A stretch of DNA of 64,000 nt from Lingula anatina. Lineage: Eukaryota > Animalia > Brachiopoda. Below the pieces are notes generated by a model. That model did not search any database. It was not told the origin of the DNA and saw only the letters and a program-made list of their open reading frames with translations. The stretch covers positions 3,038,001-3,102,000 of the forward strand of contig JBPQGU010000016.1 in the NCBI GenBank assembly GCA_051362555.1, in the 5' to 3' direction. Numbering within the stretch: the stretch's first letter is position 1; each line of letters starts with the position of its first letter. A program made the position numbers and the translations under genes. Below, one piece after another: positions 1 to 64,000 of this stretch.

Positions 1-778
1 AATTTGCATTTTTTAAATCATCTTTTATTTGTTTTATACTTCTAGAAAGTGATTTTGCTAATTCTTTGATATCTTTATTTTTGTTTTTTTGTTTTCATTT
101 ATATAAATAAAAAAAATATCTACCTCTAGGTCATGGTTTCTTTCCAACATTTTCACCATATGAATGTTTTTTATAAATTGCTCTTTTTAATTCAATTGGA
201 TCATTAACAATTGTTATGTCAATTTTTTTTGGTAATTTTGTTTTACAACCTTCTTTTTTATTTTTTAAATGTTTTATTTTTTCTGTTATTTTTTCAAAAT
301 TTGATTTAATATCTTGTTTATTAAAATTATCATTTTTTTCATAACTTTCTTCACCTTTAGGTTCAATTATTTGTTTTCAACATTTTAAAAATGTTACTTT
401 ATTATTTTTTTGACAAATTTTTAATATTGCAACCCTTCTATTACCTTCTGCTACAATATATTTTGATTCTTTAGTTATTGGGTTTATTTTTTCAACAACC
501 AAAATATTATCATTTATTGAGGGTAATCAACCATCTTCATCAAAACTTGTTAATAGATCTAATAAATCATTTAATTTTCTTTCATGTATAAAAAGTTCAT
601 TTATGATATCTTGTTCTTTTTGCAAATTATAATTTTTATTTTTTTCAATTATATGATCAATAAATCTTTTTGTATCAAATTCAATATCATATGAAAACCT
701 TAAATTAGCTTCAGATAATTCTAATTTGTCTAAATCAATATCTTTTTCATTTATAAAAGTTTTTTTATTATTGTTCAT
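1..778 (-). CDS. ParB/Srx-like N-terminal domain protein, runs off the window start
   Basis: ORF 527..778 reads through TGA(Trp) into LPSINDNILVVEK...YIVAEGNRRVAILK, a ParB-like EGNRR motif. N-terminus has LELSEANLRF. Confidence 0.6.
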
Positions 779-996
779 AATAATAGCTTAATTTATTTTT
801 TTAAAAAATAAAAGCTATTTTTTTAAAAAATAAAAAAATTAAAAATAATTTTTAAAATTATTTATATTATTATGTAAATAAAAATTATTCTATTTATTAA
901 TTATTTTTAAAAAAATAAAATTAAATGATTTTAATTCTTAAAAAAAACAATAAAATATCTTTATATACTAATTTTTAAAGAGGAGTGAGTAAAAAA

Positions 997-1308
997 ATGT
1001 CATTATTAAATATTAATAAAACTTTAAGTGAAGTAGACAAAGTAGATTTAAATAATTTAGATAGTAAGGTAACAAATACAATTATTATTGTTTTAGTTGT
1101 TGTTGTTATTTTGTGGATTATATCTTTGAAACTTTCATGAGATGGAGGTAGAGATTTTTATAAAAATGGTTCAGTTTGAAAAATTATACTTGGATTTTTC
1201 TTATCTGGTGGATTATTTGGATTACTTTTGGCTTTTTTATCTTACAAAAAAGCAGAAAGAAAAGCAAGAATTAAAAAAGAAAAAGAATTAGAAGAAAAAA
1301 TTAAATAA
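997..1308 (+). CDS. small membrane protein (103 aa), paralog of 10091..10402
   Basis: AGGAG RBS and ATG at 997. Hydrophobic segments and motif WIISLKLSWDGGRDFYKNGSVWKI. TAA at 1306-1308. Confidence 0.8.
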
Positions 1309-1346
1309 AAAAGAAAAAAAATTAAATTGAAGAGAATAAAAATTAT

Positions 1347-1865
1347 TTAATTCAAATTTATTTTACTTAGTTGTTCTTTTAAGGTTTTTATTTGTTCTTC
1401 TTTATTTTGAATTCATTTATAATTTCTGGAAATAAAGTCTTTTAATTTTATTTCTTTTATATTTTGTATTTGATTAATTATATTTTTGATATTAAATTTT
1501 TGTATTACATTTGTAATTGCTTTTAAATTTTGAATTTTTATATTTTTAATTTTAAAAATATTTTTAAAATCTATTCTTGTTTTTGTATGTGGAAATTTTT
1601 CAAAATGTGTAATACTTGGATCAATTAAAATAGTTTGTTTTTCTTTACATAGAGAAATGTTTGTTGTTAAATATGTTGGTTTATTAATTAATTTTTCTTT
1701 TTTTTCATTGAAATGATTACAAAAACCAATATAAAAATAATTTTTATCTTTATGTAATACACAACAATAATGTAATGTATGATCTTTTTTAGTTTTTGGA
1801 TCAATGACATAAAAAGAAAATAGTCCAATAAAACTTCCAATTTTTATTTTTTTATTTATTCTCAT
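1347..1865 (-). CDS. putative toxin, weakly PemK/MazF-like, of a Panacea TA pair
   Basis: Reads through TGA at 1413 to TAA at 1347. Start overlaps the end of the antitoxin frame. N-terminus KIGSFIGLFSFY...HYCCVL..FYIG parallels the toxin at 19307. Confidence 0.5.
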
Positions 1866-2389
1866 CAAATATTTGAATAAATTTCATCATATTCATTAAT
1901 GAATTTTTCTAAATTCATTTTGTTGTCTGTTTTTAATGTTTTTATTTTTGAATATGCTTTAATTCATGCAGGATCAGAATGCGATATTTCAATTAATCTA
2001 TATGGTTAAACATCTTTAAAAATTTTTACAAATTTTTTTATAATTTTAGTTTGATCTTTATATTTTTTTTCAATTTCTTTTTTTAATTTTGATTCATTAT
2101 TTTCATTTATTTTATTGAATCAATTTGAACAATTTTTTCATGCTTTAACAACAACACCACCATTTAAAAAACAAATAATATCTTCTGAAAATATTTTTTT
2201 ACCTGTTTCTATAAGATGAAATATTTGTAATAAATGTAAGTATTTATTTAAAATAATATTTCTTACAGTAGGACTATAACGTGTATTATTTTTGCAATTT
2301 GTATTTATATTTGCTTCAAATAAATTTTCATCTTGAAGTCTTTTTTTGTCTAATAAATAAAGATATTGACAAATTTTCTTTAATTCCAT
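1856..2389 (-). pseudogene. Panacea/DUF4065 (SocA-like) antitoxin with an in-frame TAA at 2006-2008
   Basis: ILNKYLHLLQ...GKKIFSEDIICFLNGGVV..W and, after the stop in the same frame, LIEISHSDPAW match the DUF4065 motifs (LQKLLY...LF.e.i.AW..GPV; L...tH...pW). Confidence 0.7.
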
Positions 2390-2416
2390 AATATGTTAAC
2401 TCTTTTCTTTTTTATA

Positions 2417-4339
2417 CTATTTATTTTTTAAAAATTCTAATAATTTTATTTTTAATTCATTTTTTGTTTCATTAGATTTATTTTGTTCATATGAAACCTC
2501 AATGTTTTCTTCAAAAGCATAATAAGAACAATTATTTTTATTTATAAAATTTAAAATCTTTTTATTTTCTTTTTCATGATCTATATTTAATGAACAACGT
2601 AAACTTTCGCATTTTTTATTTTTATTTTTTTTATTAGTTTTAGTATCTTTATCAAATAAAACAAAAATATTTTTTGATTTTGTTTTTAATATTTTTAAAG
2701 CTTTTATTATATTAGTTTTACAAAATGTTGGTAAAATCATATAACTTGTTGATATATTCTTTTCATCTTTTAATATTTCATCAGTAATTTCTTCAAGACA
2801 TTTAATATCTTTTTCTCCTTCACAAATAATAATTTTTTCATAAAAAAAAGATCTTATAATTTGTTGTTTTGTTGTTCAATTACTACTATTTATTTTATTA
2901 ATGTTTTCATTTTTAAAATAACCCATACCTTCTTTTTCATTTGGTATTTTAAAGTCTATATTTTTAAAATTTAACATATCATTTGTTAGATTGGTTGAAT
3001 GTGTTGCTAAAAATATTCTTAAATAAGAAATTTTTAATAATTTATTTAATTCTATTGATAATCTTTTTAATAAAACATTATCTAAACTTGTTTCTGGTTC
3101 ATCAATTATTAAAACAATTTTTTTATCTATTTTTTCATAAATTTCTTTAATAATATTTATTAATAAAATTATTATAAAAAGTCATGCTTTACCAGTTCCA
3201 AAAAAATTAATTTTTTTAATATTTTTAAAATTTATTTTAAATATATTTTTAAACTCATTTTTTTCTTTTGCAAGTTTTTTAATTTTTGCTTCTTTTTTAT
3301 TTTTTTTGTTTATTAATTTGTTTTTTTCTTTTTTATTAATTTTTTCTTCTTTTTGTTTTTTTAATTCTAGTAACCTTTCATTATCTTTATATGAAAAAAC
3401 ATTTTGAGAACAAGAGTAATTGTAATATTTTTTTTCTTTTTTTATTCATATATTTATACTTTTTTTAAAATCAATTTTTTCTTTGTATTTAAATTTATTT
3501 CAATTAAATGAAAATGGATTTGCAATACTTTTATTTTTTTTAATATTAAAACAATCTTTAATTTCTGGTACATTTATTGTATTTTGTCAAATTTTTTCAA
3601 AATTCATTTCTTGACTTATTTCATATTTTTTTCTTCAATTTAAAATTATTTTTTGTTTAATTTCTTTTTCTTTTTCTTTATTTATATTTTTATTTGAAAA
3701 ATTATTTATTTTATAATATGGATTTTCTAACATAAAAAAATATTGAATTTTATTAACTAGAAATGTTCAAAAATAATTTTTTTGTTTTTTAAATTCTTTT
3801 TCAAAATTTTTAAATTTTGTTATTTTTAAAAAAATTGCATCATTAAAAAATTGATAAATACTACTATAATTTTCTTCTGTATATTCTTTTATTCTTTCTA
3901 ATTCTTTACTTTTTCCTCAACCGTTTGGACCAATATATATTGATGATTTTTTAATTAAATTCATTTCACTTTCATAAAAGTAATTAGAATCTTTTAATAA
4001 TTTTCTATTTATTATATTTTTGTTTTTATAATATTCATAAAATTTTCTAATAATTACAGAAATTAATATGTCTGATTGTCCAAAATCATAAATTACAAAA
4101 TTTATTTTTTCATTTCCAATTTTAATAATTTCAAGAAATTTATTTTTTCCAAATGTTTTTACTAGATATTCAATACCTTCGCCTAATTTAAATCCTTTGT
4201 GTAAATGATTTATGTTGTATTTATGTTTGTTATTTATTTTTTTAGATTCATTATTAATATAATTGAAAATAATACATACTTCATCTCTTGAAATTATTTT
4301 TAAGATAATTGATATACATTTTTTGATAATAGAATTCAT
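2417..4339 (-). CDS. OLD-family-like ATP-dependent nuclease (ABC ATPase + TOPRIM), 640 aa
   Basis: One continuous frame with TGA=Trp. Walker A GPNGWGKS, GTG signature, Walker B LIIDEPE, H-loop ATHS, TOPRIM FFYEKIIICEGEKD and LFDKD. Confidence 0.85.
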
Positions 4340-4393
4340 TTATTTTTATTTTAAATAATATTTTTTTATTTTTTAAAATAGAATTATTAATAT

Positions 4394-5242
4394 ATGAGTG
4401 ATTTAATTTTAGGAAGTCAAACAAGTTTAAAGAAACCTAAATATTTAGAAGGTGTTATTGAACAAGTAAAAGAATTTGGTGGTAATGCAATGATGTTTTT
4501 TATTGGTACACCTCAAACATTTAAACAACAACCAAAAGAAAATTTAGATAAAAAATTATTTCATAAATTATTAAAAGAAAATAATTTTGATATTAATAAT
4601 GTTTATATACATGCATCATATTTAGTTAATTTTGGTAATACAAATAATAAAAATGTTTTTTCAACATCAATTGAAATTTTAGATGCTATTTGTAGTAATG
4701 CAAATTATATTAAAGTAAAAAATATAATACTTCATCCTGGTTCAGCAGTTAGTGCAACAAAAAATGAATCATTAAAATCATTAATTAAAGGAATAGATCA
4801 TATACTTAATATTTATAAAGATATAAAAATTCATTTAGAAACTATGTCAGGAAAAGGTAGTGAAATTGGTTCTACTTTTGAAGAATTAAAATATGTTATT
4901 GATAATTCTAAATTTTCAGATCGAATTTTTGTATGTTTTGATATATGTCATCTTTTTGCATCTGGCTATGATGTTAAAAATAATTTTGATGATGTATTAA
5001 ATCAATTTGATCAAATAATAGGATTAGATAAATTAAAAGTTTTACATTTAAATGATAGTTTAAAACCATTTAATAGTAAAAGAGATAGACATGCAAATAT
5101 TGGAAAAGGTTTAATTGGTTTAAAAGCATTAAAAAATATAGTACATCATCCTAAATTAAAAAATGTAGTCAAATTATTAGAAACCCCATATATAAATGGT
5201 AAACCACCATATAAAGAAGAAATTAGAATGTTAAATAAATAA
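4394..5242 (+). CDS. nfo: endonuclease IV (AP endonuclease)
   Basis: HASYLVN, HPG, LETMSGKGSEIG, CFDICH, HLNDS, DRHANIG and LETP motifs. Confidence 0.97.
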   Translation: MSDLILGSQTSLKKPKYLEGVIEQVKEFGGNAMMFFIGTPQTFKQQPKENLDKKLFHKLLKENNFDINNVYIHASYLVNFGNTNNKNVFSTSIEILDAICSNANYIKVKNIILHPGSAVSATKNESLKSLIKGIDHILNIYKDIKIHLETMSGKGSEIGSTFEELKYVIDNSKFSDRIFVCFDICHLFASGYDVKNNFDDVLNQFDQIIGLDKLKVLHLNDSLKPFNSKRDRHANIGKGLIGLKALKNIVHHPKLKNVVKLLETPYINGKPPYKEEIRMLNK

Positions 5243-5303
5243 TATTAATAAATTAAATTTTATATTTTTTGTTTAAAAATATAAAATAAAATAAATAAAT
5301 TAT

Positions 5304-6662
5304 ATGAAAAATAAAACAAATATTAAGAAAAATGGTGAAATTTTTACACCAAAATATATAGTAAAAGAAATATTAGAAATGTCATCTTATAATTCTTTTG
5401 AAAGAGTTTTGAAAAAACATGTTATTGATAATAGTGCTGGTGAAGGGTCATTTATAATTGAAATAATAGATTTGTATTGTACTTTGTTTTTAAAACAAAA
5501 TAATGATTTAACATTATTAAAAAAACATTTGGAAACATATATACATGCAATAGAATTAAAAAAAAATAATTTTAATTTATTGATTAAAAATGCTAATTTA
5601 GTTGTTGAAAAATATAATTTATCAAATATTAATTGAGATTTTGTAAATGGGAATGCCTTATATATTAAAAGTTTTAATAAAAAAATGGATTATGTTTTTG
5701 GTAATCCACCATATGTTAGAATTCATAATTTGAATAAAAAAGATCTAAAAACATTAAAAAAAATGTCTTTTTTTAATGGAGGAATGATTGATTTATATAT
5801 TGGATTTTTTGAAATTGGAATAAATATGCTTAATGATAATGGAATATTAGGTTATATTACTCCAAGTAGTTTTTTTTTTAGTAAATCAGGTAGTGGATTG
5901 AGGGATTTTTTTATGAATACTAAAAAATTAAAAATAATAAAAGATTATGCTCATTCAAAAATATTCAAAAATATTTCTACTTATAATGCAATTACAATTT
6001 TTGATAAAAAATATACAAAAAAATATTTTATTTTAAAAGAATTTGATAATAAAGAAAAAAAAATTATATTTAATAAAAATTTTATTTATAATTTTTATTT
6101 TAATTTACAAAATAAAAATTATAATTTCAAAAATAAAAAAATCATAGCAAAAAATGGGGTCGCTACATTAAATGATAAAATTTTTGTTTCTAATTCATCA
6201 TGTTTTTTAGAAAAATATAATAAATTAAAAATTTATAAAGCTTCTTCAAATGAAATGAAAGAAATTATTTTTCCTTACCATAATGCAAAAGTGATAAATT
6301 TTAAAGATTTAAATGAAGTAACAAAAAAATACCTTTTAAAGCATAAATCTAAACTTCAAAAAAAAGAAAAAAAGAACTGATATGAATTTGGAAGGACACA
6401 ATCACTTAAAGATGTTAAATATAAAAAATATGGAATTTCTACATTAATTTCTGAAAATAAACAAATTAATATTAAATTATTAAATAAAAATACATGTATT
6501 TTAAGTGGATTTTATTTATTAAATGCTACTTATAAAGATATAATTAAATTAAGAACAAAAAAATTTTTCAATTATGTTAAATCATTAAGAAAATATAAAA
6601 ATGGAAAATATTACACTTTTAATACAAGTGATTTGGAGTTTTTTTTAAATAAAAAATGATAA
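5304..6662 (+). CDS. N6-adenine DNA methyltransferase (gamma class, TaqI/Eco57I-like)
   Basis: GEIFTP, DNSAGEGSF, GNPPY, DLYIGF and WYEFGRTQ in one frame through TGA codons. TAA at 6660-6662. Confidence 0.9.
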
Positions 6663-7375
6663 ATACAAATGATATTTTTTTAAAACAATTATCAAGATCT
6701 TTTTATGAATATTTGGTATCTGGTTCACGTTCAAATAAAAAATTAAAAATTTTACATGGTTTTATAAGAGAGAAAATTCAAGAAAAATTAGGTAATGAAT
6801 ATAAAGTATTTTCTTTGAACGAATCTTCTAATGATTTAAAAGAAAAAATAATAAATGGTAGATATTATGACAAAAAAGTAGATATATGTATTGAAAAAAA
6901 TGAAAAAATTTTATGTTGTATTTCAGTTAAATTTGTTATGCAAAATTATTTACAAAATTCAAATAATTATTTTGAAAATTTATTAGGTGAAGTTGCAAAT
7001 TTAAGAAGTAATCAAATTTCATATTTTCATATTTTTATAATATTTGATAATTTACCATATTTTAAAAAAACAAATGGTGATGAGATTAAAAAATTTGAAA
7101 AAATAGAATTGAAAAATTTAAAAAAATATATTAAATTATCACAAGATGATCCTAAAATTTTTTATCATACACCTGAAAAAATTTTATTTGTTTTATTAGA
7201 AAAAACAAAAAACAAAAATATAAAAAACAAAAAAGATTATATTGATTTTTATAAAAAAAATAAAAATCTTAAATATTCTAAAAAAATTAATATTAAATTA
7301 AATTCTTCATTATTGATATTCAATGATTTAAATCTTTTTTTAAAAAAACTTTATCATTTTATAAATTTTAAATAA
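6656..7375 (+). CDS. putative type II restriction endonuclease
   Basis: Overlaps the MTase end. PD-(D/E)XK-like KVDI...ISVKF followed by QNSNNYFENLLGE. Confidence 0.75.
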   Translation: MINTNDIFLKQLSRSFYEYLVSGSRSNKKLKILHGFIREKIQEKLGNEYKVFSLNESSNDLKEKIINGRYYDKKVDICIEKNEKILCCISVKFVMQNYLQNSNNYFENLLGEVANLRSNQISYFHIFIIFDNLPYFKKTNGDEIKKFEKIELKNLKKYIKLSQDDPKIFYHTPEKILFVLLEKTKNKNIKNKKDYIDFYKKNKNLKYSKKINIKLNSSLLIFNDLNLFLKKLYHFINFK

Positions 7376-7399
7376 TTTTTTTAGTTTTTTAAAAAATAT

Positions 7400-7682
7400 A
7401 AATTATATTAAAAATAATTTTAATAATTTATTAAATTAATTTGATCAAATCATATGATTAGATAAATTAAAAGTTTTACATTTAAATGATAGTTTAAAAC
7501 CATTTAATAGTAAAAGAGATAGACATGCAAATATTGGAAAAGACTTAATAATTGGTTTAAAAGCATTAAAAAATATAGTACATCATCCTAAATTAAAAAG
7601 TGTAGTCAAATTATTAGAAACCCCATATATAAATGGTAAACCACCATATAAAGAAGAAATTAGAATGTTAATTAAGTAATAT
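7400..7682 (+). pseudogene. nfo: duplicated 3' end of nfo (copy 2)
   Basis: 7456-7542 is identical to 5022-5108, and the rest is near-identical to the nfo end. The 5' part (7400-7455) is eroded. Confidence 0.93.
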
Positions 7683-9254
7683 TTATTTTTTATTTTTTAA
7701 TAAAGTGGAAATTGTTATTATATTTATTTCAGATGTTTTTAAATCTGTAAATTTATTATTTTTTAATAAAACAACTCTACTACAAATTTTTTGTAAAACA
7801 TATATATCATGTGTTATTAGTATGCAAGCTTTGTTTTTGTTTTTAAAATATTCTTTTAAAAAATTTAAAATATTAAATTTAAATTTAATATCCAAATTAT
7901 TTGTAAATTCATCTAAAAATAAAATATTTGGTTTTTTCATTATAGAAATAAAAAATGAAAATCTTTGTTTTTCACCACCAGACATTTTAGATATTTTTTT
8001 ATTAAATATTGTTTCAATTTCTAATATATTTTTTAATTTATTTATAAAATTTTTATCACTATTTTTATCTATTAATGAATTTAATACATCTTTTACTTTT
8101 AATTCTTTTAAATAATCAATTTCTTGTAATAAAAAATCTATATTTTCAAATTGATTTTTTTTATATTTAAAATTGTAATTTATTATTCCATCATCTGCAT
8201 TTCCTAAACCTATAATTGATTTAAAAAATGTTGTTTTTCCAACACCATTTTTTCCAAGAATTCCAATAATTTCACTTTTATTTATTGAAAATGAAAGATC
8301 TTTAAATATTATTTGTTTTTTAAATGTTTTAGATAAATTTTTAATTTCTATTAAACTGTTTGAATTTGTATTTAAAATGTTTGTTCTTTTAAAATTGTTT
8401 TTAAATATATTTTTTGAATCAAAATCTAATTCTATTTTTTTAAGTATTGTAAATGGTAATGTTAATAAAATAAATAGAATAGGTATTATAATATTTAACA
8501 TTTTTATTTCTTTTTTAAATAAAATTTCAAATTTTTTTGTATTTAAATTAAAAAAAACAGAATCTTTTGTAAAATCAAAAATACCACCACCATTAATATT
8601 AATTATTTTTGAACCATTTGCATTTAATGAATTTAAAAATAAATTACCTACATATTTTAATGGATGTATGTAACTTATTTCATTTATAAATTTTATTTTA
8701 GTGCTTGGTAAAAAACTTAATGTAACAACTCCTAATGAAATTCCAAATATTATTGTTGATAATAATGAAAATATATTAATATTTTTCATATATAAATATA
8801 ATAATTGTCCAATTAATAAACAAATTATATTAAAAATTATTAATGAATATAAAAATTCAAATATATTAATTTTTTTAAAAAATATATTTATTTGTTCTAT
8901 ATTTTTTAAATAAATTAATAAAGAAATACCAAATAAAATGAAAAAAAATACTAAATTAAAAATAAAAAAATAAATAATTGGTAAAAAATTTTTAATTCTT
9001 GTTTTTTTAATTAAAAAAAATTTTTTAATAAATGATGATTTTTTTATTAAAAAAATAAAACCTGGCATTGTTCCTATAGAAGAATTAATTATAAAATAAT
9101 AAATTAAAGATTGAATAACAATATCAATAGGTAAATTAATAATTGGAAATACAATTATTAAAATTGATGGCAAAATAATTCAAAACAATAAACTAAATCA
9201 TCCAGATCAAGTTTTAAAAATATAATTTTTTAATATTTTTAATAGTAAATTCAT
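7683..9254 (-). CDS. fused ABC-2-type permease + ATP-binding protein (exporter)
   Basis: N-terminal transmembrane segments, then GKNGVGKT, MSGGEKQR, LFLDE and ITHD. Start extended to ATG at 9254 through TGA codons. Confidence 0.88.
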
Positions 9255-9439
9255 ATTTATTTTTTGTTATTTCATAATTATTTTATAATTTATGATATAA
9301 ATATTTTTATTTTTTAAATTTAAAAAATAAATTTGTATTTTTAAAATTAATTGAAGTTTTAATTTAAATTTTTAAAAATTTAAATTATATTTCAATAAAT
9401 CATATTATTATTTATATAGATTCTTTACTTATTATTAAA

Positions 9440-9910
9440 TAAAAAAAACTAATTATTAAATTTATTAATTGATTGAATATATAAAATATTTTAATTATAT
9501 AAAAATATAAATTATTAATTTAGTAACTAGGTATTGAAATATATTCTAATTAAAAAAATATTATTTATAATTTTAAATTTAAAAATAGAATTTTTGTTTG
9601 TTTTTATATATTTAAATTTTTTTAAATTTGGTTATGATATTAAACATAATTTAAATTATTTTTAAAATTAATTTGATCCAATAATAATATTATATAAATG
9701 AAAAATTTTAAATTTAAATGATATTTTAAAAGAGCTAGAAAATAAAAGATATAGACATGCAAATATCAAAAAAGACTTAATTGGTTAAAAAAATTAAAGA
9801 ATATATTAAACATTTTAAATTAAAAAATTTATTTAAATTATTAGAAAAAAAATATATAAATAGTAAATTACAATATAAAAAAAATTAAATTATTAAAAAA
9901 AATAAATATC
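9440..9910 (+). pseudogene. nfo: heavily decayed nfo fragment (copy 3)
   Basis: Collinear with nfo ~4760-5245: gaatttttgtttgtttt, ggttatgatattaaa, aatttgatc, atagacatgcaaatat, aaattattagaaa. Most G/C have become A/T. Confidence 0.8.
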
Positions 9911-10090
9911 ATTTTTTAAATAAAATATTTTAATTTAAAATTATTTTTTGTTGTTTTATAAACATAAAAAAATATATAAAGTTAAATATATAAATTTATT
10001 TTTTTATTAAAAGTATAAAAAAAACAAAAAAAACAAAAAAAATAATAAAATATTTTATATAATATTAATTTTTAAAAGAAAGGAAAAAAA

Positions 10091-10402
10091 ATGTTTTTAA
10101 ATATTAGTGATACAATTGACATTGAAAAATTATTTGGATTATCTGATTATAATACTTCAATAGCAATTTTAATTTCTATTGTTGTATTATTGTTTATTTT
10201 ATGAATAATATCTTTAAAACTTTCATGAGATGGAGGTAGAGATTTTTATAAAAAAGGTTCAGTTTGAAAGATTATAGTTGGATTTATATTTGGAGGACAA
10301 TTATTAGGTTTATTTTTAGCTTATTTATCATATAAAAAAACTAAAAGAAAAGATGAATTAAAAAAAGAAAATAAACGTAATAAAAATAAAATTATTTCAT
10401 AA
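10091..10402 (+). CDS. small membrane protein (103 aa), paralog of 997..1308
   Basis: AAGGA RBS. Motif WIISLKLSWDGGRDFYKKGSVWKI. Confidence 0.8.
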
Positions 10403-10506
10403 AAACAGTAACTTTTTATTTTTATATTTGTTTTTATTTTTTAATAAATTTTAAATAATATTTTCATTTTTTATTATAAAAAAAGTAAAATATTTAAAAT
10501 ATACAA

Positions 10507-10899
10507 ATGATTTCAAGATACAATCAAAGATTTTCAATTATTAATTTTTTTTATCATCATTTTGTAATGGATTATAAAATTTTAGATACAAAACAATTTT
10601 GATTGAGAAAAAAGAATTTTGATCAATGACAAATACAAATTTTTAAATTTATATTTAATAATTATGATGATTTAATTCAAAGAGTTAAAGATAATTTAGA
10701 TGAAAAATGAAAATTTGAAGAAATTTCAAATTTTGAAAAAAGTATTTTATTAGTTGCTTCAGCAGAATATTTTTCAAAAATAACTCCAATTGAAGTTGTT
10801 ATTAGTGAAGCAGTTAAAATGACCAAAAAATATTCAGGTATTAAAAATTATAAATATATAAATAATGTTTTAGATAATATGTTTAAAAAAGAATTATAA
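10507..10899 (+). CDS. nusB: transcription antitermination factor NusB
   Basis: SRYNQR, WKFEEISNFEKSILLVASAE, PIEVVISEAVKMTKKYS and YKYINNVLD. Confidence 0.88.
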
Positions 10900-11022
10900 T
10901 GTATAAAATTTAATCTTTTATTAAATATTTTTAATTATATTGTTATTTTTTTAACTATAATTTAAATATATATTTTTCAAATATAAAATAATTATAATTA
11001 AATAAATATATCTTTTTAAATA

Positions 11023-12042
11023 ATGAAAACAATAAAAAACATTCAAAATAAAAATATTAATTTTAATTTAGAAAATATAATTTTAAAAAAAACATTAGGT
11101 TCTTTTTTTACAAAAAAATCTCCATTTTATTTAAAACAATTTGAGAACTGGTTAGAATTATTTTTAAATAAAAATCCAATTATTTTAGAACCATTTGCTG
11201 GTTCTAATGATATTCCTAATTTAATAAAAAAAGAGTATCCAGAAAAAAAAATTTTTTTTAAATCTTTTGATATAAATCCAAAAGATAAAAATGTTTTTTA
11301 TATGGATACAATTAAAAATTTTCCTAAAAATTTTTTTTCAGTTATAACTAATCCACCATGATTAGCAAAAAATTCTGCAAAAAAAAATAATTTATTTTTT
11401 GATAAAAATTATAATTTTGATGATTTATATAAAGTTTGTGTTGATTTAATATTAAAAAATACAAAATATTCTGCTATTATTCTTCCTGCAAGTTTTATTA
11501 ATCAAAAAAAATTTAAAGAAAGATTAATTAGTTATACACTTCTTCCATATAAATTATTTTTAGATACTGAAAATCCTGTTTGTTTAGTTTTATTTGGTCC
11601 ATATAAAAGAAAAGATTTTGATATTTTTTTAAATGAAAAAAAAATAGGTACAAATAATGATTTGAAAAAAAAAATGTTTAAAATATTGAAACCAAAAAAA
11701 GAAAATTTAGATTTGATCATCAAGTTTAATTCCAAGAATGGTAATTTGGGTTTAATAGCTATAGATTCAATAAAAGAAGAAAATATAAAGTTTGTTAGTC
11801 CTAATATTATTTCAAGTACAAAAATAAAACACACTTCAAGACATAAAACAAAGATTTTTATAAATAAAAAAATTACAAGTAAAAAAATAATAGAACTAAA
11901 TAATAAGATTAATGAAATAAGAAACATAACATTTGATGTATTTTTGTCACCATTTAAAGGTTTGATAAAAACAAAAAAGAATAAGTATAGAAGAAGAATA
12001 ACATTTAAATTGATAAGTGAAATTATTAAAAGTACAGTTTAA
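11023..12042 (+). CDS. amino (N6-adenine type) DNA methyltransferase
   Basis: LEPFAGS motif I, VITNPPW motif IV (W encoded by TGA), DLYK and IILPASF. Confidence 0.85.
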
Positions 12043-12045
12043 TTA

Positions 12046-12714
12046 ATGAAAAATAAAAAATATTTTCAAAAAATTTATAAAAAAAAGTTAAAAGAAAATT
12101 ATTTAAATAATTACAAAAAGTTACAAATTAAAATAAAAGAAAATGATTTTGAAACAATAGAAAAAATAAAAAAACATATCAATAAATTTGATTTTAATTT
12201 TTTTGATTTTATTGATAAATTAAAAAAATATCCAGTTTTTTCTTCTTTTTTTATAAAAGATCCTAAAAAACAAAATATTTATGAAAATATTTGTTATGAT
12301 TTGATTTTAAATAATAAAAGTGAATTTTTAAATTTTAAAAAATTACCAGCAAGTGGTAAGAACAGTATTTCTTTAAATGATGGAAAAATAGAAATAGGAT
12401 TATCTTCTAGAGAAAGAAAAACTAAAACAATTGATTTTTTTTGAAAAATTAAAGACAATAAAAATCAAATTATAAATTGTTATGCCTATCATAAATATAT
12501 TTTAGAAAATGGCGGTGCACAAGATAATCAATATAAAGATATTAAAAATTCTATAGAAAATGCACTAAATAATAAAAGATTAGATAATAATTATTTTTTC
12601 TTTATATGTGATGGCGATTTTTTTACATATAAAAAAATTAAAGAATTAAAAAGTTTAATTAATAAAAAAAATAAAAACATTTTCATATTATCAATTGATG
12701 AATTAATTAATTGA

Positions 12715-12774
<60 letters not shown>
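12046..12774 (+). CDS. putative type II restriction endonuclease with poly-Asn tail
   Basis: Directly follows the MTase. KTIDFFW...HKY..NGGAQDNQ..D...ICDG. Ends in N18-K-stop. Confidence 0.7.
12715..12768 (+). repeat. (AAT)18 microsatellite
   Basis: Perfect trinucleotide run, in frame as Asn codons. Confidence 0.95.
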
Positions 12775-12825
12775 TATTTTTAAAATTTATTTATATTAAT
12801 GAATTTAATTGTAAAATAAAATATA

Positions 12826-13990
12826 ATGAAACATCGAACTGCATTATTTTCAGTAGAAATGCTTTTAAAAGAGATTAAAAAAATTTATTAATAATTAATA
12901 AAAGTTATAAAAGGGATTATGTTTGAAGTGGTATTTTAATTAAGTCTGAATTAATTAGAAGTTTATTACAAAGTTATCCAAATGGAATAATAATTTTGTG
13001 AGAAAAGGTGGATGAAAAAAAATAAATGAAATTTTGGAAATAGTAGATGGTCAACAAAGATTATTAACTATATTTAATTTTTTAAATAATAAATTTAGTT
13101 TAAATAAAGAAATTACTGATAAAGTTATTTCAGATGATAAAAAAAAGTTAGAAAATTCTTCATTAGAAAATAATGAACTTAGTAAAAAAATTTTAGAAAA
13201 CAAGATTAATAGAATACGATTTAAAGATTTGCCAAGTTTTATGCAAAGAAAGATATATAACTATCATGTTAATGTAGTGATTTTAACTCAAACCAATGAA
13301 AGAGAAATTCAAGATTATTTTTCAGTAGTTCAAAATCAAGAAAAATTAAAATTAGGTGAATTAATTAATGCTTTACCAGATAATTGTGTAAAGAAAAAAT
13401 TTAAAAATGAAATTATTGATAAAATTTCTAAAATATTAAATTTTAATGATAAAAGCAAAGACATTTTAAAACAATTAAATGTACTTCTTGGTTTATATAA
13501 TTTTTTTTAGAATTGGTGTTGAAGATAAAGAAATTGTAAGAAAAGCAACAAATTTTAAAGATTAAGATATTGATGATAGTTTAAATAAAATTTTTGAAAA
13601 AATAATTTTTGAATTTAGTGAAGAAAATTTAAAAAATATTGAAGAAAATAAAAAAATATTTAAAAAACAATTTAGAGTTTTTGATATTAAGTTATTATTT
13701 TTAAGTTATTTATTTAATGATAAAAAATTTGAAATTCTTGATATTTATAAAAAAAGAGAATTAATAAAAAAAATAACTGAAATGTGTGGTTTTTTAACTC
13801 AAACAAAACTGATAAAAGATATGAAATAGATAATGAAATTTTTAAAGATATTGAAGAAATTTGAAATTTATCTAAAACAACACATTCTAAAGAAAATATA
13901 AAACGAGTTTTTTATAATCATTTTTATAAAGTGGTAGATTATTTAATTAATAAAGATTTAAAAAATTTTATATAAGAATATTAAATTATA
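12826..13990 (+). pseudogene. DUF262 (GmrS/ParB-like) domain protein, disrupted
   Basis: YKRDYVW, LIRSLLQSYPNG and EIVDGQQRLLTI motifs are split across frames, with TAA/TAG stops. End coordinate is approximate. Confidence 0.8.
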
Positions 13991-14297
13991 AAAATATTTC
14001 TGTTAATGATATAAATTAAATTACTAAATTTTAAACTTTAATATTTTATCAAAATAAAAAAATATTAAGTTTTTAAGCATACTTTAAAAAAATAAGAAAA
14101 TCAAAAATTGGATAATTTTATTTTTGATTAAATCAATATAAACTTCATATTATAAAATTTATTAAAAAGAAAGTATTATAATTCAATAATTGTATTAATT
14201 TAAATTATAAATATATTTTTATATAATATTTGTTGATATTAAATATTTAATTTTTTAACAAATAAAAATATTTTATGTATAAAATATTATTTTTATT

Positions 14298-15626
14298 ATG
14301 AATTTTAAAATTTATATAAACAAAATAAAAAAATTAAATAAAAAAAATAAAATAATTTTTTATTTTATATTAATTTCTTGTTTGATTTTATTATGTTTAG
14401 GTATATTTTTGAGTGTTTATTTTTTAAAAATTAAAGAAGATTTAAAAAATAAAGAATTGGTAACTCAAAAAAACAAAAAATCAATAACAAACAAACTTCC
14501 AAGTAATTCAAGAACCACAACAGAATCTGATAGTTCAAGTTCAAAAAAAGAAAAGTCTGGAAAACTTGATGGTAGAATTTCAGAAATTGATGAAGATGAA
14601 TGTAATACTGAAACACTTGAAGAATTTGAAAATAAATTAGAAATTAATATACCAGATTGATTTGATAGTAGACCACAATTTTTGGGTGATACATCATTTT
14701 TATCAACATCTGAAATAGGTATAAGATTTCAAGCATGAATAAATAAAAATATTAAACATAGAGAATTTTTCAATTCAAAAGTATTTGAAGAAACAGATGA
14801 ATATATTGATTATATTTATAAAAATGTATGAGTAAGAAAATGAAAAAGAACAAATCAAGCTAGATTTTGAACAGATAATTCATACAATAATCCATGATCT
14901 ACAAAATATATGATTACACCTAAATTGAGATTTAAACATGGTTATGAACAACCAGATTTTTATGTTCCTAGATTTTTTTATAGTGAAAGTTCTCAAGATG
15001 ATACACATTTAACTATTTTGTTAAATAATTGATTAAATTTACATGGTAATAGAGCTAAAGAATTTATTAAATCTAAAAAATTAACAGAAACAGATGAATA
15101 TATTGATTATGTTTATAAAAGAATAAAAATAAGACATTATAAATTAGGAAAAGAAATTGGTGATTGAATTTGATATAGAGATAGTTGAAGTAATGAAATA
15201 CCAAGTAATTTATGATCTAAACATGGTTATGATGTAAATGGTAGAGTAATTGAAAATAATAATAGAAATGAAAATATAGATAATTTAAAAACATTACCAT
15301 TATGAGATTGTATTAATATTGAAGTAAATCCAATAGAAATTGAAATACCAAATTGATTTGATGATGATACATTAAATGAAAATGATGTAAAACAAAGATT
15401 TTTTGCATGAATAGATGAAAATGAAGAAAATAAAGAATTTATAAAATCAAAAGTATTTAAAGAAACAAATAATTATATAGATTATATTTATAAAAGAATA
15501 TGAATAAGACATTATAAATTAGGTAAAGAACCTAATAATGAATTATTTTGATATGGTAACTGATCTAATTATTTAAAAACAAAAAAACAAAGAGAATTAG
15601 CAGGATATATTGAAAATGATCAATAA
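14298..15626 (+). CDS. membrane-anchored surface protein with three copies of a Trp-rich module
   Basis: N-terminal TM segment and Ser/Thr linker, then 3x P.(W/F)F...W...EF..SK...ET..YIDY.YK...R...W...GY. Confidence 0.8.
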
Positions 15627-15699
15627 TATAAAAATTTAAAAATCAATTTATTTAATTATTTCTATAATTATAAGTTTTATTGTTTATGTATTTAGTTTA

Positions 15700-16270
15700 A
15701 CTAAATAATGATTAAAAAAAATAAATCAAAAAAGTAAATAAAAATCAAATTTTATAATTTAATAAAAATAAAAATCAAAGAATATAAAACTTGATTACAA
15801 AAAAAATAATGATGATACTAAAAATAAAATATATTAAGATGAAATTAATTATTTAAAAGTTACAATTTTAAATTTAAAAAGTTTAATAGAAGAATTTATA
15901 ATTTTAAAATTTACTTTAAAAGAAACAAAAAAAGAATTAAATGAAGTAATTTAAAATTTAAAAACACATAATTAAAATTTAGAAAAAAAACAAGAAAGAA
16001 ATGAAGTAAAAAAAATTTAATTAAATTACAAGTATTTTTAAAAAATAAAAATAATGAAATAGATAAAGTTAAACAAAAATTATAAACTAGAATATAAGAA
16101 ATAAAAAAATACAAATTATAAAAAGAAGCAATAAGTAGACAATATATAATTTTAAGTAAAAAAGTAAAAGAAATAGCTAAAAAAGCTAAAGTTGAACTTG
16201 ATAAAGAAATTCAAAAATTAGATAAAGAAATAGAAACAAAAGACAAAGAAACACAATCTAAAGAATAAAA
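15700..16270 (+). pseudogene. degraded Lys/Glu-rich coiled-coil protein gene
   Basis: Coding-like tail (KEIAKKAKVELDKEIQKLDKEIETKDKETQSKE*) preceded by multiple stops. Confidence 0.4.
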
Positions 16271-16295
16271 AATCAAATATATTCTATTTTTTTTA

Positions 16296-16323
16296 AAAAC
16301 CCATAATTATTATGGTTTTTTTA
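16296..16323 (+). terminator. intrinsic terminator
   Basis: aaaacccataat/attatggtttt hairpin followed by a T-run. Confidence 0.6.
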
Positions 16324-16374
16324 TTAAATTTTTATTTATTCTATAATTAAAATATTCTATAATTAAAATATATT

Positions 16375-17300
16375 ATGAAACTTGATGTAAGATATACATC
16401 AAAAAAAAATACAAAAAAGATGTGCTAATTGTAATAGAAAAATTAAAACACAAAAATATAATGAAAAATATTATTTTTATGATTGTTCTTGTTTAAATAA
16501 TAAAAAAATTTTACAAGAAAAAAATGTGAATTTTGTTTAACTCCATTTAAAACAAAAAAAACAAATAAAAAATATTTTTTTATATATTTTAGAAAAAAAG
16601 TAAATAAAGTAGTATATTTAAGAAAATTTAAAAATTGTATTAATTATAAAAAACAATTTAAAACAAAAAAAAGAAACAAAATAAAATGTAATATAAATTG
16701 TAAAAAAAAGTTATTGTTAAAATATATATAAATAATTTTAATTATATTAGTAAAATAAATGATTTTGTAAAAGTTAAATCTCATTATAAATTACAAATAA
16801 AAAAACAAATTAAAGAAAAACAAAAAAATTTAAAAACATAACTATTTTTAAATAATTTTATTTTTGAGTTCATTTTTAATTAATTTTAAATAATTTAAAA
16901 TTTAAAGATATTAAAATAGAAATTGTAGATTTTTTAGATGATATTGAAAGTTTAAAATTAAATTATTTAAATTGATTTAAAAATAAATTTAATATTGAAT
17001 TTAATGATATAAACACATTCGATAATATATTAAAAATGAATTTAAAATTTTTATATACTGTACAATATAATTCTTTTTTAAATGGTTTTAATATACCAAA
17101 AATTTTAAAAAATAAAAATGAATTTAAATTAGAAAATAAAAATTTAATAAATTATTATAATTCTTTTTATTTAGAAATAAACAAAACAATTTTAGATAAT
17201 ATCAATAATAATAATTTTAAAAGTTGATGAATTTTATTTTATTTTAAAAATGAAATTGATAAAAAAATTTATGAAAATATTTATTTAAAAAAAAATAAAA
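16375..17300 (+). pseudogene. degraded gene with Cys-pair (zinc-finger-like) N-terminus
   Basis: RCANCNRK...YDCSC...CEFC fragments in shifting frames. Downstream coding-like piece at 17036..17227. Confidence 0.35.
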
Positions 17301-17327
17301 AAAATAAAAAAAACATATAATATAAAA

Positions 17328-17846
17328 ATGAAAAAAAATATAGTTATTAAAAAACAAGATAATATATTTTTTAAAGTAATTTCATTAATTTTATTTTTTT
17401 CTATTATTGGTATAAGTATTGGTTTTGGTATTTTTGCAAATAAAGTAAGTCATAAAGAATTTGATGAATTAGAAAAAAGATTAGATAAAAATATTATTGA
17501 TAATAAAAGATTAAAAAATGATAATGAAAGATTAAAAAATGATAATAATAAAAATGTAGAAAATTATAAAATTTTAAATGGAACATTAACAAAAAAAGAA
17601 GCTATTAATTGAATAAAGAACAAAGAAAATTTAAACTTAATTTTAAGTTTAAAATATATTGATTTGGTAAATTCAAATGATAATAAAAAAGTTGCTGAAA
17701 TATATAGATTTGGTTCTTTAGATTTATATAAATACATTAATGAAGATAAAATTGATTTTGAATTTGGTTATTTAAAAATAAATACACAAAAACATATAAA
17801 AACATTTAAATATGCAGAATTAGGTTTAATTTTTAATAATAAATAA
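17328..17846 (+). CDS. membrane-anchored coiled-coil hypothetical protein (172 aa)
   Basis: Two ORF pieces joined through TGA at 17610-17612. N-terminal TM segment and RLKNDN repeats. Confidence 0.75.
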
Positions 17847-17864
17847 AATATAATAATTTATTTT

Positions 17865-18125
17865 TATAATTTTTTAATCTCTTTTTTTAAAGTTACAGAA
17901 AATTTAAATTTTAATTTATTTTTTATTGGTATTTTAATTTTTTCTTTTGTTTTAACAATTTTAAAAATACTTAAAACAATAACTTTTATTTGTTTTTTTG
18001 TTTAATTAAATCTATTAAAGTTTCTGTATAAATTTTAAAAATATTATTTTTAAGTTTATTTTTAATCTCAAATTTATTTTGTATTGTTTTTATAATTTTT
18101 TTTAAAAAATATGTTTTTATTTTTT
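17865..18125 (-). pseudogene. possible HU/IHF-like DNA-binding protein remnant
   Basis: Minus strand reads KVIVLSIFKIVKTKEKIKIPIKNKLKFKFSVTLKKEIK, resembling the HU C-terminal arm. The RNP motif is missing. Confidence 0.35.
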
Positions 18126-18750
18126 ATTTTTTTATTTATTCTTTTTTAAAATTTAACTTATTAATTAAATTATATATAATACTTTGATGCTTTAAAGTTT
18201 TTAAATTTAGTAATTTTTGTATCTAATTTAATTAATTTTTTATATTTTCAATTTTTTAAATATTTTTTTATAATTTTCAAAATTATATTTTTTAAAAATT
18301 AAATCTTTAGTTTATTTTAGTTTTAATTTTTTTATTATTCATTTTATTTTTTATAATAATCTGAAACTTTTTTGTAAAAATTTAATTTTGTATTTTTTGT
18401 AATTATTTCAATATCTTTATGAAAATAGAAAAAAACAAGAAATTATAAATAATAAATAACAAAATATTAATAATATGAGTGAAAAAATGAGAGAATGATT
18501 TTTTATATAAATAATTAAAAAAATTAACTTTTAATAATTAGAAGTTATATTATTTGTGAATATATTATAAAAAAATAAAAATATTTTTTTAAATTAATTA
18601 AAAAGATATTAATAATTTATTTTATTTATTAAATTATTGTTTAAAAAAAAAGATAAAAAAATGTGATATTATTTTATTAGTAATAAAAGTATTAAAAATA
18701 AAAACTATATTTATAAAAATAAAAATTTTTATTAAATTTATTAAATAAAA

Positions 18751-19296
18751 ATGAAAGTTGAATTAATTTGTAAATATTTTATTAATAAAGATAAAAGAAT
18801 AAAAAGATCAAAAGAACCATTTTATTCAGAAATTTTTCAATTATTAAATGAACAAAAAAATAAAAATTTAATAAAATTTATTCCAAAAACAGGTAATATT
18901 ATTTTAAATAAATATTTACATATTTTACAAATGGTTTCAATTGCATTTAGAGGAAAAAAATTTTTTGAAGATGATTTAATTTGTTTTCAAAATGGTGGTG
19001 TTGTTTTAAAAGTTTGAAAAAATTTTGATTCTTTAATTAAACAAGATGATATTAATGAGGAAGAACTTTCTGAATTAAAAGAAAATAAAGAAGAATTTGA
19101 ATTTTTACAAAAATTTATTAATATTTTTAAAAAGTTTTCAATAATAAAACTTATTGAAATGTCTCATTTAGATAAATCATGAATTGATCAAATTGAAAAA
19201 AGAAATAAATTATATACTGGAAATAAAATGGATATGCTATTTTATACAGAAGAATATCAATATTTATGATCAATATTTAAAGATAAGTTTAAATAA
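18751..19296 (+). CDS. Panacea/DUF4065 antitoxin (181 aa)
   Basis: ILNKYLHILQ...GKKFFEDDLICFQNGGVVLKVW and LIEMSHLDKSW. Frame is intact. Confidence 0.75.
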
Positions 19297-19306
19297 TTTT
19301 TATAAA

Positions 19307-19912
19307 ATGAAATGTCGAGTTAAAGTTGGAGATTTATTAAAATTTTATTTTCCATATAATGATTCAAAATTTGAAGAAAAAAAAGAACATTGATCTTTAG
19401 TGTTATTTGAATATGAAAAATATTTATATATTTCACCATTTAATTCAAAAAAAATAGAAAAAAAAGAAATTAAAAAAATATTTAATATTTTAGAAAAAAC
19501 AAAAGATAATTTTAGTATTTTTAATTTTTGTTGGCATAATGAATCAATGAAGATTGAAATAAATAAAAAATATGAATATCCATTAATTTTTCCATATAGT
19601 GATTCTGAATTAAAATTTTTTAATATGAGAAGAATAGAAAAGCATCAATTTTTAGAAAATTTAATTTATAAAAAAAATTTTTTAAATAATAAAGATTTAG
19701 AAAAAATAAATTTAGAAAAAATAATCAAAAATTATTTTTTACAAAATAATAAAAAAACTATATTAATAAATTTAAAATATTTAATTAAAACAAATATTAA
19801 AATTTTATTAAATTCAAATAAATGTTTTTGTAATAAAAATAATAAAAAAAATTGTATAAATTGTAGAAAAATTTGTTGTTGAAAAAATGAAAAAAACAAA
19901 AATAAATATTAA
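19307..19912 (+). CDS. putative PemK/MazF-like toxin with Cys-rich C-terminus
   Basis: KVGDLLKFYFPYND...KEHWSLVL...ISPFNS resembles PemK GD....FP..D..K.RP.lV...piTS. Ends CFC...CINCRKICCW. Confidence 0.55.
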
Positions 19913-19945
19913 TTTTTAATTAATTAAATATTAATTTATTTAATT

Positions 19946-20380
19946 TTATTTTGTTTTCTTTTCAATTAATTTTTGTAAATTATCTAATTTATCATATAAA
20001 ATTCAATATTTACTAATATTACTTTCATTTTCTTTTTTATGTTTATCACACATTTCAATTTTTATTTCTCTTTCATATTGAACAATTATTCTATTATTTC
20101 TTGTATTAATAATTTTATTTCCACTTTTTATTTGTTTTCTTAAATCTGTTTTTTGAAGATATTGAATATATTCTTCTGTTTTGTTTTCACCTTTAATTTT
20201 ACAATTATTACATTTATTTATTATTTTGGATAATTTATTTCCTATAAAACTTATTTTTTTAATACATTTTTCTTTTTCATTTATAAGTTCTAATTCTTTA
20301 GATTTATATGAAAGTTTGTGTCTAATTCAAATAAATACATTGGGAATTTTATATAAAATACTTAATATTCATTCAATCAT
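19946..20380 (-). CDS. hypothetical protein (144 aa)
   Basis: Open frame MIEWILSILYKIPNVFIWIRHK... with TGA=Trp, from ATG 20380 to TAA 19946. Confidence 0.6.
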
Positions 20381-20573
20381 TTTTTTACATTTATACTCTA
20401 TTTTTATAACTTTCTAAAATTTATTATTTTGATATTTAATATTTTATAAATAAATTTAAATTAAATATATCAATATATTTTGTTTAAAGTAAAATTTTAT
20501 AAATAATTTTTTATAAATTATTATTTTTTTATTAATTATAACAATACTATTTTATTATTTTTTAAAAAAGTAC

Positions 20574-20603
20574 TTGAAAAAAAAAAAAAAAAAAGATTTT
20601 AAT
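20574..20603 (+). promoter_or_regulatory. putative promoter with an A18 tract overlapping the -35/-10 spacer
   Basis: TTGAAA (20574-20579), 18-bp spacer, TTTAAT (20598-20603), about 20 bp before the MTase ATG. Confidence 0.5.
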
Positions 20604-20622
20604 AAATTTATTAATTATTAAA

Positions 20623-21243
20623 ATGTATAGAATTGATAGAAATAATTTTCATAAAAATATAAAAGAATCAACAGTTTATACTCCAGAAAAAGTTAGTGAT
20701 TTTTTATTTAATATTTTAAATAAAAGTATTGATAAAAAATATATTATTGCAGATTTTTGTGTTGGTAAGGGAAGTTTATTAAAACCATGATTTAAAAATG
20801 GTTTTAAAGTTTTTGGTTCAGATATTGAAGATCAAGGTTTTAAAAATGTATTTGTAAAAAATTTTTTAGAATTAAAAAAGGATGAAATTCCAAATAATAT
20901 AGGTTTAGTAATTATGAACCCACCATTTAATATAGATAATAAAACAAAAATTTATATTAAAAATAATTATTCAGGAAGACCATTGTTACCTGAAATTTGA
21001 TTACAAAAAACAATTGAATTATTAGGTAATGAAATACCAATTGTTTTGTTTACTCCATATGGTTTTAGGTTAAATCAAACTTTAAAATCTAAAAGATATA
21101 AAAAATTTTTAAATAAGAAATATCCAGAAATAAAATCAATTATTTCATTACCTAAAGATATATTTTTAAATGTAAAGTTTCATAGTGAAATTTTAATTTT
21201 TAATTTAAAAAATTTAAAAGGACATTATTTTTATTATGAGTAG
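20623..21243 (+). CDS. compact N6-adenine DNA methyltransferase (206 aa)
   Basis: VYTP, DFCVGKGSL and IMNPPF. Confidence 0.88.
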
Positions 21244-21964
21244 TAGTAATCAATTAAGAAATAACAAAAATCAACATAAAGTAAAAAATTTAGAATCTAA
21301 ATTAGATGATAATTGTATTAAAAAAGCTATGCAAGATGTTTTAATTTATTTAAAAGACAAATTTAATAAAGAATTAAAAAAATTAAATTTATTTTTAGAA
21401 TTAAGAAATAAATTAAAAAATGAAGAAATAATTTATTTGATTAAAAGAAACAATATAAGAAGTGAATTTATTAATTTAGGAGATTCAAAGACACATTTAA
21501 AACCAGGTGGTGGTATTATTTTTTTACTTAAAAAAGATGATTGTAAATTTAAAAAAATAATATTAATTTCTGAAACAAAAAAACAAGGAACAAATGATAA
21601 AAGAATAAAAGAAGGTAAGAAAAAACAATCAACTGGTAATGCAATTGAAAGATATGGAAAAAATTTGATTGGTTTTAAATCACTTTTTAATCATGAAAGA
21701 ATTACACCCATTGTATGTTTTTGTTGAGGATGTGATATTAAAGATGAAAATAATGAATATAAATATGCTGCAGTAAAATTAAATGTATTAAATGAATTTT
21801 ATTCATTAGATAGAATATTTGTTTTTAAAAGAGATGGTTCATCAGATAAAAATTCATTTTCTCCAACTACATTTATTACAAAAAATAAAAAATTTACAAA
21901 AGAAGAATATTTTAATATATTAAAAGAAGTTGCAGAAACAAGTTTAAGATATTATATTTTTTAG
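21236..21964 (+). CDS. EcoRI-family type II restriction endonuclease, catalytic PD motif altered
   Basis: SNQLR, KPGGG (EcoRI has KPDGG), ISETKKQG and GNAIERYGKN. Reads to TAG at 21962-21964. Confidence 0.85.
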
Positions 21965-21970
21965 TGTTTT

Positions 21971-22921
21971 TTATTTATTTATATAATGTGCTAATATTTC
22001 ATTATTATTTACATTTCAAGTTATTCATATTTTTTTATAGTAAAAATTACAAAAGTTATTTTTACATTTAAGTTTTTTATCTAAAAAAAATTGTCAATTT
22101 TTTTTATTATCTTTATGAGCAAATAGTCAATTTAATATAATTGTTTGTTGTTGTTTTTCTGTTAAATATTTTAAAGTATTATCACTAAATCAATTTGGTA
22201 AATTAATTGTAGATGTTTTATTATTTATTGTATATGTTTCAATTTTAGTATTAGTGTTTTGAATTATTTTTTTTATTTCTTCTATTTCTTTTGTTGTTAG
22301 ATCATTTCTTAATTTTTGTAAAATTAATAATTTTCTATTATTTTCAAATATATTTTTTATTTCTTTTTTTGTTTCTGTTCATTCTTTGTTTGATTGCATA
22401 AGTACATATAATAATTGAAATATTTGTTCTTTTTGTTCATTTGTTAATGTTACTTTGTTTTCTATTATCATTTCTCAATTATTTATTCATTCAATTATTG
22501 AAGGGTTTACATTTTTTAATAATTTTATTTTTATTTTTATTTCTTCTATATTTTCTAAATTTTTATATAATGAAAATATTTGTTCTTTTGTTTTTTTTAT
22601 TAAATTTTGTGGTAATTTTTCTAATTCTTTTGGTTTTTTTGATAATATTTCTTGTATTTTTGATATTGAATTATAATTAGTAGTTATTGGTTGTTTTAAT
22701 TGTTTTATTATTTTTTCTTTTGATATTAAATTTAGTATTAATTCTTCTAATGTTTCTTTTTTTGATTTATTTGTATTTGTGTTTGATTTATTTATATTTT
22801 TTTGTTTGATATTATTTTTATTCTGTAATAAAAATACAAGCATTAAAATTATAGTTATAAAAATCATAGATAAAGTTATAAAAATAATAATTTTTTTTTT
22901 ATTTTTTTTTATTCTATTCAT
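21971..22921 (-). CDS. membrane-anchored protein with helical stalk and C-terminal Trp-rich module (316 aa)
   Basis: Continuous frame through TGA. C-terminus ETYTINNKTSTINLPNWFSDNTLK...NWL...FYYKKIW. Confidence 0.8.
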
Positions 22922-23059
22922 TTGTTAAAATTATAATATTTTTAAATTACATAAATAAAAATATATAGATTAAAAAAATTTTATTATTTTTTATTTATAA
23001 TTGTTTTTTTAAAATAAAAATTAGAAAAAACAAGTATTATTATTAATAATTATAAAAAC

Positions 23060-23600
23060 ATAAAAATATTATGAAATAAAACAAATAATACTGATTTAAC
23101 ATCAAAAAATAATAAAAACTAAATATTTATATTAATTATAGTTTCTATAATTATTTTTTTTATTTTATTGGGTTTTTTAATAAGTAAAGAAACTATATTT
23201 TTAAATATAATTAAAAAAAAGATAAAAAAAATATTTGAAAAAAAAATAAAAAATAAAAAATCAAATACAAATAAAACTATAAGTTCAATTCAAGTACAAG
23301 AAAATGGATAATTCAAAGAACAAGATCAATAACAAGTAGAAAATAAAAAAGTAATAGAATGAATTACTTTATTTTTTAATGATTGAATTTTTAATACAAG
23401 ATATTGAAACAAAAATAAATAATAATCAAGAAATTTTAATTAATTAAAATAATCAAGAAAGTTTTAAATGTTTTTTAAATTATTAAAAGAAAAGCCAGTA
23501 TATATTTTAGATAATTTTAATAAACATATAAAAAATATTATTAATAAATTTTTATGAATTATTATTTTATAAATTTTCTCTTTTATATAATGAAAATATC
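23060..23600 (+). pseudogene. degraded membrane-anchored surface protein gene
   Basis: TM-like stretch (IFILIIVSIIIFFILLGFLI) then a Lys-rich linker and several stops. Confidence 0.4.
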
Positions 23601-23836
23601 ATAAATATAATTTATGTATATAAGTCATATTTATCAATTGTTTATAGTTTTTTAACATTTAATTAAAAATGTTTTTTCTTAAATCTATAATTTGTATTTA
23701 TAAATTAATATTTAAAATATAATGTCAAAAATGATTTAAAATTTTTTAAAATAAACAAAAATAATTTATATTAAAATATATAAATATTATATTTAAATAA
23801 AGAAATAAATATAAAATTATAAAAAAGGGGAATGAA

Positions 23837-24901
23837 ATGAATAATTATTTTAAAGAATTAAAAGATGAAATTAAAACAGCTTCTTTATTACAAAAAGGAT
23901 TATTAGTTTTAGGTGTTGTAGCTATTGGTACAACAACTGCTATGATTGGTGTTGTAACAGTAAATAATTCTGAAAAATCAAAAACAGAAAAAGAAGATTC
24001 AATATCATCTTTAGAAGAATCAAAAACTTCAAAAAAAGAAACAGCAAAAAATATAGAAGAAGCTGCTTCTAAAGTTGGACCAGCAGGACCAAGAGGTGAA
24101 ACTGGACCACAAGGACCACAAGGTGAACCAGGACCGCAAGGACCTAAAGGTGACACAGGTGATAGAGGACCAGTAGGACCAAGAGGGTTAACAGGACTAG
24201 CAGGTGCTCCAGGTGCTAAAGGTGACACAGGTGAAAGAGGACCACAAGGTGAACCAGGACCAAGAGGTGAAAGAGGTGAACCAGGACAAAGAGGAGAAAG
24301 AGGTTTACCAGGACCACAAGGACCAGCAGGACAAAATGGTGCTCCAGGTGCTAAAGGTGACACAGGTGATAGAGGACCAGTAGGACCACAAGGACCAGCA
24401 GGACAAAATGGTGCTCCAGGTGCTAAAGGTGACACAGGTGATAGAGGACCAGTAGGACCACAAGGACCAGCAGGACCAGCTCCAACTGCACAACAAATAG
24501 GAGCGGCAGTTCAAACATACTTTACAAATAATCCAGTAAATGATGGTGCAAATGCTACACCTGAACAAATAGCAGCAGCAGTTCAAGCATACTTTACAGC
24601 TAATCCATTAACAAGAGGACCAGCAGGTGAAAAAGGTGAAAAAGGTGATCCAGGTGAACAAGGACCACCAGGTGCTGATGCAACTTTAACAACTGAACAA
24701 ATAGAAGGATTAAATAATATTCAAACATTAATAGCAGATATTAATCAAGTAAGAGGATTTTCAAATGTCAATCAAGTAGAAATTGGTCGATTAAGAGATG
24801 ATCTAAATGTTGTTACACAAAATCTTCGTACATTAACAACAAATGTTGATCAAATAAGACAATCTTTGGCTCAAATAATAGCTTCTTTACCTTCTTCTTA
24901 G
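23837..24901 (+). CDS. collagen-like surface protein 1 (~45 Gly-X-Y triplets, coiled-coil head)
   Basis: N-terminal TM anchor, Gly-X-Y tract and C-terminal heptad-like segment. AGGGG RBS. Confidence 0.93.
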   Translation: MNNYFKELKDEIKTASLLQKGLLVLGVVAIGTTTAMIGVVTVNNSEKSKTEKEDSISSLEESKTSKKETAKNIEEAASKVGPAGPRGETGPQGPQGEPGPQGPKGDTGDRGPVGPRGLTGLAGAPGAKGDTGERGPQGEPGPRGERGEPGQRGERGLPGPQGPAGQNGAPGAKGDTGDRGPVGPQGPAGQNGAPGAKGDTGDRGPVGPQGPAGPAPTAQQIGAAVQTYFTNNPVNDGANATPEQIAAAVQAYFTANPLTRGPAGEKGEKGDPGEQGPPGADATLTTEQIEGLNNIQTLIADINQVRGFSNVNQVEIGRLRDDLNVVTQNLRTLTTNVDQIRQSLAQIIASLPSS

Positions 24902-24944
24902 AATTGGTATTTAATTTTTTTAATTAATGATTGATTATAAAAAA

Positions 24945-24977
24945 AACAAACCTAAGTAATTTTTACTTAGGTTTGTT
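24945..24977 (+). terminator. intrinsic terminator-like hairpin
   Basis: aacaaacctaagtaa/ttacttaggtttgtt perfect stem after collagen gene 1. Confidence 0.75.
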
Positions 24978-25413
24978 ATTTAAAAATATTAACGTTATAT
25001 TTAAAAATAATATTGTTTTTTTATATATTTAAAGTATATTTAATTATTTAATTTATAAGTTTATTTATATATAATAGAATAAATTAATAAGATATTTTTA
25101 TTATTTTTATGTTTAATAAATAGAAATTTTTTATTTATTTTAATATATTTTAAGAATTTAATTAAAATATTTGTTAGAATAAATAATTTAATTTTAGTTG
25201 TTTTTTATAATTTAAATAAAGATAAATTTAAAAAATTTATTAAATATTTAAAAAAGTATAATTTATAAATTTAATGTTTGTTCATATATAATTTTTTTAA
25301 AAAAATATATGTAGAAAATATAATTAATAAAGTTAAAAAATATTTATTAAGATATATTGTTATATATAAATAAGATTATTTAAAAAAATATAAAAGAAAA
25401 AAATCTATTTATA

Positions 25414-25455
<42 letters not shown>
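25414..25455 (+). repeat. (AAT)14 microsatellite
   Basis: Perfect run, lying in a segment absent from copy B. Confidence 0.9.
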
Positions 25456-25460
<5 letters not shown>

Positions 25461-26542
25461 TTTAAAATTATTACTATTTAATTAAAAAATATTAAAAAAT
25501 TAAAATTTAGAAATAATAAATTATAGCAAATATAATATTATTTATTTTATATATTGAATATATATACATTTTATTATTCATTTTATAAAAAAATCTATAA
25601 AATGAAAAAAATATAAAAATGTAATTTAAAAATAATTTTTTATTATAATTACAATTTCAATGATTTTATATTTATCATTATTAATTAATAATTATAAAAA
25701 ATCAGAAAAATTAGAAAAAATTTCTAAAATTTATAATTTTAAAACTAAACATAAAATAAAAAATAAACAAAAATTTAAAAAAGCATTAGATTAAAAACAA
25801 ACTATAATAATAAAACCAGATATGTCAAGTTTAACAACAAAAATTCCAAACCAGTTTTAGATATTTCACAAAAAATAAAAGAATAAGAATAAAAAAAGAT
25901 AATTTGATATTTTATTTAAATCATATGGATAATAAAAAAAAGATCTATAAAATTCAAAACAAGTATAAATTGATAATTTAATTTTAAAAACCAAAAGATC
26001 AATACCTAATTTTGATAGTTTAAGTCAAACAAAAGAACAAAATCCATCAAAAAGAAAATAAAAATCATAACAAAAAACCAGAACAGAAAAAAACAGGACA
26101 AGTTCTAATATAATAGAAAATTAAAAAAAAAAAAAAAAAGAACAAGAATTATTATTAATTATTGAAACAATTTCATTAATATATTCATTTGATGTATATT
26201 TACTATCTGTTTTAAAAAATAAATATTTAACAGAAGAATTTATAGAGTAATTTCAAAATAATGTAAATATTGAATTATTTTTTAGATTAGCAATAATTAT
26301 AAGAAATGATGAAGACTATAAATTATATTAATATAAAAAGTTAAGATTAATAAAAGTTAAAAATTTATATGTTTGAGAATTTATAATGTCAGTTATTAAT
26401 TTTGATAATGATTAATAATTTTAAAATTTAAAAAATTAGATTTTTTTATTTTTTGATATTTTAATTATAAATAAATGAATAAAAAATAAAAAAAAATGAA
26501 TAATAAAAAAATAAATATAAAATTATAAAAAAGGGGAATGAA

Positions 26543-27784
26543 ATGAATAATTATTTTAAAGAATTAAAAGATGAAATTAAAACAGCATCTTTATTACAAA
26601 AAGGATTATTAGTTTTAGGTGTTGTAGCTATTGGTACAACAACTGCTATGATTGGTGTTGTATCAGAAAATAGTTCTGAAAAATCAAAAACAGAAAAAGA
26701 AGAATCAATATCATCTTTAGAAGAATCAAAAACTTCAACAAAACAAACAGTAAAAAATATAGAAGAAGCTGCTTCTAAAGTTGGACCACAAGGACCTAAA
26801 GGTGAAAAAGGTGAAAAAGGTGATACTGGAGATACTGGACCAGAAGGACCACCTGGACCACCTGGACCAAGAGGTGCAACAGGACCTAAAGGTGACACAG
26901 GTGAAAGAGGACCACAAGGTGAACCAGGACCAAGAGGACCTAAAGGTGAAGATGGTACACCAGGTACACCAGGTACACAAGGAGAAAGAGGTGCAACAGG
27001 ACCAGCAGGACCAACAGGTGCTCCAGGTGCTAAAGGTGACACAGGTGAAAGAGGACCACAAGGTGAACCAGGACCAAGAGGTGAAAGAGGTGAACCAGGA
27101 CAAAGAGGTGAAAGAGGTGAACCAGGACAAAGAGGAGAAAGAGGTTTACCAGGACCACAAGGACCAGCAGGACAAAATGGTGCTCCAGGTGCTAAAGGTG
27201 ACACAGGTGATAGAGGACCAGTAGGACCACAAGGACCTAAAGGTGAAACAGGTGAAAGAGGACAACAAGGACCAAGAGGGTTAACAGGAATAGCAGGTGC
27301 TCCAGGTGCTAAAGGTGACACAGGTGAAAGAGGACCAGCTGGACCATCTCCAACTGCTGAACAAATAGCATCAGCAGTTCAAGCATACTTTATACAACAC
27401 CCAATAACTAATGGTGCTAATGTTACACCTGAACAAATAGCAGCAGCAGTTCAAGCATACTTTACAGCTAATCCATTAACAAGAGGACCAGCAGGTGAAA
27501 AAGGTGAAAAAGGTGATCCAGGTGAACAAGGACCACAAGGTGAAAGAGGACCAGCAGGACCAGCCGGAACATTAACAGCTGCACAAACAACAGCTTTAGA
27601 TGATACTGTTCCAAGATTATGAACAGGTTTTACTCAAGTAAGAACAACATTAAATGGACATCAATCAGAAATTGTCGGATTAACATCTCGACTAGAAGCT
27701 GCTAGAACAGAAATTACTGCATTAAGACAAGCTTATACTCAATTAAGAACAATTGTGGAAGACATAAAAGCTGGACTTATTTAA
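26543..27784 (+). CDS. collagen-like surface protein 2 (~63 triplets, different coiled-coil head)
   Basis: Same N-terminus as gene 1. Reads through TGA at 27620 to TAA at 27782-27784. Confidence 0.93.
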
Positions 27785-29170
27785 TTAATGATTGATTATA
27801 AAAATAATAAAGTAAAATTTAAAAATAATATTGTTTTTTTATATATTTAAAGTATATTTAATTATTTAATTTATAATTTAAAAAAGTTTATTTATATATA
27901 ATAGGATAAATTAATAAGATATTTTTTTATTTATTTTAAGATATTTTAAGAATTTAATTAAAATATTTTTTACAATAAATAATTTATTTTTAGGTATTTT
28001 TTATCATTTAAATAAATATAAATTTAAAAAATTTATTAAATATTTAAAAAAGTATAATTTATAAATTTAATTTTTTTTTAGATATAAGTGTTTTACAAAA
28101 ATATATGTAGAAAATATAATTAATAAAGTTAAAAAATATTTATTAGATATATTGGTATATATAAATAAGATTATTTTTATTTTATTATTCATTTTATAAA
28201 ACAATCTATAAAATGAAAAAAATATAAAAATGTAATTTAAAAATAATTTTTTATAAAAATATTAAAAAAGTACTTGAAAAAAAGTTTTTTATTATAATTA
28301 TAATTTTAATAATTGTATATTTATAATTATTATTTAATAATGATAAAAAAAATCAAACAATCAAAATAAATTAAAAAAATTTTATAAATGTATAATTTAC
28401 AAACTAAAAATAAAATAAAAAATAAATAAAAATTTAAAAAAGAATTAGATTAAAAACAAAATATAATAATAAAACCAGATATTTCAATTTTAAAAATTAC
28501 AAATACAAAACCAGTTTTAGATAGTTTGCAAAAAATAGAAGAATAAGAATACAAATAAGGATAATCTGATATTTTATTTAAACCATATAGATAATAACAA
28601 TAAGATCAAAAAAATTTAAAAAAAGGATAAATTGATATTTTAATTTCAAAAGCCAAAAATTCAATATCTAATTTAGATAGTTCAATCCAAAAAAAATAAC
28701 AAGATCCAATTACAAAGATAATAAAAATCAGAATAAACACCAGGAATAGAAAAAAGGATAAGTTCCAATATAATTGATAATTACAAAAAAAAAAAAAAAA
28801 AAGATCAAAAATTAGTATTAATTATTGAAAAAATTTATTACTATATTTATGTGATTTACATGTAATATCTGGTGTAAAAACTAAATATTTAAAATAAGAA
28901 GTTATAGAATAATTTCAAAATAATGTAAATATTTAATTATTTTTTAGATTAACAATAATTATAAGAAATGATGAAGATTATAATTATATTAATATAAAAA
29001 GTTAAGATTAATAAAAGTTAAAAATTTATATGTTGGAGAATTTATAATGTCAGGTATTAATTTTGATATTATGATTAATAATTTTAAAATTTAAAAAATT
29101 ACATTTTTTTATTTTTTGATATTTTAATTATAAATAAATGAATAAAAAATAAAAAAAAATTAATAATAAA
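27782..29170 (+). repeat. duplicated intergenic unit, copy B
   Basis: Collinear with 24921-26542. Confidence 0.9.
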
Positions 29171-29223
29171 AAAATAAAATAAAAATAGTTTATTTTATTG
29201 AAAAAAAGAAAGGAAAAAGAGAA

Positions 29224-32200
29224 ATGAATAATTATTTTAAAGAATTAAAAGATGAAATTAAAACAGCTTCTTTACTACAAAAAGGATTGTTAGTTTTAGG
29301 TGTTGTTGCTATTGGTACAACAGCTGCTATGATTGGTGTTGTATCAGTAAATAATTCTGAAAAATCAAAAACAGAAAAAGAAGAATCAATATCATCTTTA
29401 GAAGAGTCAAAAACTTCAACAAAAGAAACAGTAAAAAATATAGAAGAAGCTGCTTTTAAAGTTGGACCACAAGGACCACAAGGACCAAGAGGACCACAAG
29501 GACCAAGAGGAGAACAAGGACCAAGAGGACCACAAGGACCAGCAGGACAAAATGGTGCTCCAGGTACTAAAGGTGACACAGGTGATAGAGGACCACAAGG
29601 TGAACCAGGACCAACAGGACCTAAAGGTGATACAGGTGCAAGAGGACCAGCAGGGGTTCCAGGACCTAAAGGTGAACAAGGACAACAAGGTGAAAGAGGA
29701 CTGCAAGGTGAACAAGGCACCCAAGGTTTAAGAGGTGAACAAGGACAACAAGGTGAAAGAGGTGAACAAGGACCTGTAGGACCACAAGGTGCACAAGGAC
29801 AAAGAGGAGAACAAGGACCAGCAGGTGTTCCAGGACCTAAAGGTGACACAGGTGCACAAGGACAAAGAGGAGAACAAGGTTTAAGAGGACCAGCAGGTGT
29901 TCCAGGTTCTAAAGGTGACACAGGTGCAAGAGGACCACAAGGTGAACCAGGACCGCAAGGCGAACAAGGACAACAAGGTGAAAGAGGTGAACAAGGACCA
30001 GCAGGTGTTCCAGGACCTAAAGGTGACACAGGTGCACAAGGACAAAGAGGAGAACAAGGTTTAAGAGGACCAGCAGGTGTTCCAGGTTCTAAAGGTGACA
30101 CAGGTGCAAGAGGACCACAAGGTGAAAGAGGTGAACAAGGACCAGCAGGACAACAAGGTGAACAAGGACAACAAGGTGAAAGAGGAGAACAAGGACCAGT
30201 AGGACCACAAGGACCAAGAGGTGAAACTGGACCACAAGGAACACAAGGTGAACAAGGACAACAAGGTGAAAGAGGAGAACAAGGACCAGCAGGTGTTCCA
30301 GGACCTAAAGGTGACACAGGTGCACAAGGACAAAGAGGAGAACAAGGTTTAAGAGGACCAGCAGGTGTTCCAGGTTCTAAAGGTGACACAGGTGCAAGAG
30401 GACCACAAGGTGAACCAGGACCGCAAGGCGAACAAGGACAACAAGGTGAAAGAGGACAACAAGGTGAAAGAGGACAACAAGGTGAAAGAGGACAACAAGG
30501 TGAAAGAGGACAACAAGGTGAACAAGGACAACAAGGTGAAAGAGGAGAACAAGGACCAGCAGGTGTTCCAGGACCTAAAGGTGACACAGGTGAACAAGGA
30601 CAAAGAGGAGAAAGAGGTTTAAGAGGAGAACAAGGACCAGCAGGACAACAAGGTGAAAGAGGTGAACAAGGACCAACAGGACCACAAGGTGAACCAGGAC
30701 CAAGAGGAGAAAGAGGTGAACCAGGACAAAGAGGAGAAAGAGGTGAACCAGGACAAAGAGGAGAAAGAGGTTTACCAGGACCACAAGGTATACAAGGTAT
30801 TCAAGGTTTAAGAGGCGAACAAGGTATTCAAGGTTTAAGAGGTGTACAAGGAGAAAGAGGTGAACCAGGACCAGCAGGACCAGCAGGACCAGCAGGACAA
30901 AATGCATCATTAGAACAAATAAAAGAAGCTATTAAAGAAATAGCAAGTATTAGAACATTTGTAAATACAATTGATACTATTCAAACTATTACAATTAATG
31001 ATACAAATAAAGAAGATTATAAAAAACTTGCTGAATTTGCAAAAGAATTATCAATATATACTAATGCAAATGAAAATGATCCTGTAAAAATTCTTATTAA
31101 TAAATTAATTGAACAAACAACTGGTGTTTTAAATGATGATGAAAAAATAAATCTTAAAAATATACTTAATGTAATTAAAACAGAAATTAATGAAATATTA
31201 CCACAAGGTCAAAAAGGAAATCCTGGTTTAGATGGTAGAAATCCAACAAATGAAGAAATACGATCACAAGTTCAATCTTTTATTGAAGATATATCAAACA
31301 TTAGAGTGTTATTATTTGTTATAAATGATGCATTAGCTGCTAATAGAGAAATTACTATTAATGATTCAAATAAGAACAGATATATACAATTAGCTGAATT
31401 TGTAAAAACACAAACAATATATAATGCTGATAATGCTGATCAAGAATTAAAAACTATAATTGATAATCTTGCTCTTGGTAATGATATTGACTTTCTTTCT
31501 AATAAACAAATTATTCAAACTTTAATTAATTATTTATATAGAAACTTTAATGACATTTTAATTCAAGGTCCAAAAGGAAATCCTGGTTTAGATGGTAGAA
31601 ATCCAACTTCAAGTGAAATACAAGAACAAGTTAAATCTTATATTAATAATATAGTTTCAATAAGAACATTAATTAATAATATTAAATCTAAATTAGATTC
31701 TAATGAAGATATTAATATTGATGATTCAAATAAAAATGAATATATAAGTCTTGCTATATTTGCAAAAGAATTAGAAATATATACTGCATCAGATGCTGAT
31801 GAAAATATAAAAACAATAATTGATACTTTTTTTAGAGGTGAAGATATTGACTTTGTTAATAATAAAGAAGATGTTTTAAAAATCATTGAAGCAGTTGACA
31901 TTAAAATCAATAAAATATTACCAAAAACTAAACCTAAAATATCATATAAAAAATTATTATTTGCATTAATGAAAGGTGGTGATATTTTACCAACAGATGA
32001 TAATGATATAAAAATTAATAAAATGCAACAAAAAATTTCTGCAATTTTTGAATTAATAAAAGACACTTCAAATACAGAAACATACACTACAAATGATGGA
32101 ACAATTATAATAATACCTAGTTGATTTAGTGATGATACTTTTAAAAATAAAACTCGAGCATCAATTCAATCTAAAGTAACAGAATGATTATATAATTCTG

Positions 32201-32433
32201 AAAATAAATATAAAAATCAAGAATTTTTTATAAATGATAAAAAATTATATTCATCATTTACATATTTACAAGGATTATGAGAAAAAAATTATATTTATAA
32301 AAAAATATGATTAAGAGTAAGAAGATTATTAAATGGTACTTTATCAGCTAGTGTTTGGTATGGTGATTATACTTCATATATAAATAGTAGACCAGAAAAT
32401 GAAAGAGCAAACTTTGGTTATCCATTAGAATAA
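29224..32433 (+). CDS. collagen-like surface protein 3 (1069 aa, ~160 triplets, three helical repeats, Trp-rich tip module)
   Basis: Shared N-terminus. Gly-X-Y from 29464 to ~30900. Reads through TGA at 32122 to TAA at 32431-32433. Confidence 0.93.
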
Positions 32434-32746
32434 TAAAAATATAATTTTTAAAAAATAAAAATTATAATTATTTATTTTATAAATTAAAGTATTATATTTT
32501 ATAACAAAATATTATTATTTTTATGTATTTTTAAAATTGGTAAAAGATTTTAAATTATTTTTTGTAAAATTAAAATTTGTTTTATTTTAATCTAATCAAA
32601 CATTTAAAAAAGTAAATTTATTTAAATAAAAACAATTAAATATTTATATATTTTTAATTTAAAAATACTTAAAAAAATAACTATATAAAAAAAAATAAAA
32701 AAAAAATAAAAAAAAATAAAAAAATAAATATAAAATAATAAATGTA

Positions 32747-33937
32747 ATGAATAAATATTTTAAAAAATTAAAATATTATTTTATAAAAGCTTCATTTTTA
32801 AAAAAGATATTATTATTTTTTTGTTTTTTAATAATAATAGGTTTGATATGTACAATTTCTATTGTTTTGTCATTAAATGATTCAGAAAAAGTAAAGAATG
32901 AAATATCTTCACAAAAAGGAAAAATAAAAAATAGAATAATTCAAAATAAAGATCAAGGTTCTAGTGAAAATTCAAAAAGTTTAGATGAAAAAAAAGAAGT
33001 TTCTTTAATTAAAAAAACATTAAGTGCAAGTGAAATAAAAGATAAATTAGGATTACCAAGTTGATATGGAACTCCAAATATAGAATTAAATGAATTGCAA
33101 ACTTGATTAAGTAGTGATAAAAAGAACTTTGATTATGTTGTAAATTCTAGAAATTTGTATAGTTTAACTGATACATGGATTACTTATTTTGATGATGTTG
33201 GTTTAAGAATTAAAAAATCTGGTGAAAATGCTGGTAAATATCAATATGCTAATTATAATTTGTCTGAACAATGAGAATGAAAAGATACTTTTTTTGAATT
33301 ACCATTCTTACCTCAATTTGATGAAATACCTAGTTGATTTTATGGAGGAGAACAATTAACATCTAAAAATGCTTTTGATTGAATTAGTGAAAGTCTTGAT
33401 AATTTTAAATTATTTATTGAAAAAGCAATACAAAAAACAAAGTTAAATAATCATGTAATAGATTATGAAAATGGTAAAGTTATTGTTAGAAAATTCAATT
33501 TTGGTCCTAGAAAAGGTATTTTTGTAGTTGGTTTAAAAACATTAGAAAATGGAATAATTGGATTTGATGAATATACTGAACAAACATTAAGTAGTTTTAT
33601 GTTTGAAAAAATGAAACAAGAATTATTTAATTCATTTGAAAGTCAAAGACAAAACAATATGTTAAGAGGACCAACAGAAGTTTTGTTTGCTCAAATTATT
33701 AAAAAATATAAAGATTTTATATTCGGAATAGAACCTAGAATAGAAAATAAAAAACTTTTTTGACTTGATAATAGAGAATATGAAGTACAAATCTATGAAA
33801 TAAAAATTTCTATTAATAGTCTTGAAAAAATATTAGTAAAAGTTGAAATTGAAAAAACAAGTGGTAAAGCATATATTGTAAGTGATATTTATGTTGGTAT
33901 ATATGAACCAGTATTAATTAGTTTAATTGGTTTATAA
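32747..33937 (+). CDS. membrane-anchored surface protein of the same family, without collagen stalk (396 aa)
   Basis: N-terminus MNKYFKKLK..IKASFLKK.LL is homologous to the collagen leaders. Contains two PSW(Y/F)...W modules. Confidence 0.8.
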
Positions 33938-34639
33938 TAAATTATTTTTTATATTTAAGAAATCAATAGATATTTTTGTAAAAAAATAATATTAAAAAAA
34001 ATACAATGTTAAAAATTAAAAATGAAATGAATAATTATTTTAAATAATTACAAGAGATGACATAAAAATAATTTAATATCTTTTGCTGATTTTGTTTCTT
34101 TTGGTTCTTTGTCTAAGTTTTTAAAATATTTTTTTTATTAAAATTAGTAAATAATATTTTTAAATTTAATAATTAATTTTTAGATAAATTATTATTCATA
34201 ATTCAAATAAAAAAATTAATAAATTTAAAAAAGTTAATAATAAATAAAATTTTAAATAAAAATTGATATTTAAAAACTATAATTGATAAATTTGATAATA
34301 TTAAATATATAGTTTTTTAAAAAAAATAAATATATTTAAATTATAGTTAATAAAGTTAAATAAGAAATTAATAAATTTTTAATATAAAGTAAAACATTTT
34401 AAATATTAAAAAATATAATTATTTATGATTTATTAAAAATATTTAAAATATTTTATTATGATAATTTTTAAAATTTAATTAGATCATATATAAATAGAAA
34501 AACACATTTATTTTATAAAAATAATACAAATAAAAAATAATAGAATTTATTTGTAATAGAAAATATTAAAAAGTACTTTTTAAAAAATTAATATATTTAT
34601 AAAAAAATAAATATAGGTTTTAATTTTAAAAAAAGGTTT

Positions 34640-35900
34640 ATGAAATTAATCATAATTTTGAAGAATTAATTGACAAAATTAAAGCAGTATTTATTTTAGA
34701 AAAAGGATTATTAGTTTTAGGTTTTGTAATTATTTGTAAAACAACTACTATGATTTGTATTGTATAAGTAAATGTTTAAGAAAAATCAAAAACAGAAAAA
34801 GAAGAATCAATATCATCTTTAGAAGAGTCAAAAAATTCAAAAAAAGAAATATTAAAAAATATAGAAGAATCTACTTCTAAAGTTGTCCACAAGGACCTAA
34901 AGGTGAAAAAGAATAATGAATAACTGATTATAAATTATTAGTATATTTTTTAAATTTAGCTAAATAATGAAAAGAAAATACTGTTGATAAAATTAATTTA
35001 ACTTCAACTTTTTTTGAAAAAGATAAATGATAATCTATTACAAAATGAGTTAAAAAAGATACTACTTGATATAATCTTGATGGTAATTCAAAAACAAAAC
35101 TTTAATTGATGATATTGAATAATGAGATTTTGAATTTGATATTACTATTTCTGATCAAAATAAATTAAAATCAATAAAAAAAAGTAAAAGAAAAAATATA
35201 TTTAGATATTACAATATTTAAAGAATTAGTAACTACTAAAGTCAAAGTAAAAGATGTAAACACTAAAGCTTTTAAATATGAATTAATAAATTATTATTAA
35301 TAATTAAAAATTGCTTTAACTTTATATAAAAAATAAAAGAATACTAATTTAACAAATAATTTAAATGTAAATGTTAATTATAAAACTAAATGAAAGTTAA
35401 TTTCAGAATTAGTTAAAAAAGAAACTAAATTTTATACTGGTAAAATTAAAACTTTAATTGATAGTATTAAATCATGAGTTTTTGTTTTTGGTATTAATTT
35501 TGATGTTAAAAAAATAACTTAAAATTTATAGTAACAAAAGCAAAATAAAAAATTAATTTATTATTTCCAGTATTTAAGTTAGAAGAAGTAATAAAATTTT
35601 TAAATATTTACAAATTTGATAAAGATTAAAAATATCTTACTTATATGTATTTTACATTTACATATTCAAGGGTTAATTATAAAAACAAAGAAACATGAAA
35701 ATAAATAGCTTTTTTAGCTAAAAAAGATAATTTTTGATATAGAACTTTTTTAAGTTATTATTTTGATAATGAAGTTATAAAAAAAATATTTTTAAATATT
35801 TAAAGTTTTTAAAATATTGTAAAAAATTAATGAATAATTTAAACTTTAGAATAAACAAAATTTAGAAGACCAATTATTTTTTGAAAATGAAGATAAGTAA
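34640..35900 (+). pseudogene. pseudogene of the collagen-leader family, closest to 36480..38459
   Basis: Retains aaaggattattagttttagg, gaaaaatcaaaaacagaaaaagaagaatcaatatcatctttagaagag, ggacctaaaggtgaaaaa and a W.KKDT.WYN-like block. Many stops. Confidence 0.85.
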
Positions 35901-36016
35901 TTTTAAGATTAATTGTTAGAAAAGTAAATTAAGAATTGGTTAAATTTGATTTTAAAATTTTAATATTTGGTTCAATTACTGAAATAATTTAATTAATTAG
36001 AACTAGAAGTTAAAAT

Positions 36017-38459
<2,443 letters not shown>

Positions 38460-38516
38460 AAAAATTTAAGTTTTTATTAATATTTAAAATTTATTTTTTT
38501 ATATTAGAAAATTAAG

Positions 38517-38560
38517 AAAAAAGTTTAGATGTAAAAATAAATACATCTAAACTTTTTTTA
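38517..38560 (+). terminator. intrinsic terminator; degenerate copy at ~36071-36112
   Basis: aaagtttagatgta/tacatctaaacttt stem followed by a T-run. Confidence 0.8.
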
Positions 38561-38803
38561 TTAGAATTAATTTATTTCATTTAATATTTTATTTAAAAAG
38601 TTAAGTATAAATTTTTTATTTTTAAAGATTTAATTAATTAATTTAAAAAAATATTTATTTAATAAATAAGATTAAATTTATTTTTTTATTTTTTTTGATT
38701 GTTAATATATAGTTTTTTACTGATTAATTTATTTAAAATATTATATTATTTTTAAAAATAAAAAAAATAAAAAAAAATAAAAAAAATAAATTAAAATACA
38801 AAT

Positions 38804-41225
38804 GTGATATTAACAAAAGTTTTAAATATTTTATTTTTATTTATAATATTTTTCTTATTATTTATTAATATTAATAAATTTTTAAATAATAAAAATTATT
38901 TTTTAAATTCACAAGTAAAAGAAAAAATATTTAAAGAAAAAATAATAAAAAATGAAAATATTTTATTTAAACAATATTTGTATAATTTTATTCATAGTAA
39001 TAAAGAAGATATTTCTTTTTTATCTACAGATGATGTTGCAAAAAAATCTTCAATTGAATATTTGGGTAATAATAAATATATTTTAGGAACATATAATGGA
39101 TTTTATTTTTTGCATTTTAATAATATAAATAATACATTTTATACAAAGAAAATAAAATGAATTAATTTTGAAAATAATAATATAAATAATGAATTTGATA
39201 ATATAGAAAGTATTGCATTAAATTCAAATATAAAAAGTTTAGGAAATAACAAATATCTTCTTGGAACATATAATAAAGGTTTTTATTTTTTTGAATTTGA
39301 TGATGAAAATAATAATTTTAAATTAGACAGAATAAAAAAATCAGATAATTCTTTAGTTTTAGATTTAACTTATTCTAATTTAGAAAATGAAATATGTTTA
39401 GAAAGAAGTGCAAGTTTAAATTTATTTTCTTGTTGAGTTTCTTATTCTTCATCAATACAAAGTTTAGGAAATAACAAATATCTTCTTGGAACATATAATA
39501 AAGGTTTTTATTTATTAGAATTTAATGATTTAAATAATTATTTTAAAGTTAATAAAATTAATGAAATTAATGATCAAAGTGTTATTATTAATGATTTTAT
39601 TTCTGGTAAAATTGCTGCATTTTCTTCAATACAAAATTTAGGAAATAATAAATATCTTGTTGGAACATATAATAAAGGTTTTTATTTGTTTATATTTAAT
39701 AATAAAATTGATAAATTTCAAATAAGTAAAATTTCTATGAAAGAAAATAATTTGGATTTAATAATTAATGATATAGCTAAATATTCTTCAATAAAAAATT
39801 TAGGAAATAATAAATATCTTGTTGGAACATATAATAAAGGTTTTTATTTATTTAAATTTAATAATAAAATAAATGAATTTATTATAAAAAAAATATCAAT
39901 AAAATTTAAAAATTTAAATGATCATTATTTTTTAAATGATGGATATATTGCAAAAGAATCTTTAATAGAAAGTTTAGGTAATAATAAATATATTATTAGT
40001 ACAAATGACAAAGGTTTTTATTTTTTTGAATTTGATGATATAAAAGATATTTTTTGATGTGAAACATTAAAAAGATTTGATGATCAAAATAATAAAGTGG
40101 ATATTTCTTGAAATTGAGTTGATGATACTGTAATTTCACATAATTCTGTTATAAAAAAGTTAGACAATAAAAAATATCTTCTTGGAACAAATAGTGAAGG
40201 ATTTTATGTATTAGAATTTGATGATTTAAATAATGTTTTTGAATTAAAAAGACTTCAAAAAAATTTAAAAATATTTGAAAAATTAGGAATAAAAGAAAAA
40301 ATAATTTTTAATTTTAATGATATTTTTAAAAATATAAATAATGAAATACAAATAAGAAATAATTATAATTTTATTGGATGAAAAAAATCAGAAAAAGATA
40401 TATTTATGAATTGAATTTTAGTTACTAATTTTTTAATTTATAATGAAAAATCAAGAAAAAATAATTTAATATCAGTTAATGATAATATTTTTGCTTTAAT
40501 AGATTATATTAATCATAAAGAACATACAAATGAAACTTTAAAATTTATAGATAAATTAAATTATGCAATTTATAAATCTGCTTTAACTAAAAATATTAAG
40601 TTAATTGATAAAGATAATATTAAAACGTTAACACTTCAAAAATTTAGTGTTTTAATTAATAATTTTAATAATAATGAAATCAAAAAAGTTTATGAAACTT
40701 TTGCTAAATGACTTACTTTAAATTTTATGATTTATCAAAAAGAAGATTTAATTAAACTTGCAAAAGAAGTTTATGGTAAAGAAGATGATATTTTAGAATT
40801 AAATAATTTAAATTTTTCACATATTGCTTTTAATGAAAATGGATATATGAAAGTTAATCAATTAAATTTAAATACTATTAATAAAATTAAAATATGATTA
40901 GATAGATTAAATTCAAAAAATATTTATAAAAATTGAATAAATGAAGTTTATAAAGTAGGTCATTTTAAATTTAGTTTTATATTAAAATCAAAAAAAAATA
41001 AAAATTTACAAACAAAATCAAAAGAATTTATTAATAATAATAAATTTAAATTAACATTAGATGATTTTAATAGTGATGGCACATTATTAGTAAGTAAAAA
41101 AGAAGAAATTATAAATTCAAAACAAAAATTTTATTTATTTAAAGAATGATTAAATTCTAAAAATTTATTGATAAATATTAATCAAAATAAAGAAGTTAAA
41201 AATAATAAAGAATTTAAAAAAATAG

Positions 41226-41270
<45 letters not shown>

Positions 41271-41401
41271 TAAAAAATAAAGAAAATGATTTATTACATC
41301 TTTTATGATTAATATTTTTAATTCCAATTATTTTAATTATTTATTTTATTTTTAAAAATAAAAATCAAATAAATAATATATTTAAAAATCAAAATAAATA
41401 A
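38804..41401 (+). CDS. large surface protein with seven beta-propeller-like repeats and C-terminal TM anchor
   Basis: 7x S.I..LGNNKY(L/I)(L/V)GT.N.GFY...F, N-terminal hydrophobic segment, poly-Asn, C-terminal LLWLIFLIPIILIIYFIF. Start codon (GTG) uncertain. Confidence 0.8.
41228..41266 (+). repeat. (AAT)13 in-frame poly-Asn microsatellite
   Basis: Perfect run just before the TM anchor. Confidence 0.92.
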
Positions 41402-41889
41402 TTATTTTTTTTATTGTATTAATTAATAAAATTAATTATTATTTTTTTTAAATATTGAATTATTATTCTATATTTTTAATAATGATTTTAATTAATATAA
41501 ACTTGAAAAAAGATATATAAATAAAAATAAAATTTAAATAAAATAAATATATTTTTTATTTTAAAAAATATATTAAAAATTAAAGATTTTTTGTAAAAAA
41601 AAATAAATTATAAAAATTAAATTAAATTGTATTAAAATTAAATTGTTATAGAGTTTTAATTATAAAGGAATTTAATTTCAAAAAAAAGTGATTAAATTTT
41701 GTTAAAGAAATTACATTTTTGTAATTTTAGAATTGAATTATTTAATTTTTTAAATAATATATTTAAAAAATATTGTTTATTTAAAATCAATTTATTTTTA
41801 ATTTATATTGATTTTTAAAAAGTTATTTATTTTGATTTAAAAATTAAAAAAAATAACAAAAAAGAGAAAGGGGTAATTTTAGAAAAATT

Positions 41890-43689
41890 ATGAGTAATGA
41901 AAAAAAAAGTAGTGGTTTTTCTAAGCTTGGATTAATACTATCTGTTGTTGGTGCAGCTGTTGGTTTAGGTAATATTTGAGGTTTTCCTAAAGCTTTACTT
42001 ACACATGGTGGTATTGTTTTTTTGATACCATATGTTATTTCATTGTTAACTTTAGGTTTGCCTGTAATGTTGCTTGAACTTAATGTTGGTGCAAAGTGAA
42101 GAAAAGGTCCATTAATTTCATATGGTAAATATTGAAAGAGAGGTGGTCCTTTTGTTGGTGGAATACAATCAATTGGTGAGGTACTTATTGGTTCATATTA
42201 TGTTTTCTTTATTGGATATGTTCTTTTAACAATGTTCAATATTTGAGGAACTGATCTGAATACAACTGATATTGATTATCATTGATTTAGACATAAAGTT
42301 ATTCAAACTCAAAATGAATATGGTGGTTTAACTGATAATACATTTGTTAGTGGTTGATTATTTGTATTAGTTCTTGTTGTTTTTGTAGGAGCATTATTTG
42401 TTGCACTTGGTGGTGCCAAAGGAGGTATTGAAAAAGTAAACAAAGTTGCTGTTCCTTTACTATTTTTGTTAATAATTGGATTATTAGGATATTCACTAAC
42501 ATTAGATGGTGCAAAAGAATTTGGAGTAAATCCATTATTTAGAGCAAATTTTGGATCATTAAAAAATCCAAAAATGTGAAGTGATGCATTTGGGAGAAGC
42601 TTGTTTTCACTTTCATTAGCATGTGGAATTATTGTTATTTATTCATCTAAAGCTGAAAAACCTGTAGACAATACAAAACAAACAATTTTAGTTATTGTTG
42701 CAGATACAATGGTGGGTATTTTTGCTGCTATTATTATGGGTGCTACATTAGGACACATGGTTTATTTATCTGAAGTGACTAAAGAAAGTACAAAAAATAT
42801 TAAATTACTTTTGCCACAAACTTCAAATGAAGATATAAAAATATTATCTGTACCAATTAAAAACAGCTTTGAATTTTATAAAGAAAGTGTTGATGCAATA
42901 AAACCAATAACTGTAGAAAGTACAACATTTATTGTTGAATCAAGCAAACAAATATTAGATAAAACTGGTAAAATAAAAGAAATTAAGGTTGTTTATGAAC
43001 AAGCAGCTGGTTCAACAGTTGTATGATCAGTTCTTCCAATATTTTTTACAACAATTAAAAATGTACATGGTGCTAAATTTGTTGCTACTATGTTCTTTGT
43101 ATGTCTATTTTTGGCTGCATTTTCATCATTTATTTCACAAGTTGAAACTGGTGTTGCTTCAACAGAAGAAATGACTCCATTAAGTAGAAAGAAATCAACA
43201 TATGTAACATTAGCATTACAAATGGTAACAGGTATATACATGGTATTTGCTGCAAATCAAGGATTAGCAGATATTTTTGATGAAATATTTTGAACTGGTT
43301 TTGCATTAGTATCAGTATTTATATTCTTACTATTTTTCTTGTTACAAAAACAAAAAACAAAAGAGTTGCTTGATTTTAACAATCAACATGCAAAATGAAA
43401 AATTGGTATGTGATTCTATTATGTATTAATGGTTTCATTCTTAGCTATTACTTTTGTTATTATTTATTCAGCTGTCGGATTCTTTGGTGGTGCTGGCGAT
43501 CCAGGATATGAAAACTATTCAAGTTATTCAGGTGGTCAATGAGCTACTATTTTAATTTTAGTTCTAGTTCCATATTTTGTATGACCATTAGTATTAATTA
43601 AATGTTATTTTGACAGAGAAAAATTTAATAAAATGATTAGTAATTGAAAATATAAAAAATCAATTAAATCTGAAAAAATAGAAGAATAG
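41890..43689 (+). CDS. NSS/SNF-family sodium-dependent transporter 1
   Basis: GAAVGLGNIWGFP, GGIVFLIPY, GIEK, FSLSLACG and LAAFSS. Confidence 0.92.
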
Positions 43690-43714
43690 TATTTTTTTTA
43701 ATACAAAAAAAATT

Positions 43715-43747
43715 AAAGCCCTTATATTTTTATAAGGGCTTTTTTTG
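43715..43747 (+). terminator. intrinsic terminator
   Basis: aaagcccttata/tataagggcttt stem followed by a T-run. Confidence 0.88.
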
Positions 43748-43901
43748 TTTATAAAAAAAATTATTTAAATATACTTTTTTATAAATAAAAAAATTTATTG
43801 TATTTTTTAAAAAAAATAAAATACAATGAAAATCATAAAAAAAAATAAAAAATATGCAATTTATATATCAATAATTACCACTGATTATATAATATAAAGA
43901 T

Positions 43902-45092
43902 ATGAATAAATTAAATATGTATTTTAATACTGAATCTGTAAGTGAAGGTCATCCAGATAAAATTGCAGATCAAATATCAGAATTAACTTTAGATTTTTTT
44001 ATTGAAAAAGATAAAAATGCACATGTTGCATGTGAAGTTTATGTAACAGGTGAAAAAATTATTGTTGGTGGTGAATTTAAATGAAAAAATAATGGTTTTA
44101 AATGAGAAGAAAAATTAATACAAAAAATTTATGAATTTTTAATAAAAAATTTTAAACATTATAAAAATACATGAAACGCTTTAAAAGATAAAAAAAATAT
44201 TGAAATCGAAATTCAAGAACAATCAATTGAAATTGATAATCAAGTTTCAATATCTTGTAAAGAGATTGGTGCCGGAGATAATACAGTTGTTTTTGGTTTT
44301 GCAAATAATGATAAAAAAAATGAATATTTTCCAAAATTTCAAGTTTTAGCAAATGAAATTTTAAAAACAATACAAAATCAAAGAAAAGAAAAAAATATTT
44401 TAAAATTTGCACCAGATGGTAAAGTTAGAATAACTATTAAAAATAAAATAGAATCAGAAAAATTAATTCAAATTGTTTTATGCCAACAATTTGAAGAATA
44501 TGTAGAAAAAATAAAAATATCTAAAAAAATAAAAGATGAAATAATAATTCCTATTTTAAAAGATCTTGAAATTAATACAGATTTTGATTTTAAATTAATT
44601 TCTTTTGTAAAAGGTGGTCCAAGTGTAGATACAGGTTTAAGTGGTAGAAAATTAATGATTGATACATATGGAACATATTCAAGACATGGTGGTGGTTCTT
44701 TTGCAGGTAAGGATGTTTCAAAAACAGATAGAACATTAGCATTATTTGCAAGATTTATTGCAAAACATATTGTTGCTTTAAAATTAACAGAACAAATTGA
44801 AATTCAAATGAGTTCATTTATTGGTGAAACATCAAATTTTAGTATTAATTACTATGTTAAAAATGAAAAAGAATTAAGTAAAGAAAATAAAGAAAATATT
44901 GAAAAAATTTTAAATTATTTTTCAACTTGAAGTTTAAGTAAAATTATTGAAAAATTAAAATTAAAAGAAATTGAATTTGTTGAATATGCAAAATATGGTT
45001 ATTTTGGTAAAGACAAAAAAAATGCACCTTGAGAAAAATTAAGTTTTTTAGAAAAATTGAATCAAATAATAATTATTAAAAAACATAAATAA
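43902..45092 (+). CDS. metK: S-adenosylmethionine synthetase (divergent)
   Basis: [48 protein letters not shown] and YGYFG..PWE. Confidence 0.95.
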
Positions 45093-45144
45093 TTATATAA
45101 TTGTATAATTTAAATAAAAATTAAAAAAATAACATCATATAAAA

Positions 45145-46761
45145 ATGAATCAAAATAGTAAAAATATCAAAAGATTTTCGGCATTAGGTTTTATAATGTC
45201 AAGTATTGGTGCTGCTGTTGGATTAGGTAATATATGACGTTTTCCAACACAGATGGTTGCATCTGGCGGATCTTCTTTTATATTAGTATATGTAATTGTT
45301 TTATTCCTATTTGTTTTTCCTATAGTTTTATTAGAAATACAATATGGTATTTTTTTTAAAAGAGGAGTTGTTTCCTGTTTTAAAAATGTTAATAGAAAAA
45401 TTGGTACATTTTTTGGTTGAAAACAAGTTGTAATTACAGGATTTCTTTCTGTATATTATTTAACAATACTTTCTTGAATGGTTGTTGGTTTTTTTCATTC
45501 ATTATTACCAAGTATATTTAAAACTTGAGGACAAGATCAATCATATTTTAATGATAATATTTTACAATTACCAAATCAAACAGATAAAATTGGTTTTTCA
45601 TGAAAAACATTAATTGCTTTTTGTTCTTTGATTTTAATAATTTTATTTGTTGTTTCATTAGGAATTAAAAAAGGTTTTGAAAAAACAAATTTAATTTTAG
45701 TTCCATCTTTATTCTTTTTATTAGTAGGTTTAACTATTTATTCACTTACTGGAAAAAATACAATGATAGGACTTAAAAAATTATTTGCATTCAATAAAGA
45801 ATCAATTATAAAACCATTGGTTTGATATAAAGCATCAATTCAAGCAATGTTTTCAGTTGGTGTTATGTGTGGTACATTTATTGTTCTTTCTAAACATTCA
45901 GATATTAAAACTGATAAAGGAAATGATGTATTAATTATTGTTTCATCAGATAGTTTAATTGGTATTTTAAGTGGTATTTTAATTACTACTACAATTGTAA
46001 ATAGTTATGATGGTACAACAGAGGAAGTAATAAATCAATTTAATGAATTTTTTAAATCAAATAATTCTGGTGGAACAGGATTAGTTTTTGAACAATTACC
46101 AAAAATTTTTAATAATTTTAAAATACCTCAATTAGGACAAATATTATTTATATTTTTTATAATTAGTTTATTGTTTGCAGCATTTTCATCTCTTATTGCA
46201 TATTTAGAAGTTTTTATTGATTCTATTGCTGAAAATTTTCCACAAATTGGAAGAAAAAAAGCATTTATATTTTGATCATGTTTTGGAATTTTACAATATT
46301 TTGTATATATTATTTTTAATCAAAAAACAATGGTTGGTGAACAAGATGAATGAATAAACCAATTATTTTTATTTGTTGGTGTATTTGAAATTTTATTTTT
46401 TATTTTTAATTCTAATTATAAAAAAATTATAAAAAATAATGAAAAATATACATATTTAAAAATGTCAAAATTTAATTGATTAAAAAGAATGACAATGTTT
46501 ATAACACTACCATTAACAATATTTTTAAGTATTTTTGGATTTTTTAAATTGTTTGATTTAGATTATTATTTCTTTTCAGGATTCAGTTCAAAAATAAAAG
46601 AATTTTTTGATTTAAATACAAATTATAATTCAATCGAACAATGAACATCACCAGAAAGATTATTTACAATTGCAACTGCAATATTTATGATAATAATTCC
46701 ATTATTATTAACTTTAATAACAAAAAATAAAGAAGAAACAAAAATAAATGAATCAAAATAA
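45145..46761 (+). CDS. NSS-family sodium-dependent transporter 2
   Basis: GAAVGLGNIWRFP, KGFEK and LFAAFSS. Confidence 0.92.
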
Positions 46762-48367
46762 TAAATCAGAAAAATTTTCAACATTAGGTTTTATAATGTC
46801 CAGCATTGGTGCAGCTGTTGGATTAGGGAATATTTGACGTTTTCCTAAAGAAATGATTACATCAGGTGGATCATCTTTTATATTAATATATGTAATTGTT
46901 TTATTCTTATTTGTGTTTCCAATATTTTTATTAGAATTTCAATATGGTTTGTTTTTTAGAAAGGGAGTAGTATCATGTTTTAAAAATGTTAATAAAAAAA
47001 TTGGTACATTTTTTGGTTGAAAACAAATAATTATAATTGGTTTTGTTTGTGTTTATTATTTAGCAGTTATTTCTTGAGTTTTAGTTGGATTTTTTAATTC
47101 ATTAATACCATCTTGATTTCAAAATTGAGGTAAAAATTTAAATTATTTTGATAAAAATATTTTACAGTTACCAAATGAAAGTGGTATTGGTTTTTCATGA
47201 AAAACATTAATAGCATTTATTGTTTTGATTGGAGTTATTTTTATTGTAATTTCTTTTGGAATAAAAAAAGGTTTAGAAAAAATTAATTTATTTTTAGTAC
47301 CTGGATTGTTCTTTTTATTAATAGGTTTAACAATTTATTCACTTATTGGAAAAAACTCAATGATAGGACTTAAAAAATTATTTTCATTTGATAAAAATAG
47401 TTTTTTAAGACCATTTGTTTGATATAAAGCATCAATTCAAGCAATGTTTTCAATTGGTGTTATGTTTGGAGCATTTATTGTACTTTCAAAAAACTCAAAT
47501 ATAAAAATTGACAAAGGAAATGATGCATTAATTATTGTTGCATCAGATAGTTTTGTTGGTATTTTAAGCGGTATTTTAATTACTACAACAATTGCAAATA
47601 GTTATAATGGTGAACCAGAATTAGTTTCAAAAGAACTAAATAATTTTTTTAATTCTTCAAATTCAGGTGGTTCAGCATTAGTTTTTGAACACTTACCAAA
47701 AGTTTTTTCAAATTTTCATTATAAAGTTTTGGGACAAATATTATTTATATTTTTTATAATTAGTTTATTATTTGCTGCATTTTCATCAATTATTGTTTTG
47801 TTAGAAACATTTACAGATTCAATTACTGAAATATTTCCACAAATTGGCAGAAAAAAAGTATTTTTATTTTGAGGATTTTTTGCACTTTTACAATATTTAA
47901 TTTATATTTTGTATAATCAAAAAATTATGGTGGATGAAAAAGATAAATGAATTAATCAATTTATTTTATTTGTTGGTGTTTTTGAAGTTATATTGTTTAT
48001 TTTTTATAAAGATTATAAAAAAGTAATAAAACAAAATGAAAAATACACATATTTAAAAATGTCAAAATTTAATTGATTAAAAAGATTAACAATTTTTATA
48101 ACATTACCATTAACAATTATTTTGTGTCTTTTTGGTTTTTTTAAATTATTTAATTTAGATTATTATTTTTTTTCAAAATCAAGTGAAAAAATAAAAGATT
48201 TTTTTGATATAAAAGAATTAAATGATGGTGAACTTTTAAATCAATGAACATCACCAGAAAGAATTTTTACAATTGTAATAGTTTTATTTATGATAATAAT
48301 TCCATTGTTATTGACACTTATTACATTAAAAGATGAAAAAAAAATAAAAAATGAATCAACAAAGTAA
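46748..48367 (+). CDS. NSS-family sodium-dependent transporter 3
   Basis: GAAVGLGNIWRFP. Tandem paralog overlapping the previous stop. Confidence 0.92.
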
Positions 48368-50003
48368 CAAACAAAAATTTTCATCATTAGGTTTTATAAT
48401 GTCCAGCATTGGTGCAGCTGTTGGATTAGGAAATATATGACGTTTTCCTAAAGAAATGGTTGCATCAGGTGGTTCTTCATTTATATTAATATATGTCATA
48501 ATTTTATGTTTAATTGCATTTCCAATAGTTTTATTAGAAATGCAATATGGTTTATTTTTTAAAAAAAGTGTTGTTACATGTTTTAAAAATGTAAATAAAA
48601 AAGTTGGTAATTTTATTGGTTGAAAACAAGTATGAGTAAATTTATTTGCATGTGTTTATTATGTTGTAATAATTTCATGATTTATTGTTGGTTTTGTTCA
48701 TTCATTAATACCATCTTTATTTAAAGAATGAGGAACAAATTCAAATTATTTTGAAGAAAATATATTACAACTACCATCTAATGGAAAAGCTTTAGGTTTT
48801 TCATATTTAACATTAATAGGAATTATTGTTTTATTAATTTTGATATTTATTGTTATTTCTTTAGGTGTTAAAAAAGGTTTAGAAAAAACAAATTTATTTT
48901 TGGTTCCTAGTTTGTTTTTTTTGTTAATAGGTTTAACAATTTATGCACTTACTAGAAAAAATGCATTAATTGGTATTGAAAAATTATTTAAATTTAAAGT
49001 TGAATCTTTTACAAGACCATTTATTTGATATAAAGCAACAATACAAGCAATGTTTTCAACAGGTATTATGCTTGGTTCATTTATTGTTTTAACTAAAAAT
49101 TCAGATATTAAAACAGATAAAGGAAATGATGCATTAATGATTGTTGCATCAGATAGTTTTGTTGGTATTTTAAGTGGCATTTTAATTACTGCTACAATTT
49201 CAAGTAGTTATAGCGGTACATCTAATGAAGTAAAAAAACAATTAAATGAATTTTTTAATTCACCAGAATCTGGTGGATCTGCATTAATTTTTAAAGAGTT
49301 ACCAAAAATTTTTTATAATATGGAAGGTCAAAAAATTTTGGGACAAATATTATTTATATTTTTTATAATTGGATTTTTATTTGCTACATTTTCATCTATT
49401 ATTGTTTTAATTGAAATATTTGTTGATTCAATGGTTGAAAAATTTCCTAATATTGGTAGAAAAAAAATTCTTTTATTTTGATCAGTATTTGCTTTTTTAC
49501 AATCTATTGTGTTTTTATTTTTTCATCAAGTAAAAGTTACAGATGAACAGGATTTGTGAATAAATCATTTTGTATTATTGGTAGGATTTTTTGAATTAAT
49601 TATTTTAGTTTGTTATAAAAATTTTGATAAAGTTATTGAATCAAATGAAAGATATACATACTTAAAAATGTCAAAATTTAAATGATTAAAAAGATTATTA
49701 ATTTTTATAACATTACCAATTGTATTTTTATTAGTTGTATTTGGATTTATTGAATTATTTAATTTAGATGTAATTTACTTTAAAAATACACCAATATGAT
49801 TTCAAAATATTTTTGGATTACAAGATAAAATAAATATTAATAGTGAAAAAGTAAATAAAATTTGAACTTCACCTGAAAGATTATTTACAATAGGAACAAT
49901 TATTTTTATGATTATTATTCCATTATTTTTATCTATTATTACAAATAAAAAAGAACAAAAAACGGGGTTAAATTTAAAAAATGACAGAAACAGAAACAAT
50001 TAA
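48351..50003 (+). CDS. NSS-family sodium-dependent transporter 4
   Basis: GAAVGLGNIWRFP. Tandem paralog. Confidence 0.92.
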
Positions 50004-50226
50004 AACAATTATATTAATGGTAACTATTTTAGGATTTTTTGTATTTATAATGATTGCATGTTTTATACATGTAATTAAAAATCAAAAAAAAATACATATC
50101 TTTGATTTTAAAATAAAAAAAGAAGAGAAAATAGTAAAAGAAGAAAAAAAAGAAAATATAAATAAAAAAAATTTAAAAATAAATTCAAAATCAAAAACTA
50201 ATAAAAAAATAAGAATTAAAAAATAA
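49981..50226 (+). CDS. small single-TM protein, possible MetS-like NSS accessory subunit
   Basis: Overlaps the end of NSS4. One TM helix then a basic tail. Confidence 0.6.
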   Translation: MTETETIKTIILMVTILGFFVFIMIACFIHVIKNQKKIHIFDFKIKKEEKIVKEEKKENINKKNLKINSKSKTNKKIRIKK

Positions 50227-50230
50227 AAAT

Positions 50231-51868
50231 ATGTTTTTTGAAAAAAATTATAAAGTTTGATTAAAAAATTCAAAACCAAACACAAAAGAAAATGAATTTC
50301 TTTTAAATTTATCAATAGAACAACAAAAAGAATTTTTTTCTGAAATTGTTAATTCTGGTAAAGCTGGTTTAAGAAAAAAAATTGGATATGGAAGTAATCA
50401 ATTTAATGTAAATACAATCAAACAATTAATTCTTGCTTTTATTGAAGTTTTTTCAAAAAAATATGAATTAAAAAAACACAAATTTATAATTTTTCATGAT
50501 ACAAGAAAATTTTCATTAGAAGCATCTGAAATGATTGCAAAAGTTTTAACACATTATGGATTTAAAGTTATTTTTAATAAAGAAAATGATGTTGCTCCAG
50601 TTCCATTTTTATCTTATTTATTAAAAAATAAGTTTAAAGCATTTGGTTTTATGATTACAGCAAGTCATTTAAAAAAAGAATATAATGGATGCAAAATTTA
50701 TTCACCAAAAGGACATATTATTTCATCAAAAGATGTATTTGAAATTAATAAAAAAATTGTAGAAAAAAATCATTATTTTTTAACAAAAGTACTAAAAAAT
50801 AATAAAAATTTAATAAGATATTTAACTGATAGTCACAAAAAAAATTATTTATATGAAATTATAAATCAACTTTCTTTACCAAAATCAAGTGCTTCAAGAC
50901 CAAAAATTTTATATTCTTCAAATCATGGAACAGGTTTTAATTGAGTAAATTTATTATTAAAAAAAGCTGGTTATGAAGTTATTTTGGTTGATGAACAATG
51001 TGTTTATGATCCAAATTTTTCTACTTTAAAAGATCCAAATCCAGAATCAGATAGTGCTTTTGATTTTTCTATAAAAAAAGCAAATTCTTTAGATGAAAAA
51101 CCTGAATTAATAATTATTAATGATTCTGATGTTGATCGTATGAGGGTTGGTGTTTGAGATGGTAAAAAATATCAATTATTATTAGGTAATGAAATTGCAA
51201 TTATTTTTATTTATTTTCTTTTAAAAGAATTACAATGAAAAGGTGGAATTTATATGACTTTTGTTTCAACAAGATTAGTTTATAAAATAGCACAAGATTT
51301 TAAATGTAAAGTAGAAAAAACAATGACTGGTTTTTATAATCTTGCTATGAAATATTCACAAGATGATATTAAAAAATTTTTATTTGCTTTTGAAGAATCT
51401 TTAGGATTTTTACCATGTAGACATTTAAGTAATGATAAAGACGGTTTACAAGCATCACTTTTAATTTCAGAAATTGCTTCATATTTAAGATATAGAAAAA
51501 ATATTAGTTTATTAGATTATTTAGATGATATAAGTAAAAAGTATGGATATTGTGATTATAGACAAACAAAAATTAATTTAGAAAATGGTGTAAAAGTTAA
51601 AGATATAATTGAAAAGATAAAATCTTTAAAAGAATTAAATGGTATTCCTATTAAAAAAATAACAACTTATTTTGATGAAGGGTTGGATAATTTATATGAA
51701 ATATTTTTCTTTGATGGTTCTTGAATTGCATGTAGACCATCAGTTACTGAACCAATTTTTAAATTTTATTTTATTTCATATGCAAATTCAAAAGAAAAAA
51801 GTAAAATAATAGTTGAAAAATTAAAGAAAAATTGAGAAAGTTTAATTACTAGTTTTAATAATGTATAG
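50231..51868 (+). CDS. phosphoglucomutase/phosphomannomutase family protein (divergent)
   Basis: GKAGLR, HDTR, MITASHL..YNGCK, PNPE, NDSDVDR, FEESLG, DKDG and RPSVTEP. Confidence 0.9.
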
Positions 51869-52457
51869 AAGTTTAAAACATGGTTTTATTGAATTAATTG
51901 TTGGTGGAATGTTTGCTGGTAAAACATCTGAACTTATTAGAAGAATTTCAGTTTTAGAAAGAGCAAAAAAAAAGGTACTTATTTTTAAACCTAATTTTGA
52001 TAAACGTGATAAAGAATTTGGTCAACTAACAACACATGATGGACAAAAAAAACATAATATTTTTTTTGTAACAAAAACTGAACAAGTAAAAAATATTTTA
52101 GAAAATGATAATTCAAATAGTAAAATATTAGCTTTTGATGAAATTCAATTTTTTTCACCATGTTTTGTTGATTTTATAGAAGAATTAGCAAATAGTGGTT
52201 ATAGAATTATTTGTGCAGGTTTAGATAGAGGATTTAATGATCAAATGTTTCCAACAGTTATGAGATTATTATCATATGCTGAATTTGTTACAAAATTACA
52301 TGCTGTTTGTATTAAATGTGGTGAAATAGCAACAAAAACACAAAGAATAGATAAGAATGGAAATCCAATAAGTCCTAGTAAAGTTAAAAATGTTATTGGA
52401 GGATGTGAAGCATATCAAGCAAGATGTAGGGAGTGTTTTGTTTATTTTTCTGAATAA
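51861..52457 (+). CDS. tdk: thymidine kinase paralog 1
   Basis: GGMFAGKTSELI, DEIQF, AGLD, C..C and Y.ARCR.C. Confidence 0.93.
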   Translation: MYRSLKHGFIELIVGGMFAGKTSELIRRISVLERAKKKVLIFKPNFDKRDKEFGQLTTHDGQKKHNIFFVTKTEQVKNILENDNSNSKILAFDEIQFFSPCFVDFIEELANSGYRIICAGLDRGFNDQMFPTVMRLLSYAEFVTKLHAVCIKCGEIATKTQRIDKNGNPISPSKVKNVIGGCEAYQARCRECFVYFSE

Positions 52458-52503
52458 AAAAAGTTTTTGATATAAAATACTATATAAAAATTAGTAATAA
52501 ATT

Positions 52504-52917
52504 ATGCCTACAATAAATCAATTAACTAGAAAAGGAAGAGGAAATAAAAGAATTAAATCTAAAACTCCTATTTTACGTATATGAACAAATTCATTAAATA
52601 AGAAAACAAGTGTTTTGTACTCTCCACAAAAAAGTGGTGTTTGTTTGCGTGTTGGAACAATGACACCAAAAAAACCTAATTCTGCTTTAAGAAAATATGC
52701 ACGTGTTGCTTTAACAAATGGAAAAGAAGTAACAGTATATATTCCAGGAGAAGGACATAATTTACAAGAACACTCATCTGTTCTTATTCGTGGTGGTAAT
52801 GTTCGTGATTTACCAAGTGTTAGATATAAAATTATACGTAATGTTTTAGACACGCAAGGTGTTAAAGAAAGAAAAACATCACGTTCAAAATATGGAGTTA
52901 AAAGACCAAAAAAATAA
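52504..52917 (+). CDS. rpsL: 30S ribosomal protein S12
   Basis: [18 protein letters not shown] and [10 protein letters not shown]. Confidence 0.98.
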
Positions 52918-52920
52918 AAA

Positions 52921-53385
52921 ATGCGTAAATTAAAACCAATTAAAAGAAAAGTATTACCTGATTCAGTTTATAATTCAGTTCTTGTAACAAAATTAATTAT
53001 TTCTGTTATGAAATCAGGAAAGAAAAATTTAGCTTTAAAAATTGTTTATGAAACTTTTAATAATTTAAAAAAAGAAAAAAAAGATCCATTAAAAGTTTAT
53101 GAAAAAGTTTTAGAAAATTTAAAACCTAATGTTGAATTAAAATCTAAAAAAGTAGGAGGTGCTCGTTATCAAGTTCCTACAAAAGTTACAAGTGATAGAC
53201 AAATTGCACTTGCATTAAGATGATTAATAGATGCAGCTAGAAAACGTAAAGAAAAAACAATGATTGAAAGATTAACACAAGAAATTAAATTAGCTGCTAA
53301 AAAAGATGGAACAGCTTATAAGAAAAAAGAAACTGTTCATAAAATGGCAGAAGCAAATAAAGCATTTGCATATTTTTCTTGATAA
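52921..53385 (+). CDS. rpsG: 30S ribosomal protein S7
   Basis: [21 protein letters not shown] and [11 protein letters not shown]. Confidence 0.98.
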
Positions 53386-53425
53386 AAAATATACAAAAAA
53401 ATTAAAGGGGTTAATTTTTATTTAA

Positions 53426-55516
53426 ATGAATTTAGAACAAATTTCAAAACTACGTAATATTGGTATTATGGCACATATTGATGCTGGAAAAACAACTACA
53501 ACAGAAAGAATTTTATATCATACTGGTCGTATAACAAAAATTGGTGAAACACATGAAGGTGAATCACAAATGGATTGAATGGATCAAGAACAAGAACGTG
53601 GTATTACAATTACATCTGCTGCTACAACAGTATTTTGAAAAGAAAATAAAATAAATATAATTGATACTCCTGGACATGTTGATTTTACAATTGAAGTAGA
53701 ACGTTCATTACGTGTTTTAGATGGTGCTGTTACTGTTTTAGATGCACAAGTTGGTGTTGAACCACAAACTGAAACTGTTTGACGTCAAGCAGATAATTAT
53801 AAAGTACCTAGAATTATTTTTTTAAATAAAATGGATAAAATTGGTGCTGATCCAGAAAAAGCAGTAAAAACAATAATTGATAGATTAGGTGGTAATCCAT
53901 GTCCTATTCAAGTTGCAATTGGTGCTGAATCAGATTTTAAAGGAATTGTTGATTTAATGACAATGAAAGCATATTTTTATGATGGTGGTCCACATGAAAT
54001 TGCAGATATTAAAGAAATTCCTGAAGAATTAAAAGAAAAATGTGATTTAGCAAGAGCAGAAATGATAGAAAAAATTGTTACTTTTGATGATAATTTGATG
54101 AATAAATATTTAGAAGGTGATGATATTACTGTTTCTGAATTAAAATCTGCACTTAGAAAAGGTACATTAAAATGTGAAATTTTTCCAGTTTTAGTTGGAA
54201 CTGCATTTAAAAACAAAGGTGTTAAACCACTTATTGATGCAATTGTAGATTTTTTACCATCTCCAAATGATATTAAACTTGTTAAAGGTGAAACTCTTGA
54301 TGGAAAAAAAATTGAAAGAAAATTAACATCTGATGAACCATTTAGTGCATTAGTTTTTAAAATTATGACAGATCCATACATTGGAAAATTAGTATTTTTA
54401 AGAATATATTCTGGTAAATTATTATCTGGTTCATATGTAATAAATACTAATAAAGGTATTAAAGAAAGAGTTGGTCGTTTAATTCAAATGCATGCAAATA
54501 CTAGAAAAGAAATTAAAGAAGCATATGCTGGTGATATAGTTGCTGCAGTAGGGATTAAAAAAACATTTACTGGAGAAACAATTTGTGATTTAAATAATCA
54601 AATTATTTTGGAAAAAATGCACTTTCCAGAACCAGTTATTTCAATGTCATTAGAACCTGCAACAAAAGCTGATCAAGAAAAAATGAGTGATGCATTAAAA
54701 GGATTAGCATCAGAAGATCCAACATTTAGAACTTGAATGGATTATGAAACAAATCAAACAATTATTGCTGGTATGGGTGAATTACATCTTGATGTTTTAA
54801 TTGAAAGAATGAGACGTGAATTTAAAGTTGATGTTAAAGTTGGACAACCAAAAGTTTCATATCGTGAGGCATTAACTGGTCTTGCAGATGTTGAAATAAA
54901 ATATGCAAAACAATCTGGTGGTCGTGGTCAATATGGACATGTTTTAATTAAATTTGAACCACTTGTTGATTCAGAGAATAATTTTGAGTTTGTTAATAAA
55001 ATTTCAGGTGGTAAAATTCCAAAAGAATATATTAAACCAATTGAAACATCATTATTAAAAAATATGGAAAAAGGAATTATTGCTGGATATCCTGTTGTTA
55101 AATTAAAAGCAACACTTTATGATGGTTCTTTCCATGATGTTGATTCATCTGAATTTGCATTTAAAGTTGCTGCTGCAATGGCATTAAGAGAAACAAAAAA
55201 TAAAACAAAAATTCAAATTCTAGAACCTATTATGGATGTTGAAGTAACAACTCCAATTGAATATTATGGTGATGTTATTGGCGATTTAACTTCTAGAAGA
55301 GGTTCAATAAAAGAAACAACTAGAAATAAAGGTATTGAAGTTATTAAATCTGAAGTTCCATTAGATGAAATGTTTGGATATTCAACTATTCTTCGTTCAA
55401 TAACACAAGGACGTGCAAATTATTCAATGAAATTTTTAAATTATAAAGCATCTCCAAAATCAATTCAAGAAAAAATTATTAAAGAAAATAACTTTACTGG
55501 TGCTTCAATTGAATAA
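53426..55516 (+). CDS. fusA: elongation factor G
   Basis: [27 protein letters not shown] and GMGELHL. Confidence 0.99.
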
Positions 55517-55550
55517 AATAATTTAATTAAAATTAATATAAAATTAAATT

Positions 55551-56156
55551 ATGAGTGGAATTAGTTGATTAAATAAAGGTACATTATCTTTAATAACTGG
55601 ACCAATGTTTTCTGGTAAAACAGAAGAGTTAATAAGAAGAATAAATGTTTTAAGAAGAGCAAAAAAAAAAGTTTTAGTTTTTAAACCATTAATTGACAAA
55701 CGTTATACTTATAAAAATATTCTTATTTCACATAATAAAACACAAATTGAAGCTAATTTAATTTCTGATTTAAATTCTTTTAAAAAAATTTTAGAAAAAA
55801 ATAAAAATTTTGATGCAATTGCAATTGATGAGGTACAATTTTTAGATATTTCAATTTTTCCAATTATTAAAGAATTAATAAAACAAGATAAAATTGTTAT
55901 TTGTAGTGGTTTAGATAAAGATTATTGAAATCAATATAATAGTTTGTTATCTCATTTATTAGTTTATTCAGATGTAATTGATAAATATTTTTCTATTTGT
56001 TCAAAATGTAATAATATTGCAACACATAGTCAAAGAATTAAAGATTTTAAAGTTGTAGATTATAATTATCCAAAAATTTTAATTGGTGGTACAGGTAAAT
56101 ATGAACCACGTTGTAGAAAATGTTTTATTGAATTTGATTTAAATAAATATGAATAA
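55551..56156 (+). CDS. tdk: thymidine kinase paralog 2
   Basis: GPMFSGKTEELIRR, DEVQF, SGLD and YEPRCRKC. Confidence 0.93.
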
Positions 56157-57219
56157 GTTATTAAACGAAAAATTAAATAAATTAAAAAAAAAATATGATG
56201 CAAATATAAATAAACTTTCAGATAGTAAAGTTATTTCTAATTTAGATGAATATACTAAAATTTCAAAAGAAATTTCTTCTCTTAAAAATGTTGTTGATTT
56301 TTTTAATCATTGATTAAAAAATCAAAGTGAAATTAAACAATTAAAAAAAATGATTAATTCTGTTGAAATTGATTTAAAAGAAGAAATAAAAAATGAGATT
56401 TTAAATTTAGAAAAAGAATCAGAAGAAATAATAAATAAAATTGAAAAAGAATTTGAAGAAAAATCAAAAGAAAAAGATGGTAATACAATTATTGAAATAC
56501 GTTCTGCAGCAGGTGGTGTAGAATCAGAATTATTTGCTTTTGAATTAGTACAGGCTTATTTTAAATTTTTAAAAAAATTAAAAATAAAAACAGAAATTTT
56601 ATCAACTAGTGGAACAGATTCTGGAGGATATTCATTAATTTCAATTCTTGTAAAAGATAAACAAATTTTTAATAAACTTCAATTTGAAGCAGGTGTTCAT
56701 AGAGTTCAAAGGGTACCAAAAACTGAAACACAAGGAAGAGTACACACTTCAACAGTTACAGTTGCTATTTTAAAAGAAAGAAATGAAACAGAAGTTAAAA
56801 TAAATCCTGATGAAATAAGAATTGATACATTTAGAAGTAGTGGAGCTGGTGGTCAACATGTTAATACAACAAATTCTGCAATACGTATAACTCATTTAAA
56901 AACTGGAATTGTTGTTTCTTGTCAAGATGGGCGTTCGCAACATGATAATAAAGATAAAGCTTTAAAAGTATTAAGAAGTCGTTTATATAATTATTATGAA
57001 TCAAAAGCAAGTAAAGAATTTAGTGAAAAAAGAAGTAAACAAGTAGGAACAGGAATGAGATCTGAAAAAATTAGAACTTATAATTTTCCACAAAATAGAG
57101 TTACTGATCATAGAATTAATTATTCATATAAAAATATTGAAAAAGTTATGCAAGGTGATTTTGAACCATTTTGAAATATACTTTTGATTTGAAAAAAAGA
57201 ACAAGAATTAAAAAAATAA
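56149..57219 (+). CDS. prfA: peptide chain release factor 1
   Basis: RVPKT (PxT), GAGGQHVN and [19 protein letters not shown]. Confidence 0.98.
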
Positions 57220-57341
57220 AATATTAAAAAAATAAAATATTAAAAATTTAACATTTTTTTTTCTTTATTTAACACAATGTTTTGTTTTGTTTTTTTTAAT
57301 GATATTTTTTTTTGTTATTATATTAAATAATAAAATTAAAT

Positions 57342-58763
57342 ATGTTTAATACTGAAATTTCTAAAAAATTTTGAAAAAAAGTTTTATTTTTATTTTTGAT
57401 AATAATTTCTTTAGTTATTTTAGTTATTTTTAGTGTAATAAAAAGTTTTGATAGTTTAAGTTCATATGTTAACATTACATTTCCACAAGGTTATAATGAC
57501 CGTGGATTTAATCAAAAAATAATCGAAGGTGTTTGTGAAGGTGAAGGTATTAAAACTTATGACTGTAATAGAAAAAACAATGAATTTTCAAGTAAAATAG
57601 GTTTTGCATTTTCAGGTAGCGCATTAGATCCAGAAATAAATAAAAAACATATTGATTACTTTATAAAAACATATGGTATTGACAAAGTTGTTTTACCAGG
57701 ATTTACATTGACTTCTTTTTTAAAAAAGTATTTAAAATCTTATGATGAAAATATTAAATTTGTTTCAGTTGGTACATATTATAGCAAAGATAAAAATGAT
57801 ATAAATTGACCTAAAAATTTATGACAAACAAATTCTTTACAACATTATTCTGGTTATCATGCTGGTATTTATTCTGCAGCATGAGCAGCAGAAAATTTAG
57901 ATAAATTAAAAGATGGTAATAAAAAAAGACCAGGTAAACAAATTCATTTTAGTAGTATTGGTGGATTGACAATTGATCCTATTTTAAAATATGCTTTAGG
58001 ATTTAAAGTGGGTATTTATATTTTTAATAAAATTTATCAATTAAAAAATAAAACAGATGATATTAATAAAAGAGTTGAATTTATACATAGTGAATATGAT
58101 GAAATTGGTTCATTTGATGCATCTGATTTAACTATTAAAAAGAAAGCAAAAACAGTTAGTGAAAGAATTTTTGCAAATGGATCATCAATTATTTTTATGA
58201 TAGCTGTTCCATTTGTTTCAGATGCAGCAGATGCAGCATTAGAACAAGATGAAAAATCAAATAAAAAACATTTTGTTATAGGTGTTGATGTTGATGCAAA
58301 AGAAAATTTAGGTGGTCAACAATTAAAAAAAATAATTACATCTGCAATAATTGATTATAAAAGAATTGTTAAAAATATTTATAAAACTGAAATTTATAAA
58401 AAATTGAGTGGTAAAAACTTAATATTTGGAGGACATAATTTTGGAACAATACCAGAATCATATAAAAAAGATATTATTTGAAAAAAATATTTTGTTAAAT
58501 CTAAATTGTATAAAGATGTTATTAATTTAAATAGTTTAAGTCCAAATATTTTAGGTAACAATAAACCACAAATTGCAAAGATAGATATAAAAACTGATGT
58601 TTCTAAAATTACTTTAGATAATAAAGGTTTAATACTTTTATATTTAGAATATTTAAAATCAATTAATAAAATTGCAGATAAAAAAGAATATTATGATTTG
58701 CTTCGTAGCCAAAATCCAATTGAATATATGAGAAAAAGAGACTTATCATTAAATGATAAATAG
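57342..58763 (+). CDS. BMP-family substrate-binding protein of a nucleoside ABC transporter
   Basis: NDRGFNQ, PGF, SGYHAG, GFKVG and IGVDVD. Confidence 0.85.
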
Positions 58764-58769
58764 AGAATA

Positions 58770-60506
58770 ATGTTTAAAAATAATACTGCAATAAAATTAA
58801 CAAATATAACTAAAATTTATCCAAATGGTATAAAAGCAAATGAAAACATTAATTTGGAATTAAAATATGGTCAAATACATGCTTTGTTAGGTGAAAATGG
58901 TGCTGGTAAATCAACACTTGTTAAAATAATATTTGGTGAATTTGAAAAAACTTCTGGAAAGATTGAAATTAATGGGAAATTAATAAATTATCATAATCAA
59001 GAAATTTCAAATGCAAATAAAATTGGTATAATTCATCAACATTTTTCATTGATTGATGATTTTTCAATTTATGAAAATATAATTCTTGGAAATGAATTAA
59101 AAAAGCAAGATAAAATTAGAAAAATTGAAGAAAAATTAAAAAATAAAATTGAAAAATTAGACAAGTGATTTAAAGAAAAAAAATATATTAAAAAAAACAA
59201 AAATCATTTAAATATATATGAAAAAAAACTTAATAATTTAATTTTTAAAAAAGATAAAGAAATTATTTCATGACTTTCATATAATAAAGAAAATTATAAA
59301 AAATTAGAAAATTTAATTAAAAAATATAAATTAAATTTAAATTTAGAAAGAAAAATAAAAGATATTTCAATTAATGAACAACAAAAAACAGAAATGTTAA
59401 AGCTTTTATCAAAAGAATCAGAAATTATTATTTTTGATGAACCAACTTCTGTTTTAACTTTAGATGAAATTAAGGAGTTTTTAAAATTATTAGATAAATA
59501 TAGAAAAGCTGGGAAAGCAATTTTATTTATTACACATAAAGTTGATGAAATTAAAGAAATTACTGATAAAGTTTCAATTATTAGACATGGAAACATAATT
59601 GGTACTTATAACACAAAAGATATTACAACTGAAGAAATGATTTCAAAAATGGTTGAAGGTGAAAGGGTTTTTGATTTAGATAATTTTAAAAGAAAAAAAG
59701 TATTAGATGAAAAAAGATTAGTAGTAAAAAATTTAAATCTTTTATCAAATAATAAAAAAGAATGTTTACATAATATTAGTTTTGAATTAAATAAAGGTGA
59801 AATTGTTGGAATTGCTGGAATAGAAAATAATGGTCAAAAACAAATACTTGAAACTATTACTGGAATTGAAAAAAATATTAATGGGAAAATTTATTATGAT
59901 GGAAATACAAGTTTTTTTTCAAATAATTTTTTAGAACAAAAGATGGATTGAAAAAAATATAAAGTACAAACATTAAAAAAACATGGTATCTCTTATGTTC
60001 CAAGAGATAGAATTAATGAAGCTTTATTAAAAAATGAAAGTTTATATATAAATATATGTTTTAATAGTCTTGAAAATCAAGAATATTTTAGTGGTATTTT
60101 TGGAAATATTGAATATGAAAAAATAAAAAAGATAACAAAAAATATGTGTAAAAAATACAACATTAAAGGAACAAATGATGTTGAAGAAACAGCACAAACA
60201 TTATCAGGTGGTAATCAACAAAAATTTATTATTGGTCGTGAAATGTTAAATGATCCTGAGTTATTATTAATTGATCAACCAACTTGAGGAATTGATAAAC
60301 TTTCGATTGGATTTATTTATGAAGAATTTATGAAATTAAGAAATAGAGGAAAAACAATTTTATTTACATCAACAGATTTAGGAGAAATATTATCTTTATC
60401 AGATAGAGTATTGGTTTTAAGTAAAGGGCGTATTATGGGAGAAGTTAATCCAAAAGAAACAAACGCTTTAAATAAAATAAGTAAATTAATAACAAAAGGA
60501 ATATAA
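58770..60506 (+). CDS. nucleoside/sugar ABC transporter ATP-binding protein (two ATPase domains)
   Basis: GENGAGKST, HQHF, FDEPT, ITHK, LSGGNQQK and QPTWGID. Confidence 0.93.
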
Positions 60507-60511
60507 AAGTA

Positions 60512-61624
60512 ATGAATTATAAATATTTAAATAAAGGAATTAATAAATTAATTGTTACTATTTTTTCAATTTTTTTGGTTATTTTTATTTTTTGATTATT
60601 ATTATTTTCAGTTCCTGGTCAAAATGGTAATTTATTAGTAAAAAATTTATTTTATGATTGAATTTTTTCAAAAAGACAAATATTAGAAATTTTTTCAGTT
60701 TTTGCACCTTTTTTAATTGGTTCTTTATCAGTTTTATTATGTTATAAATCAGGTCTTGTAAATGTTTTTGTTGCAGGACAAATGTCATTATCTGGATTAG
60801 TAATTTATTTTACTGGGTATGGTTTAAAAAAAATACAACCAAATGTAAATTGATTTCCATTATTAGTTTTATCAGGAATAATTGCATCTGTTTTTCTTTC
60901 ATTACTTGTTGCATTTTTAAAAATTTATTTTAATATAAATGAAGTTTTAACAGGTATTTTCTTTAATTTTATAGTAATGTTTTTATTTAGATTTTTAGTA
61001 AAACAAAAAGAAATATTAGATCCTATTGAAAAATTATCAACAAAAGAATCATTAGGAATTATTGTTCAATATAATTTTGCAATTTTTGAAATAATTCCAA
61101 TTTCAGTGATTATTTCAATCATTATTTTTTCTTTTATTGGTTATTTAATGTTTAAAACAAGGTATGGTTTAAAACTTAAAATGCTTAGTAAATATAAAAA
61201 GTCAGTTAGATATACAGGAATAGATTATAGAAAAAATGTATTTAAAATATTCTTAATTTCTGGAATAATGTCTGGAGTTGCAGGAATGTTTTATTATTTT
61301 AAAAATATTGAAAGTAATAAGTTATATTTAAATGAAGCTTTACCAAATAATGGTTTTGATACAATTACAATTGTTTGATTATCGCAATATTCTGTTATTG
61401 GTTTGCCATTTGTTTCATTTTTTATAGCATTAATTAGATGTCAACAAAATACAATACCAATTAGTCATTTAACAACTGAAGTTTCGCAAGTTGTTATAGG
61501 TCTTATTTTGTTATTAGTTCCATTTTTTAATCAATTATTTTTTAATGAAGAACAAAAATTAAAGATAAAATCTATTTTTAATCAATTTAAAAGAAAATTT
61601 CAAAATAATAGGAGTTTTGTTTAA
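60512..61624 (+). CDS. nucleoside ABC transporter permease 1
   Basis: GLVNVFVAGQ, INEVLTGI, ISGIMSGVAG and GFDTITI. Confidence 0.9.
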
Positions 61625-62685
61625 TGAGTGAAATAATTACAAATTGATATGATATACGTAATTTTTTTGAAACAAAAACATTATTAATTTTTGGTTTTCT
61701 TTTATTAATTGCAATTACTGCTTTATTTTGTTCTAAAGCTGGAATTATAAATCTTGCACTTGAAGGTCAATTGATAACAGGTGTTTTTGGATATGTTATT
61801 TTTGGTTTAATTTTAAAAAAAACAATAACAATTCAAAATGCAATATATTTAAATACATTTTTAAGTATTTTAGGTTCATTTTTATTTGTATTTTTGATAA
61901 CATTAATATTTGGATTTTTAACAATAACCTTAAAAATTAATCAAATTCTTGTTGGTATTGGTATAAATATTGTAACTGGAGGAATAGCTTCATTTGTTAC
62001 AATAATTCTTACTAATGATGTAGCATTTACAAGTAAACATTTTGATACATTTTTTACATTTTCAAGTTATGAAAGTTTTATGTATCAAAAAGTTACTAAT
62101 TATTTTCAATTATTTTTACCAATTTTGTTATTATTTTTTATCATTCCATTTGTTTGATTTTTTATTGCAAAAACAACAACAGGATTAAGAATAAAATCAG
62201 TTGGTATTGATCCAAAAGTTTTGAAAACATTAGGTATTTCACCCGAAAGATATAAATATATTGCTGTTTTATTAGGTTCATTTTTAATGACTATAGCATC
62301 TTGATTTTTTGTAGAATTTAGCGGAAAATTTTCCGGATCTGTTTCTGGCTTTGGATATTTAGGGTTATCAATGATGTTGTTGGGAAGAAGCAAAGTTTTA
62401 TTTATTTCAATATTTACTTTATTAATTGCAATGTTATCAAATTTTACATCAAAAATAATTTCTATTGAACCAGATCCAGAAATTTATATAACACAATTAC
62501 AAAAAGATGAATTTAGAAGTTATTATTCATCATTAGAAAATTTATTTAATGCTTTAGTTTATGTAATACCAATTTTAATTATTGTTTTTTATGAAATTGT
62601 TAAAAAAATAAATAATAATAAATCAAAATTAAAAATTAAATATAAAGAATTAAAAACAAAAAAAACAAATAAAAATCAAATTTAA
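61624..62685 (+). CDS. nucleoside ABC transporter permease 2
   Basis: KAGIINLALEG, NQILVGIGIN, TTGLRIKSVG and GFGYLGL. Confidence 0.9.
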
Positions 62686-62918
62686 ACAAATTTTAATATG
62701 TATTTATATAAAATATGATTTAAATAAAATTAAAAAATTTCTATTAATAATTTTTTAAAATAAAAATAATATAAATTATAATTTTAATTAATATTTATAT
62801 TGAAAATTATTGATAAAAAAATGATATTTTAGAATTATTAAGTAATATAAAATATAAAAATATTATTGTTATTTTTTAGTAATAAATAATTTTTTTAATA
62901 AAAGATAAAATTAAATAA

Positions 62919-63545
62919 ATGAAAATTAAAAAAATATTTTTTTATGAATCAGAATTTATTATTTATCAAAAAGTTTTAATGCCAAGACCAGAGACAGAAC
63001 AATTGGTTGATTTAACTTTTGAAAATTTTATTAAATTATTTCCATATAAAAATAAAGTTTTAGAAATTGGTTGTGGTTCTGGAGTTATTTCTATTTCTCT
63101 TTTTAAAAAAAATAAAAATTTAGAAATTGATTCTGTTGATATTTCTGATTTAGCTATTAAAAATACAAAAGAAAATGCAAAAAAATTAAATGCTAAATTA
63201 AATATTTATAAAAGTAATATGTTTGAAAATGTAAATGGTAAATTTGATTTAATTATTGCAAATTTACCATATGTTGAAGATGATTTTATATTTTCTAATG
63301 AAATTTTAAATTGAGATCCAAAAGAAGCACTATTTGGTGGTAAAGATGGATTGTATTTTTTTAAAATATTTTTTAAAAATGTAACAAAATATTTAAAAAA
63401 AAATTTTTTAATAGCATTAGAAATTGGATATAAACAAAAAAAAGACATTAAAGAATTAATTAAAAATAACTTAAATAATGTTAATTTTGAATTTAAAAAT
63501 GACTATTCAGGTTTAAATCGTTTTGTTTTTATATATAATTTTTAA
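62919..63545 (+). CDS. prmC: release factor glutamine methyltransferase HemK/PrmC, N-terminally short (208 aa)
   Basis: VLMPRPETEQLV, EIGCGSG, ANLPY, ALFGGKDGL, EIGYKQ and DYSG..R. Confidence 0.88.
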
Positions 63546-63548
63546 ATA

Positions 63549-64000
63549 ATGACTAAAGAAGAAATAATTTTAAAATTAAATAATAATGAAATTGGAATTA
63601 TTCCAACTGATACAATTTATGGAATTGTTACAAAAATTGGGAATTTAAAAACAGAGAAAAAAATTTTTAAAATTAAAAAAAGATCTAAAAATAAAAAGCT
63701 ACCAATTTTAGTTTCTTCTTTTGAACAATTAAAAGAATTTATTGAAATTGATGATAATATTAAAAATTTTTTTGAAGAATTAATTGAACCAATAACCGTT
63801 ATTTTTGAATCAAAGAATAAAAAAAAAGAAACAATTGCAATTAGAATGGTTAAATGAGAATGATTAAAAGATATTATTGATAAAACAGGCCCACTTTTTG
63901 CAACAAGTTGTAATATTAGTGGCAAATATGAATTTAATAATTTATATTTTTGATTAAAAAAAGTTGATTTTATTGAATTAAATGAAAAAACATGTTCAGT
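63549..64000 (+). CDS. tsaC: L-threonylcarbamoyladenylate synthase (Sua5/YrdC), partial
   Basis: PTDTIYG, KKR..K.L, IAIR and ATSCNISG. Confidence 0.9.

What the first reader, a model, noticed from the sequence alone, without database searches (positions are those of the whole stretch)
4394..9910. nfo 3' end acts as a cassette-accretion site: cargo genes separated by age-graded nfo copies
Seen: intact nfo, then an R-M pair, then nfo 3' copy 2 (87 nt identical, rest near-identical, 5' edge eroded), then an ABC exporter, then nfo copy 3 (~470 nt, heavily AT-decayed). Copies 2 and 3 share AAAAGACTTAA where intact nfo has AAAAGGTTTAA. No integrase or transposase is visible. Inference: cassettes carrying an nfo tail are added serially by recombination at the gene end, restoring nfo and pushing older cargo downstream. 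This would be an integron-like but recombinase-free stack, and the R-M pair could excise as a circle between nfo and copy 2.
Basis: partly seen in the sequence, partly recalled or inferred. Interest (0 to 1): 0.85.

Follow-up and report, generated by a model that had tools for sequence, protein, structure and literature searches.

The report
Two inserts stacked behind duplicated nfo
In an unnamed mycoplasma-like bacterium, a restriction-enzyme gene pair and a transporter gene lie behind the DNA-repair gene nfo, each followed by a dead copy of nfo's end; these copies are likely scars of two successive insertions of a known, still unexplained type ('insertion with long target duplication'), and the nearer scar has likely been partly rewritten since by recombination with nfo.

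Summary
The repeats are real. Copy 2 matches nfo at 277 of 298 columns; copy 3 is about 600 nt (not 470), 72% identical, far above AT-matched controls. A second sample shows the repeat at double depth, so misassembly is unlikely. All 5 family-level relatives have nfo directly next to nusB, so the 5.3 kb was gained. The same R-M family is bracketed by duplicated gene ends in 3 of 25 other mollicute loci, one with an empty site in close relatives. This is the known 'insertion with long target duplication'; this scan noted that class before on other DNA. The shared GAC would replace an invariant glycine, so it is a pseudogene change passed between copies. nfo is no general hotspot (tail copies in 2 of 392 genomes, both explained otherwise). 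No cargo turnover or circle was seen; neither could be tested properly. That the ABC gene came by the same route is inferred only.

The parts
4394..5242 (+). nfo, endonuclease IV, intact, 282 aa
   Evidence: PF01261 E 8e-47; TIGR00587 262 bits, cut-off 130; PDB 3aal E 1e-75
5304..6662 (+). Type II amino-methyltransferase (NPPY motif), 452 aa in code 4
   Evidence: PF07669 E 4e-25; PADLOC MTase_II E 3e-85; best homologues 40-45% identical
6656..7375 (+). Predicted restriction endonuclease, PD-(D/E)xK fold, 239 aa
   Evidence: No Pfam, PADLOC or NCBIfam hit. Model pLDDT 92; best folds NucC Z 10.8 (rmsd 3.5, 165 aligned), Kpn2I Z 9.7, PspGI, AgeI, NgoMIV Z 9.2; next to the MTase homologue in 25 of 29 fetched loci
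7402..7455 (+). Copy 2, decayed head (nfo 4968-5021)
   Evidence: 46 of 54 identical, 2 of 9 G/C kept
7456..7671 (+). Copy 2, fresh body (nfo 5022-5234): 3 substitutions and one 3-nt insertion
   Evidence: 45 of 46 G/C kept; collapsed contig with these exact ends at depth 13.3 vs 5.5-7.8 in run X2
7543..7551 (+). Copy-3-like patch in copy 2 (ACTTAA in place of GTT)
   Evidence: also in the X2 contig; chance of parallel change about 0.008
7683..9254 (-). Fused ABC-2-type membrane domain + ATPase, 523 aa, motifs intact; likely exporter
   Evidence: PF00005 E 6e-23; membrane part has 2 remote relatives at 28-30%, one matching ABC2_membrane; membrane part not found in 5 family genomes
9309..9905 (+). 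Copy 3, decayed copy of the last ~600 nt of nfo
   Evidence: 72% identity, 32 of 116 G/C kept; colinear diagonals 4680-4665
10091..10402 (+). Small membrane-protein gene, also gained in this interval, with no nfo copy after it; paralogue at 997-1308
   Evidence: family homologues lie elsewhere in 3 of 5 genomes
10507..10899 (+). nusB, ancestral downstream neighbour of nfo
   Evidence: PF01029 E 1e-13; adjacent to nfo in 5 of 5 family genomes

Best explanation
The two dead nfo tails are likely scars of two successive recombinase-free insertions at the end of nfo, likely first the ABC gene (about 600 nt duplicated) and then the R-M pair (about 300 nt duplicated), each of which left nfo whole. 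Shown: the layout, the empty ancestral state, the mosaic structure of copy 2, and the same behaviour of this R-M family at secA, map and a surface-protein gene in other mollicutes. Inferred mechanism: incoming DNA that carried an nfo tail joined the chromosome by one homology-directed crossover (or break repair), so the tail ended up on both sides of the cargo. Both copies then decayed towards A/T. Copy 2 kept exchanging sequence with nfo (gene conversion, or amplification and collapse of the 2.4-kb unit), which renewed 213 nt and left the head old; copy 3 fell below the level needed for recombination (longest exact match 16 nt) and froze. A short template switch from copy 3 likely wrote the GAC patch and the 3-nt insertion into copy 2 in one step. 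Loss of the R-M unit is likely disfavoured by post-segregational killing, and a crossover left of the patch would likely damage nfo.
For: Empty state in 5 of 5 family genomes. R-M family present at other sites in 2 of 5 family genomes and in 29 of 398 order genomes. Bracketing repeats at G345 (285 nt, 99.6%), G636 (42 nt, 100%) and G162 (secA 3' end); the G162 site is empty, with one copy of about 130 nt, in G347 and shows the empty junction in 6 of 15 relatives. Published repeats of this class span about 25-423 nt and often cover a start or stop codon (PMC2853133 Table 3 and section 15). Mosaic: Fisher p 1.4e-6. recA in 5 of 5 family genomes. Of 47 window genes tested against 22 spacers, nfo is the only single-copy gene with decayed copies.
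Against: No close relative shows an intermediate state (nfo-ABC-copy 3 without R-M); nearest genome has 51% nfo identity. Copy 3 is longer than any repeat in the published table and its cargo is not R-M. Flanking repeats were not enriched in my crude test: 3 of 25 R-M loci vs 4 of 55 control intervals. A third gained gene (10091-10402) has no nfo copy, and about 31 kb more accessory DNA lies behind nusB with no nusB copies, so this region gains genes in other ways too. X2 contig depths (MTase 5.5, nfo 5.6-7.8) show no amplification. recA of this organism itself was not seen.
Confidence: 0.55

Rival explanations
1. Only the R-M pair came by insertion with long target duplication. Copy 3 is the remnant of an ordinary old tandem duplication of nfo (whole or partial), and the ABC gene landed in or beside the dead copy independently.
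For: Copy 3 covers about 73% of nfo and stops about 55 nt from the ABC start codon, as if overwritten. G344 shows a plain tandem duplication with an nfo end as its border (837 nt, 97%; cargo paralogues 79%). The window holds other tandem paralogues (transporters 45088-49962, collagen-like genes).
Against: No trace of the first ~235 nt of nfo near copy 3. No duplicated cargo. The idea of a repeated [nfo + small gene] unit failed: spacer homology between the small-gene paralogues reaches only about 100 nt.
Confidence: 0.27
2. One reading: an active accretion site where circles carrying cargo plus an nfo tail come and go between strains by RecA, forming an ordered, variable stack.
For: 213-nt, 98% repeat is long enough for RecA; old head plus fresh body is what repeated excision and re-entry would leave; G162 shows eroded inner arms as well.
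Against: Same nfo-MTase junction in samples of 2015 and 2025 (X3: 784 nt, 0 differences). No other genome with an R-M or a stack at nfo among 392 searched. The shared GAC is not a working allele.
Confidence: 0.1
3. A long-duplication transposase (IS1634/IS1549 type) acting from elsewhere in the genome made one or both insertions, or an IS later decayed away.
For: G524 has an IS1634-family transposase (NF033559, 337 bits) behind nfo between 318-nt identical repeats. Such elements give 8-514 bp repeats (PMC2266710).
Against: No transposase remnant in the interval; no terminal inverted repeats above chance (p 0.53 and 0.34); the R-M family has bracketing repeats without IS elsewhere.
Confidence: 0.06
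4. Copy 2 is an assembly artefact.
For: No raw or long reads were available; the copy 2 - ABC junction itself was not covered by the reads laid.
Against: In independent sample X2 a 216-nt contig spans exactly 5022-5234 at about twice the flanking depth and carries copy 2's GAC and 3-nt insertion; copy 2 has its own decayed head.
Confidence: 0.02

Closest known systems
R-M insertion with long target duplication (Furuta, Abe, Kobayashi 2010, PMC2853133; first described by Nobusato et al. 2000, seen only as a citation)
   Same: R and M genes only, insert under 20 kb, direct repeat over 30 bp that covers a stop codon and leaves the gene intact, no mobility gene.
   Different: Two duplications of one gene end in series; the outer one is about 600 nt and encloses a non-R-M gene; the inner one is a mosaic of old and renewed sequence; host is a mollicute (none in the paper's Tables 2 and 3); empty site seen only at family level.
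E. coli e14 at icd with displaced icdC tail (PMC13626634)
   Same: Intact gene, cargo, then a pseudogene copy of the gene's 3' end; excision would give a chimeric gene.
   Different: e14 is a prophage excised by site-specific recombination after SOS induction; here no recombinase and no phage genes.
IS1634/IS1549 long variable target duplications (PMC2266710)
   Same: Repeats of hundreds of bases in mollicutes; one such event hit nfo in G524.
   Different: No transposase or terminal inverted repeats in this interval.
Integron cassette arrays (recalled, not from a call)
   Same: Ordered stack of cargo with the likely newest next to a fixed site.
   Different: No IntI, no attC hairpins sought or seen, separators are gene-tail copies of 300-600 nt, no evidence of cassette exchange.

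Membership tests
R-M insertion with long target duplication | Insert holds both R and M homologues | tested here: met
   MTase by profile; R by predicted fold and linkage; activity not tested
R-M insertion with long target duplication | Insert shorter than 20 kb | tested here: met
   repeat-to-repeat distance 2434-2437 nt
R-M insertion with long target duplication | Direct repeat longer than 30 bp | tested here: met
   298 columns, 93%
R-M insertion with long target duplication | No integrase or transposase in or beside the insert | tested here: met
   Pfam scan of all ORFs from 2 to 23 kb found none; rest of the genome not held
R-M insertion with long target duplication | Empty site with one copy of the repeat in a related genome | tested here: inconclusive
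   nfo-nusB adjacent in 5 of 5 family genomes, but these are 42-51% identical in nfo; no conspecific empty site. Met for the same R-M family at secA, G162 vs G347
R-M insertion with long target duplication (applied to the ABC unit) | Insert holds R and M genes | tested here: not met
   7683-9254 is one ABC gene; it can work like this class but is not a member as defined
Integron | Tyrosine recombinase IntI next to the array | tested here: not met
   none among 24 ORFs scanned around the site
Integron | attC hairpin sites after each cassette | not tested
   separators are nfo-derived direct repeats; no attC model was run
Integron | Cassette content varies between strains | tested here: inconclusive
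   2 of 4 runs laid cover the site and show the same junction; X4 and X5 cover neither nfo nor the MTase
IS1634-type insertion | DDE transposase between the repeats | tested here: not met
   present in G524 for contrast
IS1634-type insertion | Terminal inverted repeats | tested here: not met
   best inverted matches at chance level, p 0.53 and 0.34

The most novel reading that the evidence does not exclude
The nfo end is a self-renewing, recombinase-free loading dock: cargo of any kind that carries an nfo tail enters by RecA, pushes older cargo down a stack, and the resident restriction enzyme keeps the nearest tail fresh by driving amplification, excision and re-entry of its own 2.4-kb unit, which would be the missing natural evidence for the proposed release-and-reinfection cycle of R-M genes.
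Probability: 0.12. Interest if true: 0.72.

Novelty: new variant of a known kind. Interest (0 to 1): 0.4.

Why it matters
How R-M genes insert with long duplications is unexplained, and release after amplification lacked evidence when PMC2853133 was written (discussion passage). This locus adds three usable things: the class in Mollicutes, with a filled/empty pair (G162 vs G347); a possible second round at one gene end with non-R-M cargo; and a repeat whose old head and renewed body record continued recombination. Strong AT drift acts as a clock that makes old and new sequence easy to tell apart.

Tried and rejected
Own-genome search: none held. GTDB and metagenome pattern scans gave only 36-45% nfo relatives; nearest proteins 65% and 51%, the 65% one without reachable DNA. 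Order search around G001 hit the wrong order. Reads were laid only on 4394-5990, so the copy 2 - ABC and copy 3 junctions, ABC presence in other samples and any skip joint remain untested; X4 and X5 cover neither nfo nor the MTase, which shows nothing. Contigs cannot show a circle because the repeat is longer than the assembly word. Enrichment of flanking repeats at R-M loci: not shown (3 of 25 vs 4 of 55; 2 of the 31 places were not fetched and 4 of 29 lacked an M gene or flanks). nfo as hotspot: 7 of 392 genomes have more than one match; 5 are full paralogues, split genes or a distant pseudogene, 2 have a downstream tail; control metK 3 of 384 with two matches, all full-length, 0 tails; the difference is too small to use. 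Shared decay of copy 2's head and copy 3: 9 of 13 doubly changed sites agree, p 0.13, not significant. Repeated [nfo + small gene] unit: rejected. Terminal inverted repeats: chance level. Promoter scan: 95 sites vs 90 expected. The rough probability printed was badly posed and was replaced. Foldseek gave no match at E <= 0.001 for the nuclease and a profile search of solved structures none. Literature searches that found no report of nfo as an insertion site or of this class in Mollicutes: (listings only). PMC2952849 passages added nothing.
Full report
Setting. The window is 19% G+C and reads in genetic code 4. EF-G is 83% identical to one unnamed protein, 66-69% to nine more and 63% to Spiroplasma and Mesoplasma, so the host is a deep, unnamed mollicute. 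Its genome is not held. The five genomes in the family of the nearest hit (G317, G332, G339, G325, G345) have nfo at 42-51% identity.

Observation. Copy 2 aligns to nfo 4968-5262 at 277 of 298 columns. Copy 3 scores 407 against a maximum of 80 in 800 shuffles and 39-74 for ten real spacers. It spans about 9309-9905, the last ~600 nt of nfo. It kept 435 of 478 A/T but only 32 of 116 G/C: neutral decay under AT drift. Among 47 genes tested against 22 spacers, nfo is the only single-copy gene with such ghosts.

Not an artefact. Six public runs hold part of the stretch. In X2, another sample of the study that may be the source, contigs break at 5022 and 5234, the exact limits of the near-identical tract; that contig has depth 13.3 against 5.5-7.8 beside it and carries copy 2's GAC and 3-nt insertion. 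X3, from another study in 2015, has the nfo end joined to the MTase over 784 nt without a difference. X4 and X5 do not cover nfo or the MTase, so they say nothing. Only 4394-5990 was laid.

Ancestral state. In 5 of 5 family genomes nusB starts within 14 nt of the nfo stop; here the gap is 5264 nt. None has a second nfo match. The interval gained four genes: MTase, nuclease, ABC and a small membrane gene.

The cargo. The MTase is Type II. Its partner has no profile hit, but its model (pLDDT 92, 20-sequence alignment) matches restriction-nuclease folds: all top ten rows are restriction enzymes, NucC or Cdn1, Z 8.3-10.8. Homologues occur in 29 of 398 genomes of the order, two of them family members at other sites. 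The ABC gene has a membrane part with only two remote relatives that was not found in the five family genomes; G317 has a fused ABC at 25% identity elsewhere, too distant to call an orthologue.

The R-M family duplicates gene ends elsewhere. Of 25 usable loci, 3 have a bracketing direct repeat of at least 40 nt at 90%. G345: M, R and a PD-Lambda-5-like gene between 285-nt copies of a surface-gene start. G636: M and R between perfect 42-nt copies of the map start; adk and map lie close together in 6 of 15 relatives. G162: secA, M, R, then a copy of the secA end; G347 (95-96% identical) has the empty site with a single copy of about 130 nt, and 6 of 15 relatives show the empty junction. Against this, 4 of 55 control intervals also had such repeats, mostly paralogue arrays, so enrichment is not shown.

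Known class. PMC2853133 (abstract, passages, sections 13 and 15; supplements not read, Figure S7 may hold stacked cases) defines insertion with long target duplication: R and M, under 20 kb, repeat over 30 bp, no other mobile element. Its Table 3 lists repeats of about 25-423 nt, often over a start or stop codon, and no mollicute. It reports amplification between such repeats as shown and release as unshown. PMC3031569 (passages) repeats the amplification point. PMC4760077 (first third) reports R-M-linked rearrangements without transposons in an endosymbiont. Nobusato 2000 and Sadykov 2003 were seen only as citations. The R-M unit meets four of five criteria; the empty site is met only at family level.

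Copy 2 is a mosaic. Its head (nfo 4968-5021) kept 2 of 9 G/C, like copy 3 (3 of 9); its body (5022-5234) kept 45 of 46 (Fisher p 1.4e-6). So 93% identity dates the last exchange with nfo, not the insertion. Gene conversion, amplification and collapse, or entry of a circle from a donor that had long carried the unit would all leave this pattern; the sequence cannot tell them apart. recA is present in 5 of 5 relatives.

The shared GAC. It turns Gly239 into Asp; 120 of 120 homologues have Gly and none has an insertion there. It is therefore unlikely to come from a working allele. Parallel change has a chance of about 0.008. Replacing GTT by ACTTAA from copy 3 yields both substitutions and the 3-nt insertion at once, which suggests one short template switch (inference); survival of an old shared island between two renewed tracts is the alternative. 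Either way, sequence passed between the copies.

Is nfo special? Tail copies occur in 2 of 392 genomes: G524, an IS1634-family insertion with a 318-nt perfect repeat (such elements give 8-514 bp, PMC2266710 passages), and G344, a tandem duplication of surface genes. metK shows 0 of 384. No hotspot can be claimed. Protein searches would miss tails as decayed as copy 3.

Verdict. The R-M unit is very likely (about 0.8) an insertion with long target duplication. That the ABC unit came the same way earlier is the simplest reading but rests on layout alone; overall 0.55. The closest gene-plus-tail precedent with a recombinase is e14/icdC (PMC13626634 passages). The integron comparison is recalled knowledge and fails on the recombinase. 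Earlier scan notes list the same class in other genomes; I reached it before reading them and did not check them.

Noticed in passing
L159:4480-6900 (G162) and L176 (G347): Same R-M family inserted at the secA 3' end with about 130 nt duplicated; clean empty site in a 95-96% identical relative.
   Followed up: yes
L149:4418-9415 (G345): R-M pair plus a PD-Lambda-5_A-like gene between 285-nt near-identical copies of a surface-protein gene start; the second copy runs into a stop after about 130 codons.
   Followed up: partly
L143:4165-6834 (G636): R-M pair inside the secY-adk-map operon between perfect 42-nt repeats of the map start.
   Followed up: partly
L138:9921-12410 (G524): IS1634-family element behind nfo with a 318-nt perfect target duplication.
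   Followed up: yes
L137:4178-13835 (G344): Tandem duplication of two surface genes; the nfo-end border is 97% identical while the cargo copies are 79%, another case of a repeat fresher than its cargo.
   Followed up: partly
window 997-1308 and 10091-10402: Paralogous small membrane genes on both sides of the nfo block; 36 of 45 core residues identical, about 100 nt of upstream homology.
   Followed up: partly
window 2-4339: Defence-like block upstream of nfo: PD-Lambda-5_A-like ORF, a Panacea antitoxin with an unknown partner, and an OLD/GajA-like ATPase-TOPRIM gene.
   Followed up: no
window 11023-41401: About 31 kb of accessory DNA between nusB and the metK block, which directly follows nusB in 3 of 5 relatives: a further predicted R-M pair, a GmrSD fragment, a second Panacea pair, an EcoRI-like R-M pair.
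   Followed up: no
window 23837-38459: Array of collagen-like proteins with a shared N-terminus and G+C up to 42% in a 19% genome, with a decayed family copy near 34640-34910.
   Followed up: no
window 45088-50003: Three tandem transporter paralogues at 76-79% DNA identity where relatives have one.
   Followed up: no
window 12046-12774 and 39737-41401: Two ORFs carry long poly-Asn (AAT) runs, possible slippage or phase-variation tracts.
   Followed up: no
window 4808-4874: Run X2 has a low-depth record that goes back from 4874 to 4808 with 4 letters between; probably a library artefact.
   Followed up: no
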